Origin: Thermodesulfobacteriota bacterium
GTDB lineage: Bacteria > Desulfobacterota > Binatia > UTPRO1
Assembly (NCBI GenBank): GCA_036781285.1
Contig: DAIQBH010000006.1
Coordinates: 1-62,566 of the forward strand
Reading direction: 5' to 3'
Length of the DNA: 62,566 bases
Shown here: positions 1-62,566 of the stretch, one piece after another
Layout of the letters: each line of letters begins with the position of its first letter
Position numbering within the stretch: position 1 is the stretch's first letter
Position numbers and translations under genes: made by a program
Notes under the pieces: generated by a model
Told to the model about the DNA's origin: nothing
The model's database searches: none
The model's input: the letters and a program-made list of their open reading frames with translations, nothing else

Positions 1-863
<863 letters not shown>

Positions 864-867
<4 letters not shown>

Positions 868-1898
868 CCGGTGACTCGATGGCCCCGGCTGCCTACGTCG
901 ACGGCGACGAGGCGCTCGCAGAGGGACCAGAGCGCGGCGCGCTCCTCGGCGGTTTCCCGGGTGAAGGGCACGACATGGGTGCGCCGCGGCTCGCGATCGA
1001 GAAAGAAGCGCCCGGAGTAGTCGCGGCCGCGGGTACTCGCCGCCAGCCACACGATCGTATCGGCCCCCTCGGCCGGGGTGCGGAGGAAGGGCCGCGTCAG
1101 TCGATGGAAGCCGGGGAGCGAGGTGCGGACGCCGGGGGTGTCGGCCCATCCCGGATGCATGGCGTTGACGACGACGGCGCTGGAGGCGAGCTCCTCCGCG
1201 AAGAGCTCGGCCAGGACGACCTGCGCGCGCTTCGTTTCGGCATAGGCCCTGACGCCGTCGTAGGGGCGCGTGCGCCAATCGACGTCGCCGAGAGCGAGTC
1301 GCTGGGTGTACATGCCGCCCGAGGAGACCCAGATGACCCGGCCGTCGGCGGACGCCGCGAGCGCGTCGCGCAGCAGCCGGGTGAGGAGGAACGGACCGAC
1401 GACGTGGGTGGCGAACGTGAGCTCGAGCCCGTCGGCCGTCTCGATGCGGGCGGCCGGCAGGAGGCCCGCGTTGTGGATGAGCACGTCCACCGGCGCCGCG
1501 CGCAGACGCGCCGCCGCCGATCGCACCGCCGCCAGCGACGAGACGTCGAGCACGTCGGCCGACACGCCGGGGTTGCCGGTCGCGGCACGCATCGCGGCGG
1601 CCGCGGCGTTCCCGCGCTCCGCGTTCCGGCAGAGCAGGACGACCGTCGCCCCGAGGCGGGCGAGCGCGAGCGCGGCCTCGTAGCCGAGGCCCGAGTTGCC
1701 GCCGGTCACGAGACAGCGCCGTCCCGTCAGATCGACGCGGAGATCGTCGGGATCGAAGGTCCACGCGTGGATGCGGAAGCCCGGGCGCGCGAAGGACAGC
1801 GCGATCGTTGGATCGACGATCGCACCGAGGGCGCGGCCGAGCAGGCGCTGCGCGTCGCGGGCGCGCTCGGTCACGAAGTCCGCGAGCCCGGTGCTCAC
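864..1898 (-). CDS. Short-chain dehydrogenase/reductase (DHRS12/retinol dehydrogenase-like)
   Basis: TGGNSGLG, HNAG, YAETK (YxxxK), MHPGWADTPG. GTG start inferred from a GTGA overlap with the upstream stop. Confidence 0.88.
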
Positions 1899-2644
1899 GC
1901 CGAGGCTCGCGTGCGGACGGTCGCGAGCCCGCCGTCGACCCCGAGGATCTGCCCCGTCAGCCAGCTCTGGGCCGGATCGAGCAACCAGGCGAGCGCCGAG
2001 GCCACCTCCTCGGGTTCCCCCACGCGCCCGAGGGGGTGCATGGCGCTCGAGGTCTTGAGCGCGGCCGCGCTGGCCGTGAGGCGCGCCGTGAGCGGCGTGC
2101 GCACCAGGCCCGGGGCGACACAGTTCACGCGAATGCCGTGGGAGGCATACGATGCCGCGGCCGCGAGCATCAGCCCCGTGACTCCGGCTTTGGCGGCGGC
2201 GATGGCCTCGTGGTTCGCGAGGCCGACGCGCGCGGCGGCGGAGGACACCAAGGCGATCGACCCTCCGTGACCCATCATCGCGCGCGCCGCGGCGCGCACC
2301 GTCGCGAAGGCGGAGGTCAGATTGGTTGCGAGCACGGCATTCCATTCTTCCAGCGTCGTGAGATGCGCCGGCTTCAGCAGCAGCGAGCCGACGCAATTGG
2401 CGACGCCGTCGATGCCCCCGTGGCGCTCCACCCCGACCTGCACGCACCGCTCCACGGCCGCGAGGTCGGTCGCCTCGAAGCGCTGCGGGGTCGCGCCGGT
2501 CTCCGCGGCGAGCGCCGCGAGACGATCGCCGTCACGGCCCGCGATGACGAGCCGCGCCCCGCTCGCGGCGAGCCGGCGCGCGAGCGCGGAGCCGATCCCG
2601 CCCGTGGCGCCGAGAATGACGTAGCTCGGAGGCGACTGGCTCAT
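1895..2644 (-). CDS. Classical SDR oxidoreductase (FabG/pteridine reductase-like)
   Basis: GATGGIG, VSS, VNCVAPGLVRT, TGQILGVDGG. The usual YxxxK reads HEAIAAAK, with Ile in place of Tyr. Confidence 0.88.
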   Translation of the reverse strand: MSQSPPSYVILGATGGIGSALARRLAASGARLVIAGRDGDRLAALAAETGATPQRFEATDLAAVERCVQVGVERHGGIDGVANCVGSLLLKPAHLTTLEEWNAVLATNLTSAFATVRAAARAMMGHGGSIALVSSAAARVGLANHEAIAAAKAGVTGLMLAAAASYASHGIRVNCVAPGLVRTPLTARLTASAAALKTSSAMHPLGRVGEPEEVASALAWLLDPAQSWLTGQILGVDGGLATVRTRASA

Positions 2645-2648
2645 GCCG

Positions 2649-3290
2649 TCATCGGCTCCGCAGCGATTCGATCGCGAGCGCGCGGATGCCGTGGTCGGTG
2701 GCGAGCACCCCGCGCACCGCCGTCGTGACCATGTCGGCGCCGTGCTTGGCGACGCCCCGCATCCGCATGCACATGTGCTCGCCCTGCACGACCGCGGCCG
2801 CCCCTCGCGCGCCCGCCTCCGCCATCAACGCGTCGGCGATTTCTGCGCAGAGCCGCTCCTGGATCTGCGGCCGGCGCGCGTAGTCGTCGACCATGCGGGC
2901 GATCTTGCTGAGCCCCACCACCTCGCCGTTCCCGGGCAGATAGGCGACGTGGGCGCGACCGGTGAAGGGCAGCAGGTGGTGCTCGCACATGCTGAAGATC
3001 TCGATGTCGCGCACCATCACGAGGTCGTCGGCTCCGCCCTCATGGGCAAAGGTCCGTGTCAGGTGCCGCATCGGGTTTTCGTGGAGCCCGGAAAAGATCT
3101 CGCGGTAGGCGCGCGCCACGCGTTGCGGCGTGTCGGCGAGACCGTCGCGGTCGGGATCCTCGCCGAGCCCGAGGAGCAGCTCCCGTACGGCATGCGCGAT
3201 CCGCGCCTCGTCGAATGGGCGGCGCTGCGGGCCGGGGGCTCCGGCGCGGATGTCCTCGAGCTTGGTGGCGACGTTCATCGATGGCGTCAT
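2649..3290 (-). CDS. folE: GTP cyclohydrolase I
   Basis: [49 protein letters not shown]. Start at 3290 fits the GAGG spacing; 3296 is an alternative. Confidence 0.96.
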
Positions 3291-3339
3291 CGTCATCCTC
3301 GTGTCTGGCGTCGTTCGAGCGTGGTGGGGATCCAGTCGG

Positions 3340-3377
3340 GGTGGTGGCTCTTCGTCGATCCGCGACGAGCCACCACC
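3340..3377. other. GC-rich intergenic hairpin between DUF378 and folE (possible mRNA stabiliser)
   Basis: GGTGGTGGCTC (3340-3350) pairs with GAGCCACCACC (3367-3377). No U-tract follows. Confidence 0.45.
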
Positions 3378-3398
3378 GAGCTCTCGCGTGGCTGGGAC

Positions 3399-3623
3399 TC
3401 AGGCAGGACCGACGTCCACCCCCCACCGCTCCTGGATGCGGCGCAGGTTGACGACCTGGTAGAGTGCCGCCGACCCCACGGCGACGTAGGCGAGCCGAGT
3501 GAATGCCCCGGCGTCTCCGCCGAGAAGCCCCGCGATGGGGTTGAGTCCGAGGAGGCCGACGAGGCCCCAGTTGATCCCGCCGATCACGACCAGAACCGCG
3601 GCGCTGACATCGAGTGTTCTCAC
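3399..3623 (-). CDS. DUF378 small membrane protein
   Basis: VLVVIGGINWGLVGL...RLAYVAVGSAALY is the DUF378 pattern. GTG start follows a GAAGGGAG RBS. Confidence 0.85.
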   Translation of the reverse strand: MRTLDVSAAVLVVIGGINWGLVGLLGLNPIAGLLGGDAGAFTRLAYVAVGSAALYQVVNLRRIQERWGVDVGPA

Positions 3624-3644
3624 GAGCGATCTCCCTTCGTTCTG

Positions 3645-3700
3645 AAAACGTTCAAAACGTTCACATGGACATGGATACGCGTGAGGACTGGTTCTGTCAA
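3645..3700 (-). promoter_or_regulatory. Putative sigma70-like promoter of the DUF378-folE operon, overlapped by direct repeats (candidate operator)
   Basis: Minus strand TTGACA (3700-3695), 17 bp, TATCCA (3677-3672). Plus strand AAAACGTTC x2 (3645-3662) and CATGGA x2 (3664-3675). Confidence 0.5.
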
Positions 3701-3787
3701 TGCCGGCGCTTCCCCCGGGGGGAGGCCGCATTTCCGCCGTTATTCATGGGCTTGTGTAACGGACTTCGGTGCCCTAGAAGGCCGTCG

Positions 3788-4693
3788 ATGCCGAGGCCGC
3801 CAAAACATCCAAAACGGCCGGCAAAGGCCAGCCAGGATTTCCTCTCGACCCAGGCCTTGGCCCGGGCGGTCGGCGTGAGCGAATCGTCGATCAAGCGCTG
3901 GGTCGACGACGGCACCATCCGTTCGACGCGCACCGTCGGCGGGCATCGTCGCATTCGACGGACCGACGCGGTCCGCTTCGTGCGGGCCACGCGTGCGACG
4001 GTGGTCGTCCCGCAGATCCTCGGACTCGCCGGTCCCGTCGACCCGAAGTCCATGACGGTCGCCGGCGCCGGCGACGTGCTCACGGATCTCCTGATGCGGG
4101 GGGCGGAGCACGAGGCGCGTGCGGTGCTCGAGAGTCTCTATCTGGCGGGAGAGTCTTTCGCGGCGATCCTCGACGGTCCGTTCCGGAGCGCGCTCGACCA
4201 TATCGGTGCGATCTGGTGCCACGACCGCACCGGCATCCTCCTCGAGCATCGCGCGGTGCAGATCTGCGTGCGCGCGCTGAGCCAGCTGAGCACGCTGCTG
4301 CCGGCGTCTGCCGTCGCCCCTGCGGCCGTCGGGAGCGCGGTGGCCGGCGATCCCTACCTCCTGCCGTCGATGGCGGCGGCACTGGTACTCGCCGGCGAGG
4401 GATTCGACGCCGTCAATCTCGGCGCCGACCTCCCCGCGACGAGCCTCGCCGAGGCCATGACGCGGCTCGATGCCCGGCTCGTCTGGGTGAGCGTGAGCAC
4501 CGCGACCGACGGACCCGCGCTCGGGCGGGAGCTCGCGTCCCTCGTCGAGGCGGCGGCGGCGCGGTCCACGCACGTCGTGGTCGGAGGACGCGCGGCGACG
4601 AAGGTGCCGCTGAACGCCGCGGCAAATCTCTTCGTCGGAAGCTCCATGGGCGAGCTCGCCGCGTTCGCTCGCGGACTCCTCGCGAACGGCTAG
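3788..4693 (+). CDS. MerR/HTH_17 plus cobalamin-binding-like transcriptional regulator (CarH/LitR-like)
   Basis: LARAVGVSESSIKRWVDDG..RTVGGHRR HTH; W-x9-EH cap motif; Rossmann elements LGADLP, WVSVS, VVVGGR. Confidence 0.88.
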   Translation: MPRPPKHPKRPAKASQDFLSTQALARAVGVSESSIKRWVDDGTIRSTRTVGGHRRIRRTDAVRFVRATRATVVVPQILGLAGPVDPKSMTVAGAGDVLTDLLMRGAEHEARAVLESLYLAGESFAAILDGPFRSALDHIGAIWCHDRTGILLEHRAVQICVRALSQLSTLLPASAVAPAAVGSAVAGDPYLLPSMAAALVLAGEGFDAVNLGADLPATSLAEAMTRLDARLVWVSVSTATDGPALGRELASLVEAAAARSTHVVVGGRAATKVPLNAAANLFVGSSMGELAAFARGLLANG

Positions 4694-4977
4694 CGCACCT
4701 GTCGCATACCCCCGCGGAAGTACGTCGTCTCGCAGTCATCCTCTCGCGCGTCTTCGCGCTGTTCCTTGCATCATGAGCCCGACGTCCACCGGCGTCCGCC
4801 CCTGAGCGATGGGCGCGGCGCCGCGGTGTCTCGCGAAGAGCCCCTCGATCAGGCGCCGAAGAGCATTCCGGCACGCCATCTTCGTGGCAGTACGGCCACC
4901 AACTGCCCTGACTATCCCTGTCCGCGCAGGGTATCAGGGGACTGCGTGTCGCGTGCGACGTCACATAAACCAGAGGC

Positions 4978-5367
4978 ATGCAGAGTGACGCAGACAAACG
5001 CCACAGGCACGAGGTCCTCGTCGTCGAAGATGATCGCGATTTTCGGGATGCTCTCCAGATGCTCCTCACGGTCCATGGGCTGGAAGTTTTCTGCGCCATG
5101 GACGGACAGGAGGCATTGGACATCCTGCATCGCGGGCTCCATCCCTGCGTGATCCTCCTCGACATGATGATGCCCCGGATGTCGGGGGCCGAGTTCCGAA
5201 TCGCGCAACAGCACGACCCGGAGCTGGAGACGATTCCCGTTGTCATCCTATCCGCGAGCGCCAACCGTGAGGAGGCGCAGTCGATGGGGATTTCCGAGTT
5301 CATGAAGAAGCCGATCGACGTCGATCAGTTGGTCGAGACCGTCTCCCGCCATTGCACACCGGCGTAA
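4978..5367 (+). CDS. Stand-alone response regulator receiver (CheY-like)
   Basis: VLVVEDD, ILLDMMMPRMSG, ILSAS, MKKPID. Confidence 0.92.
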   Translation: MQSDADKRHRHEVLVVEDDRDFRDALQMLLTVHGLEVFCAMDGQEALDILHRGLHPCVILLDMMMPRMSGAEFRIAQQHDPELETIPVVILSASANREEAQSMGISEFMKKPIDVDQLVETVSRHCTPA

Positions 5368-5679
5368 GAGAGGCCCGGCGCGGCCTGCCTATTTACGCCC
5401 CAACGCCTGATCAACCACACGCTTGAGCGTCTCCACGCCTGGGTAATAGCGATCACGATGAGGCCGCTTCGGAGGGCCGCGTTCGCCGGCGGCGCCGGAT
5501 CCCGAGAGCGGCTCGTCGCGGTAGTCACTAAGTGCAGCATCCCCGGTAGCTTCGGTTCACGCCGGCATCGTGCACGCAACGCCACGGCAAGGAGGGTCGT
5601 GGGCGCCAGCGCAACGCGCCGCAGTCGTCGAGACGCCCGATCCAACCGCAAGCCTCGCCCGAGCCGTCACGAATCTTCG

Positions 5680-5709
5680 TTGACACCGCTCTCTACCGGT
5701 TCCTACAGT
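5680..5709 (+). promoter_or_regulatory. Putative sigma70 promoter for the secreted-protein genes
   Basis: TTGACA (5680-5685), 18 bp, TACAGT (5704-5709), upstream of an AGGAGG RBS and the ATG at 5792. Confidence 0.45.
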
Positions 5710-5744
5710 CGAAGGGCGTCGAGGCCCAGGTCAGACGCATCGCA

Positions 5745-5774
5745 GCACCAAATCGAAACGCACCAAATCGAAAC
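5745..5774 (+). repeat. 15-bp tandem direct repeat
   Basis: GCACCAAATCGAAAC x2, exact. Confidence 0.9.
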
Positions 5775-5791
5775 CGCAGGAGGGGTGAATC

Positions 5792-6328
5792 ATGACCAGG
5801 TTCGCATTGATCGTTGCCGTGCTTCTTCTGAGTCAAGCAAGCGCGGTGTCGGCACAGACGGCGTGTCCGACCGACGGGTCGTGCCCCACGGATGTGGGTG
5901 CCTGTCTGGCGGAGTCGTGCCCGTGTGACCGCCCCGGGAACGCTTGGAAGAACCACGGCCAGTACGTGAAGTGCGTCGTCCATCTTCGGAACGACCTTCG
6001 CAATGCCGGCTGTCTGGATGCGGAAGCCAAGCGCACCATCGCGAGCTGCGCGGCGCGTTCGACGTGCGGCAAGGAGGGCGCTGTGTTGTGCTGCACGTAC
6101 GACACGAGCGCGACCTGCAGTGACGCGACGCCGGGTAACACGATCGCAGAGGGTGTCTGCAGCAGCGACGGCACGACCGCGTGCGATACAGCCACCGACT
6201 GCATTACGGTCGTCAAGGGTCCGAAGGTCGTCCGTGGCGGCGAAGAGGCGTGTGTGGCGAGGGGCGGCACGCCCATCGGCACCGGCAGCGTTTGCGGCGG
6301 TTGCCCGGAAGTGCCGCCGGCACCCTGA
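5792..6328 (+). CDS. Secreted Cys-rich hypothetical protein with a WKNHGQYVKCV motif
   Basis: Signal peptide MTRFALIVAVLLLSQASAVSA, AGGAGG RBS, many Cys. Confidence 0.8.
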   Translation: MTRFALIVAVLLLSQASAVSAQTACPTDGSCPTDVGACLAESCPCDRPGNAWKNHGQYVKCVVHLRNDLRNAGCLDAEAKRTIASCAARSTCGKEGAVLCCTYDTSATCSDATPGNTIAEGVCSSDGTTACDTATDCITVVKGPKVVRGGEEACVARGGTPIGTGSVCGGCPEVPPAP

Positions 6329-6405
6329 AGGACGCACATAGACCTCGAAGGGGCAGAGCCGTCGCGGCCTGCCCCTCCGACAACGCGCTCAGAAGGAGAT
6401 TTCCA

Positions 6406-7530
6406 ATGTTCCGCTATCTCACGACACTCGCCGTTCATGCCGCAGTTGCCTTGGCGATCGGAGCCTCTCCGAGCTTTGCGGCCGCCGACCCGAACCTCGT
6501 CTGCCACAAAACCGTCGTGAAGCAGCTCGAGAAGTTCAAGAAGACGCACCTCAAGGTCTACCGGAACTGCATCGACAAGCTGAATCGGAATCTCATTCCG
6601 GGCCCATGCCTCGACGCGAAATCAGCGCTCAAGCTATCGGCCACCCAAATCAAAGTCGCCGGGGCGATCGCCAAGAAGTGCAACCCGACCATCCTCGCGA
6701 CACTCGGCTATCGGTCTGATTGCCAGTACGGCGCCTCGACGGCGGGCGTCGGCGGCACGTGCTTCGCGCTGCCCGCAAGCACGGCAACCGAGTTTGCCAA
6801 CTGCATGATGTGCTGGAAGGGCGCCGAGTTCTCCCGCTACGTCGGGACGCTGTACGCATCGCACGCGACGGAGACTTGTGGCGTCGCGCTCGACGACACC
6901 TCGGCCACCTGCTCTGCGGTCGGCTGCACGAGCCCGCTGCCGACGCAGCGCAACCTCGGGGACACCGGCGAGAACGACTGTCAGCGGATGATGTCCAAGG
7001 CTGCGCTCAACTATCTTCTGAAGCGGGAGAAGATTCTCGACAAGTGCATGTTGCTTGGGAACAGCTACGCAACCTGCCTCGCCGACGTGAAGGTCGACCT
7101 CCAACTTCAGAAGGCCGAGATCCAGAAGCAGACGCTCATCAACAAGTTCTGCAACAACTTCACACCCGTCGCCGATCCGCCTTTTTGTTGCCGCACCGGC
7201 GGCCCGATGCAGCAGTGCGTCGCCGCCGCGACTCGCCAGGAGTGTCTCGACTTGGGTGGGACACACAGCGTCGCGGAAGATCGCGTCTGCGACATGGGCT
7301 CGTGCGCGAACATTCCGGGTCCCGGCAAATCCCTCACCTGGTGGGAGCATTGCCCCAACAACGACCCTTGTCCCGGACCGACGCTCGGCGACATCGACGG
7401 CGTGATCCAGTGTGTGGACGACGTGGCCGACGGCGTGGTGAGCAATCTCCTCTGCTTGCAGTTTCCGAACGGCGCGGCGTGCGCGACACCTGCGCCGATG
7501 GCGACGCCGACCGCGACGCCGACCCCGTAA
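6406..7530 (+). CDS. Secreted Cys-rich protein with two Cx21C helical repeats and a Pro/Thr tail
   Basis: AAGGAG RBS, ATG at 6406, signal peptide ending ASPSFA, ATPAPMATPTATPTP C-terminus. Confidence 0.82.
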   Translation: MFRYLTTLAVHAAVALAIGASPSFAAADPNLVCHKTVVKQLEKFKKTHLKVYRNCIDKLNRNLIPGPCLDAKSALKLSATQIKVAGAIAKKCNPTILATLGYRSDCQYGASTAGVGGTCFALPASTATEFANCMMCWKGAEFSRYVGTLYASHATETCGVALDDTSATCSAVGCTSPLPTQRNLGDTGENDCQRMMSKAALNYLLKREKILDKCMLLGNSYATCLADVKVDLQLQKAEIQKQTLINKFCNNFTPVADPPFCCRTGGPMQQCVAAATRQECLDLGGTHSVAEDRVCDMGSCANIPGPGKSLTWWEHCPNNDPCPGPTLGDIDGVIQCVDDVADGVVSNLLCLQFPNGAACATPAPMATPTATPTP

Positions 7531-7546
7531 TCAGTCGCGAACGGGC

Positions 7547-7581
7547 GGATCAGGCGGGAGCTGCTCACTCCCGCCTGATCC
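7547..7581. terminator. Hairpin between convergent genes (possible bidirectional terminator)
   Basis: Perfect 14-bp stem GGATCAGGCGGGAG / CTCCCGCCTGATCC with a 7-nt loop. No long U-tract. Confidence 0.6.
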
Positions 7582-7616
7582 ACGTCGTCGGGTGAGATGG
7601 CGTCGCTACGGCGCGC

Positions 7617-8969
7617 TCACTGGAACGGAAGCTCCGGGGCTTGGAGGCGCACGAGCTCGTCGAACATGGCTCGACAGGCGGCGGCGTTGGGCGGGCTCGC
7701 GGGGTCGTTGGTGAGAGCTTCGAGCGCATAGGTGCGATCACCCTTCAGGGCCGCCTCGACGATCAGCTCTTGGAGCGGGATCTGCGTCGCGATGTGACTC
7801 GCGATCGGCTCGGCAATCGGCGGCATGGCGTCGGGATGGATGCCGGCGCCGTCGACCTCGGCTCCGACCTCGACGATGGCTCCTGCGGCGACGTTTGGAA
7901 CGTAGCCTCGGTTGGGGACGTTCACCGCCAGGAGCCGCTTGCGGCGACCCGTCCACATCGCGGCGATGATCGGGATCACTTCTTCCAGACTGTGCCCGAT
8001 CTTTTGGGTCGGCAACGGCAGGCGTGTGTTGGCGATGCGCAGCGTCAGTTTCTCGATCGCCTTGTCGATGCGTTCGAACTGCTCGACGTACGGCGGGTGA
8101 AAGCCGATCTCGTGGGCGAACGGCAAGTACTCGCCAATGTGACTGTCGACCGAGCAGGGAATGAGCCCGTAGGTGCGCACCATGTGCGCCACCACTGGCG
8201 CGTAGAGCTGATCCGCGAGCATCGCGAGCACGGGACGGCGGGCGACGGCGCGGGCCAAGCGCGTCAGCGTCGGCCCGAAGTCGAATACCTTGCGAGCGAA
8301 CAGCGCACGCACCCGCGGCATCAAGTCCTCTCCCGTACGCTTGTGGCGGAGCTCGGTGAAGAACGTGAAATGATTGATGCCGGATGCGCGGGCATCGATG
8401 TCGCGCGCGCGGATGCCGAGCAGTCGCCCCAAGCGCACCACGCCGATCGGCATCTCGTGGCACATGCCGACGTTGCGCAGCGTGGTGGCGCGGTTGATCG
8501 CCAGCGTCACGCGACTCATCGGATTCGAGAGGTTGATGAAGAACGCGCCAGGGCAATAGCGGGCGACGCTCGCGCAGATGCCGAGCGTGGTCTTGATGCT
8601 GCGCAGAGAGTGAAAGACGGCGCCGGGGCCTCCGTTCTCGCCGTTCACTTGGGTGGCCCCGTACCGGCGCGGGATCTCGTAGTCTTGGCGCCAGTAGCGA
8701 AACCGGCCGATCTCGGCGCTGCTGATGCAGAAATCGGCCCCTTCGAGTGCACGCGCCGGATCGGTGGTCGCCTCCAGCGTAATGGGGAGGCCACAGCCCG
8801 TGTTGAGCCTGGCGGCGAATCGATGGGCGCGCTCCAGGCGGTCGGGGTTGATGTCGTGCAGGACGAGTCGACTGCCGGCCAGTGCCGGCGTGTGAATGAC
8901 GTCGTTTGCCATCGTCGGGCCGAACGAGAGCCCGCCGGCGCCGATCAAGGTGATGTGTGGTCCCGCCAC
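7617..8969 (-). CDS. Glycoside hydrolase family 4 (NAD+/Mn2+-dependent, alpha-galactosidase-like)
   Basis: ITLIGAGG, LHDIN, ENGGPGA, NLSNPM, GMCHE, GINHF, NVPNRGYVPN. Confidence 0.93.
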   Translation of the reverse strand: MAGPHITLIGAGGLSFGPTMANDVIHTPALAGSRLVLHDINPDRLERAHRFAARLNTGCGLPITLEATTDPARALEGADFCISSAEIGRFRYWRQDYEIPRRYGATQVNGENGGPGAVFHSLRSIKTTLGICASVARYCPGAFFINLSNPMSRVTLAINRATTLRNVGMCHEMPIGVVRLGRLLGIRARDIDARASGINHFTFFTELRHKRTGEDLMPRVRALFARKVFDFGPTLTRLARAVARRPVLAMLADQLYAPVVAHMVRTYGLIPCSVDSHIGEYLPFAHEIGFHPPYVEQFERIDKAIEKLTLRIANTRLPLPTQKIGHSLEEVIPIIAAMWTGRRKRLLAVNVPNRGYVPNVAAGAIVEVGAEVDGAGIHPDAMPPIAEPIASHIATQIPLQELIVEAALKGDRTYALEALTNDPASPPNAAACRAMFDELVRLQAPELPFQ

Positions 8970-9030
8970 GTCCCGGCTCTGCCAGAAGTCGCGACCGGGG
9001 ACTAGCCCGTCCGGTAGTTACGGAAGCAGG

Positions 9031-11367
9031 TCACGGGACGACCAGCAGGGTCTCGGACTGGTTCAAGGCGCCCGGGCCGGGGAACCCGGCCGAAGCATTG
9101 ATCGCCCCCGAGTTCCCCGGCACGCAGTAGGTGGAGGCTACCGTGCGATGGGGGAAGCCCGCGGCGCCCGTTCGCACGATACCGCTGTTCACGAAGCACG
9201 CCCGATGCTTGAAGACGCAGGTCTCCGCGGGCTGGCAGAACGGACATGCGCTCCCTCCGCAGTCGGCGTCTGCGAGGCATGCCCTGTACGTCGTGGTCGA
9301 GCAGTAACCCAGGACGGGGCCGGACGTGCAGATGCCCTCCTGAGTCGAATCCATGTCCGACGGGTCTTCGCGACAATCGCCATCGTGGCAGAAGCCACCG
9401 GTGCAGTCGGCGTCGACGCTGCACAACGCGCCGTCGGACACACCGCCGACGCACGCCGGCGTACAGTCATTGGGACGCACTTGGTCGGCGCAGAAACACT
9501 GATGCGAACACGTCCCACCTGGGCACTCCGAAGCGACCGTGCAATCGCGGCCTCCGCTCGCCCCTCCGACGCACGTCTTCGTGTTGAAGCCCGGTTGCGT
9601 ACACGCCACTCCAGGGGACAGCGAGTACGAGTTGGTACCAATGGGGTCGTTGTTGACGTCGAGGCCCCCACTCGGGCTCGTGATGAGATTCGAGCTCGGC
9701 GGACAGTCCATGCTCGTTACGCCGAAAAAAGGGAGGGGACCGCCGAACGGAGCCGTCCGCCGGCACGTCTTACCGGCACGGGGACCGTCACTACAGATCG
9801 CTTGGGTCACGCACGGACCATCACCCGGATCACAGTCGCCGTCGACGGCGCAGGGCTCCTTGTCGACGGCACAGAACCCGCCGCATACGGGACACGGCTT
9901 TTGCTGCGTGAGCGGCTGCACCACGACGGCACTCTGGCGTACCTTGAGCTCGCCGGCGCCGGTCAGGATGTTGACGGTCCCGACCACGTCCTCACTCAGC
10001 GTGCTGACGTTGCAGACCGCAATTCCGCCGGCGACCTGGGCAACGGGAGAACGCGCCAACCGGGTCTCGCAGAAGTCGCCGGGACCGTCGCAGACCGGAT
10101 CGCTTGGATCGTTCACGGCGCATTTCTTGTTCGGGTCGAGATGGCAATGCGGACCGGTCGCTGTCCGCTCCTTCCGGCACGTGCCCTGCCCGAGACCGGC
10201 ACAGATCGAATCAGAGGTAGTGCCGGAAGCGGCCGCTGCATCCACACCACAGGGCGAATGCGGTGCGAGCGAGCAGCTCGGGCCGGCGATGCAAAGACCG
10301 GTCACGTCGCAATCGTAGAGGTCGACGATGTACCCACTGTCCTGCACGACGTCGCCATCCGAGCTCAGTCCCGTCCAACCGTTGTCGGTATCGGCCTCGG
10401 CATCGCTCAGGACGACCATGCGCGGCTTGGTCTTGCAGAGGCACGCAAAGAATCCGTCCGGGATCTCCGCGGTTCCGCACTGGCCAGGACACGCGGAATC
10501 GTCGGGACCATCACATTCCTCGTTCAGCTGGTTGACGATGTTGTCGCCGCACAGCCCGCCTCGGGCTGCGTATTCGTAGTCGATGAGGTCGGCGGGGAGG
10601 GTGATCTCGGGCGTATCGATGAGGATCTCTTGCGCATCGATCAAGCAGGTCGCCGCCGCGCCAGGGCTCACTTGATCGGGCGTGCACACCTTGAGATCGG
10701 TGATTTGTTGCGCCGAGCACTTCTTTCCGATGCCGGCGGTGAGCTTGGCTTCGCACTTTCCGATCGCGTCCATCGTTTTCTGGTCGGTCGTCGCGCAGAG
10801 ATCCGGGCTCACGGTGCTCTTGCCCTTGATGACGGCGTCGCGGCACTTGCCGACGCTCTTCAACAGGCAAATCGACATGCGGCGGCTCTGCTTTGCGACT
10901 TCGGCCTGGCACTTGTGGTCGTCGCCGAGCGGGGGCACGAGCGTCCCATCGTACTCGAGCGCGAGGACGGTGGTCAGGAACGAGTCGTGACTTGCCTTGA
11001 TGCAGTCGTGGAGATCGGCCGGCGTGAAATCATCCCCTGGGTTCGCGTCACCGCACGGACCGGGGAACCCGATAAGCCGAAGCTCACTCGGGGTGATCGA
11101 GCATGACTTCGTCAACGCATCCGCGAGCTTGCTCTCGAGCTTGTTCACCGCGCCCGGGTCGGGCGTCGCGCAGCTCACGTCCTTGAGATTCGCGTCTCTG
11201 CACTTTTGTTCCAGTTTGAGCCGTGCAGCGAGGTACTTCTGGGCTGCTTTCGGGGCGGCGAGCGCGCACTTCACACGGCGCTCGAGGGCGTGCGCGGACG
11301 AGGCCGCACACGCGACGGCCAGCATTCCGGCAACGAGAATCGACGCTCGGGTTCTGCCGATCGTCAT
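9031..11367 (-). CDS. Large secreted Cys-rich protein (Cx21C repeats, CGDN..EECD repeat, CxGG..C..CPGGxC repeats)
   Basis: 778-aa ORF with a signal peptide. Clear paralog of 17963..20356. Confidence 0.85.
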   Translation of the reverse strand: MTIGRTRASILVAGMLAVACAASSAHALERRVKCALAAPKAAQKYLAARLKLEQKCRDANLKDVSCATPDPGAVNKLESKLADALTKSCSITPSELRLIGFPGPCGDANPGDDFTPADLHDCIKASHDSFLTTVLALEYDGTLVPPLGDDHKCQAEVAKQSRRMSICLLKSVGKCRDAVIKGKSTVSPDLCATTDQKTMDAIGKCEAKLTAGIGKKCSAQQITDLKVCTPDQVSPGAAATCLIDAQEILIDTPEITLPADLIDYEYAARGGLCGDNIVNQLNEECDGPDDSACPGQCGTAEIPDGFFACLCKTKPRMVVLSDAEADTDNGWTGLSSDGDVVQDSGYIVDLYDCDVTGLCIAGPSCSLAPHSPCGVDAAAASGTTSDSICAGLGQGTCRKERTATGPHCHLDPNKKCAVNDPSDPVCDGPGDFCETRLARSPVAQVAGGIAVCNVSTLSEDVVGTVNILTGAGELKVRQSAVVVQPLTQQKPCPVCGGFCAVDKEPCAVDGDCDPGDGPCVTQAICSDGPRAGKTCRRTAPFGGPLPFFGVTSMDCPPSSNLITSPSGGLDVNNDPIGTNSYSLSPGVACTQPGFNTKTCVGGASGGRDCTVASECPGGTCSHQCFCADQVRPNDCTPACVGGVSDGALCSVDADCTGGFCHDGDCREDPSDMDSTQEGICTSGPVLGYCSTTTYRACLADADCGGSACPFCQPAETCVFKHRACFVNSGIVRTGAAGFPHRTVASTYCVPGNSGAINASAGFPGPGALNQSETLLVVP

Positions 11368-11879
11368 GAGGGACCTCGTCTTTCGACCAAGGAGTGGATT
11401 GCAAAGGGCATGAGTCGTCGGCTCCGGCTGCCTCCGCGAGGATGCAGCGTGCGGCGACGCTAGCAGAGGTCGAGGCGACGAGGGAAAGAATGTTGGCGGC
11501 TTAGTCCGGGTCAGGACGCCATCCGGACGAGAAGCGCGCGTCTTGGGCGTGTCGACATAACGTTCGCTATAGTCCGTTCGGACGTGAAGGAAGCGCTCGC
11601 CACGGTGAACGTGCAGCGCAGGTCAACTGCAACGCGTCGCCGTCGTGCTTCCGCGTCGCCATCAGCACCATCGTCTCGATCCCGATCTTGCCGGGCGGCG
11701 ACCCGGCAGACCATCCTCGATGGCATCCGACTCGAATAGCGCCGAGCACCGAACCCGAAGGAGGGCGCGCGCGCCGTCCCTGGAGCGACTGCGATCCATT
11801 CGTCCCGCAGGAGCACGGCAGCACCATGCATGCCGCGATCCCTGGCAGCCGTTGGAGATCTTCGAGGCCACCACCCGCA

Positions 11880-12081
11880 TTGCGACGACCCGGCGCGACG
11901 GCACCAAATCTGATCTGCGGGCGTGGCGTAGGGCAGCCAAGCGTTCCAGGAATTCGTGCGCGGGGTGAAGATCGGGTGGCGTGCCGTCATGCCACCGCGA
12001 GCGGAGCGTACACACGACGCGGCCATCGGCGAGTCGCGACGATCGCTCTTGCGCGAGCGGAGGGCGCAAAAGGTAGTGGCA
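11880..12081 (-). pseudogene. IS91/ISCR-family (Y2 HUH) transposase remnant
   Basis: CHYLLRPPLAQERSSRLADGRVVCTLRSRWHDGT...EFLERLAAL resembles the C-terminal block of IS91-type transposases. No N-terminal HUH part, and the flanks are degraded. Confidence 0.7.
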
Positions 12082-12157
12082 GACGTTCGAGCCCACCACG
12101 GTCGTCGGCCGCGACGTCGCGCGCGGCGTGATCCTGCGGCGATCGAGCCGCCACGAA

Positions 12158-12285
12158 AAATTGAACGCGAAATTGAACGCATGGAGCGGCCGCGCGCCTT
12201 GTACCCCGCGCTCCGCGGCCCCTAGGGTGTCCGCTCACCGAGGGCGATGAAACGCCCACAACCACTGCCGCACCCCACTGCCGCA
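12158..12285 (+). repeat. Two short direct-repeat pairs upstream of the 12301 gene
   Basis: AAATTGAACGC at 12158-12168 and 12170-12180; CCACTGCCGCA at 12262-12272 and 12275-12285. Confidence 0.85.
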
Positions 12286-12300
12286 TAGAAGGAGTTCTTC

Positions 12301-13455
12301 ATGTCGTTGCACCGAGTGTCTTCGCTGTTGGCCGGTCTTCTCGGATCGTTGGTGGTGGCGGGCTCGGCCAGCGCAGCCGGTGCCGACAAAGTCACGATCT
12401 GCCACTTTCCGCCCGGCAATCCCGGAAACTTCCAGACCATCACGATCGCGCCGTCGGCGCTGCCCGCCCATCTCGGCCATCACGACTTCGGCGGGCCGTG
12501 CGAGAACGACTGCACGCTCCTCGGCTCCGTCTGCGACGACGGGAACTCCTGCACCGTCGATACCTGCAATGCCGATGGAACGTGCGCGCACTCGGCGCCG
12601 ACCGACTGTAACGATGGCAATCCCTGCACCGCCGACTCGTGCGATCCCGACACGGGCGCGTGCGTGACGACGCCCGTGTCCACCAGCACGACGTGCGACG
12701 ACGGCAATGCGTGCACCGGCCCTCTCGACAATTGCGACAGCAGCGGGGAGTGTCACGGGGCGCCGATCGCGGGCTGCTGCACCACCAACGCCGCGTGCAA
12801 CGATCAGAATCCGTGCACCAACGATACGTGCAATCTCGGCACGCACACGTGCACGAACAGCACGAAGACGTGCACCCCGTCGGACCTCTGTCACCAGGCC
12901 TCCTGCGCCCCCGACGACGGCACGTGCGTCGAAGCCCCGATCGAGTGCGACGCCGGCGACGTATGCTCGGAGGGAACGTGTGTCCCCCTGGAAACGAGAC
13001 TGGTCGATCTGACCGTCGGAACGACTTACAGCGGCGCAGCGTCGTTCCCAGCCGACTCTCGCCAGCAGATCACCATTCCGCCGGGTGGGGCTTGGATTAC
13101 GAAATTGGAAGTCGGTCATGCTACCGGTGTGGGCGCCTTGACCATCCGAGACAACGCGAGTGGAATCGGTGTCCTGGGAGCACCGATTGCCGGATTGAGT
13201 GAAACCGATCCGGGCGTGCTCGTCACACCCTCCGTGGTGAGTGTCGGTGGAGCCGGCTCATCTCCGGCGTCGTCCAATGTCCGGCGAGTCGAATACCCGA
13301 CGCCGATCTTCTTGGCGGCTGGGACATATCAAGTCTCGATGGCCGTTTCGAGCACTGCCAGCAATGCCCTTTGGGCCTACACCCACGCTGGCGCTGAACC
13401 ATCTGTTCCGCCTGGCTACGTCTTCTGGATCGTGGTGGCTGGGTACGCGCCCTAG
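12301..13455 (+). CDS. Secreted protein: KVTICH domain, CxDGNxCTxDxC repeats and a distinct C-terminal domain
   Basis: Signal peptide; KVTICHFPPGNPGN; repeats CDDGNSCTVDTC, CNDGNPCTADSC, CDDGNACT, CNDQNPCTNDTC; AAGGAG RBS. Confidence 0.85.
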   Translation: MSLHRVSSLLAGLLGSLVVAGSASAAGADKVTICHFPPGNPGNFQTITIAPSALPAHLGHHDFGGPCENDCTLLGSVCDDGNSCTVDTCNADGTCAHSAPTDCNDGNPCTADSCDPDTGACVTTPVSTSTTCDDGNACTGPLDNCDSSGECHGAPIAGCCTTNAACNDQNPCTNDTCNLGTHTCTNSTKTCTPSDLCHQASCAPDDGTCVEAPIECDAGDVCSEGTCVPLETRLVDLTVGTTYSGAASFPADSRQQITIPPGGAWITKLEVGHATGVGALTIRDNASGIGVLGAPIAGLSETDPGVLVTPSVVSVGGAGSSPASSNVRRVEYPTPIFLAAGTYQVSMAVSSTASNALWAYTHAGAEPSVPPGYVFWIVVAGYAP

Positions 13456-14145
13456 ATGGCGACGTTCGTTCTCGTCCATGGTGCGTTCGGGAGCCCGGCC
13501 GAGCTGGCGCCGGTGATTCCCGAGCTGGAGGCGCGCGGGCACCGCGCGGTCGCCGTCGACCTGCCGTGCACGGACCCGACGGCAACGCTCGACGACTACG
13601 CCCGGACGGTGGCCGAGGCGATGGCCGGGATCACCGGGCTGGTCGTGGTCGTCGGCCATTCGGCCGGTGGTGCCACGATCTCGCTCGTGCCCGGCCGGAC
13701 CCGCGTCGACCGCTTGGTCTACGTGACGGCGGTCGTTCCCGAGCCGGGGCGCTCGATCGCCGACGTCGTCGGCGCTGACGTTCGCGACACGATGCTGTCG
13801 GTCTCACGCGACGACGGCAACGGCTGCCGGTCGTTCGACTTCGAGCTGCTGGCCTCGCTGGCGCCGCCGGAGGAGCGGGATGCCTATCTGACCTTCCTCA
13901 CGACCACGCAGCGCGCCCAGGGCTGGGGAGCGATCGAACAGCCCTGGCCCGGCCGATCCCTTCCCGACGTGCCCCGTGCCTATGTCCTCTGCACGGAGGA
14001 CAAGATCATACCGCCGGCGAAACAGCGCGCGATGGCGGCGCGCCTCGGCGTGGAGCCGATCGAGATCGCCTCCGAGCATGCGGTCTTCACGTTCCAGCCT
14101 CACGCGCTCGCGGCGGTGTTGGCGGCGGAGTGCCGATCGACGTGA
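13456..14145 (+). CDS. Alpha/beta hydrolase (methylesterase-like)
   Basis: FVLVHGA, VVGHSAGG nucleophile elbow, EDKIIP, SEH. The ATG directly follows the upstream TAG. Confidence 0.92.
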   Translation: MATFVLVHGAFGSPAELAPVIPELEARGHRAVAVDLPCTDPTATLDDYARTVAEAMAGITGLVVVVGHSAGGATISLVPGRTRVDRLVYVTAVVPEPGRSIADVVGADVRDTMLSVSRDDGNGCRSFDFELLASLAPPEERDAYLTFLTTTQRAQGWGAIEQPWPGRSLPDVPRAYVLCTEDKIIPPAKQRAMAARLGVEPIEIASEHAVFTFQPHALAAVLAAECRST

Positions 14146-14339
14146 GCTCCCGGGAGTCGGAAGCTCGAGCAGTGCCGCCAGATCCGCTCTCGCCGACGAC
14201 AGGAGCGAGCGGGGCGATGCGGGTCCGCTCGACCCCGGAAATCCGGTCCTGCTAGAGACCTGCCGCGTGAGCCGAGGATCGCGGTGAGGCGTGGCGGGGC
14301 GCCAGGCTAGGAGTCCGCGAGCCTTCTCCGTGCCCTCTC

Positions 14340-15875
14340 ATGTTCGTCGACGCGCGCACTGTTCCCGACGGTTCCCGCGTCGAGGCCGACGTCTGCATCA
14401 TCGGCGCCGGGGCCGCGGGGATCACGGTCGCCCGCGCGCTGCGCGCGGGGCCGTGGCGCGTGGCGCTCCTCGAGTCCGGAGGATTCTCGCCGGACGCGGT
14501 GACGCAGTCGCTCTCCGCCGGATCGGCGCCGGATCAGCCGTACTTCCCGCTCGACGAGTCACGAACGCGCTGCTTCGGGGGCACCACGCATCAGTGGACC
14601 GGCGAATGCCGTCCGCTCGAGGCTCTCGACTTCGAGGAACGTGACTGGGTTCCGGGGAGCGGCTGGCCGTTCCGTTTCGTCGACCTTCTGCCGTTCTACC
14701 AGCGCGCGCAGTCGCTGTGTGAGCTCGGTCCCTTCACGTACGACGCCGCCGATTGGCCGGGGATGAGTGCGCGGCTCCTCGCGCTCGACGACGAGCGGGT
14801 GCTCACGCGGACGCTGCACTACAGCCCCCCGACGCGCTTCGGCCGGACGTACCGCGCCGAGATCGGACGCGCGGGGACCGTCGTCGCGTACCTCGGAGCG
14901 AACGTGGTGCAGCTCGAGACGCCTGCGCCGCCCACGCGCGTGACCGGGGTGAGGGTCGCGACCCTTTCGGGCAGCGCCTTCCGAGTCGCGGCGCGCCTCG
15001 TCGTGCTTGCCGCGGGTGGCATCGAGAACGCGCGCCTCCTTCTCATGTCGAACGAGGTGCAGGCTGCCGGCCTCGGCAACGACCACGACGTGGTCGGCCG
15101 CTACTTCATGGAGCATCTGTATCTGGACCGCGCGGCGACGATCGAAGCGCCGCAAGGGCGCATCGACGAGCTCTACACCTTCGGGCACCGGGTCGCGCGG
15201 CGGCGCGTGCGGGGCATCCTGGCGCTCGCCCCGCAGATCCAACGGCGCGAACGGCTGACGAACGTCTGCGCCGTCGTCGACGAGGATCCGCCGCGCTTCG
15301 CTCCTCCGTCATGGGGCTCGCTGCTCGACGCCCTCCGCGACGGTCGGGTGATCGAGCGCGCCCGGACGTTCGTCCGGAACTCGACCGAGCGGCGCGCCCG
15401 CGGCGCTCGCCGAGATCGGTCCACCGATCTCCACCTGGTGAAGCACGTCATGGAACAGGCCCCCAATCCCGAGAGCCGCGTCGTGCTCGGTCCCGACACG
15501 GACCGTCTCGGCTGTCCTCGGGTCATCCTCCGGTGGCGCCTCGGCGCCCTCGACAAGCACACGGCGCATCGCGCGCACGAGATCCTCGCCGAGGAGCTCG
15601 AACGGAACGGGATCGGACGCTTCGCGAGCACGATCGGCCGGGAAAGCGATCCGTGGCCCTCGACCTTGCGCGGGGGACGTCACCACATGGGCACGACCCG
15701 CATGCATCCGGATCCGCGGCACGGGGTCGTGGACGCCGACGGCCGCGTCCACGGGATGGCGAACCTGTACGTCGCCGGAAGCTCGGTGTTTCCGACCTCG
15801 GGAACCGCCAACCCGACGCTGACGATCGTCGCCCTGGCGCTCCGCCTCGCCGACCACCTGCGACGACGACTGTGA
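14340..15875 (+). CDS. GMC-family FAD oxidoreductase
   Basis: IIGAGAAG, LLESG, FGGTTHQW, AAGGIENARLLL, HHMGTTRM, GTANPTLTIVALALRLA. Confidence 0.95.
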   Translation: MFVDARTVPDGSRVEADVCIIGAGAAGITVARALRAGPWRVALLESGGFSPDAVTQSLSAGSAPDQPYFPLDESRTRCFGGTTHQWTGECRPLEALDFEERDWVPGSGWPFRFVDLLPFYQRAQSLCELGPFTYDAADWPGMSARLLALDDERVLTRTLHYSPPTRFGRTYRAEIGRAGTVVAYLGANVVQLETPAPPTRVTGVRVATLSGSAFRVAARLVVLAAGGIENARLLLMSNEVQAAGLGNDHDVVGRYFMEHLYLDRAATIEAPQGRIDELYTFGHRVARRRVRGILALAPQIQRRERLTNVCAVVDEDPPRFAPPSWGSLLDALRDGRVIERARTFVRNSTERRARGARRDRSTDLHLVKHVMEQAPNPESRVVLGPDTDRLGCPRVILRWRLGALDKHTAHRAHEILAEELERNGIGRFASTIGRESDPWPSTLRGGRHHMGTTRMHPDPRHGVVDADGRVHGMANLYVAGSSVFPTSGTANPTLTIVALALRLADHLRRRL

Positions 15876-16033
15876 CGGTGGCGTCGGCGCGTCGCCCTCG
15901 CGCGTCCGGTTGCCAGGACGCGAAGGTTCGCGCGAGCACATTCACACAGCCATGACCCTCATCACCTCGCGATGAGCTGCGGGGAAGATCGTCACGAAGC
16001 TCGCCACCGTCTCGCTGCTCGCCACCGCCGCGC

Positions 16034-17710
16034 TCAGAATGGAGCGGGGCTCGCGAACGTCACACGTTCGCCGGTCGCGGGATGCGCGAACGTGATCGCT
16101 TCGGCGTGCAGCATGAGACGTTCGCCGGCATGGCCGTAGAGACGGTCGCCGGCGATCGGTGCGCCGAGGCCGCGCGGATGCGCGGCGTGCACGCGCAGTT
16201 GATGAGTGCGGCCGGTCCGCGGCAAGAACGCGACGCGGGTGCCGGCGATCGCGCCGTCACCGTCCGACGCTGCCACGGTTCCGACGCGCCGCCATTCGGT
16301 GACGGCACTCCGGCCGTGCACGGGATCGTGGATCTGGCGCGGCCGGTCGTCGACGTCGACTCTCAGCGCGAGGTCGATCACGCCGCCGTCGTCGTCGATC
16401 CGTCCCTCGACGATCGCGGCGTAGCGCTTCTCCACGGTGCGCGCGAGGAATTGCCGCTGGAGCGACGCATGAGCCTCGCCATCGCGTGCGGCGACGAGCA
16501 ATCCGGAGGTGTCGAGGTCGAGGCGATGGACCAGCAGCGCGCCCGGATGCGAGCGGCGGAGGCGCGCGGCCACCGAGTCGTTCGGCCGTCCGTTGCGTGC
16601 GTCCACCGAGAGCAAGCCGCACGGCTTGTCGACGACGACGATGCGATCGTCCTCGAAGATCACGCGCAGCCGTAGCGCCTCCGACTCAGGGGGCTCGAAA
16701 CGGCGGGGCGGGGCGACGTCCAGGCCGTCCATCATGAACGGCAGCAGCGGCCCGCATTTGTCGCGGCACGCCGGGTAGAACGCGCCCGCGACGCGACCGC
16801 CGCCCGCGGGCGGCGCGCCCCACCAGAACTCCGCGAGCGCGAGCGGCCGCAAGTCCAACGCGAAAGCCCACGCGAGGAGCTTCGGCGCGACGCAGTCACC
16901 GGCGCCGGTCGGTGGTTCCGCCGGCGCGAACAGTGTCCGGAGCGCGCGGATCGCGCCGCGCGCGTTCGGAGCTCGATACGTGTCGTGAATCCGCTGCATG
17001 AGGCGGCGACACACGATGCGGCGCAGGCGCTCGAAGGCGGCGAGCCGACGATCGACGCGGCGGAGGCGGACGTCGATCGCACGGCGCTCGGCGGCATGCG
17101 CGGCGTCGAGGGCCCGCCGCTCGGCCTTGTCGCGACGGCTCTGCTGCGCTCGCAGCTCGGTCGCCGCGTCCCGCGCCGGGTCTGCGCAGCCGTCGACCGC
17201 GACCACCGCCGTCCGTCGCCGGCGCTCCGCGCGCCGTTCGCGATGACGCGCGCGCATGGCGTCGGCAGCAATGCGGTGGCGCGCCGTCATCGCGCGCTCG
17301 GCCTCGCGAAGTGCCGCGACCTCCGCGGACGACGCGAACGCGGCGCGGCGCGCGATGAGATCCTTCACGAGCGCTTCGCCCGGCACCTCGATCGCGTCGC
17401 GCGCGGCGCGGTCGAAGATCGGCGGGGCGTACCCGGGGACGTCGAACCGCCCGCCGAGCATTCCGGAGAAGGCGCGCAGGAACCCGCGGCGTCCCTCGCG
17501 ATCTTCGACGACCAGCACGCCGAACATCTTTCCGCCGGCGGGCGCGTCGAGGACGTCGGTGCGCAGGTTGGCCGCGACGAAACCGGTCCGGAGCTCGGCC
17601 ATCACGATCGAGGCGGCACGGCGGGCGAGCGCCGGCGGCCCGAGCTCGTCGAACGGGCTCGGAAAGGGCGCGCCATCATCGGAAGTCGGCTCGTCCAAAG
17701 GTGTCAGCAT
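16034..17710 (-). CDS. rluA: RluA-family pseudouridine synthase, long form with an N-terminal coiled-coil extension
   Basis: VDKPCGLLSV, HRLDLDTSGLL, GRTHQLRVH, MLHAEAI. N-terminal GKMFGVL and GAGDCVAPKLL blocks. Start chosen at MLTPLDE. Confidence 0.85.
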   Translation of the reverse strand: MLTPLDEPTSDDGAPFPSPFDELGPPALARRAASIVMAELRTGFVAANLRTDVLDAPAGGKMFGVLVVEDREGRRGFLRAFSGMLGGRFDVPGYAPPIFDRAARDAIEVPGEALVKDLIARRAAFASSAEVAALREAERAMTARHRIAADAMRARHRERRAERRRRTAVVAVDGCADPARDAATELRAQQSRRDKAERRALDAAHAAERRAIDVRLRRVDRRLAAFERLRRIVCRRLMQRIHDTYRAPNARGAIRALRTLFAPAEPPTGAGDCVAPKLLAWAFALDLRPLALAEFWWGAPPAGGGRVAGAFYPACRDKCGPLLPFMMDGLDVAPPRRFEPPESEALRLRVIFEDDRIVVVDKPCGLLSVDARNGRPNDSVAARLRRSHPGALLVHRLDLDTSGLLVAARDGEAHASLQRQFLARTVEKRYAAIVEGRIDDDGGVIDLALRVDVDDRPRQIHDPVHGRSAVTEWRRVGTVAASDGDGAIAGTRVAFLPRTGRTHQLRVHAAHPRGLGAPIAGDRLYGHAGERLMLHAEAITFAHPATGERVTFASPAPF

Positions 17711-17825
17711 GAGCGTGGAGCTCGGATCCGCCCAGTCGGCAGAAGGCGGCGGGAACCGTCCCCGTACCTGTCCGTGCGCTCCGACGCCACTCGCTGCGTG
17801 TACCCCGCGGCCCATGGCGGACGGG

Positions 17826-17856
17826 CGACTGGGCGTCACGGCGTGACGCCCAGTCG
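17826..17856. repeat. 31-bp near-perfect palindrome in a divergent intergenic region
   Basis: CGACTGGGCGTCACG-G-CGTGACGCCCAGTCG (15-bp arms). Confidence 0.9.
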
Positions 17857-17962
17857 TCACAGGTACAGACGACGAGTGGTTGCCCGTGTTCCGAGCGTCT
17901 CGGAGCGCCACTCCGCCGCCGCGCGTGAAGTCCGTTTGGACATCCGAACAAGGAGGAGAGAC

Positions 17963-20356
17963 ATGCGACGCCGATTAGGAGTGATTGCGGGGCTTGCCAC
18001 TGCCGCGCTGATGTTGGCGGTTTCGGTCGAGGCACCAGCCGCCGCCGACCGGAAGCTCGAGTGCCAGCGGTCGATAGGGACCGCCGCCAAGCGATTCGTC
18101 CGGCAGGGGCTGAAGCTCGAAGAGGATTGCCGCCTCGCCGAGCTCGCGCTCGACGGGACATGCTCGGCGCCAGATCCGGGTCGCGTGGCGAAACTCAGAG
18201 GCAAGCTGAACGCCGCGCTCGCCAAGCGTTGCGCCGCGGTCGATCTCGCTGCGCTGGGCTTCCCGGGGCCGTGCCCGGACGACACGGGAGGCGATTTCGA
18301 CGTCTTCGACCTTCAGGAGTGCATTCGCCTGACGCACGAGGCGGTGATCGCGAGCCTCGCCGACGTGGAGGTCGACCCGGATCTCGTTTCCGGATCCGTC
18401 GACGTCGATACCGTCGCCTGTCAGAAGCGGATCGCGAACAGCGGTGTCCGATTCGTCGATACCGTCCTGAAGAGCGTTCAGCGCTGCCGGCACGCGATTC
18501 TCGCCGGGAAGGTGACCGGCATCGATCCGGCCACGTGCGCGACGGCCGATGCCAAGACGAGGGAGTCGATCGCCGACGCCCGCGCGACCGCGGTGCGGAG
18601 GATCCTCGGACGATGCAACGACGCGCGGGTCCTCGACCTCCAGGTATGCGAGCCGGACCCTCCGGGGAACGCAGCCGCAGCCGCGGAGTGCGTGCTCGAC
18701 GCGAAACGCGCGGCGGTCGACTCGACGAGCCCGCCGGGCCTCATCCAGTACGAGTACCAGCCGTGGCCCACCCCGACGCCGACCGCGAGCTCCGCGCACT
18801 GCGGCGACGGCGTCGTCAATCGCATCGTCGAGGAATGCGACGGTGCGGACGACGCCGCGTGTCCCGGACGATGCGGCGCCGCGAACGGCTTCTTCGAATG
18901 CCTGTGCTCCGACAAGAAGCGGGTCCGCGTCGTCGAGCACAACGGGAGCGACCTCGACATCGGCTGGATGGGGCTCAGCCACGAGAGCGACATCGTCGAG
19001 GGCGGCGGGTACGTCACGGACCTCTGGGACTGCGACGGACCGGCGGGTCCCGATACCGTGTGCATCGTGGGGCCGAGCTGCAGCCTTCCGCCGCACTCCC
19101 CGTGCGGGTCGACCAAGAACGGTGTCGCCGCGAAGGTCGGACCCCCCTACGAGGACGGCGACGCGATCTGCAACGCGCTCGGGCAGGGAACCTGTCGGAA
19201 AACGCGCGGCGGAGCGACCGGTCCGCACTGCGAGATCGACTTCAAGAAGGAATGCGACGACGACACGCAATGCACGACGCCGGGCGATCGCTGCGTCCGG
19301 CCGTTCCACGGACCGCCGCTCCCGCTCACCGCTGGCGGCATCCAGGTCTGCATCCACAATCTGATGGCGGAGGACATCGTCGGCACCGAGGATCTCGCAA
19401 CCGGCGCGGGGGCGCTGCGCATCCGTCAGATCGCGAGGACGTTCGCCGGCGGCACCGCGGCATCGCCGTGCCCGGTCTGCGGCGGCTTCTGCGCATCGTC
19501 GACGGCGACGACCGTCGACCCCGGCGGCCGTCTGCCGTGCGCGGGCGACGCCGATTGCCGCACGCCGCCGTATGTATGCGTGCTCGAGCCCGTGTGCAGC
19601 TTCGGGCAGAACAAGGACAAGCCGTGCCGGCCGAATCCGCCGTTCGGCGGGCCGACGAAGATCTTCGGCAATCCGAGCCTCGATTGCCCGATGTCACCCG
19701 CGGCGACGCACTACGGGAGTCCGGACGTCCTCTTCAACCCGGCGACCACGGGGTCCCTGTCGCTCCCATCGAGCGTCGCGTGCACCAGCCCGGGTTTCTC
19801 CGGCAAGGTGTGCGTACGGGGCGCGAGCGACGGACGGCCGTGCGCCGCGGAGTCCGAGTGTCCGGACGGCGAGTGCCGGCATCAGTGCACGTGTCCGAAT
19901 CAGGTGGCGCCGAACGCGTGCATGGCGGCGTGTGTCGGCGGCGCGAACGACGCTTCCCCATGCGACGCCGACGACGAATGCCCCGGCGGCTTCTGTCACG
20001 CTGGAGATTGCCGGTTGGATCCCACGGATACCTCCTCGACCGAGGAGGGCCGGTGCACGGTCGGTCCGATCGACCGGCGTTGCTCCGTGACGACGTATCG
20101 ATCCTGCGTTTCCGATGCGGAGTGCCAGCCCTCCCCGACATGCCCGGGCTGCCGGGCCGGCGAGCAATGCATGAACTCGGCGCGGCCCTGCTTCCTGAAC
20201 CCGATCGTGCGGACCGGCGTCCCCGGCACGCCGGACCGCATCGGGGTCGCCACGTTCTGTGTGCCGCGCGCCGGCCCGCCCGTCGACGGAGTCGCCGGCT
20301 TGCCCGGTCCCGGCGCGCTCACGCAGCCGGCGACCAGTCTCTACACCGGCTTCTGA
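17963..20356 (+). CDS. Large secreted Cys-rich protein, paralog of 9031..11367
   Basis: AGGAGG RBS before ATG 17963; signal peptide; CGDGVVNRIVEECDG repeat; same domain order as the 9031 gene. Confidence 0.87.
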   Translation: MRRRLGVIAGLATAALMLAVSVEAPAAADRKLECQRSIGTAAKRFVRQGLKLEEDCRLAELALDGTCSAPDPGRVAKLRGKLNAALAKRCAAVDLAALGFPGPCPDDTGGDFDVFDLQECIRLTHEAVIASLADVEVDPDLVSGSVDVDTVACQKRIANSGVRFVDTVLKSVQRCRHAILAGKVTGIDPATCATADAKTRESIADARATAVRRILGRCNDARVLDLQVCEPDPPGNAAAAAECVLDAKRAAVDSTSPPGLIQYEYQPWPTPTPTASSAHCGDGVVNRIVEECDGADDAACPGRCGAANGFFECLCSDKKRVRVVEHNGSDLDIGWMGLSHESDIVEGGGYVTDLWDCDGPAGPDTVCIVGPSCSLPPHSPCGSTKNGVAAKVGPPYEDGDAICNALGQGTCRKTRGGATGPHCEIDFKKECDDDTQCTTPGDRCVRPFHGPPLPLTAGGIQVCIHNLMAEDIVGTEDLATGAGALRIRQIARTFAGGTAASPCPVCGGFCASSTATTVDPGGRLPCAGDADCRTPPYVCVLEPVCSFGQNKDKPCRPNPPFGGPTKIFGNPSLDCPMSPAATHYGSPDVLFNPATTGSLSLPSSVACTSPGFSGKVCVRGASDGRPCAAESECPDGECRHQCTCPNQVAPNACMAACVGGANDASPCDADDECPGGFCHAGDCRLDPTDTSSTEEGRCTVGPIDRRCSVTTYRSCVSDAECQPSPTCPGCRAGEQCMNSARPCFLNPIVRTGVPGTPDRIGVATFCVPRAGPPVDGVAGLPGPGALTQPATSLYTGF

Positions 20357-20412
20357 CCCGGGCGATCACGTGGCGCGGTGCGGCCCATACGGGCCGCCCG
20401 CGCCGCGCGGCG

Positions 20413-23400
20413 TCACTGCTCGAGCACGACGGGTGCGGCCGGATCCGCCACGTACATGCAGAGGCGTCCGGTTTCGACGTGCCGCGCCAAGTGGTGTCCG
20501 AGGGCGGGGTGCACCCTCGTGATGGTCGCGATCGCCCGGGTGATCGCCTTCGTCACGCCGGAACGTGCGCGGTCGGCGGTGCCGATGAGCTCCGTGCCGC
20601 GGCGGGACAGATAGCGCGCGCACTCCCGTCGCTCGTGCAGGAGATCGGGACTCGGGCTTTCGTTCCGGCGCGCGCGCGCGGTGATCTCGGCATCGATCTC
20701 GATCAGGCGCTGGCGAACGCCGACGAGCGCGCGGTGGTCGGCGGCGGGGCCGCCGGCGGTCGAGACGAGCGCCGCGTCTCGCCCAAGGCTCGCGAGCTCG
20801 ATCGCCGGGACGGGAACGCCCGGCCGTTCCAAGAGACAGCGCAGATACGCCATCCCGGCGCGCGCGGGGACCGTTGCCCGGAGACCGCGGAACTCGACCT
20901 CCCAAGCGTCCTCGTCGCGATGAAAAAAGCGCGTACGTTCGGGCTCGAGACGAGGAGCCGAAAGCGGGTGGTCGTCGGGCGCCTCGCTGCCGCGGAGGAG
21001 GCGCTGCGCGTCGACGCTGATGGCGAGCGTCCTCCCGGACTCGACCAGGGCGCGACCGCGCTGGACGTCGTCGGGGTCCGCGGAGGTCAGGAGATGGCGG
21101 CCGTAGGCGAGAAGCGTGCGCGCGAGCCAATGCCGCGTCCCGCTCCGTTCCGCGAGGACCAGGGCATCCTCGAAATGGCGACGTGCCGCTGCCTCGTCGC
21201 CGAGCAGGGCGGCGAGGCCCGCGAGGTGGTGCGCGACGGGTCCGAGGAGCATGCACGGTGGGAGGAGCACGTTGTATGCCGCGAACGGCGCGAGCAGGTC
21301 GTAGAGCGTCCGCGCGGCTTCGCTATCCTCTAGGAGGACGGCCGCACCGGCGAGGTACGCCATGTTCATCGGCCACGTGCCGTCGCGGCGGACGCGCGCG
21401 CAGCCGTTCTCCATCAACGTCGCGAAGCGTCCGCGGGCGCGTTCCGGATGCCCGAGGAACGTGTCCATCCAGACCGTGAAGCATTCGACCGTCGGCGCGA
21501 GGTTCGGGAAGTTCGTGAGCACGAAGTGGCTCCAATCGGTCAGGTCCTCGGTCGTCCCACGGAGGAACCGCACGTGCTCGCGTTGCCCGCGCACGATCAG
21601 CAACATGCTGACCGCCTCGGTCGGCGCCGCCTTCGCGAGCGCGTCGTCGATCAGGCGCTCGGCCTCGTCGAGGCGGCTCATGGTGATGCTGAGGCAGATG
21701 CGGGCGGCGGCCGTCACCCAGTCGAAGTGGGGCAAGCGGATCGCACGCGCGAGTTGCTGGCAGACGCCGAGCTGTTGGCACGCTGCTTCGACGTTGCCGC
21801 GCTCGAGCGCGCTCCAGAGCCGCAGCAGTTGCCCGTTCATCCCGAGCAACCGGTCGCCCGTACGGGCAGCGAGCGCCACGATCTCGTCGGCCAACGCCGG
21901 CCGCCACTCGATGTCGCCCGGCGTCCAGAGTGCCGAGTGCATCGTCCGAAGCACGGCGGCGAGGACGCCGGGGTCGCCCGTGGCGCGCGCCAGGTCGATC
22001 GCCGCGCGCGCGAGGCCGGGCGTGCTCGGGCCCTGGCCGTGCGCGCGCTCCTCGGCGAGGCGCGCCATGAGTTGCGCGCGCAGCGCGCGCGACGATTCCG
22101 GCAAGCGTTCGAGCGCCCGTTCGAGCTCGGCTGCCACTTGAGAGGTCGAGCCCATGGCACCGAACCGCGGCAGGCGGCCGGCGAAGGCGAGTGCCGCGGC
22201 CGCGACCCGGTCCGGATCTCCGGATGTCTCCGCCAGCATCAGCGCGCGCCGGCCCGCGGCGCGCGCGCCCTTGGTATCCCCTGCGCAGCGCCGAGCGTCC
22301 GCGAGCTTTGCCAGGAGATCGTGCGTCGTCTGCGTCGTCAGCCGATGCTTCTCGAGCAGCAGGAGGGCGGCGTCGAAATGGCGGGCCGCGTCGTCGTGGG
22401 CCATCAGCAAGGCCGCGTGATCGCCCGCCGCCACGACCCAGTGCAGCGCGCGCTCGTGATCCGCGGGCGTCGCGGCACCCTCGCGGCAGTGATGGGCGAT
22501 CGCCGCGAGTGGCGCTTCCACGTCGTCTGCGCTCCACGTCTCGCCGGCTCGCGCCTCCAGCACGTCCGCGATCCGCCGGTGTAGGGCGCGGCGCTCGACC
22601 GGCGCGAGCGCGTCGTACGTCACGTCTCGCACCAATACGTGGGTGAAGCGGTAGCGCGACGGCTCCTCGTCGCTCGCCGCGACCTGGTGATCGTTCACCG
22701 CCTCGGAGAGACGCTCGCGGATCGTCCGGCCGTCCGTGCGCATCACGGCGCCGAGGACGTCCGTGGAGAACTCGTGCCCGAGTACCGCCGCGACGCCGAG
22801 CACGGCGCGGCATCCTTCGGAGAGCCGCGTCAGCCGGTCGGCGATGGCGTGGCGGCGCGTCGCGGGAATGGCGAGACGAAGCTCGCCGCTCGATCCCGAC
22901 TCCGACAGTCGTCCGTCGGTCGCGAGGAGACGCGTGACTTCGGCGACGAACAGCGGATGACCATCCGTCTTGCCGAAGATGGCGTCGACCACGCGCGACG
23001 ACGGCCGGAGCCCCGTCGCCTCCTCGACGTAGCGCCGCACGGTCGCGGCATCGAAGCGGCCGAGGCGGAGCACCGTGGCAAGCGGCAAGCTCGCGACGCG
23101 CGTCAGGTCGTCGCCGACCGCGGCGGGCGCTGTATCGTCGCGGTATGCGGCCGCGATGAGGATGGGGACGTCCGCGCACTCGGAGGCGACGAAGCGGAAG
23201 AGATGCGCGGAATCGCCGTCGGCGCGATGCAGGTCGTCGAGCACGAGGACGAGCGGCCGCCGCGCCGCGACACGCCGGAGGAACTGCGTGACGCCGTCCA
23301 CGATCTGGAAGCGGGTCAACATCGCCGGCTCCGGCTCGCTCGCCGCGGACGCCGGCCGGAGCGTCGGCGCGATCCACGCGAGCGCCGCCGTGCTGTCGCC

Positions 23401-24078
23401 CAGATCCCCGGCCAACGCCTCCGGCTCGGCGGCCTTTCGGTACGCGCGCAGGATCTGCGTCCAGGGCCAGTACGCCGGCGCGCCGCCGGCCTCGTGACAC
23501 TGGCCGCGAAGGATCGAGCAGCCGCGTGCCCGACCGAGGTTCGCGAGCTCCAACGTGAGACTCGTCTTGCCGATCCCTTCGTCGCCCGTGATGAGGACGA
23601 CCCGGCCCTCGCCGGCGACCACCCGTGCGAGCTCGTCGTCGAGCACGCGGAGCTCGGGCTCTCGGCCGACGAACGTCGGGCGCACTACGCGGTGCGCCGT
23701 CACGCGTTCGCGTCCCGTCGCGATCGCCTCGCGCACCTTCTCGACGATGCGGGATCCGTAGTCGCCTTGCTTCACCACGAAGTCGAAGGCGTCCGCCTTG
23801 ATCGCCTTGACGATCAGATCGGCGGCGTTGGAGCTCGACATCATGATCACGGGGCTCGTGATCTGCAGCGCGCGGATGCCGTGCAGGATCTGGAACCCGT
23901 CGTCGAGCGGCTGATCGTGATCGAGCACGATGCAGGCCGCGACGTTGGTCCGCAGGTACTCGAGCCCTTCGGCGCCGTTGACGACACGGTGGACGGCGAA
24001 GCCTGCGGCGGCCAGCGCCCGTTCGATGTGTTCAGCGGCGAGGCGCTCGTGCTCGACCAGCACGACGGGATCGGTCAC
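20413..24078 (-). CDS. Receiver domain plus STAND-type AAA ATPase plus helical repeats plus C-terminal putative DNA-binding domain
   Basis: N-terminal REC (VLDHDQP, SS, VKQ); Walker A GDEGIGKT; Walker B LVLDDLH; GHPLFV. GTG start follows a GAGGAG RBS. Confidence 0.85.
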   Translation of the reverse strand: MTDPVVLVEHERLAAEHIERALAAAGFAVHRVVNGAEGLEYLRTNVAACIVLDHDQPLDDGFQILHGIRALQITSPVIMMSSSNAADLIVKAIKADAFDFVVKQGDYGSRIVEKVREAIATGRERVTAHRVVRPTFVGREPELRVLDDELARVVAGEGRVVLITGDEGIGKTSLTLELANLGRARGCSILRGQCHEAGGAPAYWPWTQILRAYRKAAEPEALAGDLGDSTAALAWIAPTLRPASAASEPEPAMLTRFQIVDGVTQFLRRVAARRPLVLVLDDLHRADGDSAHLFRFVASECADVPILIAAAYRDDTAPAAVGDDLTRVASLPLATVLRLGRFDAATVRRYVEEATGLRPSSRVVDAIFGKTDGHPLFVAEVTRLLATDGRLSESGSSGELRLAIPATRRHAIADRLTRLSEGCRAVLGVAAVLGHEFSTDVLGAVMRTDGRTIRERLSEAVNDHQVAASDEEPSRYRFTHVLVRDVTYDALAPVERRALHRRIADVLEARAGETWSADDVEAPLAAIAHHCREGAATPADHERALHWVVAAGDHAALLMAHDDAARHFDAALLLLEKHRLTTQTTHDLLAKLADARRCAGDTKGARAAGRRALMLAETSGDPDRVAAAALAFAGRLPRFGAMGSTSQVAAELERALERLPESSRALRAQLMARLAEERAHGQGPSTPGLARAAIDLARATGDPGVLAAVLRTMHSALWTPGDIEWRPALADEIVALAARTGDRLLGMNGQLLRLWSALERGNVEAACQQLGVCQQLARAIRLPHFDWVTAAARICLSITMSRLDEAERLIDDALAKAAPTEAVSMLLIVRGQREHVRFLRGTTEDLTDWSHFVLTNFPNLAPTVECFTVWMDTFLGHPERARGRFATLMENGCARVRRDGTWPMNMAYLAGAAVLLEDSEAARTLYDLLAPFAAYNVLLPPCMLLGPVAHHLAGLAALLGDEAAARRHFEDALVLAERSGTRHWLARTLLAYGRHLLTSADPDDVQRGRALVESGRTLAISVDAQRLLRGSEAPDDHPLSAPRLEPERTRFFHRDEDAWEVEFRGLRATVPARAGMAYLRCLLERPGVPVPAIELASLGRDAALVSTAGGPAADHRALVGVRQRLIEIDAEITARARRNESPSPDLLHERRECARYLSRRGTELIGTADRARSGVTKAITRAIATITRVHPALGHHLARHVETGRLCMYVADPAAPVVLEQ

Positions 24079-24368
24079 GGCCGCTCCTCGCTCGCGCCGC
24101 GGCCGACGCGCATCCGGTGCGCCAGCCTGGAGGCTCTCGAGTGAGATCGGGTGAGCTGCGGAGCCCCAGGCGCAATGACACGGCACATCATTACGCTCTC
24201 CCCGTGACGCTCGCCGGCCCTCCTCTAGGGTCGGACGACGCGTGCACTGGCGGACGCGTACAGCCGGCGAGTTTCGGGAGTCAAGAGAAATGTGGCCGCG
24301 GCGCGGATCCACGCTCGGATGGGGAACGCGGGCGAGGTGGGTGAAGGGATCGTCGGGCCGCGAGTAGC

Positions 24369-24395
24369 GTCGCGCTACCCGAAAGGTAGCGCGAC
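24369..24395. other. 11-bp perfect hairpin in the 5' region of the CSLREA genes
   Basis: GTCGCGCTACC-CGAAA-GGTAGCGCGAC. Confidence 0.6.
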
Positions 24396-24441
24396 ACCGG
24401 TGTGAGATCGACGCCGGTCTTCGCCGGCCGAAAGGACGAAC

Positions 24442-25917
24442 ATGTTGCCGCCCAGAGAAACCTTCACGCTACCCGCCGTCGGCGACGCGCCGGTGCGGCT
24501 GTTCCAGAATCACCCCAGGCGACTGCGTATCATCGTAGGGGCCGTCGCGTTCGTGCTGCTGGCGGCCGCGCCGCTTTCCGCCGCGACGTTCAGGGTGAAC
24601 AGCACCGCGGATTCGTTCGACGGCGCGTGCGGCCCCGCCTCGGGCGAGTGCACGCTCCGCGAAGCGATCGTCGCCGCGGTCGAGACCGCCGGGCGCGACA
24701 CGATCCGGTTCGCCGCCGACGTGTTCGTGGCGGGCTCGGAATCGGTCCGTATCGATCTTGCCAGCGAGCTCCCGATCGTGGCCGACCCCGCCGGCACGGT
24801 GATCGACGGCGCCGGGGCGAGTGTCCGCATCTACGGCGGCGACACGATCCCGCACGGGCTGGTCTTCACGAGCGCGCCGGACGTGGCGCTCGGCAAAGTG
24901 ACGGTCGCGAACCTCGCGGTCGAGGGCTTCGGTGGTCATGGCATCCACGTCTGCGGCGGTGCGCCGCCGGAATGCGGCGCCGACGTCACGGGCGCCCTGC
25001 TCCGGAACGTCGTCGTCGTGAACTGCGACGGCACCGGCATCCGCGTCGAGGGCCGCGTCAACAAGAAGCCGCGCGTCGTCGACTCGGTGACGTTCGGCAC
25101 GGGCAACGACGGCATCCGGCTCTCCGGATCGCGGTCGATGATCGGCGCACGCGTCGAGGGCAGCACGGCGACACGGTGCGGGGGGAGCGCCATCGCGCTC
25201 CGCGCCGAGCAGCAGACGGGGTCGGCCGTCGTCGACTCGTTTGGCCTGAGATGCGTCGAGGACGGCGTGCTCGTGAGCGACGACGGCGCGACCATCAAGC
25301 CGACGATCGCGAACGTCGTGGCGCTCGGGAACCGCAACGGCATCGCGATGTCGAACGCCAAGCTGGTCGCGCCGACCATCACGAGCGCGGTCGCGACGGA
25401 CAACGAGGTCGGCGTGAAGCTGCTGGTCGGCGAGTCGACGGCGGCCGCGATCACGAAGGTCGTCGCCGACGCGAACATCATCCACGGCATCAACGTCGAG
25501 GGCGGGAGCGGCGTCACGATCTCCCGCTCGCGCGTCGTCGCCAACGGTTACTCCGGCGTCGCCACCGAGACGTCCGTCGATCTCGACGTCGTCGACGTCA
25601 TCGCGATGGGGAACCTCACCGGGGTCTCGCTCGGCTCGTCGAGCGGCGTCGTGACTCGGGTGAACGCGGCCAACAACCGCGGCCACGGGATCGGCGTCGA
25701 GATGCCGGGCGGCAACACGGTCATCGGTAATCTGACGCTCGCCAACGGCATCTACTCGGCCGGCGTCGGCATCGTCCAGGGCAGCGGCGGCAACGTCGTG
25801 CGGGAGAACGTCGCGCTCGGGCACACCTTCGACTTGTACGAGGACAACGTCGATTGCGGCACGAACCTCTGGACCGCCAACGTCTTCACGGAAGGAACCC
25901 TGCCATGCATTCGCTGA
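24442..25917 (+). CDS. Secreted CSLREA-domain / right-handed beta-helix protein
   Basis: FRVNSTADSFDGACGPASGECTLREAIVAA, followed by G(I/V)xV...N beta-helix repeats. Confidence 0.87.
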   Translation: MLPPRETFTLPAVGDAPVRLFQNHPRRLRIIVGAVAFVLLAAAPLSAATFRVNSTADSFDGACGPASGECTLREAIVAAVETAGRDTIRFAADVFVAGSESVRIDLASELPIVADPAGTVIDGAGASVRIYGGDTIPHGLVFTSAPDVALGKVTVANLAVEGFGGHGIHVCGGAPPECGADVTGALLRNVVVVNCDGTGIRVEGRVNKKPRVVDSVTFGTGNDGIRLSGSRSMIGARVEGSTATRCGGSAIALRAEQQTGSAVVDSFGLRCVEDGVLVSDDGATIKPTIANVVALGNRNGIAMSNAKLVAPTITSAVATDNEVGVKLLVGESTAAAITKVVADANIIHGINVEGGSGVTISRSRVVANGYSGVATETSVDLDVVDVIAMGNLTGVSLGSSSGVVTRVNAANNRGHGIGVEMPGGNTVIGNLTLANGIYSAGVGIVQGSGGNVVRENVALGHTFDLYEDNVDCGTNLWTANVFTEGTLPCIR

Positions 25918-27347
25918 TCTCGAGAAACGGCCTGCTCGCCGTCGCCGTCGCGCTCACGGCGGCGGTGTGGGCACCGACCGCTACTGCCAAGACCTTCGTC
26001 GTCGACGACCCGACCGACCCCGAGGTCGGGGACTGCAACGTCGCCGGCTCCTGCACCCTGCGGCAGGCGATTCTCGAAGCCGTCGCGTTTCCGGGACGCG
26101 ACGTGATCACCTTCGATCCGGCGGTTTTCCCGCCGGGTGCGCCCGGTACGATCCGCGTCGTATCGCCGCTCCCGATCATCGCGGACCCCGCGGGCACCGC
26201 GATCGACGGTACCGGTGCGGGTGTGCGCATCTCGTCGGATATCCCCGTCGATGACGACGCCATCGCGCCGAACGGGCTGGTCTTCGCGAGCGTGCCGGGT
26301 GTGCCGCTCCGCGACGCGGCGGTGACGAACGTGACCGTGGCGGGGTTCGAAAGCTCGGGCGTCGTGATCTGCGGCGGCGCGTATCCCGAGTGCAACGAGG
26401 ACGTCGTGGCTCCGGTCGTTCGACGGGTCACGGCCCGCTTCAACTCGGGAATCGGGATTCTCGTCCTGGGCCAGAACGTCACCAAGGCGCGCATCGACGA
26501 GTCCGTCGCCGCCGACAACGACACCGGAGTGCTCCTCAACGCGCTCGGCACGATCGCCGGCACTCGCATCACGCGCTCGGCCATGAAGGAGAACGAGTTC
26601 GCGGGCATCTGGATCGGTCCGCTCACCGGAACCATCGCCGACCTCGCGATCACGGACACGTCGGCGTCCCATGGCGCCGCGGCGATCATCGTCTCGGCCG
26701 TCGAGGACGCGGCGAAGGTCAGCCTCGCGAACGTCGCCGTCAGCGAGTCGGAGGGCATCGGAATTCTCCTGAACGCGATCACGATGTCGGCGCTCAGCGT
26801 CACGAACGTCGTCGCGTCACGCAACGCGAACCACGGCCTGTACGTCGGCGCCGACGCGTTGAGCGGCCTCGTGCTGAAGGACGTCGTCACCAACGGCAAT
26901 CAGCACGGAGTCTGGGTCCAGAGCGGCGGGGTCGTCGGCGCGAAGATCTCGCAGGTGACCGCCGCCGGCAACGACGCGAACGGCGTCCTGCTCTCGAACC
27001 TGAAGGGCGGGAAGCTCAGCCGCGTCGCGGCCGTCGGCAACGGCGCGCACGGCCTCGTGCTGACGGGCTCCGGCAACGTGCTGAAGCAGGTGCGGGCCGC
27101 GGAGAACATCGGCGACGGGATCCATCTCGGGAGCCCTGGAGGTGCGAATACCGTTACGGACGTCTCCGGCACGGCGAACCAGGGGGCCGGAATCTACGTC
27201 GCGGCCGACAGCGTCGGGAACACGATCAAGAAGAACGTGGCGCTCGGGAGTGATGCGATCGACCTGTTCGATGCGAATGTTTCGTGTGGGGCGAATGTTT
27301 GGAAGGGGAACGTATTCGAGCGGCGCAACGATTCGTGTATCCGGTAG
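25905..27347 (+). CDS. Secreted CSLREA-domain / beta-helix protein (tandem paralog)
   Basis: Signal peptide; SCTLRQAILEA; PIIADPAGTAIDG is shared with the upstream gene; 13-nt overlap. Confidence 0.87.
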   Translation: MHSLISRNGLLAVAVALTAAVWAPTATAKTFVVDDPTDPEVGDCNVAGSCTLRQAILEAVAFPGRDVITFDPAVFPPGAPGTIRVVSPLPIIADPAGTAIDGTGAGVRISSDIPVDDDAIAPNGLVFASVPGVPLRDAAVTNVTVAGFESSGVVICGGAYPECNEDVVAPVVRRVTARFNSGIGILVLGQNVTKARIDESVAADNDTGVLLNALGTIAGTRITRSAMKENEFAGIWIGPLTGTIADLAITDTSASHGAAAIIVSAVEDAAKVSLANVAVSESEGIGILLNAITMSALSVTNVVASRNANHGLYVGADALSGLVLKDVVTNGNQHGVWVQSGGVVGAKISQVTAAGNDANGVLLSNLKGGKLSRVAAVGNGAHGLVLTGSGNVLKQVRAAENIGDGIHLGSPGGANTVTDVSGTANQGAGIYVAADSVGNTIKKNVALGSDAIDLFDANVSCGANVWKGNVFERRNDSCIR

Positions 27348-27612
27348 GGGCGGGTCACTTCGAGACCACCAGGAGTGCTGGCGCGCGGAGTATGGGGACG
27401 GCTCCCGTCGCCTGCGGCGGACTCGCGTATGGTCGGCGCGGCGCGTGCACCCGGGGTCATGATTCGTCGCCCGGTGACGGGCGTATGAGGCTCGTATGGC
27501 GATCGGTGTCTTGCGGTCGGACTTTCGTTTTTACGCTCCTCGCCGAGACCGGCTCCGTCCGCCGTCCCCATACTCCGCGCGCCTGTGACGTCGCGTTCGA
27601 AGTGACCTGCCC
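27348..27612. mobile_element. ~265-bp element bounded by nested inverted repeats (MITE/REPIN-like)
   Basis: GGGCGGGTCACTTCGA (27348-27363) vs TCGAAGTGACCTGCCC (27597-27612), 15/16. Perfect 23-bp inverted repeat at 27380-27402 / 27561-27583. Confidence 0.55.
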
Positions 27613-27629
27613 GCGAACGTCGCGGTCGA

Positions 27630-30600
27630 ATGAACCAGCGCCACGCGTCCGATTGGCTGGTGCAACCCGCGTGCTTCCGGCTATCACGCCGTGTGGCTCG
27701 GGGGACGATTGCGGCGCGATTCGCGCACTTCGTTGCGGTGCAGCCGGATGCGCTGGCGATCGCATCGGGTGGGATGCGGTGGACGTACGCGGCGCTCGCT
27801 GACGCCGTCGCGGCGCTGGCGGAGCGCCTTCGGGTGCACGGTGACGCCGACAATCCGGTAGCGTTGATGCTGCCGCACGGCGCGCCGGTTGCGGTCGGGG
27901 TGCTCGCGGCGGCGCGGCTCGGGCGGCCGGCGGTGATCGTCGAGCCACGCATGCCGGGGGCGCGGCGGGATGCGATCGTCGCCGACGCGGGTGCGGCCGC
28001 GGTGGTCACGCTCGATGGCGCCGACCCTACCGCGTCGCTCGGGGTCACGTCGCTCGGACGTGCGGCGTGGAAGCGGCTCGCGCATCCCGCGCTCCAAGCA
28101 CCCGATCGGCCGGCGCTCGTGCTCTACACGTCGGGGTCGACCGGGACGCCGAACGGCGTCGTGTATTCCGAGCGTGCGATCCTCGATCGGGTGGTCGACC
28201 GCGACCGGTTCGCGCTCGGGCCGGGCGATCGTGTCGGGGTCTTCGGCGGCGCCGGGATGAACCTCTTCCGGACGTTGCTGCGCGGGGCGGCGCTCTCGGC
28301 ATGGGACGTCGAGCGCGATGGTGTCGCGGGCGTCGCCGAGTGGATCGCGCGCGAGGAGATCACCGTCCTCCACTGTCTTCCGACGCTCTTCCGAAGACTC
28401 ACCGATTCGTGGGAACGCACGCCCCACTTTCCCCGGCTCCGCTTCGTGAGTCTCACCGGCGAGCCGGTCGTGCGGCGCGACGTCGAGCGTTTCCGGCGCT
28501 GCTTCCCGTCGACCACCGTGCTCCTGAACGGTCTCGGCACGACCGAGGCGGGCACGTTCTGTCAGGCGGCGATCGATCCGACGACCGTGCTCGAGGGCGA
28601 CCTCGTCCCGGTGGGCCGCGCCGTCGACGGCATCGACGTGCTCGTGTGCGACGAGGCGGGGAGGGCGCTCCCCGCGGGGGCGGTCGGGGAGATCGTGGTG
28701 CGCGGCGCGCTGCTCGCGGTGGGCTACTGGCAACGGCCGGTGCTCGAAGCGAATCGCTTCGGACGCGATCCGTACGGCAACGGGCCGCGGCGCTATCGGA
28801 CCGGCGACCTCGGCCGTCTCGCCGCGGACGGCTCGCTCGTGCACCTCGGCAGGCGTGACCATCAGGTGAAGGTCCGCGGCGTGCGCATCGAGCCGGCCGA
28901 GGTCGAGGCGGCGTTGATGCGGCACCCGTCGGTGCGCCAGGCGGCCGTCATCGGGCACCCGGGAGAAGAAGGCGAGGCGCGTCTGATCGCCTGCGTCGCG
29001 ACTGCGGCATCCCGCGACGACCTCGCGACCGAGCTCGCCCGATTCGTGCGGACGCGGCTGCCGGACGCGCTCGTGCCCGACGGGTGGACGTTCGTCGATA
29101 CGCTGCCGCTCCTTCCCGGCGGCAAGGTGGATCGCCGGGCACTGCCGTTGCCGCCGCCGCGCCGCCCGCGCCGGCACGACGCGGGCATCGTCGAGCTCTT
29201 CATGTGCGCGGTGGCGCGCCACCCGGAGGCGATCGCGTATCGCTGCGGCGACGTGATCCTCGGCTACGGAGACCTCGACGATCGATCGGCCGCGCTCACC
29301 GCCCGGCTCGTCGCGGCCGGCCTCGCCGACCAGGACGTCGTCGCGATCGCGCTGCCGCGCGAGCCCGCGTACGCCGTCGCCATCCTCGCCGTGCTGCGGG
29401 CCGGCGGCATCTGTCTCCCGATCGATCCCGACGGTCCTGAGGAGCGGAACGAAGCGATGCTGCGCGCGAGCGGCGCCCGGCATCTCGTGGCCTACGATGC
29501 GTGCACGCTCGGCCGCGGCCTCGCGCGCATCGACCCGGCGGTCTCGACCGGCCCGACCGCGACCGCCACGCCGCATCCCCCGCACGACCCGTCACGCCTC
29601 GCGTTCCTCCTCTACACCTCGGGCTCGACCGGAACGCCGAAGGGCGTCGAGGTGACCGAGGGGCAGATCCTGCACCGCCTCGCCTGGGATTGGACGGCGC
29701 GGCCCTTCCGCGCCGGCGAGGTCACCTGCCAGCGTGCGGCGGTCGGCTTCGTAGACGCGATCGCGGAGTGGCTCGGCGGATTGCTCCAGGGTGTCCCCAC
29801 GGTGGTCCTGCCGGACGCGCTCCTCGAGCGCCCGCGGGATCTCGTCGCGACCCTCGCGGCGCGGGAGGTGAGCCGCATCCTGCTCGTGCCGTCGCAGCTC
29901 GGACTTCTCCTCGACACGATCGCCGACCTCGGCGCGCGGCTGCCGGCGCTTCGTCTCTGGACCGCGAGCGGCGAGCCGCTGCCGCCCGTGACGGTCGCGC
30001 GCTTCCGGAGCGCATGCCCGGACGCGTCGCTCTGGAACGTGTACGGCGCGACCGAAGCCTGGGACACGACCGCGCACGAGCTCCGCGGCGTCGAGAGCCC
30101 GGTGCCGATCGGCCTGCCGCTTCCGGGGATGCGCGCGTACCTCCTCGACGACGCGCTGGCACCGGTCGCGACCGGGGTCGCCGGCGACCTCTACGTCGCG
30201 GGCGACGGCCTCGCACGCGGCTACCGCGACGACGCCGAGCGCACGCGCGAACGGTTCCTCACGAATCCCTTCAGCCCGGGCCTCGGCGACCGCCTCTACC
30301 GCACCGGCGACCGCGCGCGCCGTCGCGACGACGGCGTGCTCGAGCACCTCGGGCGCACCGACCGCTGCGTGAAGCTCCGCGGCGTCCGCGTCGAGCTCGG
30401 GGAGGTCGAAGCGGTTCTGGCGGCGCATCCCGCCGTGCGCGAGGCGGCGGCCGTGCTGATCGACGAGCGGCTCGTCGCGTTCGTCACGCCGGCGGCGGAC
30501 ACGTTCGATCGCCCGGCGCTCGACGCCTGGGCCCGCGACCGGCTGCCGCGGGCCGCGGTTCCCGGACGGATCGTGAGCGTTCCGTCGCTCCCGCGGAACG

Positions 30601-31634
30601 ACCGCGGCAAGGTCGATCGCCCCGCGCTCCAAGAGCCCGCGCGCGTGCTCGAACGTCCGCGGACGGAGCTCGAAGAGACGGTCGCGGAAATCTTCGCCGA
30701 TCTCCTCGGTCGCGGCCGCGTCGGCGCGACCGAGGATTTCTTCGACCTCGGCGGCGACTCGCTGCTCGCCGTGCGGCTCGTCGCCGAGCTCGAGGCCCTG
30801 ACCGGCCGCGCCGCCACCCTCGACGCGATCGTGGCGGATCCGACCCCGCGCGGGATCGCGACGACCCTCACCGAAACCGGCTTCCCGTGGGAGACGGCCG
30901 ACTGCATCACGCTGCACCCGAACGGTGACGCGCTGCCGCTCTTCGCGATCTGCGGGGCCTGGGGATGGGCGGTGCGGCTCCTGCGCGTCGGGCGCGCGCT
31001 CGGCGACGGGATTCCCATGTACGCGCTCCAGCCTCCCGCCATGGCATGGCCCGAGGGCGCGACGATCGAGGCGATCGCCGCGCACTATGCCGATCGCGTC
31101 GAGGCGCGCACGCCGTCGGGAGCGATCCGGCTCCTCGGGACGAGCTTCGGTGGCATCCTCGCGTTCGAGGTCGCGGTGCAGTTGCAGGCGCGCGGCCGCG
31201 CCGTTGCGCTCCTCGCGATGGTCGACTCGGCGGCACCTGGCTCGGCGCTGAAAGAGCCGCCGCCCGCCTCGGGCGCGAGCCCGATCGAGGCCGCCGGTCG
31301 CCGCGTGTACTTCGCGCACCTCGCGGCCTCGGAGGCGTATGCTCCGACCGCCCGCTTCGACGGCCGCATCCTCTACTTCCAGTGCAGCCGCTCGGTCAGC
31401 CGGGCCACTCCGGAGCGCTGGGCGCCGTTCACGCGTGCCGGCGTCGAGGTCGTCGTCGTGCCGGGCGAGCACGGACAGTTCCACGTCGAGCCGCAGCTCG
31501 GCGCGATCACGCGCGTGCTCGCGAAACGGCTCTCAGTCGCCGCAGCCGGCGCGGGGGAGGAGCCCGACGCGCTCCTTCAGCGCGAGCACGCGCCGGAGCG
31601 AGCGATCGATCCGGTCGACGCCGAGCTCGCCTGA
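27630..31634 (+). CDS. NRPS-like protein, A-A-T-TE architecture with no condensation domain
   Basis: Two sets of A-domain motifs (YTSGSTG, YRTGD, GRxDxxVKxRG, GKVDR); one carrier domain FFDLGGDSL; thioesterase GTSFGG with His in GEHG. Confidence 0.9.
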   Translation: MNQRHASDWLVQPACFRLSRRVARGTIAARFAHFVAVQPDALAIASGGMRWTYAALADAVAALAERLRVHGDADNPVALMLPHGAPVAVGVLAAARLGRPAVIVEPRMPGARRDAIVADAGAAAVVTLDGADPTASLGVTSLGRAAWKRLAHPALQAPDRPALVLYTSGSTGTPNGVVYSERAILDRVVDRDRFALGPGDRVGVFGGAGMNLFRTLLRGAALSAWDVERDGVAGVAEWIAREEITVLHCLPTLFRRLTDSWERTPHFPRLRFVSLTGEPVVRRDVERFRRCFPSTTVLLNGLGTTEAGTFCQAAIDPTTVLEGDLVPVGRAVDGIDVLVCDEAGRALPAGAVGEIVVRGALLAVGYWQRPVLEANRFGRDPYGNGPRRYRTGDLGRLAADGSLVHLGRRDHQVKVRGVRIEPAEVEAALMRHPSVRQAAVIGHPGEEGEARLIACVATAASRDDLATELARFVRTRLPDALVPDGWTFVDTLPLLPGGKVDRRALPLPPPRRPRRHDAGIVELFMCAVARHPEAIAYRCGDVILGYGDLDDRSAALTARLVAAGLADQDVVAIALPREPAYAVAILAVLRAGGICLPIDPDGPEERNEAMLRASGARHLVAYDACTLGRGLARIDPAVSTGPTATATPHPPHDPSRLAFLLYTSGSTGTPKGVEVTEGQILHRLAWDWTARPFRAGEVTCQRAAVGFVDAIAEWLGGLLQGVPTVVLPDALLERPRDLVATLAAREVSRILLVPSQLGLLLDTIADLGARLPALRLWTASGEPLPPVTVARFRSACPDASLWNVYGATEAWDTTAHELRGVESPVPIGLPLPGMRAYLLDDALAPVATGVAGDLYVAGDGLARGYRDDAERTRERFLTNPFSPGLGDRLYRTGDRARRRDDGVLEHLGRTDRCVKLRGVRVELGEVEAVLAAHPAVREAAAVLIDERLVAFVTPAADTFDRPALDAWARDRLPRAAVPGRIVSVPSLPRNDRGKVDRPALQEPARVLERPRTELEETVAEIFADLLGRGRVGATEDFFDLGGDSLLAVRLVAELEALTGRAATLDAIVADPTPRGIATTLTETGFPWETADCITLHPNGDALPLFAICGAWGWAVRLLRVGRALGDGIPMYALQPPAMAWPEGATIEAIAAHYADRVEARTPSGAIRLLGTSFGGILAFEVAVQLQARGRAVALLAMVDSAAPGSALKEPPPASGASPIEAAGRRVYFAHLAASEAYAPTARFDGRILYFQCSRSVSRATPERWAPFTRAGVEVVVVPGEHGQFHVEPQLGAITRVLAKRLSVAAAGAGEEPDALLQREHAPERAIDPVDAELA

Positions 31635-32657
31635 CGCGACCGCGCGGACCGCGCGCGTCACGATGTCGGCGACGTCGCGCGCCGTCTTCGCCCCGAGCAG
31701 CCAGTCGTTGCCGGCGAGCCAGGCGGCGACGGCGCGGTCGCCGATCGTCGACTCGGCGCCCACGCTCGCGCCCTTCATTCCGAGACTGTCGACCACGACG
31801 ACGCCGTCGAAGCCGAGCGCATCGCGAAGACCGCCGGTGACGACCGCCGGCGCCAGCGACCCCGGCCGCGCCGGGTCGAGCGCGTCGACGATCACGTGGC
31901 TCACCATGATCGCGTGCACGCCGCCCGCCGCGAGGAGCGTCCGATAGGGTGCCCAATCGATCGCCTCGAGCTCGTCGCGCGTCACCGCCGTGCGCGGCAG
32001 CATCTGGTGGGGGTCCTCGGCGACCGACCCGAGCCCGGGGAAGTGCTTGAGCACGCCGACCACGCGGCCGCTCGCTTGCAGCCCGTCGAGGTAGGCGCCC
32101 GCGAAGCGCGCGACCGTCGCGGCGTCGCCGCCGAAGGTCCGCTCCGAGAGCTGCCAGTTGTAGACGCGGGTCACGTCGACGACCGGCGCCAAGTTGACCG
32201 CGATGCCGAGGCGGGCGAGATCGGCCGCGTCCTCGCGGCCCGCCGCCGCCGCGCGCGCCGGGTCGGTGCTCGCCGCGAGCGTCTCGGCCGACGGGCGTTT
32301 CCCGCGCACCGATTCCAGGCGATCGACGCGCCCCCCCTCTTGGTCGACGACGACGGCGAGGGGCACGGCGCTCACGTCCTGCATCGTCGTGACCAGGCGC
32401 TGCACCTGCGCACCGTCGACGATGTTTCCCGCCTTGGCGTACACGGCGACCCCACCGACCCGGTGACGGCGGATCATCGCCGCGAGGTCGGGCGCGAGGA
32501 CGGGACCGTCGAAACGGACGATCAGGAGCTGCGCGATCTTCCACTCGAGATCGAGCGTCGCGAGCCAGTCGTCGGCCGAGCAGGCACGCCGCGCATCCGA
32601 AAACGACAGCGATGCGAGCCCGGCGACGAGCAGGGCGACGGCGATCCAGCGCGGCAC
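31533..32657 (-). CDS. nagZ: GH3 beta-N-acetylhexosaminidase (NagZ-like), probably exported
   Basis: VDQEGGRV, APVVDV, KHFPGLG, D-P-H loop, VDSLGM. Hydrophobic N-terminus. Confidence 0.85.
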   Translation of the reverse strand: MPRWIAVALLVAGLASLSFSDARRACSADDWLATLDLEWKIAQLLIVRFDGPVLAPDLAAMIRRHRVGGVAVYAKAGNIVDGAQVQRLVTTMQDVSAVPLAVVVDQEGGRVDRLESVRGKRPSAETLAASTDPARAAAAGREDAADLARLGIAVNLAPVVDVTRVYNWQLSERTFGGDAATVARFAGAYLDGLQASGRVVGVLKHFPGLGSVAEDPHQMLPRTAVTRDELEAIDWAPYRTLLAAGGVHAIMVSHVIVDALDPARPGSLAPAVVTGGLRDALGFDGVVVVDSLGMKGASVGAESTIGDRAVAAWLAGNDWLLGAKTARDVADIVTRAVRAVASGELGVDRIDRSLRRVLALKERVGLLPRAGCGD

Positions 32658-32750
32658 CGACGCGAGGTAGACGGCCGGTCATGACCCCGTCAAGCGCGGG
32701 TCGTTTCAGGTGACGTCCCGCGACCGGCGGGCTAGGATCGGCGGCCGTCC

Positions 32751-33899
32751 ATGGCCTATCCGGGCTCCACCACCGTCGTCATCACGGGCATGCATCGCTC
32801 GGGCACGTCCTTCGTGGCGAGCGCGCTCGAGGCCGCGGGTCTGCCGGTCGGCGAGCGGCTCCTCACCGACTTCCCGGGCAACCCGCGCGGCCACTTCGAG
32901 GATCTCGATTTCGTGACCGTCCACGAGGATGCGCTCGCGTCCTTGCCGGAAGGCTCGTTCGTCACGTCCGACGCGGCGCTGGCGTTCGATGCCGAGCAGC
33001 GCGCGCGCGTCGCCGCCCTGATCGCGGCGCGCGGCGCGCTTCCCGCCTGGGGCTTCAAGGACCCGCGGACGACGCTCTTCCTCGACGAGTGGCGGCGGCT
33101 GCTGCCGCGGGCGCGCTGGGTGCTCCTCTATCGCCATCCGCTCGAGGTGCTGACGTCGATCCTCCGCCGCGGCATCAACCGCGACGTCCTCGCGGTTCCG
33201 GCGCTCGGTCTCCGCGTCTGGCGCGCGTACAACGAACGTCTCCTCGCGTTCCACGCGGCGCACCCCGGCGAGAGCCTGCTCGCGTCGATCGACGCGGTCG
33301 GCGCCGATGTGGCGGGCTTCGTCCACCGCGTCGCCGCCGGGCTCGGCCTCGGGCTCGACGGCGCGCGTGCGGCGGAACGGTTCCATGCCGGCGACCTCCG
33401 GGCGCTTGCTCTCGGCACGCGTGCCGAGGCCGTGCTCCGCACGCTCCATCCCGACGTGGCCGCGACGCTCGCCCGTCTCGACGCCGCCGCCGACCTCGCG
33501 CGTCCGGCCCGGGGCGCGCCGGACGCGGAGGGGATCGCGCTGGTCGAAGCGCTCGCGTCCGTGCCGGGTGCGCCCGCCCTGGAGTGTCTCCTCGCGCTCG
33601 TCACGCCGGACACCTGGCAAGGCGTGCCCGCGAAGCTCCTGGCGTCGATTCGCGCCGTCGAGGCCGAGCACCGCAAGCTCGGCGACGACTGGCATCAGCA
33701 GAAGCGGTACATCGAGGCGCAGGCCGCCTACATCGGAGAGCTCGACACGGAGCGCGCCCGGCTCGACGCGGAGCGCGCCCGGCTCGACGCCGAGCGCGCC
33801 CGGCTCGCGACGGAAGTCGAGCGGCTCGCCGCGGAGCTCCGAAGGACGACCGACGAGAGCCTGCTCGACCAGGTGCTGCGCCGCCTGCGGCTCGGCTGA
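32751..33899 (+). CDS. Sulfotransferase-fold protein with a C-terminal coiled coil
   Basis: ITGMHRSGTS, WGFKDPRT, YRHPLEV..S; heptads RLDAERA. Confidence 0.85.
   Translation: MAYPGSTTVVITGMHRSGTSFVASALEAAGLPVGERLLTDFPGNPRGHFEDLDFVTVHEDALASLPEGSFVTSDAALAFDAEQRARVAALIAARGALPAWGFKDPRTTLFLDEWRRLLPRARWVLLYRHPLEVLTSILRRGINRDVLAVPALGLRVWRAYNERLLAFHAAHPGESLLASIDAVGADVAGFVHRVAAGLGLGLDGARAAERFHAGDLRALALGTRAEAVLRTLHPDVAATLARLDAAADLARPARGAPDAEGIALVEALASVPGAPALECLLALVTPDTWQGVPAKLLASIRAVEAEHRKLGDDWHQQKRYIEAQAAYIGELDTERARLDAERARLDAERARLATEVERLAAELRRTTDESLLDQVLRRLRLG
33741..33803 (+). repeat. Three 21-bp in-frame tandem repeats encoding heptads
   Basis: CTCGAC(A/G)C(G/C)GAGCGCGCCCGG x3. Confidence 0.9.
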
Positions 33900-33910
33900 C
33901 GCCCGCCTGC

Positions 33911-35335
33911 TCAGCCCGCGCCGTCGACCTCCGCTGTCAGAAGCGGCAGGAGCACGGCGGCGAGCGCGTCGACGATCTCCGGCGGGACCGGCCGCTCCTC
34001 GTCACGCACGCGGGCGAAAAGCGCGCCGATGGCGTCCCGTGTCTCCATGTCGAGCGCGCTCGACGCGCCGAGCTTGCCCTCGCGCGGCTCCACTTTCAGC
34101 GGATCGCGTTTGGCGTGCGCCCGTCCGACCACCGAGGCGAAATGGAGGAGCGCCCGATCGAGCAGCACCCACGGGAACTGGCGATCGCGGAGCGGCCCGA
34201 TCGTCGCGATGCGCCCGGCAACGCTTTGTCCGAGCACCTTCACCTCGACGGCCTGTTCGGTGCCGAACCAGCTCGCGATGCCTCCGACGACGCCGCCGAT
34301 CACGCTGCCGAGGAGGAACGAGTGTCCGAGTGTCGCCGCGTCGATGACGCCGCCGATCGCAGCGCCGCCGATCGCCCCCGCGCGCACGATCTGCCACTGG
34401 TCGAGGCCGAACACGCGCCGGTTCTCCTGCGCGAAGAGATCCCACTCGAAGGCCTCGGGCGCGAGGGCGGCCTCCTCGCGCGTGACCCGCTCGTGCCGGT
34501 AGAGCCGCTCGATCTCGCGCCGCGCGCGCTGCTCGCGGTCGCGGAGCGCCGCGAGGAACTCGGACTCCCACGCGACCCGGTGTCGTTCGATCGTGTCGTT
34601 CTCGGCGAGCGGGTGCTCCACGGTGAAGGTCACGGCGTCCGCGACGAGCTCGGCGACGATCGCGGCGGCACGGTCGCGCCGCCGTCGCCAGTCCGCCTCC
34701 AGCACGCGGATCGCTTCGTCGATGGAGGCCCGCGCGCCGGCGTCGAGCTCGCGAAAGGCGCGGAGCAGCGCCACGCGCTCCGCGAAGCCGGAGCGGTGGG
34801 CGTCGAACGGGCGTACCACGCTGAAGTATTGGCCGAGCGCGCGCGTCCATTCGTCGACGTGGTCGGCGCCGCCGATCGCGTTCACGAGCGCCATGCGTGG
34901 ACGGCCGGTCCAGCGCAGGATCTCCATCTCGGCCTCGTAGTTCCGGCGGTACGGCAGCGACGCGTCGACCACGTAGAGGATCGCGGCGCCGTCGAGGATC
35001 GGGGTCAGCAGCGCGCACTCGTCGGCGAACTCGGCGCCGCCGCGGAACGTCTCGACGAAGCGCGCGACGAGCGCCGGCCGGTCGGCGGCGCTCTGCTCAC
35101 GCTCCTGGAGCCAGGCGAGCGCGCGCGGCGCCTCCTCGAAGCCCGGCGTGTCGATCGCATAGCAGAGCACGCGGCCGTCGTCGGCGCGGAACGGGAAGCG
35201 GGCGCAGACCCGCGTCGTGCCGGGCTCCTTGTCGACGCGGACGGAGTCGTCCTCCACCAGCGTCGAGACGACGCTCGACTTCCCCTTGTTCACGCGCCCG
35301 ACGACCGCGAAGGCCGGAACCGCGTATTCGGTCAC
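33911..35335 (-). CDS. GTPase/DUF3482-like protein
   Basis: G1 GRVNKGKS, G2 PGTT, G3 DTPG, G4-like VNAI; GxxxG transmembrane hairpin. GTGA overlap with the upstream stop. Confidence 0.8.
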   Translation of the reverse strand: MTEYAVPAFAVVGRVNKGKSSVVSTLVEDDSVRVDKEPGTTRVCARFPFRADDGRVLCYAIDTPGFEEAPRALAWLQEREQSAADRPALVARFVETFRGGAEFADECALLTPILDGAAILYVVDASLPYRRNYEAEMEILRWTGRPRMALVNAIGGADHVDEWTRALGQYFSVVRPFDAHRSGFAERVALLRAFRELDAGARASIDEAIRVLEADWRRRRDRAAAIVAELVADAVTFTVEHPLAENDTIERHRVAWESEFLAALRDREQRARREIERLYRHERVTREEAALAPEAFEWDLFAQENRRVFGLDQWQIVRAGAIGGAAIGGVIDAATLGHSFLLGSVIGGVVGGIASWFGTEQAVEVKVLGQSVAGRIATIGPLRDRQFPWVLLDRALLHFASVVGRAHAKRDPLKVEPREGKLGASSALDMETRDAIGALFARVRDEERPVPPEIVDALAAVLLPLLTAEVDGAG

Positions 35336-36846
35336 GAGACCAACGCCTCCACGCGGAGCCACGGGTCGCCGAGCGCGGCGACCCGCTGGCGCCAGATCCG
35401 CACGTCGTCCGGCTTCGGCGCGGCGTGATCGTCCGATCCGCCGAAGAGTGCCACGATCACCGGGACGCGCTCGCCGACGCTCCGCCGCACGTTCTGCAAG
35501 AGACGCTGGACGCTCTTCGACGGCGGCTCGAAGGCCTCCGCGACGAGGAGCACCGGCCGGTCGCTTTCCGCGAGCGCGGCGAGATGCCGGCGCTCTCCGG
35601 GGTCGTCGTCGCCGCGGACGTCGTCGAGCGACGCGACCTGCCAGCCGTATCGCGCGCCGACGAGCCGCGCGACGTCGTCCCGCGAAACCGCCGCGTCGGC
35701 CCAGCGGAGCGCGCGGACCACGACGCCGCTCACGGGAAGGGCGCAGCCGCTTCCGACGTCCGCCGTCGGTGACGCTACGACCGCCGTGCCGACGGTGTCG
35801 CCGCGGCCCCAGAGGTTCGCGCGCTGGAGAAGGCGCTCGCAGAGCGCCGCGCACTCGCCGTGATCCAGGGCCAGCGCCGCGCGTGCGCGGCGCGCGCGAT
35901 GCGCGGCGTACGTCGCGAGGAGTATCCGCGGCACGAGCGCGTACGCGACGAGCGCGGCGACGAGAAACGGCCACCAGTCGCCGAGGAGATCGGGGTCGTA
36001 GTCGCGCCCCGGGAAGTAGCGGCTCGCGGCGACGAGCTCCGGGCTCGGCACCGCTGCGTCGAGCCAGAGCCACGGTGTCGCCATCGCGTGGAAGAAGCTG
36101 GTCATGACGGCAGGGTCGACCTCGAGCGTGGTGCTCCACGCGAACGCGAGCGCGCGAACCGTCACGAGGTACATCGTCGCCGCCAGCGCGCCGAGATTGA
36201 AGGCGACGGCCGCACGCTGCGTGAGCGCCGTCAGCAACCAACGCTCGACGTCGGCGTAGATGGTTTGCCAGGCGGCCAGTCGTCCCAACGCGGCCCGTCC
36301 GCGCGCGCCGACGGCGCCGTGATCCGCGAGCTTTCGCGCGCTCCGGTGCGCGAGCTCGCGGAGCAGCGCCGGCACGCCGGCGCCACGATCGAGTCCGAGG
36401 ACCCGCGCCACGCCGCCGAGCCACGCGCGCGGCACCATGCCGATCACCGTGAGCGCGATGAGCGCCACCTGGAGGAACACGAGCACCGCCAGATAGCCGA
36501 CGATGTTCACCGGATCGCGCCCGTCGTACGCGAGCAACCCCGCCGCCGTTGCCGCACCCGCGACGAACGTCGCGATCGGCAAGAGAACGCCGGCGGCCCG
36601 ATACACCCCACTGATCCGCTCCCCTACCGACGCCCCCGCAGGATCGCCGACGGCCGTGAGCCAATGCCGCACGAGCTGCCGCCGCGACAGCGAAGCGGCG
36701 CGCCCTCCGAGCGCATCGGCGATCCGCGCATCCCGCGCCGCAACCTCGCCAGGATCCCGCTCCCGATCCTCGAGCAACCGCACCTCGAGATCGATGAGCT
36801 CGGCCAACGACAGCGGCCCCCGCCCCGGCTCCACGGCGCCGGTCAC
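35332..36846 (-). CDS. DUF2868-like membrane protein
   Basis: Three hydrophobic segments, LAFAWSTTL, WWPFL...Y.LVPR, C-terminal EAFEPP. Usual partner of the DUF3482 GTPase. Confidence 0.72.
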   Translation of the reverse strand: MTGAVEPGRGPLSLAELIDLEVRLLEDRERDPGEVAARDARIADALGGRAASLSRRQLVRHWLTAVGDPAGASVGERISGVYRAAGVLLPIATFVAGAATAAGLLAYDGRDPVNIVGYLAVLVFLQVALIALTVIGMVPRAWLGGVARVLGLDRGAGVPALLRELAHRSARKLADHGAVGARGRAALGRLAAWQTIYADVERWLLTALTQRAAVAFNLGALAATMYLVTVRALAFAWSTTLEVDPAVMTSFFHAMATPWLWLDAAVPSPELVAASRYFPGRDYDPDLLGDWWPFLVAALVAYALVPRILLATYAAHRARRARAALALDHGECAALCERLLQRANLWGRGDTVGTAVVASPTADVGSGCALPVSGVVVRALRWADAAVSRDDVARLVGARYGWQVASLDDVRGDDDPGERRHLAALAESDRPVLLVAEAFEPPSKSVQRLLQNVRRSVGERVPVIVALFGGSDDHAAPKPDDVRIWRQRVAALGDPWLRVEALVS

Positions 36847-36980
36847 GACGCGAACCCCGCGCGCTCAGACGAACCAGGCCGACGACGGTGCGGGCAACGG
36901 GAAACCACGACGCCCGAGGTTTGTACCCGCACCAGCGCACCACCAGCAACGCACCCGTGGAGCAGCAAAAGGGAATGGAC

Positions 36981-37122
36981 GTGGACGGCGGGCGGGTCGG
37001 AGATCGGTCGGGGAGCGGTCAGCTCGCGTATTACGCAAGCCATTGTGGCTGCGACGGGCCTTACGCGCCGGGACCAGCGACCCCGCGACCGTAGGCCGAT
37101 GTCCGACCCGCCCGCCGTCCAC
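36981..37122. repeat. Long inverted repeat (27-bp arms, 1 mismatch)
   Basis: GTGGACGGCGGGCGGGTCGGAGATCGG (36981-37007) vs CCGATGTCCGACCCGCCCGCCGTCCAC (37096-37122). Confidence 0.85.
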
Positions 37123-37211
37123 CGCCAATATCTTTCCTTCGCGTTCTTTCGCGCGGTCGTCGACGATCGAGCCTTGCGTCGCAAGAGAGGCGCGTAGTAG
37201 GGTCGCGCCCA

Positions 37212-37307
37212 ATGTTCCCCGCCGACGCCAACCAGCAGCTCCATCGAAACGCCGCCGCTGTCGTCGTCGTAGTCGTCGCCAAGGTCGTAGAGGCCGTCGC
37301 GTCCTAG
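37212..37307 (+). CDS. Val-rich ilvBN leader peptide (IvbL-like), 31 aa
   Basis: [31 protein letters not shown]: 9 Val, 6 of them consecutive, directly ahead of a terminator and ilvB. Confidence 0.88.
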
Positions 37308-37329
37308 CGGGGATTCAGCAGCGCACACC

Positions 37330-37370
37330 AACCCCTGCCGGCGCGAAGGCCGAGCGGGGGTTTCGTTTTT
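37330..37370 (+). terminator. Attenuator terminator of ilvBN
   Basis: AACCCCTGCCGGC-GCGAAG-GCCGAGCGGGGGTT followed by TCGTTTTT. The competing antiterminator strand GCGGGGATT is at 37307-37315. Confidence 0.85.
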
Positions 37371-37425
37371 CAGGGCCCCCGTCTTCGTGCCGAGGGCCCG
37401 CAGGGAGCACCGAAAGGAAGCTCCA

Positions 37426-39123
37426 ATGCAGAGAAAAACGAGCGGCGCCGAGCTGACGATCCGACTCCTCGAGCGCCAGGGAATCACGACCATCGCGGGC
37501 ATCCCGGGCGGCTGCAATCTGCCGCTCTACGACGCGCTCCGCGCGAGCCGCATCCGCCACGTGCTCGCGCGCCACGAGCAGGGCGCGGGCTTCATCGCGC
37601 AGGGCATGGCGCGCGTCACCGGCGAGCCGGCGGTCTGCTTCGGCACGTCGGGGCCCGGAGCCACCAATCTCCTGACGGCGATCGCCGACGCGAAGCTCGA
37701 CTCGATTCCGCTCGTCGCGATCACGGGCCAAGTCCCGCGCGCGATGATCGGCACCGACGCCTTTCAGGAGATCGACACGTACGGCCTCACGGTGCCGATC
37801 ACGAAGCACAACTTCCTCGTGCGCTCGGCGGCGGAGCTGCTCGACGTCGTCCCCGAGGCGTTCCGGATCGCCGCGTCGGGACGGCCCGGCCCGGTCGCGA
37901 TCGACATCCCGAAGGACGTGCAGAACGAAGCGCTCGCGATCGACGCGCTGCCGGCGCCCGGCCGGCCCGATCCGTCGCCCTGCGCCGCCGCCGCCGACCT
38001 CGCGCGCGCCGCGGCGCTGATCGACGCCGCCGAGCGGCCCGTCTTGCTCGTCGGCGCCGGCGTGATCGCGAGCGGGGCGTGCGACGTGCTCCGGCAGATC
38101 GCCGAGGATGCCGCGATCCCGGTGGCGGCGACGCTGCTCGGGCTCGGCGCCATGCGGCACGACCATCCGCTCTTCCTCGGCATGGTCGGCATGCACGCCG
38201 CGCGCTGCACGAATCTCGTGCTCGAGGAATGCGATCTCCTGATCGGGCTCGGCATCCGCTTCGACGACCGCGCGACGGGGAAGGCCGCGGAGTTCTGCCC
38301 GCGCGCGAAGATCGTCCACGTCGACATCGACCCGAGCGAGCTCGGCAAGATCAAGCGGCCGGAGCTCGGCATCGTGGCCGACGTGGGGTCGGTGCTGCGC
38401 GCGCTGGCGCCGCGCGTCGCGCCGTCGGCGCGCTCCGCATGGATCGAGCGCGTGCGGCGTCTTCGCGCCGCGCATCCGCTCGTGATGCCGGGCGTCCGAG
38501 GCGGGCCTGACCCCCGCGATCCGTACGGCATCATCCTGCACACCGCGGCGCTCCTCCCCGAGGACGCGATCGTCACGACCGACGTCGGCCAGCACCAGAT
38601 GTGGGCGGCGCAGGCCTATCCGTTCACGCGCGCGCGCCAGTGGCTCACCTCGGGCGGCCTCGGCACGATGGGGTTCGGCCTGCCGGCCGCGATCGGCGCT
38701 GCGCTCGCCGCGCCCGACCGCACCGTCGTCTGCTTCAGCGGCGACGGCAGCCTGCTCATGAACGTCCAGGAGCTCGCGACCGCCGCGGAGGCCGGCGTCG
38801 ACGTGAAGGTCGTGCTCCTCAACAACGCCCACCTCGGGCTCGTGCGCCAGCAGCAGGAGCTCTTCTACGGCGGGCGCTATCACGCGTCGCGGTTCCATGC
38901 CGAGCCCGACTTCGCGGCGATCGCGCGTGGGTTCGGGGTCCCGGCGTTCGATCTCGGCTGCGGCGATGATCCGGGCGGGATGCTCGCGCACGCGCTCTCG
39001 GTGCCGGGGCCCTTCCTCGTCAACGTTCCGATCGCCGCCGAAGAGAACGTCTACCCGATGGTGCCGCCCGGCGGCGCGAATCGCGAGATGATCGGAGGAG
39101 AGCTCCATGCCCGCGCGAGCTGA
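37426..39123 (+). CDS. ilvB: Acetohydroxyacid synthase large subunit (AHAS I-like)
   Basis: [58 protein letters not shown]...NN, YPMVPPG. Confidence 0.96.
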
Positions 39124-39454
39124 CGTCGTTCTGCGCCTCCGCGTCCGCAACCACCCGGGGGTGATGTCCCACGTCTGCGGCCTCTTCGCGCGCCGCGCCT
39201 TCAACGTCGCGGGAATCATCTGCGTTCCCGTCGCCGATGGCGCCGAGAGCGCGGTGCTTCTTCTCGTTCAGGACGACGATCGCCTCGAGCAGATGATCCG
39301 CCAGCTCGCAAAGCTCGAGGACGTGTGCGCGATCGTCCGGACGGACGAGGCGGCAGCCGCGTTCGCGGCGGCTGCCGTCCTGCTATCGGCCGATCGACTG
39401 TGGCCGCTCTCGGCGGCCGATCAGAGCTCGCAGCGCCGGAAGGGCCCCGCTTGA
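39107..39454 (+). CDS. ilvN: AHAS small subunit, short ACT-only IlvN type
   Basis: [22 protein letters not shown]...[17 protein letters not shown]. Confidence 0.93.
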
Positions 39455-41451
39455 TCGGTATCCACGCACACGTCGTCGCCCGGCCCACCGTCCATGCCGT
39501 CGAGGCCGTCGTCGCCGCGCAGCAAATCGGTGCCGGCCGCGCCCTTCAGCCGGTCCGCCCCGAGCCCTCCGTGGAGCTCGTCGTCACCCTTGCCGCCGTC
39601 GAGACGATCGTCGTTTTCGCCACCGAGGACGTGGTCGTTGCCGGCGTCGCCGCGGAGGCGGTCCGCGCCGGGACCGCCGACGACGTAATCGTCGTCGGCG
39701 CCGCCGAGCAGCACGTCGTCGCCGGCTTCGCCGCAGATGACGTCGCCGCCGTCGCCGCCCTTGATGCGATCGCGGCCACCGCCGCCGAGGATGACGTCCG
39801 CGCCGGGGGTGCCGGCGATCACGTCGTTGCCGTCGGTGCCCTGGCACGGCTGATTCTTGGCGCCGTTCACCGTGCAGCCGGTGCTCGCGACGGCACCGAT
39901 GCAGGGGTCGAAGGCGCAGAACTCGTTCGTCAGCACGACGGTGGCGAAGTCGGCGAAGACGACGGGCTCGCGTCCGGGCGCGGTCACCTGGTCGGCCGCG
40001 CGCTCCAAGCAAAGGCCGCGCGCGTCGATCATGAGGCTGTCCGGCAGGCCGTCGTCGACGCCGCGGAGCTCTTGCCGCGTACGGGCGAGGACCGTGGTCG
40101 TCACGGTGTTGGTCCCGGCTTGGCCGTCGAGCGCGAGCACCTCGACGTCGGTCGCCTGGAGCGTATACGCCCCGATGTTGCGCGCGACGGTGAAGCCCGT
40201 CCCGGCGGGCGCGATCGCGAAGATCTCGTCGAGCCCGCTTCCCAGGAAGTCGACGGTGTCGGTGCCGAGTCCGCCGTCGATCGTGTCGTTGCCGTCGCCG
40301 GGAAACCAGATGAACGTGTCGTCGGCGTCGCCGCCGATGATGGTGTCGCCGCCGATCCCGCCGCGCACCGTCGCCGGCGCGTCGAGACCGGTCAGGTCGG
40401 CGGCGTCATCGCCGTCCGCCAGCCGGACATCGAAGAGCGCGACGGTCGGGGCCGGGCAGGCGGCCGTCGTCGCATCGACGCGCGTGCATCCGGCCGCGAA
40501 GGCTTCGGGCGAGGGGCTCAGGACCGGCTCGCCGGCGTCGTGGAGCAGGTAGACGTCGTCGTCGCGCGTGACCTCGAGTGCGTTCACCGCGAGCGGCGAG
40601 GCGACGTAGGTCAGGGTGGCGCCGACGACGTCGATGGTGCCGCCGCAGACGACGTTGGTTCCGCCGATGCCCTCGAATCCGGCGTACTGCACCGGCTCGT
40701 AGCCGACGACCTGGAGCTCGCTGCCGCGGACGAAGTAGCAATCACCCGCCGCGTCGAGCGTCAGGAGATCGGCGACTGCGTCGGTCCCGGCGTCCGCGAT
40801 CTCCTGGCGTGTCGCCGCGAGCGGTTGCGTGGAGACCACGTCGGCGCCGCCGAGCGTGGCGAGCCGCAGGGTCTCGATCCTGTGGGCGTTCAGCGTGACG
40901 GCCGCGACGTTGCGGTGAAGCGCGAAGCCGGCGCCGTCGCGCACGATCACGTAGCTCTCCGCGGCGTTGGAGCCGTTGAACTGGACGACGTCCTCGCCCG
41001 GTCCGCCGTCGACGGTGTCGTTGTCGTCGCCAGGGCTCCAGACGATCGTGTCGGCCGCGTTGCCGCCGATCACCGTGTCGTTGCCGTCGCCGCCGGTCAC
41101 GACCGCGGGGTGCGCGATACCGGTCAGCACGATCCGGTCGTCGCCTAGCCGCGTCACGATCGAGAACGACGTGATCGCCGCGGCGGGACACGTGACGGTG
41201 TCGGCGTCGAGCGGGGCGCAACCGGCGGCGAGCGCGGCCGTGCCGAGCGTGATCGTCTCGGCCGGATCGTCGATCGCGTACGTGCCCGCGGCGAGTGTGA
41301 TGGTCACCCGGTTCGCCGCGCTCGGGCTCGGGGCCGCGAAGTAGCCGAGCACGCCGGCCGTCAGCTCGAGATCCGCGGCAACCGCCGGCGTCGCGAGCGC
41401 GAGTGAAGCGGCCAGCGCGGCCGCGAGCTTGGTGGTCAGGTGGTGCTTCAC
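39421..41451 (-). CDS. Secreted Ca2+-binding (hemolysin-type GGxGxD repeat) protein
   Basis: GTG start after GAGGAG; signal peptide; two ~235-aa duplicated modules; C-terminal GGxGxD nonapeptides. Confidence 0.87.
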
Positions 41452-41462
41452 GTCTCGTCTCC

Positions 41463-41924
41463 TCACCAGCCGTGGTAGGCCGGATGTCCTGGGGTCACGG
41501 CGACGAAGATGCCGTGACACGTGGCGCAGATCTTTCCGTTGGCCGAGAGCGTGCCCGCGATCGTGGCGCGGCCGCTTTCGACCGAGAGCACCCACGCTTC
41601 GAGCGCGAGGTCGGCGTCCATCGGCGTCGGGTGCTTGAGCTCGATCGCGTAGCTCGCGGTCACGGTGCAGGGCGGCTTCGGGGCGTGGCGCGACCGCATG
41701 AGCGCCCATGCCCCGGTCCAGTTGCAGTGACAGTCGAGCAGGCTGCCGATGATCCCGCCGTTCAGCACGCCGGGAAACGCGTTGTGGAACGCCTCCGGGC
41801 GGAAGGACGCGACGACCTTGTCGCCACGTACGAAGCTCCGCATCCGGAGGCCCTTCTCGTTGGCAGGTCCGCAGCCGAAGCAGATGCCGTTCGGCGCGAA
41901 CTCGTCTTGCAGCGCGTGCTCCAT
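41463..41924 (-). CDS. PaaI-type hotdog thioesterase
   Basis: CFGCGPANEKGL, GVLNGGIIGSLLD, VTASYAIELKHPTP. Confidence 0.88.
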   Translation of the reverse strand: MEHALQDEFAPNGICFGCGPANEKGLRMRSFVRGDKVVASFRPEAFHNAFPGVLNGGIIGSLLDCHCNWTGAWALMRSRHAPKPPCTVTASYAIELKHPTPMDADLALEAWVLSVESGRATIAGTLSANGKICATCHGIFVAVTPGHPAYHGW

Positions 41925-41931
41925 GGCGCGT

Positions 41932-42537
41932 CTACTTCCGGCGCCCGCGCGCCTTGTAGAAGACGTAGTCGGTCTCGTACGGCACGAGCGCGCGCTCGCC
42001 GAGCTGCGCGGCCGTGCTGCACCCCGTCGTTGGTGCTGTGCCGCCGACCGTGGCGACGCGCTGGATGAAGGTCGTGTCGGTGAGGCGCCGGCCGTCGACG
42101 CCGCGGGTGCGGCCGACGATCTCGAGCTTCAGCCACGGGATCGCGCCGGCCTCGACGTAGACGGGGTCCGACGTCTCCGCGACCGGATTCGCCCAGACGG
42201 CGCTCGTGTCGCGCGAATGCTGCCAGGTCGGACGCGCCTTGCCGTCCTCGTCGGGATTCGGGCTCAGGAAATGCGTCGTGACCTGGTGGCCGTGGTCGTC
42301 GAAGAGCGTCGCCTGCGGCCCGTACGGCTTCCAGGCGAAGCCGTCGCCCTTCGGCGCGCACACGTAGTTCTGCGTGCCGATCGCGTGCGCGACGAGATAC
42401 GGACGGTGGTCCGACGGGACGACGAGGTCGGTCGGCACGACGGGCGGGTCGATGTCCGCGTGCGCGGGTCGGGGGAGTGCCACGAGACAGGCGGCGCCGA
42501 GGGCGACGAGGCTCGTGCTCCAGGAGTGTTTCTGCAT
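41932..42537 (-). CDS. Secreted DUF3455-like protein
   Basis: Signal peptide, GTQNYVC, AIPWLKL, IQRVATVGG.AP, VPYETDYVFY. Confidence 0.82.
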   Translation of the reverse strand: MQKHSWSTSLVALGAACLVALPRPAHADIDPPVVPTDLVVPSDHRPYLVAHAIGTQNYVCAPKGDGFAWKPYGPQATLFDDHGHQVTTHFLSPNPDEDGKARPTWQHSRDTSAVWANPVAETSDPVYVEAGAIPWLKLEIVGRTRGVDGRRLTDTTFIQRVATVGGTAPTTGCSTAAQLGERALVPYETDYVFYKARGRRK

Positions 42538-42590
42538 GGCGGTGAACCTTCCTTTCGTGAACGGTCGTGGAATGGAGGGAAGCCCGGCCG

Positions 42591-43673
42591 TTACGGCCGG
42601 GCCTCCAGGACGAGGTTGAACGGCGTCTGGGTCGCGCGCCGGATGCGGGTGAACCCGCCCTGCTCGAGCACCGAGCGGAGGCGTCCTTCCCCGGCCTGCG
42701 CGCCGAGTGCCGTGCCGACTTCCTGCGCGAGCGACGCCGGCGTGCAGACGAGCGTCGAAACCGAGTAGAACAGCCGGCCGACGGGATGGAGGTCGTCCTC
42801 GACGCGGTCACCGGCCATCGGCTCGACGAGGAGCCACGTGCCGTCCGGTGCCAACGCCTCGCGCACGTGGCGCGCGGCGCCGACCGGATCGCCCATGTCG
42901 TGGAGACAGTCGAAGAACGCGACGACGTCCCAGCCTTCGGCGGGGAACGACTTCGCCGAGGCGACCTCGAACCGCACGCGATCCCCGAGGCCGGCCGCCT
43001 CGGCGCGCTCGCGCGCCTTCAGGATCGACTCTTCGTGGTAGTCGAACCCGACGAAGGTCGAGCGCGGGAACGCCTGGGCCAGGATGATCGTGGACGCGCC
43101 GAGGCCGCAGCCGACGTCGGCGACGCGCGCGCCGCGCTCGAGCTTCTGCTGCACGCCGTCCAGCGCCGGAATCCACTCCGAGACGAGGTGCGCGTTGTAG
43201 CCGGGGCGGAAGAAGCGCTCGACGCCGACGAAGAGCTCGGGGTCGTGCTCGTGCCAGCCGACGCCGCAGCCGCTCGTGAAGCCTTGGGCCACTTTGTGGT
43301 TGGCCCGCATCGCCGCGGTCATGCCCTGGAACGCGCCGAGCACGCAGGCCGGGCTGTCCTCGTCGGTGAGGCACGCGGCGTGCGCCGCCGGCAGCGTGTA
43401 GCGCTCGTTCGCGTAGGTCACATAGCCGGCCGCCGCCTGCGCGTTCAGCCACTCGCGCACGTAGCGCTCGGTCGTGCCGGTACGCTCCGCGAGCTCGCCG
43501 GACGTCGCCGGCCCTTCGGTGAGCGCCCGGTAGAGGCCGAGCTTGTCGCCGATCACGACGAGCGACGCGGTGAGCGCCGCTCCGACGTCGCCGAGCGCCT
43601 TGTGAACGAAGGCCTCGACGTCTTGCGGCGCCGGGTCGAGCCCGACGCTTGCTGCCGCAGTGGAAGATTGCAT
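42591..43673 (-). CDS. Class I SAM methyltransferase with an N-terminal winged helix (Rv2258c-like)
   Basis: GDKLGLYRAL, ERYVREWL, VADVGCGLG, FDCLHDMGDP, GAQAGE. Confidence 0.9.
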   Translation of the reverse strand: MQSSTAAASVGLDPAPQDVEAFVHKALGDVGAALTASLVVIGDKLGLYRALTEGPATSGELAERTGTTERYVREWLNAQAAAGYVTYANERYTLPAAHAACLTDEDSPACVLGAFQGMTAAMRANHKVAQGFTSGCGVGWHEHDPELFVGVERFFRPGYNAHLVSEWIPALDGVQQKLERGARVADVGCGLGASTIILAQAFPRSTFVGFDYHEESILKARERAEAAGLGDRVRFEVASAKSFPAEGWDVVAFFDCLHDMGDPVGAARHVREALAPDGTWLLVEPMAGDRVEDDLHPVGRLFYSVSTLVCTPASLAQEVGTALGAQAGEGRLRSVLEQGGFTRIRRATQTPFNLVLEARP

Positions 43674-43764
43674 TCTGGTGTCCTCCCTTTCGCCCTGATC
43701 GGGCTACTTTCGAGGTAGCGGTCGGCTACCCGGGAGGACGGTCGCGCGCTCGCGGCGCGCTGGC

Positions 43765-46722
43765 TTACAGCGTCGCCAGAACCCCGCGTGCTTCCTGGAG
43801 ATCCGGACCGTCACCACCGACGGGGAAGGCCGCGACCACCGCTCGGAGGCGGGCGCCGCTCGCCGCGTCGGGACGGAGCCGTGCGAGCGCCGTCGCGGCC
43901 CGGAGCTCGAACCCGAGGGCGCCCTGGATGCGGGCCCGGTCGAGCGCCGCGTGCAGCAACGCCTCGGCGGCGCGCCGCGCGCGAGCCTTCGCCTTCGCGG
44001 GTCCGCCGTCCTCCGCGAGCACGAGGGCGGCGCCGATGCGGTCGATCTCGGGCTCGTGGTAGCGCTCACCGCTCGTCGCGACGAGCGACTTGCAGCGGTC
44101 GAGCACGTCGCGCGCCTCGCCGAGCCGGCCGGCGCGCAGCTGCGCCTCGGCGAAGAGCGCGTCGTAGGCGGTGCGCCCGAGGCTCCCGCGCACGCGGTTC
44201 CAGAGGTCGATGCCGCGCCGCCATTCCGGCAGACCCTCGTCGTCGCGGCCGAGCTCGACGAGCGCCCACCCGCGCAGCTCGAGCGCGTTCGGCATCCAGA
44301 ACGGCAGCTCGTTGGTCGCGCAGTACGCCAGCGCCGCTTCGGCGCCGCGGAGGCACTCGGCCGGCTCGCGTCGCAGGAGGCGGACCCAGGCCGCGAAGAT
44401 CATCGCCTGCGCGACGCTCATGGGATGCCGGAGCGCGAGCGCGTGGTCGAGCGACTCCGTCGCGAGGGCGAGCGCACGCTCGGCGTCGCCCGTCGCCCAC
44501 GTCACGAGGGCGCGATAGCCGAGCGCCGCCATCTTCGGGTCCTGTCCGTACACGAGCGCGGCGCGCCGATCCTCGGGCTCGTACAGCGGCTCGCCGGCGT
44601 CGAGATGGCGGAGGGCCGCGGCCAGCTCGCCGCGGAAGAAATGCGTCGTCCAGAGGCCGTGATGCGACTCGAGCCGCAGCAGCCGATCACCACTCGCGTA
44701 GGCGATCTCGCGGTTCCGCTCCGCGAGGTCGAGCGCGGTGTCGAGCTCCCCGCCGACGCCGTAATAGATCCAGATGCCCCAGAGGATCGGGAAGGGGGGC
44801 GGACCTTCGGCCGCGCGCTGCGAGAGCTCGAGCGCGCGCGTGTACGCGTGGCCGACCTCCGGCGCGGCGTAGCCGCGCGTCGACATGCGGATCGCGCCGA
44901 CCATGCTCTGGAGCGTGAGCTCCTCGCGATCGCGCTCCGGCGTTTCCGGCAGCGTCGCGAGCATGGCGAGGCCCTTCTCGAGGTGCGCCTCCGCCTCCGC
45001 GAACGCGTGGCGCGCCGCCGCGACCTGCGCGGCGCCCCGCCGATACCCGATCGCCTTGGCCGGGTCGCCGCCTTCCTCGAAGTGGACCGCGAGCTCCGCG
45101 GCGAGCTGGGCGGCCGCCGCGCCGTACGCGTGCTCGAGGGTGCGGCCGATGCGCGCGTGGACGGCGCTCCGCCGGCGCGCCGGCACGGACGCCGCCATCG
45201 CCTCGCGGTAGAGCGGATGGCGAAACGCGAACGAGCCGGCGACGGTGCCGTCGGGCCACGCCGCCGTTCCGGTCGCGCGCAGGAAGGGGCCCGTGGTCGC
45301 CAAGCGCGCGAGGCGCTCCTCGGCGCCGGCCGGGTCGCGATCCGCGCCGGCGGCGGCCGCGGCCGCCGAGAACTCGACGCCGACGAGGCTCGCCGCCTCC
45401 AGGAGGTCGTGATCGTCCGCGTCGAGCCGCTCGAGCCGTTGCTCGATCAGGTGCCGCAAGCTCTCGGGCACGGCCGCCAGCTCGCCGCGGATCTCCTTGC
45501 CGACGTGCCATTGCCGGTCGCGCTCGACGATCGCCCCGCGCGCGACCAAGTGGTCGACGAGCGTCACGAGGAAGAGCGGGTTGCCGTCGCTGCGCTTGCG
45601 GACGAGCCGGGCGACCTCGGCGGTGAAGCGGCTCCCCGTGAAGCGCCGCTCCAGGTACTCCGCCACCGCCTCGACGTCGAGGTCGTCGAGCGTCACCTCG
45701 GCCGCGCGCCGGCTCGCGACGAGGCGTTGCGCGACCGCGCGGAGCGGGTGGCGCTGCAACACGAGCTCCGTCGGCCGGTAGGTGGCGATCAGGAGGAGGC
45801 GGGCGGGGTCGCGCCGGCCCGCGACGAGCGCCAGGAGATCGATCGTCGAAGGGTCGCCCCAGTGCAGGTCGTCCATGACGACGATCAGCGGAATCTCGAC
45901 GGCGACCGCCTCGCAGAGCTCCGCCATCTCGCGGAGCATCCGCTCGCGCGCCGTGCCGAGCAGATCGCGGCCGAGCCGGTCGCGGTCGTCCTCGTCGATG
46001 AACCAGGGAAGTTGCGCGAGCCACGTCGGCGCGAACCGGCGGAGCAGCGGCTTCATCCCCGGCCACGCGCGCGTCAGCCGGCCGAGCGCTTCCAGGACCG
46101 CCATGTAGGCTTCCGACGATCCGAACTGCTCGAGGCACTGGCTGCCGGTGATCGCGATCGGATGCCGCGCCGCCGCGCGCGCGACGAAGTGCTCGACGAG
46201 CGCCGTCTTGCCGGCGCCCGCCTCACCGGTGACGAACACGACCTGGCGCTCCCCGCCGAGCGCACGCGCGAGCGCGGCGTCGAGCGTCGCGAGCTCGTCC
46301 GCGCGCCCGACGATGCCGACGGCGTCGTCCGCCGCCGGCGCGCGCCCCGGCGGCCAGACGACCAGCGTGCTCCCGCCCGCCTCCGCGCCGGCCCGCGCCG
46401 CGGCCTCGGCGGTGCCGGAGACCGCCCCCACGAAGCGATAGCCGCGGCGGTGCACCGTCGCGATGAAACGCGGCGCCGTCGCGGAGTCGCCGAGGGCCTT
46501 CCGGAGCTCGGCGATGCTGACCTTCAGCACGCCGTCGGCGACGTGGGCGTCGCGCCAGACGGCGTCGAGGATCTCGTCCTTGGCGACCAGCGAGCCGGGA
46601 CGCTCGAGCAGGACGCCCAGGACGTCGAAAGCCTTGGGATTCAAGGGGATGGGGTTCCCGGCGTCGTCCTCGAGCCGTTGGTTGGCACGGTCGAACCGGA
46701 AGCGGTCGAAGCGGAGGGACAT
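43765..46722 (-). CDS. OmpR-type wHTH plus STAND AAA ATPase plus TPR-like repeats
   Basis: LNPKAFDVL..LVAKDEILDAVW..ISELRKAL-like..TVHRRGYRF; Walker A GEAGAGKT; Walker B VVMDDLHW; GNPLF. Confidence 0.92.
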   Translation of the reverse strand: MSLRFDRFRFDRANQRLEDDAGNPIPLNPKAFDVLGVLLERPGSLVAKDEILDAVWRDAHVADGVLKVSIAELRKALGDSATAPRFIATVHRRGYRFVGAVSGTAEAAARAGAEAGGSTLVVWPPGRAPAADDAVGIVGRADELATLDAALARALGGERQVVFVTGEAGAGKTALVEHFVARAAARHPIAITGSQCLEQFGSSEAYMAVLEALGRLTRAWPGMKPLLRRFAPTWLAQLPWFIDEDDRDRLGRDLLGTARERMLREMAELCEAVAVEIPLIVVMDDLHWGDPSTIDLLALVAGRRDPARLLLIATYRPTELVLQRHPLRAVAQRLVASRRAAEVTLDDLDVEAVAEYLERRFTGSRFTAEVARLVRKRSDGNPLFLVTLVDHLVARGAIVERDRQWHVGKEIRGELAAVPESLRHLIEQRLERLDADDHDLLEAASLVGVEFSAAAAAAGADRDPAGAEERLARLATTGPFLRATGTAAWPDGTVAGSFAFRHPLYREAMAASVPARRRSAVHARIGRTLEHAYGAAAAQLAAELAVHFEEGGDPAKAIGYRRGAAQVAAARHAFAEAEAHLEKGLAMLATLPETPERDREELTLQSMVGAIRMSTRGYAAPEVGHAYTRALELSQRAAEGPPPFPILWGIWIYYGVGGELDTALDLAERNREIAYASGDRLLRLESHHGLWTTHFFRGELAAALRHLDAGEPLYEPEDRRAALVYGQDPKMAALGYRALVTWATGDAERALALATESLDHALALRHPMSVAQAMIFAAWVRLLRREPAECLRGAEAALAYCATNELPFWMPNALELRGWALVELGRDDEGLPEWRRGIDLWNRVRGSLGRTAYDALFAEAQLRAGRLGEARDVLDRCKSLVATSGERYHEPEIDRIGAALVLAEDGGPAKAKARARRAAEALLHAALDRARIQGALGFELRAATALARLRPDAASGARLRAVVAAFPVGGDGPDLQEARGVLATL

Positions 46723-46810
46723 CGGTCGCGAGGCTTTCTATCCCGAATTTAACTGCTCTCTAACCCTTCTCGAAGGACTTGGCGGGGCGCCTCACGCATC
46801 CTCCGCGGCC

Positions 46811-47017
46811 ATGAGCACACATGCCGCGAAGCGCGCGACCGAGCGCGCGTTCGTCATCCAGTTCGATCCCGTCGCGGGGCGCCGCGGGCGCCTCCGCGGG
46901 CGGGTCGAGATGGTGGCCTCGGGCGAGGCCATCCGCTTCGGCTCGATCAAGCAGCTGACGACGTTCCTGGTCGACGTCCTACGCCGGCCGGTGGCCACCG
47001 AGGAGACCTTGTCATGA
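46811..47017 (+). CDS. 68-aa hypothetical protein coupled to the downstream STAND gene
   Basis: MSTHAAKRATERAFVIQFDPVAGRRGRLRGRVEMVASGEAIRFGSIKQLTTFLVDVL. Its stop overlaps the next start (ATGA). It supplies the GAGGAG RBS. Confidence 0.7.
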   Translation: MSTHAAKRATERAFVIQFDPVAGRRGRLRGRVEMVASGEAIRFGSIKQLTTFLVDVLRRPVATEETLS

Positions 47018-50000
47018 ACGAGTTCCCGTTGATCGATCGCGAGACCGAGCTCGCCGAGCTCACCGAGGCGCTCGAGAGCGCCGCGCGCGGCACCGGCCGC
47101 GTGGTGCTGCTCGCCGGCGAGCCCGGTATCGGCAAGACCCGCCTCGCGAGCACGCTCGCCGCGGAAGCCGAGAGCCGCGGCGTTCCCGTGTGGTGGGGTC
47201 GCGGTTGGGAGGACGGCTCGGCGCCCGCGTTCTGGCCGTGGAACAGCGCGCTCCGCCGCTGGATCGAGCGCGTCGACGCGGCCGAGCTCGCGGCCGCCGT
47301 CGGTCCGTTCGGCGCCGAGCTCGCGAACGTGTTCCCGGCCCTTCGCGACCGGTTGCCGGATCTCGCGGCGGGCGACGGCTCCGAGTCGGAGCGCGCGCGC
47401 TTCCGCATCTTCGACCTCGTGAGCCGCTTCCTCGCGGCCGTCGCGAAGCCGGCCGGCCTCGTGATCGTCCTCGACGACCTCCACTGGGCGGACCGTTCGA
47501 CGCTGAAGCTGCTCGAGTTCGTCGCGGCCGACCTTTCGGACGCGCGGCTGCTCGTCGTCGCCACCTATCGCGACACCGAGATCGGTACCGACCATCCGCT
47601 CGCATCGACGCTGTCGAGTCTCGCCCGCGAGTCGTCGACCCGCCGGATCATGCTCGGCGGTCTCTCCCCCGAGCAGTGCGCGCGCTGGCTCGCGTCGACG
47701 GCGCCGAATCGCGACGTCACCGCCCTCGGCGCGGCCCTCCATCAGGAGACCAACGGAAACCCGTTCCTCGTCGGCGAGGTGGCGCACCTCCTCGCCGCGG
47801 AGGAGCGCATCGAGAGCGTGCCGCACGGCGTGCGCGAGGTCGTCGGGCGCCGCCTGGCGCGTCTCGGCTACGACTGCCGCGCGACGCTCGCCGTCGCCGC
47901 CGTGTCGGGTGACGCGATCGATCCCGTGCTCCTCGAGCACGTGCTCGACGGCGTGACGCCGTCGGATCATCTCGCCGCCGCGGTCCGCGACCGCATCCTC
48001 GTCGAGGCCGAAGGCGGGCGGCGGCGCTATCGCTTCGCGCACGCGCTGATCCGCCGGGTGCTCGTGGACGACCTGGCGCCGTCGGTGCGGAGCCAGCTCC
48101 ACGCCCACATCGCGAACGTGATCGAGCGCTACGGCAGCGCGGGAACGATGACGACGGAGATCGTCTACCATCTGGCCGCGGCCGGCACGGACGAGACGCT
48201 GCGGAAGGCATTCGACTACGCGTGTCGCGGCGCCGACCAGGCCGCGCGCGGTCTCGGCTGGGAAGAAGCGGTGCGGCTCTACGGCATTGCGCTCGACGTC
48301 GGTGCCCGCTCGGGTCTCGTCGATGCCGCGCAAGCGGTCGAGCTGGAGCTGGCGCTCGCCCGGGCGCTCCGCGGCGCGGGCGACGTCCCCGCCGCGCGGG
48401 AACGGTGCGAGCGCGTGATGGACGCGTGCCGGCGCGATCCCGATCCGGTGGCGTTCGCGCGCGCGGCGCTCATCTTCGCGGGCCCGCTTCCCGAGTGGGG
48501 CCGCATGGAGCCGACCGTGCGCGCCGTGCTCGAGGAGGCGTGCCTCTCGGCGGCCGCGATCGACGACGCGCTCCGCGCCCGGCTCCTCGCCCGCCTCGCC
48601 GGCGACCTCATCGCGACGAACGCGGTCGAGCAGGGCGAGCGCATCTTCGCGCTCTGCGAGGAGGCCGCGACCGCCGCACGCCGCTCCGGCGCCTCCGGCG
48701 CGCTCGCGATCGCGCTCATGGGTACGCACTACGTGACCCGGCTCGGCATGCGGCCGGCGCGGCCCGGCGAGCGGATGCCGACCTTCGAGGAGATCCTCGC
48801 CGCCGCCGAGGCCGGCGGTGAGCACGAGTACGCGGCCGCCGTCCGCTACTCGCGCGCGATGAACCTGCTCTCGAAGGGCGAGCCGGAAGCGTTCTCGAGC
48901 GAGATCGACGGGCTCGCGACCGCGGCGTCGGCGTCGCGCTCGCCCGACGGGCTCTGGCTCACGGACGCGCTGGCCTCGCTGCGTGCGTGCTTACAAGGCC
49001 GCTTCGCGGCCGCCGAAGAAGCGCGCGAGCGCGCGCTCGCGACCGGGCTCCGCATGCAGCTCGCGAACTCTCTCGGCGTGTACGTGAGCCAGCGCATCAT
49101 GCTGCACGCGCTGAGCGGCCGGCTCGGCGAGATCGCCGGCGAGCTCGAGGTGTTCGTCGACGCGCATCCCTTCGGCGCGCGCTGGCGGCCGTTCCGCGCG
49201 CTCGCGCGGCTCGCGACCGGCAACGCCGTCGACGCGCGGGCCGAATTCGAGAGCATGCTCGCCGCCGGGCTCGAGCCCGCGGAGCGCGGGGTGATGTCGC
49301 GCACGTATCTCGCCGGGCTCACCGCGCTCTGCGTGGCGCTCCGCGACCGCGAGCACGCCGCGACCCTCTACGAGCGCATAGCGCGCCGCGACGACGTGTG
49401 GCAGATGGACGGCGCGCACTCGCTCGGCCCGTGGGCGCTCTTCCTCGGCCCGCTCGCGCGCCTCTGCGGCAAGAACGCGGCCGCCGTCGGCCACTTCGAG
49501 ACCGCCATCCAGCTCGCCCGCCGCATGGGCTCGCCGTTGATCGTCGCGCGCGCGCAGAGCCGGCTCGCGAGCCTCATGCTGTCGCTCGATCCCAACGCGG
49601 CGAAGCGCGAGCGCATCGCGACGATGCTCGCCGAGGCCGGCCGGTGCGCGGCCGAGCTCGGGCTCGCCGACGTGACGGCGCGGGTCGACCGCCTGCGCGC
49701 CAAGCTCACGGCCGCGCCTGCGTCCGCGGCGGGGCAAGACGGCAACGTCTTCCGCCAGGAGGGCGAGGTGTGGACCGTCCGCTACGAAGGCAAGGACGTG
49801 CGCCTGAAGGACGGCAAGGGTCCGCGCTATCTCGCCGCGCTCCTCGCCGCGCCCGGACGCGAGCTGCACGTGCTCCAGTTCGTCGCGACCGATCCGGGAG
49901 CGCGCCGCGTGCTCCACGAGCAAGGACTGACGATCGCGTCCTCGACCTCGAGCGCGCCGAGCGACGACGCGCCCGACGAGCAGGCGCGCCGCGCCTACAA

Positions 50001-50421
50001 GACCCGGCTCGAGGATCTCCGCGCGGAGCTCGAGGAGGCCGAGCAGTTCGCCGACGTCGGCCGCACCGAACGCCTGCGCGAGGAGATCGAGCAGCTCGTG
50101 TCGCAGCTCGCGGGACGCTTCGGCCGGCGCGCGCCGCGCCAGGGTCCCGCCGAGACCGCCCGGAAGGCCGTGACGAAGGTGATCCGGACCCAGATCGGGA
50201 AGCTGTTGGAGATGCACCCAGCGCTCGGCCGCCACCTCGGCGCGACCGTTCGCATGGGCACCGTCTGCGTCTACGCGCCGGCCGAGGCCGTCGCATGGGA
50301 CGTCGGGACGGCGGAGTCGCGGGGCCGGCGCCAGGTCGCGGCGCGCGGCGCGCGCAAGGTGCGCTTCCTCGCCGCGCCGCCGGTCGCGGCGACCGCGCAA
50401 CCGATGCGGGTCACGCGATGA
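47014..50421 (+). CDS. STAND AAA ATPase plus helical repeats plus C-terminal putative DNA-binding domain
   Basis: Walker A GEPGIGKT, Walker B IVLDDLHW, GNPF. The C-terminal domain is shared with 20413..24078. Confidence 0.9.
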   Translation: MNEFPLIDRETELAELTEALESAARGTGRVVLLAGEPGIGKTRLASTLAAEAESRGVPVWWGRGWEDGSAPAFWPWNSALRRWIERVDAAELAAAVGPFGAELANVFPALRDRLPDLAAGDGSESERARFRIFDLVSRFLAAVAKPAGLVIVLDDLHWADRSTLKLLEFVAADLSDARLLVVATYRDTEIGTDHPLASTLSSLARESSTRRIMLGGLSPEQCARWLASTAPNRDVTALGAALHQETNGNPFLVGEVAHLLAAEERIESVPHGVREVVGRRLARLGYDCRATLAVAAVSGDAIDPVLLEHVLDGVTPSDHLAAAVRDRILVEAEGGRRRYRFAHALIRRVLVDDLAPSVRSQLHAHIANVIERYGSAGTMTTEIVYHLAAAGTDETLRKAFDYACRGADQAARGLGWEEAVRLYGIALDVGARSGLVDAAQAVELELALARALRGAGDVPAARERCERVMDACRRDPDPVAFARAALIFAGPLPEWGRMEPTVRAVLEEACLSAAAIDDALRARLLARLAGDLIATNAVEQGERIFALCEEAATAARRSGASGALAIALMGTHYVTRLGMRPARPGERMPTFEEILAAAEAGGEHEYAAAVRYSRAMNLLSKGEPEAFSSEIDGLATAASASRSPDGLWLTDALASLRACLQGRFAAAEEARERALATGLRMQLANSLGVYVSQRIMLHALSGRLGEIAGELEVFVDAHPFGARWRPFRALARLATGNAVDARAEFESMLAAGLEPAERGVMSRTYLAGLTALCVALRDREHAATLYERIARRDDVWQMDGAHSLGPWALFLGPLARLCGKNAAAVGHFETAIQLARRMGSPLIVARAQSRLASLMLSLDPNAAKRERIATMLAEAGRCAAELGLADVTARVDRLRAKLTAAPASAAGQDGNVFRQEGEVWTVRYEGKDVRLKDGKGPRYLAALLAAPGRELHVLQFVATDPGARRVLHEQGLTIASSTSSAPSDDAPDEQARRAYKTRLEDLRAELEEAEQFADVGRTERLREEIEQLVSQLAGRFGRRAPRQGPAETARKAVTKVIRTQIGKLLEMHPALGRHLGATVRMGTVCVYAPAEAVAWDVGTAESRGRRQVAARGARKVRFLAAPPVAATAQPMRVTR

Positions 50422-50454
50422 GGTGATTCTCCGACGACGGATCGAGGCGACCGG

Positions 50455-52488
50455 TCAGGAAGCGGAGGACGGGCTGCGGAACTGCGCCGCGCCCTCGATG
50501 CGCTCCGTCAGCGCCGCGCGCCCCGTGCTCGGGACGTCGCTCGGGAACTTCGCGTCGCTCCGCCGCCATTGCTCGAGCCACTCGGGGCCGAGCAGCACAC
50601 GGCCGCGTGCCGCGGCGTGCGCGACGGCGGCCGGTGTCATCGCGAGCGTCGTCTCCGGGCGCCGGCCGGTCGGGGCGCCGCGCGCGATCACGAAGCCCGC
50701 GCCGAGCATCGCAGTGCGGACGACGGTCGCCGCGGAGTAGGTGAAGAGCTCGGTGTCGTGCGCGGCGCATTCCGCGAACACGGCCTCGAAGCATTCGAGC
50801 GTCCACATCGGTGTATCGGTCTTCTTCGAGAACGGATCCCAGAAGATGCAGTCCGGCGTCGGCGCTTGCGAGAGATGCTGGCGGAAGTCGCCCTCGAAGA
50901 GCGTCCAGACGATCGGCAGCACGTCCGAGCGCCATTCGGCGAAGCGCAGCACCTGGCTCGGTGCGGGATGGTGCAGGTGCGGGAACTTCACCGCATGGCG
51001 GAGCGCGAGCCGCAGCGAGGCGACGTCGTGCTCGAAGCTCACGAGGTGGAGCGGCCGGGCCAGATTCAGCGCGTCGCCTTCGGCCGCTCGCAGCGCGGCC
51101 ATCGCATTGTGCGCGGCGCCCATGCCGACGTCCCACACGACGTACGGGGTCGCGCTCGGCTCGGCCAGCCGGTGCAGCAACCTCGACTGCTCGACGTAGA
51201 GCGCGTTCGCCTCGATCGTCGGATCGATCCCGCCGTGCATCATCTCGCCCGAGGCGCGGTGCATGATGCTGGCGTGGCCTTCCGGGGAATCGTGGATCCG
51301 GAAGCGTTCGAGCGCGCTTTCGTTCCGGCGTTTGCGCCGGCGCGGGGTCGGGATCGATGGATTGTCGTCGTCGCCGCGGGCCAGGATCAGCCGTTGGTCG
51401 TCGCGGAACGCCGCGAAGGTGTCGGCGAGGATGTGGGCGCGCATGCGGCGCATGAGGCCGCAGTAGAAGTGGACGTTGTGCTTCGCGAGCAGCTGCCAGC
51501 CGAGCGCCTCGCTCGTCTTGATGAGGTGGTGGACGTACGCCCGCGAGTAGTCGCTGCACGTCGGGCAGCCGCACTCGGCGTCGACGGGATCCTCGGAAAG
51601 CTTGTAGACGCCGCGATAGAGATTCAGCCGTCCGGTCGACGTGAACGCGACGCCCTGCCGCGCCAGCACGGACGGAATGGTGCAGTCGAACATGTCGACA
51701 CCGCGCTCGACGGCTTCGAGGAGGTCGAGCGGCGTGCCGACGCCCATGAGGTAGCGGGGTAGGTCGCGCGGTAGAAGGGCTGCGGCGAATGCGGTGAAGC
51801 GCTCGCGGTCCGCTTTGCTCTCGCCGACGGCGAGCCCGCCGATCGCGAATCCGTCGAAGGGCAGGCGACGCATGTGCTCCGCGCTCTCCGCGCGGAGATC
51901 CTCGAAGCACGCGCCCTGCACGATCCCGAAGAGCGCCGATGCCGCGTCGCCCCGTGCCGCGAGGCTGCGCTCGGCCCAGCGATGCGTGCGGTGCATCGCC
52001 GCAGCGGCGACCTCGTGGTCGGACGTCGACGGCACGCACACGTCCATCGCCATCATGATGTCGCTGCCGATCGCGAGCTGGGTCGCGATGCTGCGCTCCG
52101 GGCTCAGCAGCACGCGCGCGCCGTCGACGTAGCTCCGGAAGACCGCGCCCTCTTCGGTGATCGTGCGGTCGTTGGGCAGCGAGAACACCTGATACCCGCC
52201 GGAATCCGTCAGCACCGACCGCCGCCAGTTCATGAACCGATGGATGCCCCCGAAACGCGCGAACACCTCGGGCCCAGGCCGCAGCAGCAAGTGGTACGCG
52301 TTCGCGAGCAACACGTGCGCGCCCCCCGCCTCGAGATCCTCGACGGTGAGCCCCTTGACGGTCGCCTGCGTCCCAACGGGCATGAAGAGCGGCGTCTCGA
52401 CCTCGCCATGCAATGTCCGGAAGGTACAGGCACGCGCCGACGACCTCGACGCGGTCCCGTCGACACGAAAATGCAGCCGCGAAGTCAT
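50455..52488 (-). CDS. tgt: tRNA-guanine transglycosylase fused to an MnmD/MnmC-like methyltransferase domain
   Basis: TPLFMPVGT, TDSGGYQ, MDVC, GIVQG, GGLAVGE, YLMGVG, DMFDC, CGCPTC..H. C-terminal DVGMGAAHN, WDPFS...MWT, TYSAA. Confidence 0.93.
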   Translation of the reverse strand: MTSRLHFRVDGTASRSSARACTFRTLHGEVETPLFMPVGTQATVKGLTVEDLEAGGAHVLLANAYHLLLRPGPEVFARFGGIHRFMNWRRSVLTDSGGYQVFSLPNDRTITEEGAVFRSYVDGARVLLSPERSIATQLAIGSDIMMAMDVCVPSTSDHEVAAAAMHRTHRWAERSLAARGDAASALFGIVQGACFEDLRAESAEHMRRLPFDGFAIGGLAVGESKADRERFTAFAAALLPRDLPRYLMGVGTPLDLLEAVERGVDMFDCTIPSVLARQGVAFTSTGRLNLYRGVYKLSEDPVDAECGCPTCSDYSRAYVHHLIKTSEALGWQLLAKHNVHFYCGLMRRMRAHILADTFAAFRDDQRLILARGDDDNPSIPTPRRRKRRNESALERFRIHDSPEGHASIMHRASGEMMHGGIDPTIEANALYVEQSRLLHRLAEPSATPYVVWDVGMGAAHNAMAALRAAEGDALNLARPLHLVSFEHDVASLRLALRHAVKFPHLHHPAPSQVLRFAEWRSDVLPIVWTLFEGDFRQHLSQAPTPDCIFWDPFSKKTDTPMWTLECFEAVFAECAAHDTELFTYSAATVVRTAMLGAGFVIARGAPTGRRPETTLAMTPAAVAHAAARGRVLLGPEWLEQWRRSDAKFPSDVPSTGRAALTERIEGAAQFRSPSSAS

Positions 52489-52543
52489 GAATAGGGAGGC
52501 TCTCTCACGTCACGCCCAACAGAGCCAGCTGCGGAATCTTTTT

Positions 52544-52630
52544 GAGCGAGGAGCGCGGATTGACTCCGCGCTCCGAGGGCCATCGGAGCATTTCGGGCGC
52601 GAAGCGCTCGAAAGCGCACGGGGCCGAAAT
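52544..52630 (+). repeat. Structured dispersed repeat, copy A (REP/BIME-like or ncRNA)
   Basis: Aligns with the reverse complement of 56367-56454. Three hairpins; 20-bp exact tail AAAGCGCACGGGGCCGAAAT. Confidence 0.85.
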
Positions 52631-52814
52631 GAAAAGGTCCGGGGCACCGACGCGTTCTCCACAAACGCGCCGGTGCTCCTCTCCGCGCCGAACCCATTCC
52701 CGCGCTGCGCTCCACTTCGCGCGCGGGGCGGCGGGATCTCGAAGTGACGGGATCGTGTCTAAACAAGAGTTGTTTGCTTGTCAAGCAACTTCCGATTGGG
52801 GTAGGTTCGCCGCA

Positions 52815-53609
52815 ATGCAACGGCGGAGCAATGCCCCCAAGGGCATCAAGGATCTCTTCTACGAGACCCGTGTGCTCAGCGGTCGCGAATACACCGTCAC
52901 GCGCTTCGCCAAGGAGGTTCTGGGCGGCGCGGTCGACCCGGTGATGCTCGGCTACATCGAGAAGGGAAAGCGCTTTCCGAACGAGGCTTTGGTCCGTCGG
53001 TTGGCGAAGATCCGCGAGGAGCCCGTCGCGCCGCTGCTCGCGGTGCTCTACCGCGATCGCATGCTGTATGCCTTCGGGCGTGAGCTCCGCCGCGCGCTCC
53101 ACGACCCCGCGCAGGTCGAAGGCATCGAGGACGCCGATCTCGCCGTGCAGGTGAGCCGCGCGATCGCGGCGCTCCCCGACGACGGCGAGTGGATCACCAC
53201 CGCGAAGTGGCGCGGCGCGATCGGCGTCGCGGTGCGCGCCGATGCGAAAGACGACGACGTCAAACGCGTCACGGATCTCTTGAAGGAACGCGGGCTCGTC
53301 GAGCAGTCGAAGGGCAAAGTGCGCCGCGTCTCGCGCCATTTCGTCGCCACGACGCTCGAAGAACGGCGCGCGCTGGCGATGGAGTTCACCGCGATCTACA
53401 CCAAGGCGTTGCTCGACAAAGTGAGCTTGCCGGAACGCGCGGCGGCGACGCATCTCCGCAACCACTACTTGCACATCGAGCGTGAACGGCTTCCCGAGTT
53501 CTACCAAAAGCTCGAGAAGGCGGCTCGGGCGCTGGCCGAGGAGTTCGCGGCCGACGCCGGAGCCAGTACGGAGTTCCTGAACGTCCTCGTCGTGGGAACG
53601 CCGGTTTGA
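52815..53609 (+). CDS. Putative transcriptional regulator: XRE-like HTH plus uncharacterised C-terminal domain
   Basis: MLGYIEKGKRFPNEALVRRLA resembles the XRE recognition helix. Start inferred at MQRRSN. Confidence 0.6.
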   Translation: MQRRSNAPKGIKDLFYETRVLSGREYTVTRFAKEVLGGAVDPVMLGYIEKGKRFPNEALVRRLAKIREEPVAPLLAVLYRDRMLYAFGRELRRALHDPAQVEGIEDADLAVQVSRAIAALPDDGEWITTAKWRGAIGVAVRADAKDDDVKRVTDLLKERGLVEQSKGKVRRVSRHFVATTLEERRALAMEFTAIYTKALLDKVSLPERAAATHLRNHYLHIERERLPEFYQKLEKAARALAEEFAADAGASTEFLNVLVVGTPV

Positions 53610-53619
53610 CGGAGTGAGG

Positions 53620-54240
53620 ATGCCGATCGACATGCGACGACTTGGAACGGGACTGCTTGCCGCGAGCGTGCTCGCCGCGATGCTGGTCGGCCTCGCCGGC
53701 TGCGGCGGCAGTGGCTCGAGCGGCTTCGATGCCGTTGCCAGCGAAGCGAGCATCCTCCAGCACGTCATCGACTCCGGCGATTGCGCGAAGTTCGGCGCCC
53801 AGACGTTCTGCGCGTCGGGCGTCGAGGCGCCCGTACGGCCCTTCGAGGGCGCGCTCGTGAAGATCCAGCAGCCGGTCGACACGCCGCTCGTTTGCACGGG
53901 CAGCCAGTTCGCGGAGCAGTGCACGGCGCCGCTGGCGTTCACCACCGAGGGTTTCAACGAGCCGAGCAGTCTCCTCGCCGCCGTCAGCGAAACCGAAGCG
54001 GGTCCGTGGACCCTCGCCGCCGTCGAGGTCACCGAGGGCGTCGACGGCGGTCCGCGCACCGTCTCGATCGCGGTGCCCGGGGACACCAGCGATCGCGGAC
54101 CGGCGCCGCTGATCGCCGCGGTCCTCGTCTACCAGGGCACGCCGCCCGAGAACTTGCCGATCGTGAGCGGGCAGCTCTCCGACTTCCAGGTCGATCTCGT
54201 CTACGTGAGCCAGCGGCTCGAGATCGTCGTCCCGCGCTGA
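53620..54240 (+). CDS. Hypothetical lipoprotein
   Basis: Lipobox LAGC after a hydrophobic stretch, then a GGSGSSG linker. Confidence 0.75.
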   Translation: MPIDMRRLGTGLLAASVLAAMLVGLAGCGGSGSSGFDAVASEASILQHVIDSGDCAKFGAQTFCASGVEAPVRPFEGALVKIQQPVDTPLVCTGSQFAEQCTAPLAFTTEGFNEPSSLLAAVSETEAGPWTLAAVEVTEGVDGGPRTVSIAVPGDTSDRGPAPLIAAVLVYQGTPPENLPIVSGQLSDFQVDLVYVSQRLEIVVPR

Positions 54241-54265
54241 TCGCGGCTCGCCATGCAACGCGCGG

Positions 54266-54700
54266 TTACTTCGCCCAGCCCTCGCGGAGCGGCGCGAAGA
54301 AGCGGAGCGTGATCTTGCGAGTCTGGAAACGCCAGCCGTCCGCGGTGCGGACGTAGCGGTCGTCGTACCAGCCGGCGCCGATCATGCTCTCGCCGTTCAC
54401 CTCGGCGCGCAGATCGATGTAGCACGCGCCGGTCGCCGTATCGCCATCGAGATCGACGACGTGCTGTTGGATGAAGGGCAGGAACGTCGAGCCCGCCGTC
54501 AGCATCTCGCGGAAGCCCGCGAGCAGCGCCGCGCGCCCGACGATCGGCGGGCGCGTCCCCGGATCCATCGAGCCGTCCTCGGCGAACAGATCGGCGAGGG
54601 CTTCGAGATCGTTCTGCCAGACGTAGTGCGCGTAGCGGCGGGCGAGATCGCGGATCGCTTCGAGGTCGGCGAGATCGCGGAGCGTACGGTCGGCGCTCAT
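54266..54700 (-). CDS. NTF2/SnoaL-like family protein
   Basis: DLEAIRDLARRYA..V, LFAEDG, GRAAL, GWYDDRYVRTADGWRF. Confidence 0.87.
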   Translation of the reverse strand: MSADRTLRDLADLEAIRDLARRYAHYVWQNDLEALADLFAEDGSMDPGTRPPIVGRAALLAGFREMLTAGSTFLPFIQQHVVDLDGDTATGACYIDLRAEVNGESMIGAGWYDDRYVRTADGWRFQTRKITLRFFAPLREGWAK

Positions 54701-55698
54701 TCGGCGAGATGATCGAGGTATTCCGAGAGGCCGTAGCCGACGCGATCGCCCCAACGCCACTCGGTCATGCCCTCGGCGATGCGCGTCACCTTGCCGTCGC
54801 GGCGGTTGCGGAGCGGGATCATCGCGAGGACCTTGCCGCTGATCTCGTGGACCGCGCCGTCCTTGGTCGTCGCGCGGACGCGAATGCGATCGTGGAGCTG
54901 CTGCTCGCCGACGAAGTCGGTGTCGACCTCGGTCTTCACGATCGCCGCGTTCGGCTGACCTTTCCGGTAGACGTAACCCGCCTGGATCTGCCGGCCGTCG
55001 CGCTGCACGACGAGGCTCGGGCATGCGCCGAGGTCGTCGCCGAAGCTCATCGTGAGCCAGCGGTAGTATTTCGGCGCTTGCCAGTAGCGCGGGCCCCAGG
55101 AGTGATCGCGGAGCCCCGGAGCGTTCAGCTCGTATCGTTGTCCGTCCACCACCAGTGTGCCGACGGCTTTGCCGTGCTGCTCGAGATGGCCCTTCGCGAA
55201 CTCCTGACCGGATTTCTCGACGCGCGCGCTCACCCAGCGGTCGCCGTCGCGCCGGCGCGGCTCGCCGCCGTAGCCTGGTGAGAGTCCGAGGTACGCGACG
55301 TCGAGCTCGACGGACACGAACGGGTTGCTCGCGAAGGCGGCCTTGGGATCGGCCATTTCGAGCGGGTCCGCCAGCATGCACGCATGGCCGCGATAGGTGA
55401 CGCGGTGCTCGACGAAGGGCGTCTTCACCTCGAAGCGGAGGCCGCCGGCGTCGTGCGCGTCGTTCGAGGCGATCTCGGGCCGCTTGTACATGAACGCGAC
55501 GCGTCCGTCGGGCAGGTAGAAGCACGTCGTCATCTCGCCCTTGCCCTCGTTCGGCCGGTTGCCGAGCCGCACGAACCCCCCGACGCGCAGCTTCGGGTCG
55601 AAGAAGTTGTAGTACGCGCTCTCGTTGAAGTTCTCCTCGCCCGTGTTCTCGTGCATCAGATCGTCGGTCGGGAGGAGGACGAGCTCGGCGTCGGCCAT
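54697..55698 (-). CDS. Conserved hypothetical protein (possible tocopherol-cyclase/lipocalin-like fold)
   Basis: NESAYYNFFD, RLGNRPNEG, RDHSWGPRYW. GGGAG RBS. The fold assignment is a guess. Confidence 0.6.
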   Translation of the reverse strand: MADAELVLLPTDDLMHENTGEENFNESAYYNFFDPKLRVGGFVRLGNRPNEGKGEMTTCFYLPDGRVAFMYKRPEIASNDAHDAGGLRFEVKTPFVEHRVTYRGHACMLADPLEMADPKAAFASNPFVSVELDVAYLGLSPGYGGEPRRRDGDRWVSARVEKSGQEFAKGHLEQHGKAVGTLVVDGQRYELNAPGLRDHSWGPRYWQAPKYYRWLTMSFGDDLGACPSLVVQRDGRQIQAGYVYRKGQPNAAIVKTEVDTDFVGEQQLHDRIRVRATTKDGAVHEISGKVLAMIPLRNRRDGKVTRIAEGMTEWRWGDRVGYGLSEYLDHLAE

Positions 55699-55796
55699 GG
55701 CGCACTCCCTACGCGATCCGCTCGCGGCGACGCAACCGTCCAGCTCACGGCGCCGGCTCGCTTTGGCTCGCCCGGCGCCCATGGTAAGGCCGGCGG

Positions 55797-56366
55797 ATGA
55801 TCTCCACCGGTGATTTCAAGCGGAACCTCCGCATCCAGATCGACGGCGAGCCCTACGTGATCCTCGACGTCCACGTGCAGTCGCCGTCGGCGCGCGGCGC
55901 GAGCTCGCTCTCGAAGATCAAGGTGCGGAACATGAAGACGGGCCAGGTCTTCGACAAGACGTTTCGTGGCGGCGACAAGGTCGAGGAGCCGAACGTCGAG
56001 CTCCGGCCCATTCAGTTCCTCTACCGGGACGACGACGGGTTCCACTTCATGGACACCCAGTCGTACGACCAGTTCATGCTCACCGCCGACGACCTCGGCG
56101 ATCTCGGCGGCTATCTGAAGGACGGCATGAGCAGCATCCGCTCCGTCCTCTTCAACGGCGACGTGATCTCGGTCGAGCTCCCGAACACGGTCGTGCTCCA
56201 GGTCGTCGACACGGCGCCCGCGGTGAAGGGTGCCACCGCGCAGGCGCAGACGAAACCGGCGACGCTCGAGACCGGGCTGGTGATCCAGGTCCCGTCCTAC
56301 CTCGAGAGCGGCGAGCTCGTGCAGGTCGACACGCGCGAAGCGCGCTTCATCGCTCGCGCCAAATAG
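55797..56366 (+). CDS. Elongation factor P paralog, EfpL/YeiP-type loop
   Basis: EF-P fold motifs (FMD..SYDQ, KPATLETGLVIQVP) with QSPSARG in place of PGKG. Confidence 0.88.
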   Translation: MISTGDFKRNLRIQIDGEPYVILDVHVQSPSARGASSLSKIKVRNMKTGQVFDKTFRGGDKVEEPNVELRPIQFLYRDDDGFHFMDTQSYDQFMLTADDLGDLGGYLKDGMSSIRSVLFNGDVISVELPNTVVLQVVDTAPAVKGATAQAQTKPATLETGLVIQVPSYLESGELVQVDTREARFIARAK

Positions 56367-56454
56367 ATTTCGGCCCCGTGCGCTTTTCGGGGCATGCGCC
56401 CCGAAAATGCTCCGAGGGCCCTCGGCGCCCGAAGTGAATTCCGGCGCCTCGCTT
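56367..56454 (-). repeat. Structured dispersed repeat, copy B
   Basis: Starts at the first base after the efp-like stop. Its reverse complement aligns to 52544-52630. Confidence 0.85.
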
Positions 56455-56457
56455 CCG

Positions 56458-57795
56458 CTAAACGACGAGCGGCGCGCCGAGGCCGCTCTGGATCGGCGTG
56501 TCGTCGAGCTCGTCCAGCTCCTCGATCTCGGGTGCGTCGTCGTCGAACGGCGTCTCGTCGATCGTCACGTCGGGCGTGAAGCTCGGCTCGTCGACGGCGT
56601 CGACGAGATCGATCTCGCCGCTGAATTGCGTCTCGGTCCCGACCTCGACGCCGGCCTCGTCCGGCAGCGGCGGCCGGACGACCGCGATCAGCACCGCGGC
56701 CGCGACGAGCCCGGCGGGCGCCGCGCCCCAACCCCGCAAGGCCCGGCGGAGGTCGGTCCACGGCCGCGGGCGCGCCTCCCACCGATCGACGGCGCGTGCC
56801 ACGAGCCACGATCCCGCGAGCACCGGCAGGACGACGAGCGCCTGCGCGCTCCCGATCCACCAGAGCGGCGTCACCGCGAGGAGCGCCAGCATCTGCAAGA
56901 ACACGTGCGCGCCGTACACCGCGAGGCTGCGCCGTCCGAGCGTCGCGATCGCCGCGGCGCCCGCCGAGCGGCGCATGTGACGCCACCCGACCGCGCTCGT
57001 CGTCAGCACGACGAGCGTCGCCGCGAGGTAGCGCAGCAGCTCCCCGGTCGTGAGGGGGACCTTCGCGAAGCTCACGAACGTCGGCTCCGGGACGATGTCG
57101 AAGCGCGGGCCGTACGCGAGCGACGTCGTCACGATGAACGCGATCCATGCCCCGGCCATCGCGACGCGCCACGCGCGCCGGCCGCGATCGAGCCGCGGCA
57201 CGACCATGCTGAAGAGGAGCCCGGCGACGAAGAACGCCTGCCAGAGGAGGAACGGAAACTCGACGCTCGCGCGCGGCGAGAACGCGTGAGGATCGTGGCG
57301 GCCGTAGGTGAAGACCGCCGCGCTCACCAAGGCGACGAGCGGCCAGAGTCCCCGGCGCAGGAGTGCGAACGCCGCCGGCGTGACTAGCAGCATTGCAACG
57401 TACAGCGGAAAGACGTCGATGTACGACGGCGCCTCGCGAAGAAACGCGATGTCGCGCACGAGCGCCAGCGGATCGGCCGCGGGAGAGCGCGTGCCTCGCA
57501 GCACGTCGAGCGTCACGATGATGCCCGTAAGCGCGTAGTGCACGCCCAGCAGGTAGACCGCCCGCGCCCAGAGACGGGCGGTCGACGCCCGGAGGTGACG
57601 GTCGTCGCGCGGGCGGAGATACGCGAGGCCGACGCCGAGCCCCGCCACGAACACGAAGCCGCCGGCCGCGAAACGCGTGTAGTCCACGATCCACGGCGTG
57701 AGGACGCCGAACTGCACGCCCTCGTGCACGAGGTGCACGAGGATCATGTCGATCAGGCAGAGCCCGCGCCAGAGATCGAGCCGCCGATCGCGCAC
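56458..57795 (-). CDS. OpgC-family membrane acyltransferase (glucan succinylation-like)
   Basis: RDRRLDLWRGLCL...H, FVFVAG, FPLYV, WQAFF.AG, LGRRSL.VY. Multiple transmembrane segments. Confidence 0.8.
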   Translation of the reverse strand: MRDRRLDLWRGLCLIDMILVHLVHEGVQFGVLTPWIVDYTRFAAGGFVFVAGLGVGLAYLRPRDDRHLRASTARLWARAVYLLGVHYALTGIIVTLDVLRGTRSPAADPLALVRDIAFLREAPSYIDVFPLYVAMLLVTPAAFALLRRGLWPLVALVSAAVFTYGRHDPHAFSPRASVEFPFLLWQAFFVAGLLFSMVVPRLDRGRRAWRVAMAGAWIAFIVTTSLAYGPRFDIVPEPTFVSFAKVPLTTGELLRYLAATLVVLTTSAVGWRHMRRSAGAAAIATLGRRSLAVYGAHVFLQMLALLAVTPLWWIGSAQALVVLPVLAGSWLVARAVDRWEARPRPWTDLRRALRGWGAAPAGLVAAAVLIAVVRPPLPDEAGVEVGTETQFSGEIDLVDAVDEPSFTPDVTIDETPFDDDAPEIEELDELDDTPIQSGLGAPLVV

Positions 57796-57848
57796 GGCGC
57801 GGAAGATACGACGGAGCTACGAATTCGACAACGCGGTTCCGGCCCCGT

Positions 57849-58580
57849 TCACCACGATTCGACCCAGGGGCGCACGTCGAGCTCGTGGGTCCAGGCGCTC
57901 CGCGGCTGCTGGAAGAGCGTCCAGTAGTTCTCGGCGATCGCGTCCGGGTCGAGGAGCCCGTCGGGACCACGCTCGTCCTTGAGATTCGGGAGGAACCCGT
58001 TCAGGCGGTCGCCGTCGATTCCGCCATCGATGACGACATGCGCAACGTGGATGCCCTGCGGTCCGAATTCGCGGGCGGCCGTCTGCGCGAGCGCGCGGAG
58101 CGCGGCTTTCGCCTGGGCGAAGCCGCCGAACATCGCCTTCCCCCGGAGCGATCCCGAGGCCCCCGTGAACAGGATCACGCCGCGTTGCCGCGGCAGCATC
58201 ACGTCGAGCGCCGCCTTTGCGAAGAAGAAACCCGCGAGCGCGTTCACTCTCCACATGCTCTCGAGGAACTCGGCGTCCATGTCGCGGAACGGCCGCGGCC
58301 AGTTGCCGCCGGCGTTGAAGATCGCGGCTTCGAGGGGCGCGTCCGCCCGCTCCGCGCTCGCGACGACGCGCCGGACGGCGGCTTCGTCCGTGACGTCGCC
58401 GACGACGGCCTCCGCATCGGCGCCCGCGGCTTTCAGATCCGCCAGCGCCGCGGCGATCTTCTCCTCGGAACGCCCCATCACGGTCACGCGGAAGCCCTCG
58501 CGCGCGAAGCGGCGCGCGATCGCCGCCCCGAGCCCGCGCGTCGGCCCCACGCCGAGCACCACTGCCGATCGTTTCGCCAT
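57849..58580 (-). CDS. SDR oxidoreductase
   Basis: GVGPTRGLG, FNAG, TGASGS, FAQAK, HVAHVVIDG, WTHELDVRP. Confidence 0.9.
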   Translation of the reverse strand: MAKRSAVVLGVGPTRGLGAAIARRFAREGFRVTVMGRSEEKIAAALADLKAAGADAEAVVGDVTDEAAVRRVVASAERADAPLEAAIFNAGGNWPRPFRDMDAEFLESMWRVNALAGFFFAKAALDVMLPRQRGVILFTGASGSLRGKAMFGGFAQAKAALRALAQTAAREFGPQGIHVAHVVIDGGIDGDRLNGFLPNLKDERGPDGLLDPDAIAENYWTLFQQPRSAWTHELDVRPWVESW

Positions 58581-59068
58581 CACGCCTCCTTCGTCGCGGC
58601 CGTCGCCGCCGCGGACCCGCGCCCGCGCTTCGCCCGTGCGACGCGGAGCCGCCGGACGTCGAGCCGCTTCCCGGTATGCTCGTCGACGACGACGGGACGC
58701 ACCTCGCGTCCGGTCTCGTGGTCGACGAGGGTCACCGGCGGTCCGTTCTCGTCCCACAGCCAATCCGCGCCCCACCGGAACATCGCCGCCAGCACGTCCC
58801 AGAACGCCCGGCCCTTGTCGGTCAGCCGATACTCGTAGCGGACGGGACGGTCGGCGTACGCCTGCTTCACCATCAGTCCCTCGGCGACGAGCCGCGCGAG
58901 CCGTTTCGCGAGCACCGCGCGCGGCACGTCGAGCCCGCGCTGGAAATCCTCGAAGCGGCGCTTGCCCGCGAACGCTTCGCGGAGCACGAGCGGGGTCCAC
59001 CAGTCACCGATGAGATCGGTCGCGCGGGCGATGGGGCAGGGCCAGGAGTCGAAGCGGGTGCGGCGCAT
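58580..59068 (-). CDS. HxlR-family winged-helix regulator
   Basis: CPIARATDLIGDWWTPLVLRE, RRFEDFQ, RYEYRLTDKG. Confidence 0.93.
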   Translation of the reverse strand: MRRTRFDSWPCPIARATDLIGDWWTPLVLREAFAGKRRFEDFQRGLDVPRAVLAKRLARLVAEGLMVKQAYADRPVRYEYRLTDKGRAFWDVLAAMFRWGADWLWDENGPPVTLVDHETGREVRPVVVDEHTGKRLDVRRLRVARAKRGRGSAAATAATKEA

Positions 59069-59171
59069 CAGTCCAGAGGGGGGACCTCTCCCCCTTCGCT
59101 GCGCGCGGCAAAGCCGCGCGAGCTCATCCCCCGGTTCGCCGTCGGTCGGCCGCGCGCCTCGCGACCTGCGG

Positions 59172-61424
59172 TCACGCCACCGCCTCGATGCGCGCCGGCA
59201 CGTGCTTGTGCCACGGTGTCCCCGCGAGCCAGTCGCGATCCTCCGACGACGTCAGCTCGTTCGGCGCGATCCCGTGTACGACCGATCGGCCGTCGGGATC
59301 GGGATAGGCGAGCCCGAGGCCGTTCGGCAGGCTCACGTGACCCGCCTGCATGCAGTCGTTGACCTCGACGACCGCCTCGGCGCTGCCGCGCTTGGTCGTG
59401 ATCCGAACGCGCCCGCCGTCGGCGACGCCGAGCGCCGCCGCGTCGTCGGGGCTCATGCGAAGCGCGCCCGCGGCGTCCTTCTTCCGCCACTCGGGGTTCC
59501 GGAAGATCGTGTTGGCCGTCGACGTCCGCCGCTCGCCCGCGGTCAGCACGAACGGAAAGGCGCGCTCGTGTGCCGGCGTCTCCGACGGCAGGGCACGCAG
59601 CTCGTCCATCAGCTCGTGCACGGTGAGATTGATCTTGCCGTCGGGCGTCGCGACCCGGCGCCACGTCTCCTCGTACTCGTCGACGGTGAAGGTCACGCCC
59701 GAGCGGCGGGTGCGGATCGCCTCGAAGAGCGCCTCGCCGAGCGCGGGGCCGTCGCCGTCGAAGCCGGCGCGGCGCACCGACTCGGGATAGCTCATCGCGC
59801 ACGTGTGCGCGGCGCCCCAGAGCAGGGCGACCGCCTCGTTCCCGGCGCCGAAGGTCGGGCCGAGCGTCTCGTAGAGAATGACCGGCACGAGACCGGCGAG
59901 CTCGGGATGCTCCATCGTGAACTGGAGGAACGCGGGCGCGAACACGGTGCGCCCCTGCTTTGCCGCCGCGTGCAACGGCTCCAACAGCGCGTCATCCAGA
60001 GCGCCGATCGCGCGCACCAACCGCCGATGGATCTCGGGCTCGGCGAGCGTGCCCGCGAGCGGCGGAAAGAGCGGCGCGCGCAGCTGGAACACGTTGTGCG
60101 GGAACTCGAGCGTGAAGAACGTCGCCTCCCACTTCTCGAACTGGGACGGCGCCGGCAGCACGTAGTGCGCGTGCCGTCCCGTCTCGGTGAGCGCGACGTC
60201 GATCACGACGACCAGCTCGAGCGCATCGAGCGCCTCGCGCATGCGCCGGCTGTCGGCGAGCGAGTGGCAGGGGTTCGTGCTCTCGACGATCATCGCGCGG
60301 AATCGCTTCGGATGGTCGGTCAGGATCTCGTCGGGGATGACGTTCGCCGGAATGAGGCCGGTGATGATGCGGTGGCCGCCGACGGGGCTCGTCTTTCCGC
60401 CTTCCTTGCCGCCGCCGAGGCCCGCCATGCGGGTGTGGATGTTCATCCCGCCCGGCTTCGCGAAGTTTCCGGTCAACAGGTACAGCAGCTTCTCGAGGTA
60501 CGAGTTCAGCGTCGAGTGCGGCGCCTGCTGGATGCCGAGGTCCTCGAAGATCGAGACGCTCTCGGCGGCGGCGATCCGCCGCGCTGCCTTCCGTACGAGC
60601 TCCTCGGGGACGCCGGCGCGCGCGCAGTAGTCGGCGACGGGGATGTCGCGCAGCACCGCGAAGATCTCGTCCTCGTTCACGGTGTGCCCGCGCAGGAACT
60701 CGTGGTCGACGAGGTCCTCCTGCACCAGCACGCCGAGCATCGCGGAGAGGCAGAACGCGTCGGTGCCCGGCTTCACCGCGAGATGGATGTCGGCGAGCTC
60801 GGCGCTTTCCGTGCGGCGCGGGTCGATGACTATCAGGGCGCGCTTCTCGTCGGCCGCGATCTCGCGCAGCACCGCCCGCGCCCGCGGGAAGCCGTGCGAC
60901 TGCCACGGGTTCTTGCCCACGAACACCGCGACCTCGGCGCGCTCGAAGTCGCCGGTCGTGTGGCAGCGCGGGCGGCCGTAGAGCTGGCCGTCGACCCAGA
61001 ACTCGCCGGTCTTCTCCTGCGCGAGCGCGTTCGACGTGTAGATGGATCCGAGCGCGCGCCGCACGGCGCCGCTGTACGCGCCGCCGAGATGATTCCCCTG
61101 GCCGCCGCCGCCGTAATAGAAGATCGTCGATCCGCCGTGCGTGTCGCGGATCGCGACCAGACGCTCCGCGATCTCGCCGATCGCCGTGTCCCAGTCGATC
61201 TCCTCGAACGTTCCGTCGGCGCGCCGCCGGAGCGGCGACGACAGGCGGTGCCGGCCGTTCTGGTAGTGATCGAGCCGCTGCGCCTTCTCGCAGGCGTAGC
61301 CGCGCGAGCCGGGATGGGCGCGGTCGCCGCGCACCTTCGTGATGTGACCATCCTCGGTCTTCACCTCGATGCCGCAGTTCACGCTACAGAGGATGCACGC
61401 CGTCTGGTGCCACGCGTCGCTCAT
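59172..61424 (-). CDS. Molybdopterin-dependent oxidoreductase with an N-terminal 4Fe-4S motif
   Basis: CILCSVNCG..GYACEKA, GKNPWQSHG, IDPRRTE, C-terminal MSPDDAAALG dinucleotide-binding domain. Confidence 0.92.
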   Translation of the reverse strand: MSDAWHQTACILCSVNCGIEVKTEDGHITKVRGDRAHPGSRGYACEKAQRLDHYQNGRHRLSSPLRRRADGTFEEIDWDTAIGEIAERLVAIRDTHGGSTIFYYGGGGQGNHLGGAYSGAVRRALGSIYTSNALAQEKTGEFWVDGQLYGRPRCHTTGDFERAEVAVFVGKNPWQSHGFPRARAVLREIAADEKRALIVIDPRRTESAELADIHLAVKPGTDAFCLSAMLGVLVQEDLVDHEFLRGHTVNEDEIFAVLRDIPVADYCARAGVPEELVRKAARRIAAAESVSIFEDLGIQQAPHSTLNSYLEKLLYLLTGNFAKPGGMNIHTRMAGLGGGKEGGKTSPVGGHRIITGLIPANVIPDEILTDHPKRFRAMIVESTNPCHSLADSRRMREALDALELVVVIDVALTETGRHAHYVLPAPSQFEKWEATFFTLEFPHNVFQLRAPLFPPLAGTLAEPEIHRRLVRAIGALDDALLEPLHAAAKQGRTVFAPAFLQFTMEHPELAGLVPVILYETLGPTFGAGNEAVALLWGAAHTCAMSYPESVRRAGFDGDGPALGEALFEAIRTRRSGVTFTVDEYEETWRRVATPDGKINLTVHELMDELRALPSETPAHERAFPFVLTAGERRTSTANTIFRNPEWRKKDAAGALRMSPDDAAALGVADGGRVRITTKRGSAEAVVEVNDCMQAGHVSLPNGLGLAYPDPDGRSVVHGIAPNELTSSEDRDWLAGTPWHKHVPARIEAVA

Positions 61425-61515
61425 GGAAGCCCTCCGTCGGGAGTCAGTTCAACGAAGAAATGTACTGCGCGCGCCGCTCTGGCAAGGGGATTCCGGCCGC
61501 TGGTAAGCACCTCGA

Positions 61516-62499
61516 ATGGCGCTCACGACACGCGAGATCAGCAAGCAGGCGAAGCGTCTCGCGCTTCGCTACCGGATCGACAAGGGCAAGGGCTTTCGTC
61601 TGAAGGACTTCGACCCGGGCGACACGGCCGGTCTCGGCGACGCGTACAAGGAAGGGGCGAAGGAGCTGCTGCAACGCGGGGTGCAGCGGCTCGCGGAGCT
61701 CCAGGAGAAGCTCTACGCGCAGGATCACTGGGGCGTGCTCCTGATCTTCCAGGCGATGGACGCGGCCGGGAAGGACAGCGCCATCGAGCACGTGATGTCG
61801 GGCGTGAACCCGCAGGGGTGCTCGGTCACCGCGTTCAAGCAGCCGTCGAGCGAGGAGCTCGACCACGACTACCTCTGGCGCACGACGCGCGCGCTCCCCG
61901 CGCGCGGCATGATCGGCATCTTCAATCGCTCGTACTACGAAGAAGTGCTGGTGGTGCGGGTGCATCCGGAGATCCTCGAACGCCAGCACCTGCCGAAGGT
62001 CTGCACCGGCGAGCGCGTCTTCGAGAATCGCTACGAGGACATCGCCGGCTTCGAGCACTACCTCGACCGCAACGGCATCATCGTCCGGAAGTTCTTCCTG
62101 AACGTCTCGAAGGGCGAGCAGAAACGGCGCTTCCTCGCGCGCATCGACGAGCCGGAGAAGAACTGGAAGTTCTCGGTCGCGGACGTGAAGGAGCGCGCGC
62201 ACTGGAGCGAGTATCAAGACGCCTACGAGCGGGCGATCCGCGCGACCGCCGCGCCGCACGCGCCGTGGTACGTGATCCCGGCGGACAACAAGTGGTTCAC
62301 GCGGCTCGTCGTCGCCGCGGTGATCGTCGAGACGCTCGAGGGTCTGGAGGTCGACTTCCCGGTGCTCGATCCGACCCGCCGCGCCGAGCTCGAAACCGCA
62401 CGCGCGCTCCTCGCGAGCGGCAACGGCGGCGCGAAGCCCGGCAAGTCGGGGAAGCGTCGGAAGCCGCGGAAGGCGCGGAAGCCCCAGAGGGATGGATGA
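61516..62499 (+). CDS. ppk2: Polyphosphate kinase 2 family (class III-like)
   Basis: FQAMDAAGKDS, FKQPSSEELDHDYLWR, FNRSYYEEVL, KFFLNVSK, PADNKW. Confidence 0.94.
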   Translation: MALTTREISKQAKRLALRYRIDKGKGFRLKDFDPGDTAGLGDAYKEGAKELLQRGVQRLAELQEKLYAQDHWGVLLIFQAMDAAGKDSAIEHVMSGVNPQGCSVTAFKQPSSEELDHDYLWRTTRALPARGMIGIFNRSYYEEVLVVRVHPEILERQHLPKVCTGERVFENRYEDIAGFEHYLDRNGIIVRKFFLNVSKGEQKRRFLARIDEPEKNWKFSVADVKERAHWSEYQDAYERAIRATAAPHAPWYVIPADNKWFTRLVVAAVIVETLEGLEVDFPVLDPTRRAELETARALLASGNGGAKPGKSGKRRKPRKARKPQRDG

Positions 62500-62566
62500 G
62501 CTCGGTAGTTCTAGTGCGTGGCGAGGCCCCCGCCGACGTCGACGCGATCCGCGACGTCATGACGCG
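62496..62566 (+). CDS. Start of a probable GNAT acetyltransferase (runs off the window)
   Basis: ATGA overlap with the ppk2 stop; MSSVVLVRGEAPADVDAIRDV resembles GNAT N-termini. Only 23 codons are visible. Confidence 0.4.
   Translation, partial: MSSVVLVRGEAPADVDAIRDVMT

What the first reader, a model, noticed from the sequence alone, without database searches (positions are those of the whole stretch)
3788..4693. CarH-like regulator whose cobalt-ligand His is replaced by Tyr: candidate new light/redox sensor
Seen: an HTH, an intact W-x9-EH cap motif (WCHDRTGILLEH) and a B12-type Rossmann domain. The D/E-x-H-x-x-G loop instead reads GDPYLLP, and the residue after the cap Trp is Cys (then His). 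Known: CarH uses the loop His as the lower Co ligand and the His after Trp after photolysis; the related SCHIC domain of AppA binds heme. Inference: this protein binds corrinoid in a non-His mode, binds a different tetrapyrrole (for example Tyr-ligated heme), or is cofactor-free. It may sense light or oxidants to control the divergent folE/katG operon.
Basis: partly seen in the sequence, partly recalled or inferred. Interest (0 to 1): 0.72.

Follow-up and report, generated by a model that had tools for sequence, protein, structure and literature searches.

The report
CarH-like light regulator lacking cobalt-binding histidine
This gene encodes a repressor built like the vitamin-B12 light sensors CarH and CtMerR, but with tyrosine where the cobalt-binding histidine should be; it belongs to a large, undescribed family that sits next to light-protection genes, so it may sense light in a new way or without B12.

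Summary
ORF 3788-4693 (301 aa) has a BldC/excisionase-type HTH, a four-helix bundle with an intact W-x9-EH, and a B12-type Rossmann domain. Its classic motif reads DPYLLP-x41-SVS-x28-GG. Tyr190 aligns exactly with the cobalt-ligating His of CtMerR (PDB 8JBS) and TtCarH.

The Tyr is not private. In 259 relatives the site is Y 226, S 11, H 9, G 5, A 4, F 3, T 1, while the other signature residues are near-invariant. The Cys after the Trp is private to this gene. There is no katG; the divergent operon is DUF378-folE-SDR-SDR-flavin reductase.

New here:
- A conserved operator of tandem 9-bp direct repeats (AAACGTTCAAAACGTTCA, 3646-3663) occurs upstream of the regulator in 65 of 86 related loci. 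It is also found at the validated B12 photoreceptor CtMerR.
- The divergent neighbours are photoprotection-type genes: folE, photolyase, DUF378, fasciclin and NmrA-DUF2867.

Best reading (about 0.4): a light-responsive repressor that binds a corrinoid without His ligation, with Tyr as a plug under the cobalt. Main rival (about 0.3): a cofactor-independent repressor that gets its signal from a partner.

Verdict: a new variant of a known kind. It is worth biochemical testing.

The parts
3788..4693 (+). Regulator gene, 301 aa: BldC/excisionase-type winged HTH, then a four-helix bundle, then a B12-type Rossmann domain.
   Evidence: ORF and Pfam. The N-terminus MPRPPKHPKRP resembles MPRSKHTIQP of CtMerR. 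AF2 mean pLDDT is 93.5. Foldseek best hits are CarH and CtMerR.
3839..3997 (+). DNA-binding domain (residues 18-70), HTH_17 / BldC-like.
   Evidence: Pfam HTH_17 E 2.5e-8. NCBIfam 'excise' domain 37.2 bits and HTH_BldC 32.5 bits. PDB BldC chains 6AMA/6AMK at E 2e-7 with the family profile.
4214..4249 (+). W143-x9-E153-H154 cap motif (WCHDRTGILLEH) in the four-helix bundle.
   Evidence: Read directly from the sequence. W is kept in 96% and E and H in 99-100% of 259 relatives, and in 100% of 119 His-type CtMerR homologues.
4349..4366 (+). D188-P-Y190-L-L-P193 loop. Tyr190 (TAC, 4355-4357) stands where the cobalt-ligating His normally is.
   Evidence: HMM alignment to His204 of 8JBS and His177 of TtCarH. 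In the Tyr class D is 100%, P189 93% and P193 94% conserved.
4322..4603 (+). Rossmann-type B12-binding domain (residues 179-272), with G212xxxP216, S235-x-S237 and G266-G267.
   Evidence: Pfam B12-binding 32.1 bits. These residues are invariant or nearly so.
3645..3663 (+). Operator: two tandem 9-bp direct repeats, AAAACGTTC AAAACGTTC A, lying between the promoter and the ribosome-binding site of the divergent operon.
   Evidence: One exact match to the consensus in 62.6 kb, against 0.06 expected. With up to 4 mismatches it is present within -450..+60 of the regulator start in 65 of 86 loci, at 2.17 per kb against 0.025 per kb elsewhere. The exact sequence also sits upstream of CtMerR. The unit fits the BldC 9-bp repeat AATTxxxx(C).
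3802..3820 (+). Possible weaker second repeat pair (AAAACATCC AAAACGGCC) in the first codons of the regulator; a candidate autoregulatory site.
   Evidence: Read from the sequence. It has 5 mismatches to the consensus, so it falls below the scan threshold. Proximal sites at -60..+15 are common in other loci. This is inference.
3672..3700 (-). Putative leftward promoter: -35 TTGACA (3700-3695), 17-bp spacer, -10 TATCCA (3677-3672).
   Evidence: Read from the sequence. TGTCAAG follows the distal operator by 22-35 nt in most related loci. The consensus scanner found no promoter because the -10 is weak. This is inference.
3399..3623 (-). DUF378 small membrane protein, first gene of the divergent operon. 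It starts at GTG 3623 with the RBS GGGAGA at 3635-3630, not at ATG 3731.
   Evidence: Pfam DUF378 E 1.4e-15. The homologue in L002 is 74 aa. The start was read from the sequence.
2649..3296 (-). folE, GTP cyclohydrolase I.
   Evidence: Pfam 229 bits; NCBIfam FolE 255 bits, above its cut-off. A divergent folE is present in 22 of 86 related loci.
1895..2644 (-). Short-chain dehydrogenase (SDR) directly downstream of folE; specificity unknown.
   Evidence: Pfam adh_short_C2 192 bits. All NCBIfam hits are below their cut-offs.
864..1769 (-). Second SDR (start codon uncertain).
   Evidence: Pfam adh_short 94 bits.
352..1020 (-). Flavin reductase-like protein. The true start is probably near 880. 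It is the last gene of the same-strand run.
   Evidence: Pfam Flavin_Reduct 64.6 bits. The same gene sits in the divergent cluster of the 79%-identical relative in L001.

Best explanation
The protein is a light-responsive transcriptional repressor of the CarH/CtMerR type.

Proposed mechanism:
1. Its BldC-like winged HTH binds head-to-tail to tandem 9-bp direct repeats (AAnCGTTCA x2). These lie just downstream of the -10 of the divergent DUF378-folE-SDR-SDR-flavin reductase promoter, and binding there blocks transcription. A weaker site at the start of its own gene may give autoregulation.
2. The C-terminal module is still a corrinoid-binding photosensor domain. The Trp/Glu-His cap for the adenosyl group, the corrin-contacting glycines, the GxxxP element of the dimer interface and the S...GG nucleotide-tail pocket are all kept.
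3. The cobalamin is held base-off and His-off. Tyr190, fixed by the rigid D-P-Y-x-L-P loop, sits under the cobalt as a non-coordinating or weakly coordinating plug. This is analogous to Arg69 of TsrM, Trp76 of TokK and Leu322 of Mmp10.
4. Light breaks the Co-C bond, the oligomer changes, the repressor leaves the DNA, and genes for pterin/folate supply and photoprotection are switched on.

What is shown: the domain architecture, the motif conservation, the operator and the regulon.
What is inferred: corrinoid binding, the coordination state, the light response and the sign of regulation.
For: 1. Y190 lies in the column of the axial His. All other signature elements used in the field (GxxW, EH, GxxxP, SxS/T, GG, D at -2) are 96-100% conserved in 259 relatives. 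The same residues are invariant in 119 His-bearing CtMerR homologues (signature defined in PMC11796333, and PMC9304148).
2. The closest solved structure is CtMerR 8JBS, an experimentally validated AdoCbl photoreceptor (family profile E 2.3e-43; Foldseek TM 0.76-0.79).
3. The GDPYxLPS loop is among the best conserved segments of the protein, and P189 co-varies with Tyr (93% in the Tyr class, 0 of 9 in the His class). That looks like a remodelled functional site, not decay.
4. Family-wide co-substitutions accompany H->Y: L155->R, C233->W, L189->P.
5. The same operator occurs at CtMerR itself and at 65 of 86 family loci. Its 9-bp period matches BldC-type head-to-tail binding.
6. The divergent neighbours are light-related: photolyase in 13 loci, folE 22, DUF378 21, fasciclin 22, NmrA-DUF2867 30; 68 of 86 loci have at least one. 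His-type relatives control fasciclin and carotenoid genes.
7. Rossmann-type B12 domains that hold cobalamin with a non-ligating residue under the cobalt are known (PMC9692996).
8. No LOV signature (NCRFL) was found in 1.36 Mb of family loci.
Against: - Every characterised B12 photoreceptor domain (CarH, CtMerR, AerR, photocobilins) uses a His lower ligand. From my own recollection of the CarH literature, not checked here, His mutants of CarH lose function.
- Motif conservation alone is not proof. CarA keeps the His motif and the EH, yet acts without B12.
- At equal divergence of the DNA-binding domain (pairwise identity 0.63 vs 0.64), the Rossmann domain is less conserved in the Tyr family than in the His family (0.43 vs 0.60). 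This suggests relaxed constraint.
- Position 233 lies two residues before the tail-pocket Ser. It is small in the His-type proteins (C in 119 of 119 CtMerR homologues; V in TtCarH) and is Trp here. A Trp there might fill the nucleotide pocket. I could not test this because no model coordinates were available.
- Pfam scores for both B12 domains are marginal.
- No cofactor, light or DNA-binding experiment exists for any member of the family.
Confidence: 0.4

Rival explanations
1. Cofactor-independent repressor, working like CarA or a class II LitR. The B12-like module has become a pure oligomerisation and scaffold domain. Its empty pocket is filled by its own side chains: Tyr190 where the corrin would sit and Trp233 in the nucleotide pocket, with Arg155 bridging to the helical bundle. 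The light or photo-oxidative signal arrives through another protein encoded elsewhere, either an antirepressor or a separate photoreceptor.
For: - The His ligand is lost. The site tolerates S, G, A, F, T, C and H in relatives that have the same operator and regulon.
- The Rossmann domain evolves faster than in the His family at equal DBD divergence.
- Small-to-bulky changes occur at 233 (C->W) and 155 (L->R).
- There are precedents for B12-independent CarH relatives: CarA and class II LitR, which controls folE, folM and phrB through a short LOV protein.
Against: - Known B12-independent relatives have decayed elsewhere. CarA lost the Trp cap; class II LitR lost a recognisable Rossmann domain. 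Here W, EH, GxxxP, S and GG stay invariant, and GDPYxLPS is one of the most conserved stretches.
- No conserved partner gene appears in the neighbourhoods, and no LOV motif was found in 1.36 Mb of loci.
Confidence: 0.3
2. The scaffold binds a different ligand. Candidates are heme or another tetrapyrrole ligated or stacked by Tyr190 (a SCHIC-like switch), or a pterin/folate-type molecule that would give feedback control of folE.
For: - The B12 fold has been re-used for heme in the AppA SCHIC domain.
- Tyr is a common heme ligand (general knowledge).
- The pocket shows a coherent set of family-specific substitutions (R155, W233, P189, Y190).
- folE is the commonest immediate target in the subclade nearest the window.
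Against: - SCHIC replaced the Trp/Phe cap by Leu/Arg and shifted its ligand by two residues. Here the cap and the register are unchanged.
- The tail-pocket motif S...GG is kept at 88-100%.
- An obligatory Tyr ligand does not fit with S, G, A and F variants in the family.
- There is no direct evidence for any alternative ligand.
Confidence: 0.15
3. The H->Y change is decay or a sequencing error in this one gene, and the protein is a broken CarH.
For: His (CAC) and Tyr (TAC) differ by a single transition.
Against: - Tyr is present in 226 of 259 relatives from several phyla and in 84 of 91 genomic loci.
- The reading frame is intact.
- The family has at least 548 clusters (50% identity) at E<1e-30.
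Confidence: 0.01

Closest known systems
CtMerR of Chloracidobacterium thermophilum (PDB 8JBS/8JBT), an AdoCbl-dependent photoreceptor (PMC11796333)
   Same: - Same three-part architecture, including the HTH_17/BldC-type DBD and an 'MPR..KH' N-terminus.
- It is the best sequence and structure match.
- It shares GxxW, EH, GxxxP, S and GG.
- The identical operator sequence AAACGTTCAAAACGTTCA lies upstream of its gene.
- Like CtMerR, most members have no His after the Trp.
   Different: - CtMerR and all 119 of its homologues examined have His at the axial site, in DLHE. The window protein has DPYL.
- There are family-wide switches: L155->R, C233->W, C182->G.
- Sequence identity is only about 25-30%.
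- The regulons differ: carotenoid and fasciclin genes for the His type, against folE, DUF378, photolyase, fasciclin and NmrA-DUF2867 here.
CarH / class I LitR (Thermus, Myxococcus, Bacillus)
   Same: - A MerR-superfamily DBD fused to a four-helix bundle with Wx9EH and a Rossmann B12 domain.
- A repressor that binds tandem direct repeats.
- A photoprotection regulon.
   Different: - CarH is defined by having both motifs, including the His (PMC8156234).
- CarH has a canonical MerR HTH and 11-bp repeats (my recollection, not checked here).
- It regulates carotenoid genes.
Class II LitR (PplR/PmlR of Pseudomonas), the effector of short LOV photoreceptors (PMC9758184)
   Same: - A CarH-family repressor that does not use a His-ligated B12.
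- Its regulon contains folE, an SDR (folM) and photolyase.
   Different: - In class II LitR only the helical bundle is recognisable and the C-terminus matches nothing. Here the Rossmann domain and its motifs are intact.
- No LOV gene lies nearby.
- The DBD type differs.
CarA of Myxococcus xanthus (B12-independent paralogue of CarH)
   Same: A CarH relative that represses without needing B12; it shows that motif retention does not prove cofactor use.
   Different: CarA has the opposite pattern: it keeps the His motif but lacks the Trp of Wx9EH (PMC9304148).
B12-dependent radical SAM methylases (TsrM, TokK, Mmp10)
   Same: A Rossmann B12 domain holds cobalamin base-off and His-off, with a non-ligating side chain (Arg, Trp or Leu) under the cobalt (PMC9692996).
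   Different: These are enzymes, not regulators. They have no Wx9EH cap and are not close in sequence.
BldC of Streptomyces (PDB 6AMA/6AMK)
   Same: The DBD is similar. It binds head-to-tail to 9-bp direct repeats AATTxxxx(C), which the unit AAAACGTTC fits.
   Different: BldC is a 68-residue stand-alone domain with no sensor module.

Membership tests
CarH / class I LitR (AdoCbl photoreceptor repressors) | [quoted passage not shown] | tested here: met
   W143-x9-E153-H154 is present; conserved 96-100% across the family.
CarH / class I LitR (AdoCbl photoreceptor repressors) | Classic motif E/DxHx2G/P-x41-SxT/V-x22-27-GG, whose His ligates the cobalt | tested here: not met
   The motif reads D188-P-Y190-L-L-P193-x41-S235-V-S237-x28-G266-G267. 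His is replaced by Tyr and everything else is kept.
CarH / class I LitR (AdoCbl photoreceptor repressors) | N-terminal MerR-type DNA-binding domain | tested here: inconclusive
   HTH_17 passes its cut-off (34.5 bits). MerR (22 bits) and MerR_1 (19.9 bits) fall below theirs. The domain is of the BldC/excisionase subtype of the MerR superfamily.
CarH / class I LitR (AdoCbl photoreceptor repressors) | AdoCbl-dependent oligomerisation and light-reversible operator binding | not testable with these tools
   This needs purified protein.
CtMerR-like light-responsive CBD proteins (SignatureFinder signature) | The four signature elements GxxW, EH, GxxH and GxxxP | tested here: not met
   G140xxW143, E153H154 and G212xxxP216 are present. 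GxxH reads G187-D-P-Y190.
CtMerR-like light-responsive CBD proteins (SignatureFinder signature) | Same DBD, operator and overall fold | tested here: met
   Family profile against 8JBS gives E 2.3e-43. Foldseek TM is 0.76-0.79. The operator is identical at L091.
Class II LitR (PplR/PmlR) | Only the B12-binding_2 bundle is recognisable; the C-terminus has no known domain | tested here: not met
   The Rossmann B12-binding domain is detected by Pfam (32.1 bits), by PDB profile search and by Foldseek.
Class II LitR (PplR/PmlR) | Works with an adjacently encoded short LOV photoreceptor | tested here: not met
   There is no PAS/LOV gene in six annotated neighbourhoods. The NCRFL motif has no hit in 1.36 Mb of loci plus the whole window. 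A partner encoded elsewhere is not excluded.
CarA (B12-independent CarH paralogue) | Lacks the Trp of Wx9EH but keeps the His motif | tested here: not met
   The pattern here is the opposite: Trp kept, His lost.
SCHIC heme-binding domain (AppA) | Trp/Phe cap replaced by Leu/Arg; ligand shifted by two residues; long loop blocking the B12 site | tested here: not met
   The Trp cap is kept and Tyr is in exact register with the B12 His. The beta3-alpha3 loop is short in the model, about residues 236-241. Only the first two features were tested directly.
BldC family of DNA-binding proteins | Winged HTH that binds 9-bp direct repeats AATTxxxx(C) head-to-tail | tested here: inconclusive
   The operator unit AAAACGTTC has a 9-bp period and fits the consensus. 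HTH_BldC scores 32.5 bits against a cut-off of 77. Binding itself was not tested.

The most novel reading that the evidence does not exclude
The B12-photoreceptor scaffold has been re-tuned into a new kind of sensor. One version: a cobalamin photoreceptor with a five-coordinate or Tyr-O-ligated cobalt, with no His and no DMB base on the metal, which would shift its absorption and photochemistry away from green-light CarH. The other version: a receptor for a different chromophore held by the DPY loop. In either case a family found in at least 533 species genomes would be a previously unrecognised class of bacterial light or redox sensor controlling folate/pterin and DNA-photorepair genes.
Probability: 0.3. 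Interest if true: 0.85.

Novelty: new variant of a known kind. Interest (0 to 1): 0.62.

Why it matters
B12-based photoreceptors are currently defined, and mined from databases, by two motifs, one of which is the cobalt-ligating His. This family keeps everything except that His, so motif-based searches miss it by construction.

The family is large. It has at least 548 clusters (at 50% identity) with E<1e-30, and relatives in 533 GTDB species genomes. These are mostly uncultured Acidobacteriota, Planctomycetota, Myxococcota and Binatia.

If members bind cobalamin without His, they give the first natural His-off B12 photoreceptor. That would offer a handle on how axial ligation tunes Co-C photolysis, and possibly new colours for CarH-based optogenetic tools. 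If they do not bind cobalamin, they show a third, independent route by which CarH-type repressors became B12-independent, and they point to an unknown light-signalling partner.

Separately, the operator found here (tandem 9-bp AAnCGTTCA repeats) also gives a testable DNA target for the already validated CtMerR. It links BldC-type head-to-tail DNA binding to light control.

Tried and rejected
- Clustering raw stop-to-stop ORFs from the flanks of 86 loci. The two biggest clusters were antisense or low-complexity artefacts of high-GC DNA. I used only clusters on the divergent strand that Pfam could name, then recounted with tblastn using defined queries.
- The sigma-70 consensus scan of 3550-3850 found no promoter. 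The promoter I propose comes from the conserved TGTCAAG spacing, has a weak -10, and remains an inference.
- The Halomonas PhrR paper (PNAS 2017) is not held in the library. PhrR is mentioned from memory only.
- I found no paper describing a His-less B12 photoreceptor domain or this DPY clade. A search for the His-off corrinoid protein 4JGI found nothing. The library is incomplete, so absence there is not proof of novelty.
- My recollection that AerR binds cobalamin through a helical-bundle His was wrong. His145 of AerR is the ordinary lower ligand, so that analogy was dropped.
- I scanned much of the window's other ORFs for light- or B12-related genes. The ORFs scanned gave a GH4 glycosidase, a GMC oxidoreductase, an NRPS-like enzyme, an RTX protein and AAA_16 regulators, and nothing relevant. 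About a dozen ORFs beyond 47 kb were not scanned.
- The NJ tree of 261 sequences is too rough to say whether Tyr or His is ancestral within the family. His, Ser, Gly and Ala members are scattered in the basal part.
- AF2 coordinates are not exposed, so I could not measure where Tyr190, Arg155 and Trp233 point.
- Redox sensing through Cys144 was rejected: Cys occurs there in only 3 sequences.
Full report
1. WHAT IS THERE

The ORF at 3788-4693 (+) encodes 301 aa. Pfam finds three domains:
- HTH_17 at residues 18-60 (34.5 bits).
- B12-binding_2 at 98-167 (18 bits, below the cut-off).
- B12-binding at 181-276 (32.1 bits, at the cut-off).

NCBIfam gives only domain-level hits: 'excise' at 37 bits, HTH_BldC at 32.5 bits, and CarH at 43 bits against a cut-off of 400.

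WCHDRTGILLEH is W143-x9-E153-H154. GDPYLLP is residues 187-193.

Profile alignment to solved structures places Tyr190 in the column of His204 of CtMerR (8JBS) and His177 of TtCarH. The whole classic B12 motif survives apart from the His. It reads D-P-Y-L-L-P, then 41 residues, S-V-S, then 28 residues, G-G. The published form is E/DxHx2G/P-x41-SxT/V-x22-27-GG.

An AlphaFold2 model built on 55 homologues is confident: mean pLDDT 93.5, pTM 0.88. Its best PDB matches are CarH, CtMerR (TM 0.76-0.79, rmsd 2.8 A) and the photocobilins.

2. IS THE TYROSINE PRIVATE? NO

A word-indexed search returned 512 relatives. In the best 120, down to 43% identity, GDPY(L/I/V)LPS is almost invariant. An exhaustive HMMER search of 1.84 billion cluster representatives found 3715 hits at E<1e-3 and 548 at E<1e-30.

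In an alignment of 259 family members plus CtMerR and TtCarH, the axial site reads Y 226, S 11, H 9, G 5, A 4, F 3, T 1. Every other signature residue is 96-100% conserved in all three classes (Tyr, His, other): G140, W143, E153, H154, D188, G212, P216, G266 and G267. S235 is 88% conserved.

Pro189 goes with Tyr. It is present in 93% of the Tyr class and in none of the 9 His members.

The Cys after the Trp is a private feature. Only 3 sequences have it; the usual residues are R, K, Q, H and L.

A scan of GTDB species genomes found 533 loci that encode a relative. The best 80 are all metagenome-assembled genomes, from Thermoanaerobaculia and other Acidobacteriota, Planctomycetota/Phycisphaerae, Myxococcota, Eisenbacteria and Binatia.

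3. SISTER FAMILY

CtMerR is an AdoCbl-binding tetrameric photoreceptor with dark and light crystal structures. It has the same BldC/excisionase-type DBD and a similar N-terminus. All 119 of its homologues that I collected have His.

Compared with them, the Tyr family shares G121, G140, W143, E153, H154, A156, A180, D188, G205, G212, P216, S235 and G266-G267.

It shows coherent switches:
- 155: L to R
- 189: L to P
- 190: H to Y
- 233: C to W
- 182: C to G

With the same DBD divergence (mean pairwise identity 0.63 vs 0.64), the Rossmann domain is less conserved in the Tyr family (0.43 vs 0.60). The bundle is also somewhat less conserved (0.435 vs 0.506). So the pocket has been remodelled and is under somewhat weaker constraint, but its key residues are held.

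4. DNA TARGET

In the 164-bp gap between the regulator and the divergent DUF378 gene lies AAACGTTCAAAACGTTCA (3646-3663). This is two 9-bp direct repeats. It is the only match in the window, against 0.06 expected by chance.

With up to 4 mismatches, the element occurs within -450..+60 of the regulator start in 65 of 86 non-redundant loci. Its density there is 2.17 per kb, against 0.025 per kb elsewhere. Of 94 sites, 90 lie on the regulator's strand. They cluster at about -120 to -220 and at about -60 to +15.

Loci whose regulator has His, Ser or Cys at the axial site carry the same element. The exact 18-mer also sits just upstream of CtMerR in Chloracidobacterium.

The 9-bp unit AAAACGTTC fits the BldC consensus AATTxxxx(C). 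BldC binds such repeats as a head-to-tail oligomer, one protomer per 9 bp.

In most loci the distal site is followed 22-35 nt later by TGTCAAG, which is TTGACA on the strand of the divergent genes. In the window this gives:
- -35 TTGACA at 3700-3695
- -10 TATCCA at 3677-3672
- operator at 3645-3663
- RBS at 3635-3630
- GTG start of DUF378 at 3623

A repressor bound there would sit over the start of the transcript. This promoter assignment is an inference, because the consensus scanner found no promoter.

5. REGULON

The divergent run in the window is DUF378, folE, an SDR, a second SDR and a flavin reductase. There is no katG.

Within 6 kb of the regulator, across the 86 non-redundant loci:
- folE: 22 loci, all divergent
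- DUF378: 21
- photolyase: 13, all on the divergent side
- fasciclin: 22
- NmrA-DUF2867: 30
- SRPBCC: 20
- Polyketide_cyc-Epimerase-DUF1731: 20

In 68 of the 86 loci at least one of a core set is present (these seven families plus TspO and an amine oxidase). TspO and an amine oxidase also occur in individual loci.

His-type relatives sit next to fasciclin and carotenoid genes.

This is the gene set seen in other bacterial light regulons. The Pseudomonas class II LitR regulon contains folE, folM (an SDR) and phrB.

6. MECHANISM

Shown: this is a CarH/CtMerR-like repressor architecture with a conserved direct-repeat operator and a photoprotection-type regulon. Tyr replaces the axial His in a large clade.

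Inferred, best reading (about 0.4): the module still binds a corrinoid, base-off and His-off, with Tyr190 as a plug under the cobalt. There are precedents in Rossmann-type B12 domains of radical SAM methylases, where Arg69 (TsrM), Trp76 (TokK) or Leu322 (Mmp10) fill the lower axial space without ligating. Trp76 also tolerates substitution. That would fit the Phe, Ser, Gly and Ala variants seen here.

Main rival (about 0.3): the domain no longer needs a cofactor, as in CarA or class II LitR. Tyr190 and Trp233 fill the pockets, and the signal comes from a partner. The faster-evolving Rossmann domain and the CarA precedent support this; CarA keeps its motifs without using B12. Against it, no partner gene is conserved nearby, no LOV motif occurs in 1.36 Mb of loci, and the DPY loop is itself highly conserved.

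A different ligand, such as heme or a pterin, is possible (about 0.15). However, the SCHIC-type changes are absent.

Decay or sequencing error is excluded.

7. COMPARISON AND NOVELTY

The field defines CarH homologues by both motifs. The SignatureFinder signature requires GxxH. This family fails that one feature, so it is not a CarH or CtMerR member in the strict sense, although it is their close relative.

It is not a class II LitR, because the Rossmann domain is present. It is not CarA-like, because the motif pattern is the opposite.

I found no paper describing it, but the library is incomplete. I rate it a new variant of a known kind.

Interest is 0.62. The clade is large and easy to test. 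It bears on how axial ligation matters for B12 photoreception, and it provides an operator for CtMerR as well.

Noticed in passing
L091:6829-6850 and L091:7004-7025 (Chloracidobacterium thermophilum B, CP002514.1): The validated B12 photoreceptor CtMerR (8JBS) has the exact repeat AAACGTTCAAAACGTTCA just upstream of, or at, its gene start. A second copy, AAAACGCTCAAAGCGGTCA, lies about 170 bp further up. I found no operator for CtMerR in the sections of its paper (PMC11796333) that I read.
   Followed up: partly
window 3399-3731: The longest ORF for the DUF378 gene starts at ATG 3731. That would leave only 56 bp to the regulator and would swallow the operator. Homologues (74 aa) and a GGGAGA ribosome-binding site support GTG 3623 as the real start.
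   Followed up: yes
L069 and L082 (both from MAG CALLKH01, uncultured Planctomycetaceae): One genome carries two paralogues of the regulator. One has His at the axial site (and Phe in place of the cap Trp); the other has Tyr. This recalls the CarH/CarA and PplR1-3 paralogue sets.
   Followed up: no
window 4978-5367 (+): A stand-alone response-regulator receiver domain (129 aa) lies 285 bp downstream of the regulator. It is not seen next to the homologues examined.
   Followed up: no
window 5792-6328 (+), 6181-7530 (+), 9031-11367 (-): Three Cys-rich proteins, apparently secreted, at 178, 449 and 778 aa. The latter two had no Pfam match and the 178-aa one was not scanned. The 778-aa protein has many CxxC/CxC-type repeats.
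   Followed up: no
86 family loci (e.g. L019:6776-7807, L034:2271-3851): Fasciclin-domain proteins and NmrA-DUF2867 fusion proteins are the commonest divergent neighbours of this regulator family. Fasciclin also sits next to His-type relatives (L092). Their role in a light response is unknown.
   Followed up: partly
window 20413-24312 (-) and 43765-46722 (-): Two large AAA_16-type regulators. One has an N-terminal receiver domain and TPR repeats; the other has an OmpR-type Trans_reg_C DNA-binding domain. An NRPS-like AMP-binding/PP-binding/thioesterase protein lies at 27630-31634 and an RTX-repeat protein at 39421-41709.
   Followed up: no
family alignment, positions 155 and 233 of the window protein: Arg155 (directly after the EH) and Trp233 (two residues before the tail-pocket Ser) are 96-97% conserved in the Tyr family. 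In the His-type CtMerR family these positions are Leu (97%) and Cys (100%). They may be the structural partners of the H->Y change.
   Followed up: partly

What the first reader, a model, noticed from the sequence alone, without database searches (positions are those of the whole stretch)
6406..20356. A Cx21C helical repeat shared by three secreted proteins: possible undescribed domain family
Seen: six copies, two per protein, all with exactly 21 residues between the Cys and an invariant Lys at +17. They are CHKTVVKQLEKFKKTHLKVYRNC and CQRMMSKAALNYLLKREKILDKC (6406), CALAAPKAAQKYLAARLKLEQKC and CQAEVAKQSRRMSICLLKSVGKC (9031), and CQRSIGTAAKRFVRQGLKLEEDC and CQKRIANSGVRFVDTVLKSVQRC (17963). Each pair follows the signal peptide. 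I do not recognise a named family. Inference: a basic, disulfide-stapled helical module serving as a shared envelope anchor, sorting tag or assembly domain for variable Cys-rich payloads.
Basis: partly seen in the sequence, partly recalled or inferred. Interest (0 to 1): 0.62.

Follow-up and report, generated by a model that had tools for sequence, protein, structure and literature searches.

The report
Uncatalogued twin helical domain of Binatia
The Cx21C motif marks a real, uncatalogued protein domain, a disulfide-locked three-helix bundle always found in tandem pairs, which uncultured Binatia bacteria attach to dozens of different secreted proteins per genome; its function has not been tested.

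Summary
All six Cx21C/K+17 motifs are present as written.

They are not a free-standing 23-residue repeat. Each is helix 1 of a 105-150-residue domain with six core cysteines. AlphaFold2 models it as a three-helix bundle (pLDDT 91). The tandem pair is modelled as one compact unit (pTM 0.86).

P0002 and P0003 are full-length paralogues. P0001 is only a signal peptide plus the pair.

This genome holds about 160 copies in 90 ORFs. Close relatives (same genus and family) hold 42-132 copies each. Public metagenomes hold 2,414 protein clusters (50% identity).

In 148 sampled genomes of the phylum outside the class Binatia, none matched.

The C1-C2 spacing is exactly 21 in 660 of 660 copies.

Pfam-A, NCBIfam, PDB sequences and Foldseek against the PDB gave no significant match.

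The pair sits at either end of very different extracellular payloads: proteases, beta-propellers, lectin-like modules and an RHS shell. It also occurs alone.

I read it as a portable, non-catalytic module for docking or retention. That function is inferred, not shown.

Several details of the interpretation are not.

The parts
6406..7530 (+). P0001 gene (374 aa): signal peptide plus a tandem domain pair, with no separate payload
   Evidence: Translation. HMM domains at residues 33-172 and 190-373. More than 120 full-length orthologues at 44-90% identity, none with a Pfam domain; those that carry a source name are called 'hypothetical protein'.
6502..6921 (+). P0001 domain 1 (10 Cys); Cx21C helix at 6502-6570
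   Evidence: hmmsearch domain E 3.3e-17; motif CHKTVVKQLEKFKKTHLKVYRNC.
6973..7524 (+). P0001 domain 2 (15 Cys, with long insertions); Cx21C helix at 6979-7047
   Evidence: hmmsearch domain E 6.1e-10; motif CQRMMSKAALNYLLKREKILDKC.
9031..11367 (-). P0002 gene (778 aa): signal peptide, tandem pair, then a Cys-rich body of about 510 aa
   Evidence: Translation; 44% identical to P0003 over the full length.
10942..11271 (-). P0002 domain 1 (minimal six-Cys form); Cx21C helix at 11200-11268
   Evidence: hmmsearch domain E 3.4e-17.
10636..10914 (-). P0002 domain 2; Cx21C helix at 10843-10911 (with one extra internal Cys)
   Evidence: hmmsearch domain E 5.1e-11.
9034..10554 (-). P0002 C-terminal Cys-rich body (the payload)
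   Evidence: It belongs to a cluster of 17 paralogous payloads in this genome. No Pfam or NCBIfam hit.
17963..20356 (+). P0003 gene (797 aa): signal peptide, tandem pair, then a Cys-rich body of about 520 aa
   Evidence: Translation; paralogue of P0002.
18059..18376 (+). P0003 domain 1 (six Cys); Cx21C helix at 18062-18130
   Evidence: hmmsearch domain E 3e-15. AF2 pLDDT 91.1, pTM 0.82, with helices at 2-31, 42-60, 65-68 and 84-107.
18416..18727 (+). P0003 domain 2 (six Cys); Cx21C helix at 18419-18487
   Evidence: hmmsearch domain E 3.9e-16. AF2 of residues 28-262: pLDDT 88.4, pTM 0.86.
18791..20353 (+). P0003 C-terminal Cys-rich body (the payload)
   Evidence: Same 17-member payload cluster. 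No PDB sequence relative.

Best explanation
**What it is (shown; about 0.9 sure)**

Each Cx21C is helix 1 of an extracytoplasmic domain that no library catalogues. The domain is a three-helix bundle of about 105-150 residues with six core cysteines.

The Cys of Cx21C sit at the two ends of a 30-residue helix. They act as a fixed ruler, not as a bonded pair.

Co-loss statistics and helix geometry suggest three disulfides:
- C1-C4 and C2-C3 clamp helices 1 and 2 at both ends.
- C5-C6 ties the long loop to helix 3.

The common forms carry one or two extra disulfides.

Helices 1 and 2 display lysine ladders and helix 3 an Asp/Glu ladder, so the bundle is charge-polarised but nearly neutral overall.

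The domain occurs almost always as an ordered pair, type 1 followed by type 2. AlphaFold2 models the pair as one compact six-helix unit, and evolution moves the pair around as a unit.

The family is restricted, as far as sampled, to the class Binatia. The window genome belongs to the genus of the MAG UTPRO1. Copy number there reaches 40-130 or more per genome.

**How it works (inferred; about 0.4 sure)**

The pair is a rigid, oxidatively folded, non-catalytic end module. After Sec export it holds diverse secreted proteins in place outside the cytoplasm. It could do this in either of two ways:
- by docking to each other or to an unidentified partner;
- by sticking to an envelope polymer through its polarised charged faces.

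The exported proteins include proteases, beta-propellers, lectin-like domains, an RHS shell and Cys-rich bodies.

In use, though not in ancestry, it resembles dockerins, SLH domains and carbohydrate-binding modules (CBMs).
For: **Domain definition**
- An iterated HMM converges at 160 copies in 90 ORFs. Of these, 70 ORFs have exactly two copies.
- In alignment A1 five Cys are invariant, and C37 and K21 are nearly so.
- Over 663 copies the six Cys columns are 98-100% conserved.
- C1-C2 spacing is 21 in 660 of 660 copies, while all other spacings vary.

**Fold**
- AF2 single domain: pLDDT 91.1, pTM 0.82, three long helices.
- AF2 tandem pair: pLDDT 88.4, pTM 0.86.

**Disulfide pattern and charge**
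- Co-loss correlations: 25-42 at 0.50, 94-108 at 0.52, and the optional pair 74-111 at 0.48.
- Lys ladders on helices 1 and 2 and an acidic ladder on helix 3.

**Pair inherited as a unit**
- Domain 1 best matches another protein's domain 1 in 66 of 70 cases. Domain 2 best matches a domain 2 in 65 of 70.

**Portability**
- The pair lies after the signal peptide, or ends about 11 residues before the stop.
- Apart from one cluster of 17, payloads are mostly unrelated to each other.
- Pfam on payloads finds Peptidase_S8, C11, Reprolysin, GSDH, Lactonase and PQQ propellers, Big_2, CBM96, Beta_helix, the RHS/teneurin shell, DUF1800 and DUF4215.
- 18 of 40 N-terminal pairs are followed by a Pro/Thr linker.
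- Pair-only proteins are conserved. P0001 has more than 120 orthologues.

**Export and oxidation**
- 34 of 40 proteins with an N-terminal pair have a signal-peptide-like start 25-52 residues upstream of domain 1.
- The genome has DSBA-family genes, and 19 of 20 relatives have VKOR.

**Range**
- 2,414 public clusters match at E<=1e-3.
- There are 42-132 copies in each of 18 genomes of the same genus or family.
- 0 of 148 phylum genomes outside the class match.

**No catalogue or fold match**
-.
Against: No experiment and no interaction data exist, and no partner was found.

- A search for recurrent neighbours of the 90 genes found only another expanded secreted family, not a specific receptor or sorting enzyme.
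- The charge ladders could be purely intramolecular salt bridges that stabilise the bundle.
- I could not inspect model coordinates. The disulfide map therefore rests on a few Cys-loss events plus helix geometry.
- Conserved stand-alone pairs such as P0001 fit an autonomous binding function at least as well as a tether.
- Absence outside Binatia was tested only within one phylum, and with one peptide pattern across species genomes.
Confidence: 0.45

Rival explanations
1. Cargo tag of a Binatia-specific secretion or surface-sorting pathway. A dedicated machine recognises the folded pair and moves or attaches the protein, much as T9SS C-terminal domains work.
For: The pair sits on a large share of the predicted secretome (90 ORFs). 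It is lineage-restricted and terminal. Payloads are otherwise unrelated.
Against: The pair occurs at either terminus, whereas known sorting domains keep to one end. It is large, about 260-300 residues. Stand-alone pair proteins are conserved as orthologues. No recurrent neighbouring machinery gene was seen.
Confidence: 0.17
2. One reading: a ligand-binding anchor. The lysine faces of helices 1 and 2 bind an anionic envelope or matrix polymer (LPS, acidic exopolysaccharide, eDNA) or a membrane surface.
For: Conserved Lys ladders give helix 1 a net charge of about +4. Pro/Thr linkers resemble those beside carbohydrate-binding modules. Stand-alone copies are compatible with a binding protein.
Against: The whole domain is near neutral because helix 3 is acidic. 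P0003 domain 1 and P0001 domain 2 have a net charge of -5. No conserved exposed aromatic platform is evident, and helical bundles are unusual glycan binders (my own knowledge).
Confidence: 0.2
3. Inert structural element. The pair is a protease-resistant, disulfide-locked spacer or stabiliser with no specific partner. It spread by domain shuffling in a lineage with a very Cys-rich secretome.
For: The strongest conservation is in the Cys and core hydrophobic columns. The charge ladders could be intramolecular. Many other Cys-rich modules are expanded in the same genomes.
Against: The type 1 then type 2 order is strictly kept. Surface Lys positions are conserved in 70-72% of copies. Pair-only orthologues are conserved. 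All three argue for a function of the pair itself.
Confidence: 0.13
4. Redox- or metal-active cysteine module, for example a thiol-disulfide exchange or Cu/Zn binding domain.
For: 64% of copies carry a CxxC at the start of helix 3 (columns 108 and 111). Binatia are predicted methylotrophs and alkane oxidisers (PMC8262859). That lifestyle might need copper, which is my own inference.
Against: The CxxC is absent from four of the six window copies. Its two Cys co-vary with different partners, 94 and 74. Cys counts are mostly even. There are no His/Met ligand motifs, and the Cys lie at helix ends rather than lining a core.
Confidence: 0.05

Closest known systems
Twin CXnC helix-loop-helix proteins (CHCH / twin CX9C, mitochondrial intermembrane space)
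   Same: Two antiparallel helices are clamped by two disulfides. One Cys sits near each end of each helix, and the spacing on a helix is fixed.
   Different: Here the spacing is 21 on helix 1 and 23-33 between C3 and C4. There is a third helix with its own disulfide. The unit is a tandem pair, it is bacterial and Sec-exported, and there is no sequence or Pfam match.
PhoU-like six-helix bundles (two tandem three-helix repeats; PDB 4q25, 2olt, 2iiu)
   Same: The overall plan is the same: two tandem three-helix repeats pack into one unit.
   Different: Foldseek gives only E 0.9-3.4 and TM 0.26-0.32. PhoU is cytoplasmic, binds metal and has no disulfides. There is no sequence similarity.
Dockerin, SLH and CBM-type accessory modules of secreted enzymes
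   Same: The usage pattern matches: a small non-catalytic module at either end of many unrelated extracellular proteins, often on Pro/Thr linkers, and sometimes standing alone.
   Different: The fold is unrelated. This is an all-helical, disulfide-locked domain, with no EF-hand Ca2+ loops or beta-sandwich. No partner comparable to cohesin is known, and no Pfam hit to any of these families was found.
Saposin-like proteins
   Same: They are small, secreted, helical domains with six Cys and three disulfides.
   Different: No SapB Pfam match and no saposin among the Foldseek matches listed. The helix count and the inferred Cys connectivity differ.
Pfam DUF7619 (PF24595)
   Same: It is found in the same proteins, and its profile is also about 133 positions long.
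   Different: Its matches lie in the payload just upstream of some C-terminal pairs (L001 residues 1149-1199, P0074 residues 45-94). They are not in the Cx21C domain, and the pairs themselves score nothing.

Membership tests
Binatia tandem Cx21C three-helix domain (unnamed; defined here by the HMM and alignments A1/A3) | Cx21C with invariant spacing on helix 1 | tested here: met
   All six window copies have it. So do 660 of 660 family copies that keep both Cys.
Binatia tandem Cx21C three-helix domain (unnamed; defined here by the HMM and alignments A1/A3) | Six core cysteines (HMM columns 3, 25, 42, 69, 94, 108) and a significant HMM match | tested here: met
   Domain E-values for the six window copies run from 6e-10 to 3e-17. 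The Cys columns are 98-100% conserved.
Binatia tandem Cx21C three-helix domain (unnamed; defined here by the HMM and alignments A1/A3) | Ordered tandem pair (type 1 then type 2) in an exported protein | tested here: met
   All three window proteins have two copies after a signal-peptide-like start. Position-specific best hits hold in 66 of 70 and 65 of 70 cases.
Any Pfam-A or NCBIfam family | A profile match at or near the curated cut-off | tested here: not met
   No match to the domain at E<=1 for the window proteins or for the N-terminal and C-terminal subtype pairs. Only sub-threshold noise appeared, such as CCPGW_fam at 16.8 bits against a cut-off of 80.
CHCH / twin CX9C | Two CX9C (or CX3C) motifs in a helix-loop-helix | tested here: not met
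   The spacing is 21 on helix 1 and 23-33 for C3-C4. No Pfam CHCH hit.
PhoU-like fold | A significant structural superposition on a PhoU six-helix bundle | tested here: not met
   Foldseek E 0.94-3.4 and TMq 0.26-0.29 for 4q25, 2olt and 2iiu.
Dockerin (type I-III) | A duplicated Ca2+-binding F-hand segment, with a Pfam Dockerin_1 match | tested here: not met
   No Dockerin hit in any scan. The model is made of three long helices per domain.
Dockerin-like function (binds a cohesin-like partner) | A specific protein partner | not testable with these tools
   No multimer prediction or interaction data were available. The neighbour search found no candidate.
Myxococcus cysteine-rich repeat (DUF4215 / TIGR02232) | Repeated CGDGxxxxxEECDDGN units | tested here: not met
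   P0002 and P0003 have one CGD[GN]..EECDG-like string at the start of the payload but no Pfam or NCBIfam hit at E<=1. DUF4215 does hit other family members' payloads.

The most novel reading that the evidence does not exclude
Binatia may have an undescribed, lineage-wide system for extracellular assembly or surface display.

In it, the charge-polarised six-helix pair would be a universal handle. Handles would associate with each other, basic face to acidic face, or with a still unidentified receptor.

That would organise up to about a hundred different secreted enzymes, lectin-like proteins and toxin shells per cell into an envelope-bound coat.

It would be a helical, disulfide-locked functional analogue of the cohesin-dockerin or S-layer-anchoring systems.
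Probability: 0.2. Interest if true: 0.8.

Novelty: new variant of a known kind. Interest (0 to 1): 0.5.

Why it matters
Binatia (Binatota) are globally common soil and sediment bacteria that have never been cultured. They are known only from genomes, which have been read mainly for methylotrophy, alkane degradation and pigment production (PMC8262859).

In the genomes closest to this one, an uncatalogued domain appears 40-130 times per genome. There it marks roughly 1-2% of the genes, my estimate from 90 ORFs in 6.2 Mb, and much of the predicted secretome.

Defining the domain would have three practical effects:
- It would let annotation pipelines label thousands of "hypothetical proteins".
- It gives a clean sequence signature: Cx21C plus four further Cys.
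- It offers a compact, confidently modelled target (235 residues) for structure and binding studies.

If the pair proves to be a docking or anchoring handle, it would reveal how this lineage organises its extracellular enzymes. It would also add a new all-helical scaffold to the small set of known display modules.

Tried and rejected
1. The search for related loci with the broad alignment A1 failed because no stretch was conserved enough. I repeated it with the narrower A2.
2. The phylum search at E<=1e-30 was too strict to show absence. I repeated it at 1e-4, centred on G031.
3. **DUF7619 lead.** A precomputed PF24595 tag on some hits suggested the domain might already be in Pfam. I rejected this. 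The match lies in the upstream payload, and the pairs themselves score nothing.
4. The vinculin-tail matches to the profile (E 0.2) and all Foldseek hits (best E 2.4 for the single domain and 0.18 for the pair; TM <=0.4) are generic helical noise.
5. Literature searches on Binatia/Binatota with cysteine-rich, secreted, disulfide, signal peptide and CX21C found nothing relevant. CX21C hits are mostly plant Dof zinc fingers.
7. The neighbour-enrichment search for a partner or sorting enzyme found none.
8. The apparent lack of VKOR and DsbB in the genome briefly suggested an odd oxidation pathway. VKOR is present in 19 of 20 relatives, so its absence here is an assembly gap.
9. The idea that C1 and C2 form the staple was rejected on helix geometry.


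Full report
**Observation**

The window is contig C6 of a 6.17-Mb draft genome with about 70% G+C. Three genes encode the quoted strings exactly:
- P0001: 6406-7530 (+), 374 aa.
- P0002: 9031-11367 (-), 778 aa.
- P0003: 17963-20356 (+), 797 aa.

Each protein has two Cx21C motifs with Lys at +17. The first motif starts 6-10 residues after a signal-peptide-like N-terminus.

P0002 and P0003 are full-length paralogues, 44% identical over about 800 residues. Their four motifs therefore represent two positions, not four independent events. The first ~107 residues of P0001 align to the N-terminus of P0003 at 30% identity, E 2e-8. This already shows that the conserved unit extends well beyond the 23 residues.

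**The real unit**

A regex for C-x16-K-x4-C over all six-frame ORFs of the genome gave 116 hits. About 85 clearly share one consensus, KCQrAIgKAgaKFvqAk.KALqKC. They usually come two per protein, about 140 residues apart.

Aligning 150 residues from each hit shows a domain with further conserved Cys and motifs: CGG, lGF/GW and DV..C.

An HMM iterated on the genome converges after two rounds. It finds 160 copies in 90 ORFs. Seventy ORFs have exactly two copies, and several of the single-copy ORFs are cut by contig ends or N runs.

The window proteins match at these positions:
- P0001: residues 33-172 and 190-373.
- P0002: residues 33-142 and 152-244.
- P0003: residues 33-138 and 152-255.

P0001 is therefore nothing but a signal peptide and the pair. 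P0002 and P0003 carry the minimal six-Cys version. The commonest versions have ten Cys.

**Conservation**

I aligned 663 near-full-length copies, taken from the genome plus 287 public proteins.
- The six core Cys columns are 98-100% conserved.
- The C1-C2 spacing is exactly 21 in 660 of 660 copies that keep both Cys. Every other Cys-Cys spacing varies.

K+17 is Lys in 72% of copies and Lys or Arg in 79%. That matches two other ladder lysines, so it is conserved but not invariant.

**Fold**

AlphaFold2 on P0003 domain 1, using a 39-sequence alignment, gives pLDDT 91.1 and pTM 0.82. It shows three long helices (2-31, 42-60, 84-107) and a short one (65-68).

The Cx21C cysteines lie at residues 4 and 26 of one continuous helix, about 33 Å apart by helical rise. 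They cannot bond to each other.

Co-loss of cysteines links three pairs of columns:
- 25 with 42, r = 0.50.
- 94 with 108, r = 0.52.
- the optional pair 74 with 111, r = 0.48.

That leaves 3 with 69. Together with the geometry, this suggests C1-C4 and C2-C3 clamping the helix 1-2 hairpin at both ends, and C5-C6 fixing the loop to helix 3. The map is inferred, because Cys losses are rare and I could not inspect coordinates.

The tandem pair (P0003 residues 28-262, with 43 pairs in the alignment) gives pLDDT 88.4 and pTM 0.86. I take this to mean that the two bundles are modelled in a fixed mutual arrangement, as one unit.

**Charge**

Helix 1 carries Lys/Arg at columns 5, 9, 13, 18, 20 and 24. 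Helix 2 carries them at columns 49, 53, 56, 60 and 67. Helix 3 has almost no basic residues and carries Asp/Glu at columns 104, 107, 110, 114 and 118.

The net charge of helix 1 is about +4, but whole domains average only +1 to +3.6, with pI 7.2-7.9. Two of the six window copies have a net charge of -5. "Basic module" is thus true only of helices 1 and 2.

**Architecture and context**

The pair occupies one of two places:
- directly after the signal peptide, followed by a payload;
- at the extreme C-terminus, ending about 11 residues before the stop, after a payload of 300-1,250 residues.

In one 3,680-residue ORF it lies internally, upstream of an RHS/teneurin-type shell.

Payloads fall into one cluster of 17, the Cys-rich body of about 520 aa that P0002 and P0003 carry, plus mostly singletons.

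Pfam finds the following on payloads:
- Proteases: Peptidase_S8 (twice), Peptidase_C11, Reprolysin_5.
- Propeller enzymes: GSDH, Lactonase and PQQ_2 propellers.
- Adhesin- or lectin-like modules: Big_2, Beta_helix, CBM96, GBD_T9SS_assoc, TSP_3.
- Toxin-type shell: RHS and teneurin YD-shell.
- Others: a VCPO/PAP2-like region, DUF1800, DUF1554, DUF4215, DUF7619.

Further points:
- 34 of 40 proteins with an N-terminal pair have a signal-peptide-like start 25-52 residues before domain 1.
- 18 of 40 have a Pro/Thr-rich linker right after the pair. Both counts come from a crude heuristic.
- Domain 1 finds another protein's domain 1 as its best match in 66 of 70 cases, and domain 2 finds a domain 2 in 65 of 70. 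The pair is therefore shuffled as a unit.
- 37 of 90 genes lie within 10 kb of another member.

P0001 has more than 120 full-length orthologues at 44-90% identity. None carries a Pfam domain, those with a source name are called "hypothetical protein", and one is labelled Candidatus Binatia. The pair alone is thus under selection.

**Distribution**

The single-domain profile was run against 1.84 billion representative proteins. It finds 2,414 at E<=1e-3, 1,218 at E<=1e-10 and 462 at E<=1e-30. Nearly all of the 150 listed have two stretches, at either end, and many are pair-only proteins of 290-350 aa.

Among relatives:
- Each of 18 genomes of the same genus or family has 42-132 copies.
- One genome of the same order has 22.
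- Eleven genomes of other families of the class have 0-29, and six of them have none.

In a phylum-wide sample, 0 of 148 genomes outside the class match at E<=1e-4.

A peptide-pattern scan of 185,579 species genomes returned 44 loci. All are MAGs titled Candidatus Binatia, "Deltaproteobacteria bacterium"/"delta proteobacterium", or "Polyangiaceae bacterium" such as UTPRO1. Five that I cross-checked by identical coordinates are the same genomes as same-genus relatives of the window, and two more match same-family relatives.

The window genome therefore belongs to the genus of the MAG UTPRO1. UTPRO1 is also the name of one of the seven orders of Binatota (PMC8262859). That paper never mentions secreted or cysteine-rich proteins.

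**Comparison with what is known**

- Pfam-A and NCBIfam give no hit to the domain at E<=1. This holds for the window proteins, three canonical N-terminal pairs, eight C-terminal-type pairs and two more N-terminal pairs.
- A DUF7619 tag on some relatives lies in the payload, not in the domain.
- PDB sequences give nothing better than vinculin tail at E 0.2.
- Foldseek against the PDB has a best E of 2.4 for the single domain and 0.18 for the pair, with TM <=0.4. PhoU-like six-helix bundles appear at TM 0.26-0.32, which is not significant.

By design the domain resembles a stretched twin-CXnC hairpin with a third helix. By usage it resembles dockerin, SLH or CBM accessory modules. It is a member of none of these.

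**Oxidative folding**

The genome has 16 DSBA-family matches. VKOR is missing from this 95.6%-complete assembly but present once in 19 of 20 relatives. DsbB is absent from all 21 genomes. The lineage thus has a VKOR-type pathway that could make these disulfides.

**Mechanism**

*Shown:*
- a conserved, exported, six-Cys helical domain in ordered pairs;
- portability across payloads and termini;
- lineage restriction and expansion.

*Inferred:*
- the disulfide map;
- that the charged faces are functional surfaces;
- that the pair tethers or docks proteins outside the cytoplasm.

I put about 0.9 on the structural description. I put about 0.4 on docking or retention as the function, in the broad sense that also takes in envelope binding. 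The narrower rivals are:
- an anionic-polymer anchor, 0.2;
- a secretion or sorting tag, 0.17;
- an inert stabiliser, 0.13;
- a redox or metal role, 0.05.

No partner emerged from a neighbour-enrichment search, and no expression data could be obtained.

**Earlier notes of this scan**

Earlier notes describe the same pair in other Binatia genomes. They call it a "portable helical domain", an "eight-cysteine tail domain" and an "N-module pair", and reach similar readings. They are AI notes and not independent evidence. They do mean the domain is a recurrent finding within this scan, though it remains absent from the public catalogues I could search.

**Verdict**

This is a real, publicly undescribed domain family of moderate interest. 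Its function is open and directly testable.

Noticed in passing
window 5792-6328 (+): A 178-aa signal-peptide protein with about 20 Cys lies 77 nt upstream of P0001 on the same strand. A 40%-identical homologue sits in the same position upstream of the P0001 orthologue in L130, but not in L129. This may be a conserved two-gene unit.
   Followed up: partly
window 12301-13455 (+): A 384-aa secreted Cys-rich protein matches the Dictyostelium CTDC repeat (Pfam PF00526, E 3.8e-11, four stretches). It is not a member of the Cx21C family.
   Followed up: partly
window 9034-10554 (-) and 18791-20353 (+): The Cys-rich C-terminal body of about 520 aa in P0002 and P0003 has 17 paralogues in this genome. 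It has no Pfam, NCBIfam or PDB-sequence match, so it is a second uncatalogued module.
   Followed up: partly
G000 whole genome; relatives G001-G026: VKOR (PF07884) is absent from this assembly but present once in 19 of 20 relatives, in an open frame of about 427 aa in most of them. DsbB (PF02600) is absent from all 21 genomes. The VKOR gap is probably due to assembly.
   Followed up: yes
G000:C213:1406-1867 (-) and G000:C101:17370-17801 (-): Two of the 16 DSBA-family matches lie directly beside Cx21C-family genes. One is 92 bp upstream on the same strand on C213, and one is divergent on C101. About 0.6 such cases would be expected by chance (rough hand estimate, not run as a test), so this is not significant but may deserve a look in relatives.
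   Followed up: no
G000:C136 (ORF of 3,680 aa; pair at ORF residues 1258-1604): A giant protein carries the pair internally, upstream of teneurin-like TTR, NHL and YD-shell/RHS repeats. This is a polymorphic-toxin-type architecture that uses the same handle.
   Followed up: partly
G000 contigs C23, C100, C101, C203, C230 and others: Another expanded family of secreted proteins (open frames of about 280 to 1,940 aa, N-terminus MHRPLTIMIAMAATMMVAADVHAAC...) recurs within 4 kb of Cx21C-family genes on 13 contigs. This suggests secretome islands rather than a specific partner.
   Followed up: no

What the first reader, a model, noticed from the sequence alone, without database searches (positions are those of the whole stretch)
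27630..31634. A-A-T-TE synthetase: two adenylation domains, one carrier, no condensation domain
Seen: A1 ends GKVDRRALPLPPPRRPRR and runs directly into A2 without a carrier domain. A1 has TPNG (Lys to Asn) in the P-loop and a shortened, Gly-rich A4 region (VFGGAGMN), but keeps TGD and the A10 Lys. A2 has FVD in A4. Known: normal modules are C-A-T, and stand-alone A-T-TE enzymes dimerise keto-acids. Inference: A2 loads the carrier while A1 forms a bond in a C-domain-independent way, or is a structural relic. No tailoring cluster is adjacent; the neighbours are envelope genes, so the product may decorate surface glycans.
Basis: partly seen in the sequence, partly recalled or inferred. Interest (0 to 1): 0.66.

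Follow-up and report, generated by a model that had tools for sequence, protein, structure and literature searches.

The report
Two-adenylation-domain NRPS-like enzyme, no condensation domain
This is a real, conserved bacterial gene for a small thiotemplate enzyme with two intact substrate-activating domains, one carrier and one releasing domain. Both activating domains look built for acids that are not ordinary amino acids, and the gene almost always sits beside an exported sugar-cleaving (NagZ-like) enzyme. Its product is unknown.

Summary
ORF 27630-31634 (+) encodes a 1334-aa A-A-T-TE protein with no condensation domain.

It is not an assembly chimera. Fifteen homologues (42-83% identity) from independent Betaproteobacteria/Casimicrobiaceae metagenome assemblies keep the same architecture and the same A1-A2 junction.

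A1 is not a relic. Its core motifs and its 10-residue pocket code are conserved, and its dN/dS is no higher than that of A2. The Lys-to-Asn change in the P-loop is confined to the window's own clade.

Both A domains are NRPS-type but lack the two hallmarks of alpha-amino-acid activation. Position 235 is Gly in A1 and Val in A2 instead of Asp, and the A5 proline is replaced in both. They probably activate keto, hydroxy or other non-amino acids.

A1's nearest outside relatives are stand-alone A-T loaders with the same pocket code. A2-T-TE also exists as a stand-alone paralogue.

In 8 of 9 genomic contexts the gene lies next to a signal-peptide-bearing NagZ-like GH3 gene, drawn from two different GH3 lineages. 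In three contexts it also lies next to AnmK.

Best reading (about 0.4): both A domains load the single carrier, and the TE joins two different acids and releases them. This would be a new variant of the A-T-TE NRPS-like enzymes. Substrates and product are unknown.

The parts
27630..31634 (+). Complete A-A-T-TE gene (1334 aa). An alternative GTG start at 27693 matches the start of the closest orthologues.
27717..29144 (+). A1, an NRPS-type adenylation domain (residues ~30-505). Its pocket code is GGMTVLGTFK.
   Evidence: TIGR01733 scores 296 bits, the top hit but just under the 317 cut-off. The best PDB matches are NRPS A domains. The code is conserved. dN/dS is 0.20. The AF2 model shows a complete fold.
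28125..28160 (+). A1 A3 / P-loop YTSGSTGTPNGV, with Lys changed to Asn at residue 175.
   Evidence: Asn occurs only in the window clade. The others have Lys, with one Thr and one Arg.
28236..28268 (+). A1 shortened, Gly-rich A4 region GVFGGAGMNLF. Gly206 takes the place of Asp235.
   Evidence: HMMER alignment to LgrA. G206 and M210 are invariant.
29118..29138 (+). A1 A10 motif GGKVDRR, containing the catalytic Lys499.
   Evidence: K499, D501 and R502 are invariant.
29145..29186 (+). Pro/Arg-rich A1-A2 linker PLPPPRRPRRHDAG (residues 506-519). No carrier domain lies here.
   Evidence: The junction is conserved in all 15 family members.
29187..30638 (+). A2, an NRPS adenylation domain (residues ~520-1003). 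Its pocket code is VDASWAVDTK.
   Evidence: TIGR01733 scores 348 bits, above the 317 cut-off. PDB alignment. The code is conserved.
29748..29771 (+). A2 A4 motif FVDAIAEW. Val708 takes the place of Asp235, and Asp709 sits at position 236.
   Evidence: Ungapped HMMER alignment to 8xjz and LgrA. F707, V708 and D709 are invariant.
30678..30866 (+). Carrier (T/PCP) domain. The phosphopantetheine-attachment Ser1044 lies in GGDSL (30759-30761).
   Evidence: PF00550. G1041, G1042, D1043, S1044 and L1045 are invariant.
30912..31529 (+). Type I thioesterase domain. It has Ser1172 in GTSFGG (31143-31145), Asp1199, and His1281/His1285.
   Evidence: PF00975. The closest solved TE is that of EntF. The named residues are invariant.
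31533..32657 (-). Conserved neighbour: a NagZ-like GH3 glycosidase with an N-terminal signal peptide. It is convergent with the A-A-T-TE gene, and the two 3' ends overlap by 102 bp.
   Evidence: PF00933. The NagZ model scores 167 bits against a 207 cut-off. The adjacency holds in 8 of 9 contexts. Alignment and motif.
32751..33899 (+). Sulfotransferase_3 gene. It is kept next to the GH3 gene only in the window clade, so its membership of the system is uncertain.
24442..27347 (+). Two tandem beta-helix/NosD-like genes upstream (24442-25917 and 25854-27347). They occur only in the window clade and are probably not part of the system.

Best explanation
The gene encodes a cytoplasmic, condensation-free NRPS-like enzyme in which both adenylation domains are functional.

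Each A domain selects a different carboxylic acid that is not a standard alpha-amino acid. The candidates are alpha-keto acids, alpha-hydroxy or alpha-alkoxy acids, or acids that carry an amine away from the alpha carbon.

Both domains take turns loading the single phosphopantetheinyl carrier at Ser1044. The first acyl group is passed to the thioesterase Ser1172. The second is then loaded, and the TE joins the two units through an ester or C-C bond and releases a small mixed two-unit product.

In effect this is an A-T-TE enzyme that gained a second loader, so it can make a hetero-dimer rather than a homo-dimer. Its physiological role is tied to an exported NagZ-like glycosidase and so to amino-sugar or cell-wall turnover.

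Shown: the domain order, intact motifs, conserved pockets, absence of Asp235 and of the A5 Pro in both A domains, purifying selection, conservation of the family, and the GH3 linkage.

Inferred: that A1 uses the cis carrier, that the TE performs the coupling, the nature of the substrates, and any link between the product and the GH3 enzyme.
For: Architecture without a C domain.

Fifteen full-length homologues at 42-83% identity share the same junction.

In A1 the A3, A5, A7, A8 and A10 residues are invariant, and its pocket code G[GA]MT[VL][LVA]GTFK is kept down to the 42%-identity orthologue. The A2 code VD[AW][ST][WV][AV]VD[TAC]K is kept likewise.

dN/dS is 0.20 for A1 and 0.27 for A2 within the Asn clade, and similar in deeper pairs.

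Both domains score best as NRPS amino-acid-adenylation domains and against solved NRPS A domains. AF2 models both as complete folds, with pLDDT 83.

Position 235 is Gly (A1) or Val (A2), and the A5 Pro is Thr or Ala. The A-domain review states that keto- and hydroxy-acid A domains replace Asp235 by a small or hydrophobic residue. It also states that the keto-acid domain StsA has lost the A5 proline (PMC11253843). Val at code position 1 is taken as the alpha-keto-acid signature in A-T-TE enzymes (PMC10316625).

A1's closest outside relatives are A-T didomain proteins with the same code, that is, carrier loaders.

A2-T-TE exists alone as a 55%-identical paralogue in L087.

The TE is closest to the ester-forming EntF TE and its triad is invariant.
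Against: No biochemical data exist for any family member.

I know of no proven case of two A domains sharing one carrier in an A-T-TE enzyme. The basidiomycete quinone-synthetase study I read (PMC10316625) states that it found no evidence for hetero-dimerisation.

The A1-A2 linker is only about 13 residues. This may hinder the carrier from reaching A1 in cis.

The window's own A1 has Asn in place of the P-loop Lys, which may lower its adenylation rate.

A2 has invariant Asp residues at positions 236 and 330. These suggest a substrate with a positively charged group, not a plain keto acid.

No aminotransferase or other keto-acid-supplying gene is nearby.

No close similarity (below 40%) to any characterised A-T-TE enzyme was found.
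Confidence: 0.4

Rival explanations
1. A2 loads the carrier. A1 makes an acyl-adenylate and transfers it directly onto a nucleophile (amine or hydroxyl) of the carrier-bound A2 substrate. A1 would thus act as a condensation-independent amide or ester synthetase, and the TE would then release the product.
For: There is no C domain. A1 is intact and constrained. The invariant Asp709 and Asp812 in the A2 pocket could hold a substrate amine that then serves as the nucleophile. Adenylating enzymes that form amides directly are known, for example the amide bond synthetases such as McbA (PMC6282839, listed). From my own recollection, the stand-alone A domain of streptothricin biosynthesis does the same.
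Against: A1's nearest relatives are A-T fusions that load their own carrier. In L091 such a relative sits beside a C-A-T-TE module that would do the coupling. So the ancestral chemistry of this A-domain lineage is thioester formation. Nothing in the sequence distinguishes A1 from those loaders.
Confidence: 0.2
2. A1 is fused but works on another partner. It loads a carrier protein encoded elsewhere, the T domain of another subunit or of the A-T-TE paralogue, or it makes an acyl-CoA or acyl-adenylate for a separate pathway. In this reading A2-T-TE operates as an ordinary A-T-TE enzyme.
For: A2-T-TE occurs as a self-sufficient stand-alone paralogue. A1-type domains occur in separate A-T proteins. 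The short linker may make delivery in cis difficult.
Against: No carrier, PPTase or CoA-related gene is conserved next to the gene in any of the 9 contexts. The fusion and its junction are conserved across the whole family, which argues for a coupled function.
Confidence: 0.15
3. A1 is catalytically dead or dispensable, and serves as a structural or regulatory module. This would match the first A domains of PyrG (pyridomycin) and AurA (auriculamide). It might apply at least in the window's clade, where the P-loop Lys is Asn.
For: Tandem A domains with a non-functional first copy are the documented precedent (PMC10510592). Five sequences carry Lys175Asn.
Against: The review describes PyrG A1 as lacking the critical A3 residues and the catalytic Lys. 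Here the rest of A3, plus A5, A7, A8 and the A10 Lys, are invariant. The substrate-pocket residues are conserved too, which a purely structural domain would not need. dN/dS in the Asn clade is 0.20, no higher than in A2. Most family members keep the Lys.
Confidence: 0.12
4. The A-A junction is an assembly or frameshift artefact that joins two separate genes.
For: None was found. The idea arises only from the rarity of the architecture.
Against: The same junction (GKVDRRALP-PPPRR...GIVE-F) appears in 15 proteins from independent NCBI, JGI, ENA and Logan assemblies. GC3 and reading frame are uninterrupted.
Confidence: 0.01

Closest known systems
Non-reducing NRPS-like A-T-TE enzymes (quinone and furanone synthetases such as atromentin and polyporic acid synthetases)
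   Same: Both have an A-T-TE core and no condensation domain. [quoted passage not shown] A TE is expected to do both the joining and the release (PMC10316625 and PMC9047271).
   Different: This protein has an extra, intact N-terminal A domain with a different pocket. It is bacterial (Betaproteobacteria). No close sequence similarity to a characterised member was found. The A2 pocket has two invariant Asp residues. There is no aminotransferase partner. The known enzymes couple two identical units.
Tandem-A NRPS modules: PyrG (pyridomycin) and AurA (auriculamide)
   Same: Two A domains are fused back to back with no carrier between them (PMC10510592).
   Different: In those cases the first A is degenerate (it lacks the critical A3 residues and the catalytic Lys) or dispensable, and the module sits inside a C-containing assembly line. 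Here A1 keeps all motifs except one Lys, and only in one clade. It keeps its pocket, is under purifying selection, and has no C domain anywhere near it.
Stand-alone A-T didomain proteins with the G[GA]MTVLGTFK-type pocket (uncharacterised; P0122, P0124, P0125, P0126)
   Same: They are 42-48% identical to A1. They share the shortened GxGGMN A4 region, the GLGTTEAGTF A5 motif, and essentially the same pocket code.
   Different: They carry their own T domain. In L091 one sits beside a C-A-T-TE module, and in two loci one sits beside NanE. A1 has lost its T and is fused to A2.
ANL amide-bond synthetases and amide-forming stand-alone A domains (McbA; streptothricin ORF19, the latter from memory)
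   Same: They would explain coupling without a C domain.
   Different: No specific sequence relationship was found. A1 groups with carrier-loading NRPS A domains.
EntF terminal thioesterase
   Same: It is the closest solved TE. The GxSxG motif and the Asp align.
   Different: Similarity is low (about 65 bits). EntF is a full C-A-T-TE module.

Membership tests
NRPS adenylation domain (TIGR01733 AA-adenyl-dom) | The score reaches the curated cut-off of 317.4 bits. | tested here: met
   A2 scores 348 bits.
NRPS adenylation domain (TIGR01733 AA-adenyl-dom) | The same cut-off, applied to A1. | tested here: inconclusive
   A1 scores 296 bits. This is its top-ranked family but lies just below 317.4. 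Its best PDB matches are all NRPS A domains.
ANL adenylate-forming enzyme, catalytically competent (A1) | Core motifs A3 (P-loop), A5 (TE), A7 (TGD), A8 (hinge GRxDxQxKxRGxRxE) and the A10 Lys. | tested here: inconclusive
   A5, A7, A8 and A10 are invariant across the family. A3 is present, but its Lys is Asn in the window clade. Activity was not assayed.
Alpha-amino-acid-activating A domain | Asp at position 235 (GrsA numbering) and Pro in the A5 motif NxYGPTE. | tested here: not met
   A1 has Gly206 and GTTE. A2 has Val708 and GATE. The criteria come from PMC11253843.
Canonical NRPS elongation module (C-A-T) | A condensation domain (PF00668). | tested here: not met
   There is no PF00668 hit in the protein or in any gene of the window.
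Non-reducing NRPS-like A-T-TE enzyme | A tri-domain A-T-TE layout with a single A domain. | tested here: not met
   Two A domains precede T-TE. The A2-T-TE part on its own fits the layout, and a stand-alone paralogue exists.
Non-reducing NRPS-like A-T-TE enzyme | Val at the first code position, the alpha-keto-acid signature. | tested here: met
   A2 Val708 is invariant. The criterion comes from PMC10316625.
Non-reducing NRPS-like A-T-TE enzyme | The TE couples two alpha-keto acid units. | not testable with these tools
   This needs enzyme assays.
Tandem-A module with a degenerate first A (PyrG type) | The first A lacks the critical A3 residues and the catalytic Lys. | tested here: not met
   A1 keeps YTSGSTGxP(K/N)G and Lys499. 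The criterion comes from PMC10510592.
NagZ beta-N-acetylhexosaminidase (the neighbouring gene 31533-32657) | The score reaches the NF003740 cut-off of 207 bits, and the protein is a cytoplasmic recycling enzyme. | tested here: not met
   It scores 167 bits, the best family but below cut-off. The KHFPGxG....H motif is present, but the protein has an N-terminal signal peptide. In the second GH3 group this is Tat-like (RRKLL).

The most novel reading that the evidence does not exclude
In this reading the A1-type pocket (Gly at positions 235, 236 and 322, conserved from stand-alone A-T proteins to this fusion) is built for a bulky sugar acid. The candidates are N-acetylmuramic or anhydro-muramic acid (an alpha-alkoxy acid) or a sialic-type acid.

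This would explain why A1-type domains sit next to amino-sugar genes in both architectures. In the fusion the neighbours are a NagZ-like GH3 and AnmK. In the stand-alone form the neighbour is NanE.

The enzyme would then thiotemplate a cell-wall-turnover sugar acid onto a second acid. That would be a previously unknown branch of amino-sugar or peptidoglycan salvage or signalling, carried out by an NRPS-like enzyme.
Probability: 0.08. Interest if true: 0.85.

Novelty: new variant of a known kind. Interest (0 to 1): 0.5.

Why it matters
The A-T-TE NRPS-like enzymes I could read about are described as joining two identical acids. The tandem A domains described in the review I read have a dead or dispensable first copy.

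Here both A domains are intact, have different conserved pockets, and share one carrier and one thioesterase. That makes this a natural candidate for condensation-free coupling of two different acids. Such a mechanism would be useful for engineering mixed dimers and for understanding how thiotemplate enzymes work without C domains.

The repeated pairing with exported NagZ-like glycosidases, and with AnmK, hints at a link between a thiotemplate enzyme and amino-sugar or cell-wall turnover. No such link turned up in the one literature search I ran for it.

If instead A1 proves inactive, this is merely another orphan NRPS-like gene.

Tried and rejected
- **Genome survey.** It returned only generic NRPS loci of at most 41% identity, and none carried the WNVYGATE motif. 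It says nothing about presence or absence of the family.
- **Representative search.** An exhaustive HMMER search with residues 20-1100 was swamped by giant multimodular NRPSs whose many stretches add up. It was useless as an architecture survey.
- **Junction query.** A query spanning the A1-A2 junction found only Asub-T fragments at about 50% coverage, and no further A-A junction proteins.
- **First impression of A1.** A1 first looked like an exosortase-associated acyl-CoA ligase. This was an artefact of summing two stretches. A1 alone scores best as an NRPS A domain.
- **Collapsed bimodular NRPS.** I tested whether the fusion arose from an A-T plus C-A-T-TE system by loss of T and C. The C-A-T-TE next to the A1-like protein in L091 has an ordinary amino-acid A domain only 34% identical to A2, so there is no specific link.
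- **Plasmid search.** tblastn of A2-T-TE against annotated plasmids gave nothing above 40% identity and no characterised A-T-TE enzyme.
- **Fold search.** Foldseek of the AF2 model returned only generic NRPS A domains.
- **Literature.** Searches for the pocket codes, for PDB entry 8XJZ and for anmK/nagZ together with adenylation domains found nothing. My recollection that a V-D start of the code marks beta-alanine domains could not be verified and is not used.
- **Small downstream gene.** The 84-aa gene downstream in L003 and L087 is a Gly-rich membrane protein, not a carrier or an MbtH-like protein.


Full report
**Observation**

The window has about 70% G+C, so long spurious ORFs occur in every frame. 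A codon-position GC test picks out 27606-31634 on the + strand (GC3 0.89) as the coding frame.

The ORF from ATG 27630 to the stop at 31634 translates to 1334 aa without interruption. Pfam finds AMP-binding plus AMP-binding_C twice. It finds one PP-binding domain (1017-1079) and one Thioesterase (1122-1205). It finds no Condensation domain.

HMMER alignments to solved NRPS structures confirm two points:
- A1's A4 region is shortened by five residues, and FGGAGMNLF lies over LgrA FDGSALDIF.
- A2's FVDAIAEW aligns without gaps over F-D-V-S-V-W-E-M, so Val replaces Asp235.

**Not an artefact, not a one-off**

A search of 5.8 billion proteins returned 15 further proteins of 1264-1374 aa. They cover 94-98% of the query at 42-83% identity, have the same Pfam content and have no C domain. 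Where named, they come from Betaproteobacteria or Casimicrobiaceae MAGs.

In their alignment the A1-A2 junction (GKVDRRALP-PPPRR..GIVE-F) is conserved. So are the carrier Ser1044 and the TE residues Ser1172, Asp1199 and His1281/1285. The sequences come from independent NCBI, JGI, ENA and Logan assemblies. The chimera hypothesis is therefore refuted.

**Is A1 alive?**

The Lys-to-Asn change in the A3 P-loop is limited to the window and its four closest orthologues. Eight of the other ten aligned homologues have PKG, one has PTG and one PRG. Several lines argue that A1 is functional:
- The remaining A3 residues, A5 (TTE), A7 (Y-TGD), A8 (GRxDxQxKxxGxRxE) and A10 (K499, D501, R502) are invariant.
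- The ten pocket positions read G[GA]MT[VL][LVA]GTFK in all nine orthologues for which I had DNA, including the 42%-identity one. I placed these positions by motif against GrsA numbering and checked them against the HMMER alignments.
- Nei-Gojobori dN/dS between the window and its Asn-clade orthologue is 0.20 for A1 and 0.27 for A2. Deeper pairs give similar values for the two domains. Absolute values are compressed by the GC bias, but the comparison between domains holds.
- AlphaFold2 on residues 20-1010 gives two complete A-domain folds, with mean pLDDT 83.4 and pTM 0.67.

This differs from the documented tandem-A cases. In PyrG the first A lacks the critical A3 residues and the catalytic Lys, and in AurA it is dispensable (PMC10510592).

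**What kind of A domains?**

My first impression, from whole-protein scores, was that A1 is an acyl-CoA ligase. That was wrong. Scored alone, A1's best family is the NRPS amino-acid-adenylation model, at 296 bits against a cut-off of 317. A2 passes that model at 348 bits. The best solved relatives of both are NRPS A domains.

Both domains nevertheless lack the two marks of alpha-amino-acid activation. Position 235 is Gly in A1 and Val in A2. The A5 proline is Thr in A1 and Ala in A2.

The A-domain review states that hydroxy- and keto-acid domains replace Asp235 with a small or hydrophobic residue. It also states that the keto-acid domain StsA has lost this proline, and that changing it in LgrA increases keto-acid activation (PMC11253843). 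In A-T-TE enzymes, Val at code position 1 is taken to indicate alpha-keto acids (PMC10316625).

A2 additionally has invariant Asp residues at positions 236 and 330. These could bind a distal positive group. I therefore leave the substrate class open beyond 'not a standard alpha-amino acid'.

**Origins of the two halves**

A1's closest relatives outside the family are A-T didomain proteins (35-48% identity). The nearest ones share the GxGGMN A4 region, GLGTTEAGTF and essentially the same pocket code. So A1 descends from a carrier-loading domain and has lost its own carrier.

In L087 a stand-alone A-T-TE gene lies on the other side of the GH3 gene. It is 55% identical to A2 and 50% identical to T-TE, and it has the same GFVDAIAEW motif. 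The protein therefore looks like a fusion of an A1-type loader to an A-T-TE enzyme.

**Genomic context**

Nine contexts were recovered, counting the window.
- In the window and L086 the order is beta-helix genes, then the A-A-T-TE gene, then a convergent GH3 gene whose 3' end overlaps it by about 100 bp, then a sulfotransferase.
- In L001, L088 and L089 the gene lies between a divergent AnmK and the same convergent GH3. The AnmK is a bona fide anhydro-MurNAc kinase, at 471 bits against a cut-off of 367.
- In L003, L004 and L087 a GH3 gene is instead divergent and upstream.
- Only the most distant member, L005, lacks a GH3 gene. It has a sulfatase-family gene upstream instead.

The two GH3 sets are only 33-39% identical to each other, against 50-90% within the first set and 67-83% within the second. 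The A-A-T-TE proteins show no such split. The window protein is about 58-60% identical to members of both the AnmK-linked clade and the divergent-GH3 clade. Two different GH3 lineages have therefore ended up beside the gene, while the outer flanks differ everywhere. That argues for a functional link rather than inherited synteny.

The GH3 proteins score best as NagZ but below its cut-off (167 against 207 bits). They keep the KHFPGxG....H motif. They also carry N-terminal signal peptides, which are Tat-like (RRKLL) in the second set. They are therefore exported enzymes, not the cytoplasmic recycling NagZ.

The window holds no AnmK. It also holds no PPTase, MbtH-like, carrier, C-domain or tailoring gene.

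Separately, the A1-like stand-alone A-T proteins sit divergently next to a NanE gene at two loci carrying two different proteins, P0126 in L090 and P0125 in L091. The L091 NanE scores 199 bits on the Pfam model. In L091 the A-T protein also sits next to a C-A-T-TE NRPS whose A domain is an ordinary amino-acid type unrelated to A2.

**Mechanism**

The most economical reading is that both A domains are active on different non-amino acids. Both serve the only carrier, and the EntF-like TE joins and releases the two units. This makes the protein a hetero-coupling version of an A-T-TE enzyme. I give it about 0.4.

It stays possible (0.2), but it is not favoured by A1's ancestry among carrier loaders. 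A1 acting in trans gets 0.15 and A1 inactive gets 0.12. A chimera is excluded.

**Novelty**

Tandem A domains and A-T-TE enzymes are both known. An 'A-A-T-Te' NRPS-like gene is listed, uncharacterised, in Aspergillus niger (PMC12368960).

What is new here is the combination. The family is conserved and bacterial. Both A domains are intact and of the non-amino-acid type. There is one carrier and no C domain. The gene recurs beside exported NagZ-like glycosidases. I rate it a new variant of a known kind, of moderate interest, with an unproven but testable mechanism.

**Limits**

All functional statements beyond domain content, conservation and context are inference. The attempts at a wider survey failed for technical reasons. 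The true distribution of the architecture is therefore unknown.

Noticed in passing
window 31533-32657 (-); also L001, L003, L004, L086-L089: The NagZ-like GH3 genes beside the synthetase carry signal peptides. In L003, L004 and L087 these are Tat-like (RRKLL). They fall into two lineages only 33-39% identical. The second lineage has N-S-H instead of D-x-H in the KHFPGxGxxxxDxH motif. In the window the gene overlaps the synthetase tail-to-tail by 102 bp.
   Followed up: partly
L090 9424-11575; L091 9222-11749 (and L092): Stand-alone A-T proteins with the same pocket code as A1 lie divergently next to a bona fide NanE (ManNAc-6-P epimerase family) gene at two loci carrying two different proteins. 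In L091 there is also a C-A-T-TE NRPS and a 423-aa membrane-anchored protein with a GDS(F) motif and no Pfam hit.
   Followed up: partly
L087 6042-8579 (+): A stand-alone A-T-TE paralogue (845 aa) is 55% identical to A2 and 50% identical to T-TE. It has the same FVD motif, but Gly replaces the pocket Asp at position 330. It lies on the other side of the GH3 gene from the A-A-T-TE gene.
   Followed up: partly
window 24442-25917 and 25854-27347 (+); L086 3903-9947: These are tandem beta-helix/NosD-like genes. The first has a CSLREA N-terminal domain. There are two copies in the window and four in the orthologous locus L086, which suggests a locally expanding family.
   Followed up: no
window 33911-35332 and 35332-36846 (-): A DUF3482 GTPase and a DUF2868 protein form an abutting gene pair. 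The pair is also conserved in L086. Function unknown.
   Followed up: no
window 20413-24312 (-), 43765-46737 (-), 46753-50421 (+): Three large AAA_16/STAND-type regulators (990-1299 aa) lie within 30 kb. Their N-terminal parts differ: a receiver domain in the first, a Trans_reg_C domain in the second, and no N-terminal domain hit in the third. Two of the three also carry TPR repeats.
   Followed up: no
window 50455-52509 (-): A queuine tRNA-ribosyltransferase (TGT, 473 bits) is fused to a C-terminal Methyltransf_30 domain, giving a 684-aa protein. I have not seen this fusion described.
   Followed up: no
window 12289-13455 (+): An ORF matches Dictyostelium CTDC Cys-rich repeats (PF00526). This is odd for a betaproteobacterial contig. 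The region has lower G+C (about 0.65) than the rest of the window.
   Followed up: no
window 16034-17974 (-) versus 16676-20356 (+): A 646-aa pseudouridine synthase ORF overlaps a 1226-aa + strand ORF that has no Pfam hit. Both show coding-like GC3, so the true gene boundaries here are unclear.
   Followed up: no
window 39421-41931 (-), 56458-57816 (-): An RTX calcium-binding repeat protein and an OpgC/acyltransferase_3 membrane protein are further envelope or secreted functions in the window. Neither is conserved near the synthetase in other loci.
   Followed up: no

Follow-up and report, generated by a model that had tools for sequence, protein, structure and literature searches.

A probable ivbL-type leader-peptide attenuator ahead of ilvBN in a bacterial genome assigned to Binatia

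The acetolactate synthase genes ilvB and ilvN in the DNA analysed here (the window, a stretch of 62.6 kb with a G+C content of 70.5% from a Thermodesulfobacteriota bacterium placed in Binatia) are preceded by a short open reading frame (ORF) rich in valine codons. This raises the question of whether the two genes are controlled by ribosome-mediated transcription attenuation and, if so, how the control element is related to the ivbL attenuator of enteric bacteria. An earlier note on this DNA had proposed a valine-codon attenuator of ilvBN at positions 37212–37425. The anatomy it described is present there, and the comparison with relatives supports the reading: judged from sequence comparison and RNA folding, the region is likely to be a leader-peptide transcription attenuator of the same family as enteric ivbL. 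Tandem codons for an end product ahead of ilvBN, a predicted terminator, and an antiterminator that depends on the ribosome position in masked folding were all detected.

The best-matching NCBIfam models of the two proteins are those of the large and the small subunit of acetolactate synthase, and both passed the equivalog cut-offs. IlvB (37426–39123, plus strand) reached 905 bits with NF006016 (cut-off 870) and IlvN (39107–39454, plus strand) 135.6 bits with NF006036 (cut-off 128). The assignment to the AHAS I (IlvB/IlvN) type also relies on the identity of 60–64% between the window IlvB and enteric IlvB. The nearest IlvB proteins (82–90% identity) are encoded by Polyangiaceae (Myxococcota) and "delta proteobacterium" MAGs and by one MAG labelled Binatia; among the matches listed by a protein-based locus search, a "delta proteobacterium" MAG showed 71% identity. 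Judged by the nearest IlvB proteins, the window would most probably derive from the Myxococcota order Polyangiales. In many of the loci listed by this search, enteric ivbL included, a short Val- or Ile/Leu/Val-rich ORF lies ahead of ilvB. The start of ilvN is located 17 nt ahead of the ilvB stop codon, and this overlap (39107–39123) suggests translational coupling. A convergent ORF of 762 amino acids 3′ of ilvN (39421–41709, minus strand) contains many Gly/Asp-rich, GGxGxD-like repeats and, as read from its translation, resembles calcium-binding repeat proteins. Upstream of the leader, two divergent genes occupy 33911–36846 (minus strand). A match of the 504-aa ORF (35332–36846) to NCBIfam models was not found, and the ORF before it gave only weak matches to GTPase domains.

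The leader ORF (37212–37307, plus strand) extends from the ATG at 37212 to the TAG at 37305–37307 and comprises 31 codons, as the earlier note had stated, including nine for valine, a single isolated one for leucine, eight for alanine, and none for isoleucine. Homologous leaders were found in about 35 relatives. Codons 17–22 (GTC GTC GTC GTA GTC GTC, 37260–37277, plus strand) are the proposed stall site. In the six-frame translation of the window, this is the only run of at least five valines, and second-order Markov simulations (100 trials) yielded 0.13 runs of at least five valines and none of at least six. Thus, the run is not expected from composition. The rare codon GTA is enriched eightfold among the leader valine codons of the family (48/256, 19%) in comparison to the adjacent ilvB genes (23/967, 2.4%). 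In the window, it accounts for two of the nine leader valine codons and for none of the 56 valine codons of ilvB and ilvN. The leaders of the family have at least nine different lengths (20–33 codons), and every one of them is in frame from the promoter-proximal ATG to the conserved stop codon. Runs of Val, Ile, and Leu are always located in the leader frame, and the leader valine codons vary synonymously among the relatives. The maintenance of the frame over these lengths and the rare-codon bias lend indirect support to a coding function.

The predicted intrinsic terminator is a GC-rich hairpin at 37330–37362 (plus strand), in which region 3, AACCCCTGCCGGC (37330–37342), forms 13 pairs with region 4, GCCGAGCGGGGGTT (37349–37362), leaving one bulged A (−25.6 kcal/mol). 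The hairpin is followed by the U-tract UUUCGUUUUU (37361–37370, plus strand), the first two U of which pair with AA at the stem base. This corresponds to the U-tailed terminator described before. A simple consensus terminator scan missed the attenuator hairpin because of the bulge in the stem. The U-tract is interrupted, and the same interrupted tract, UUUUUCGUUU, lies behind the terminator of E. coli ivbL. Part of the tract, TCGTTTTTC (37363–37371), is perfectly complementary to codons 3–5 of ilvB, GAAAAACGA (37433–37441). This complementarity is probably due to chance, because it is present in one close relative and absent from most others.

As the competitor of the terminator, the earlier note had named a 9-nt arm, GCGGGGATT (37307–37315), which pairs with AACCCCTGC (37330–37338). 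The first G of GCGGGGATT is the last base of the leader stop codon, and AACCCCTGC forms the base of the terminator hairpin. Eight of the nine positions pair, with one G–U pair and one A–C mismatch. The pairing itself was reproduced, but its extent had been underestimated: when the RNA exposed ahead of a ribosome stalled at the Val run was folded as it would be before the 3′ arm of the terminator is made, an antiterminator of 17 pairs in two helices was predicted (37292–37312 with 37333–37351). Its 5′ strand, region 2 (GGCC.UCGCGUC.cua.GCGGGG, 37292–37312, plus strand), extends from the end of the leader codons across the stop codon to 5 nt past it. In the outer helix, GGCC (37292–37295) and UCGCGUC (37297–37303) pair with GGCGCGA (37340–37346) and GGCC (37348–37351). 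The inner helix consists of GCGGGG (37307–37312) and CCCCUG (37333–37338), and the internal loop between the helices holds the stop codon, with C-U-A of the stop region unpaired. The predicted energy of the antiterminator (−25.6 to −30.3 kcal/mol) is equal to or better than that of the terminator, the entire 5′ arm and loop of which it consumes (37333–37351 are common to both structures).

Three states were compared by partition-function folding with masked ribosome footprints. With the RNA extending to 37351 and the Val-run stall zone masked, the pair probability of the antiterminator was 0.84–0.91. With the ribosome masked on the stop codon, the pair probability was 0 and the terminator formed. 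In these models, masked folding gave both outcomes that had been postulated before, the masking of the antiterminator by a ribosome at the stop codon and its release by a ribosome stalled on valine codons. As soon as the terminator 3′ arm (region 4) was present, the terminator was favoured at equilibrium in all cases; hence, the choice between the two structures must be kinetic, as in other attenuators. To judge from the geometry, only the six-codon run at 37260–37277 is a useful stall site; on valine codons 25, 26, or 29, a ribosome would itself mask some of the antiterminator strand.

In the proposed mechanism, transcription would start at the leader AUG or no more than a few bases from it, and a ribosome would translate the leader behind the RNA polymerase. 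When Val-tRNA is plentiful, the ribosome would arrive at the UAG (37305–37307) and cover approximately 37290–37320 and thereby the antiterminator 5′ strand in full. This would leave region 3 free to pair with region 4, the U-tailed hairpin would form, and transcription would stop before ilvB. When Val-tRNA is scarce, the ribosome would stall within 37260–37277 with its leading edge short of 37292. In this case, 37292–37312 would pair with 37333–37351 before region 4 is made, the terminator would not form, and the polymerase would read through into ilvBN. In an untranslated leader, the beginning of the ORF (37216–37228) may sequester region 2, which would result in termination, too. The ORF and the two alternative structures with their geometry and conservation are shown by the sequence and its relatives; we infer where transcription starts, that the leader is translated, that valine is sensed, and how these events are timed. 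In E. coli, a higher or longer ribosome occupancy on the ivbL UAG stop codon leads to more attenuation (PMC5373646), which is the step on which the proposed model relies.

The segment at the start of the ORF is a possible region 1 (UCCCCGC.GACGC, 37216–37228, plus strand), which pairs with 37299–37313 in the predicted minimum-energy folds; RNAalifold retains four of the pairs. Across the family, the duplex energies of this 1:2 helix were no better than those of shuffled 5′ segments (mean z −0.79; 6/37 below 5%). The helix was dropped as a family feature for this reason and is retained here as a possibility only. The candidate comprises codons 2–6 and precedes the Val run by 11 codons; it would not be masked by one stalled ribosome.

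Two DNA-pattern scans of species-representative genomes retrieved 38 loci with the same element ahead of ilvB. They belong to Polyangiaceae, "delta proteobacterium", Deltaproteobacteria, and Binatia MAGs and to single MAGs labelled Thermodesulfobacteriota, Sumerlaeaceae, Margulisiibacteriota, and Proteobacteria as well as one labelled "bacterium". A search for orthologous ilvB leaders had been suggested as a check of the attenuator, and these approximately 38 loci share the leader, the pairing, and the promoter spacing; most of them also have the hairpin at the ribosome-binding site (RBS) of ilvB. Owing to the common descent of the sequences, the counts given here overstate the number of independent observations. 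The first pattern fixed both arms of the antiterminator and is circular for this structure; the second fixed the terminator only. With the terminator-only pattern, the stop codon was followed by (C)GGGG within a few bases at every locus, and 96.5% of the antiterminator cells in 39 sequences pair, compared with 43–48% for slid partners. For the terminator, 99.2% of the cells pair in 39 sequences. The codons at the end of the leader (GAG GCC GUC GCG) hardly vary, even at the wobble positions, which is consistent with an additional function of these codons in the RNA structure. Compensatory double changes within the clade were found neither in the antiterminator nor in the terminator or the 1:2 helix. 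The support that the clade provides for these structures is therefore conservation, not covariation, and covariation of the antiterminator was seen only between distant lineages. The antiterminator loop (37316–37329) is conserved by subgroup, with CAACGCA in leaders with Val only and AAGUAAC in Ile/Leu/Val leaders. It could act as a pause signal or take part in further pairing.

The earlier note had placed the attenuator in a lineage far from enterics. The nearest IlvB proteins, those of Polyangiaceae MAGs, agree with this placement. The element is not an independent invention in that lineage. A covariance model built only from 39 sequences of the Myxococcota/Binatia clade gave a full-length match in E. 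coli K-12 that coincides with the 3′ end of the annotated ivbL gene and the terminator (39.8 bits, E = 3.6e-8). Further matches were obtained in other enterics (28–41 bits), Zoogloea (36.6 bits), and a spirochaete MAG (25 bits), and a Leptospira locus was matched in part (28.8 bits). Because a model from this clade alone finds the E. coli attenuator, the element is regarded as a new member of the known ivbL family and not as a new kind. By these sequence matches, it is homologous to the enteric ivbL attenuator at the RNA level, and its membership follows from RNA homology and gene context, not from the current peptide models. Neither Pfam PF08049 (IlvB_leader) nor NCBIfam NF007579 (IvbL) matched the leaders of the window or the clade, even at E-values up to 10, whereas the same models gave 72.6 and 78.7 bits with E. 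coli IvbL. The window peptide is too diverged for these models, and routine pipelines would consequently not name it.

The likeness to E. coli ivbL (b3672) extends to details. Both leaders precede an AHAS I ilvB–ilvN operon, are of similar length (32 codons in E. coli, 31 in the window), and carry a Val run near the C-terminus. In both, a UAG stop codon precedes the terminator by 25–27 nt, and the internal loop of a two-helix antiterminator contains this stop codon. The cores of the terminators also resemble each other, with AACCCC(U)GCCGGCGC...GCGGGG(G)UUU followed by UUUCGUUU. In an alignment over the last codons, the stop codon, and the terminator, the E. coli K-12 sequence GCGCCGUAGGG…AACCCCGCCGGCGC…GGGCGGGGUUUUUCGUUU stands against GCGUCCUAGCGGGG…AACCCCUGCCGGCGCG…GCGGGGGUUUCGUUUUU of the window, and an alignment of the RNA core of six sequences contains columns common to all six. 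The minimum-energy fold of the E. coli leader comprises the same two-helix antiterminator; in this fold, the stretch just 5′ of the ivbL AUG pairs with the bases that follow the stop codon. Pairing between the surroundings of the leader stop codon and the 5′ arm of the terminator is shared by E. coli, Enterobacter, Zoogloea, a Verrucomicrobiota MAG, and a Fibrobacteres MAG (z −2.2 to −3.0). These five share the antiterminator design, with helices of different sequence. Most leaders of the family end with Ala-Pro-stop like E. coli IvbL (…GNAP); the window leader ends with Ala-Ser-stop. Differences between the two elements concern the codon content (three Leu and ten Val codons in E. coli, one and nine in the window), the inner antiterminator helix, which is longer in the window (GCGGGG/CCCCUG) than in E. 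coli (GGG/CCC), and the host, since E. coli belongs to the Enterobacterales and the nearest IlvB relatives of the window to the Polyangiaceae (Myxococcota). In addition, E. coli ivbL has a Shine–Dalgarno sequence and a 5′ UTR, whereas a Shine–Dalgarno sequence is missing in the window and the candidate promoter boxes point to a leaderless mRNA.

A consensus promoter scan did not find a promoter in front of the leader. The candidate −35 box is TTGCGT (37174–37179, plus strand) and the candidate −10 box TAGGGT (37198–37203, plus strand), with TAGTAG (37195–37200, plus strand) as an alternative −10 box. In 31 of 32 relatives, the leader ATG is preceded by TTGC at a distance of 36–40 nt. A hexamer beginning with TA is located 12–16 nt before the ATG, likewise in 31 of 32, and fits TAnnnT in 21 of the 32. 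In the window, TTGCGT and TAGGGT are separated by 18 nt, and 8 nt lie between TAGGGT and the ATG. TTGCGT is a weak match to the E. coli consensus −35 box, and both boxes are putative promoter elements. A Shine–Dalgarno-like motif before the leader ATG is absent in 29 of the 32 relatives and in the window. Because of the short distance between the −10 box and the ATG and the lack of a Shine–Dalgarno sequence, the leader mRNA is probably leaderless or nearly so. Just upstream of the candidate promoter, the divergent intergenic region contains an inverted repeat (36968–37135) with 40-nt arms that are 85% complementary and 88 nt apart and include a perfect 19-nt core, GGACGGCGGGCGGGTCGGA. The predicted hairpin has an energy of −109 kcal/mol (z −6.6). 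The repeat was found neither in any of the relatives nor in the rest of the window, and a 19-mer from its arm gave only scattered single matches in unrelated GC-rich genomes; it therefore does not belong to a known repeat family. A small insertion and a structured RNA are both conceivable.

At the other end of the region, the GGAGC/GCTCC stem that had been noticed earlier was found to flank the ilvB RBS. In this hairpin (37403–37424, plus strand), GGAGC (37404–37408) pairs with GCUCC (37420–37424), the RBS AAAGGAA is located in the loop, and the ilvB ATG follows at 37426. The hairpin is present in approximately 26 of 36 relatives with compensatory arm variants such as GGGAGC/GCUCCC, GGAAGC/GCUUCC, GGGAACC/GGUUCCC, and GGAGCC/GGCUCC. 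The arms were compared directly, because the MAFFT columns in this section were out of register, and matched arms were more stable than mismatched ones (p = 0.017). This hairpin may modulate the translation of ilvB. Another hairpin, GGGCCC…GGGCCC (37374–37399), is located between the terminator and the RBS hairpin; relatives with Val-only leaders have a GGCC…GGCC version.

The signal to which the attenuator would respond can be addressed by comparing the codon content of the leaders. The Val-dominated type (…VVVVVVxVVEAVAS), with 9–13 Val, 1–2 Leu, and no Ile residues, occurs in the window and in the relatives closest to it. On the same RNA scaffold, twelve sister genomes carry a mixed Ile/Leu/Val type (…LGLILVVVVVTEAIAP) with the residues LGLILVVVVV. 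As the composition of the window leader is common to its closest relatives, Val-only sensing is a plausible reading. The ilvBN operon of E. coli is responsive to both valine and leucine. A two-signal leader with regulatory codons for both amino acids was not recognized in the window, which has one isolated Leu codon versus nine Val codons.

The strongest competing explanation accepts attenuation and disputes its signal, which could be the general branched-chain or translation status, valine together with another signal (the single Leu or the eight Ala codons), or a second control at the RBS hairpin. We consider it unlikely, though of appreciable weight. The mixed leaders of the sister genomes and the dual response in E. 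coli are in its favour, and the conserved hairpin at 37403–37424 with its compensatory changes suggests an additional layer of control. It is opposed by the leader itself and by those of the nearest relatives (IlvB identity of 81–90%), in which isoleucine is missing and leucine is rare, and by the enrichment of the rare codon, which concerns valine codons. Moreover, isolated single codons cause little stalling in known attenuators.

According to a second explanation, which we judge improbable, the hairpin does not serve as an intrinsic terminator in its host, and ilvBN is subject to Rho-dependent polarity or to translational control, as in the uORF-type regulation of some Actinobacteria. The interruption of the U-tract UUUCGUUUUU is compatible with this, and so are two findings in Actinobacteria: the replacement of the candidate regulatory codons in an ilvB leader of Streptomyces coelicolor is reported not to have affected regulation (PMC1262725), and the Corynebacterium ilvBNC operon is reported to be under the control of a conserved uORF (PMC10272879). 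However, the hairpin and the U-tract are conserved in 39 sequences and homologous to the E. coli ivbL terminator with the same interrupted tract, and an alternative pairing that is controlled by the ribosome and overlaps the terminator arm would be hard to explain otherwise.

It is likewise improbable that the small ORF is untranslated or its translation irrelevant, so that the region would be a structured RNA binding a protein or ligand, or the terminated transcript a trans-acting small RNA. The missing Shine–Dalgarno sequence before the leader ATG and the very strong nucleotide conservation in the 3′ part of the ORF could be cited for such a role, but RNA pairing explains the latter. Trans-acting small RNAs derived from attenuators are known, for example rnTrpL in Sinorhizobium (PMC6614838), and a trans-acting role would add to attenuation rather than replace it. 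Against an untranslated ORF stand the frame maintained over at least nine leader lengths with all Val, Ile, and Leu runs in frame, the synonymous variation and rare-codon enrichment of the valine codons, the lack of a matching Rfam family, and the E. coli homologue, a proven translated leader that is annotated as ivbL and used in reporters (PMC5373646). A T-box, a riboswitch, and a protein-binding leader were rejected, because the Rfam scan of 36000–38500 (E-values up to 10; leaders, T-box, and riboswitches) gave no match within 37150–37430 and the coding signal is clear.

The preferred reading, a ribosome-mediated attenuator of the ivbL family, can also be compared with other leader systems. 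With the classical trp, his, leu, and thr attenuators of Proteobacteria, the window shares tandem codons for an end product, a terminator with an overlapping antiterminator, and the decisive role that the ribosome position would have. Unlike in those attenuators, the regulatory codons are located outside region 1, the weakly supported candidate for which comprises codons 2–6 well upstream of the Val run. None of the leader families in Rfam matches the window. A short Ile/Val/Leu-rich ORF followed by a terminator also precedes ilvB in Corynebacterium, Mycobacterium, and Streptomyces and ilvBN in Caulobacter (PMC1262725; PMC4117421), and RNA-seq in C. glutamicum revealed small leader ORFs upstream of amino acid genes (PMC3890552). 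The actinobacterial operons are ilvBNC, that of the window is ilvBN, and the likeness rests on the arrangement, not on sequence comparison. The mechanism of the actinobacterial ilvB leaders is debated between a three-hairpin and a uORF model. Given the codon replacements without effect in S. coelicolor, a convincing leader is not proof of classical attenuation.

In a wider and more tentative view, which we hold to be possible without favouring it, the ivbL-type attenuator would be one old RNA–peptide cassette that travels with the AHAS I genes. Such attenuators are found in Enterobacterales, Zoogloea, Myxococcota, and Binatia; Spirochaetota and Verrucomicrobiota probably have them, too. In Myxococcota and Binatia, translation of the leader would take place on a leaderless mRNA, and the peptide would have changed several times between Val-only and Ile/Leu/Val sensing, with hardly any change in the RNA switch. 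Two details appear to be new, the probable leaderless leader mRNA and the eightfold GTA enrichment; the retuning between Val-only and Ile/Leu/Val leaders and the spread across phyla are further points of modest interest.

With this finding, the range of a textbook control element of enterics would include Myxococcota and Binatia, for which annotated leader-peptide attenuators are lacking; a full-text literature search did not find a paper that combines myxobacteria, leader peptides, attenuation, and branched-chain amino acids. PF08049 and NF007579 miss these leaders, which a small covariance model does find, and annotation would benefit from a curated RNA model. The approximately 38 loci represent natural variants of one switch, in which the RNA is nearly fixed and the sensing codons are either Val-only or Ile/Leu/Val, and such a natural series is useful for studying how the specificity of an attenuator depends on its codons. 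For the organism itself, the predicted consequence is that the expression of AHAS I would follow the charging of Val-tRNA.
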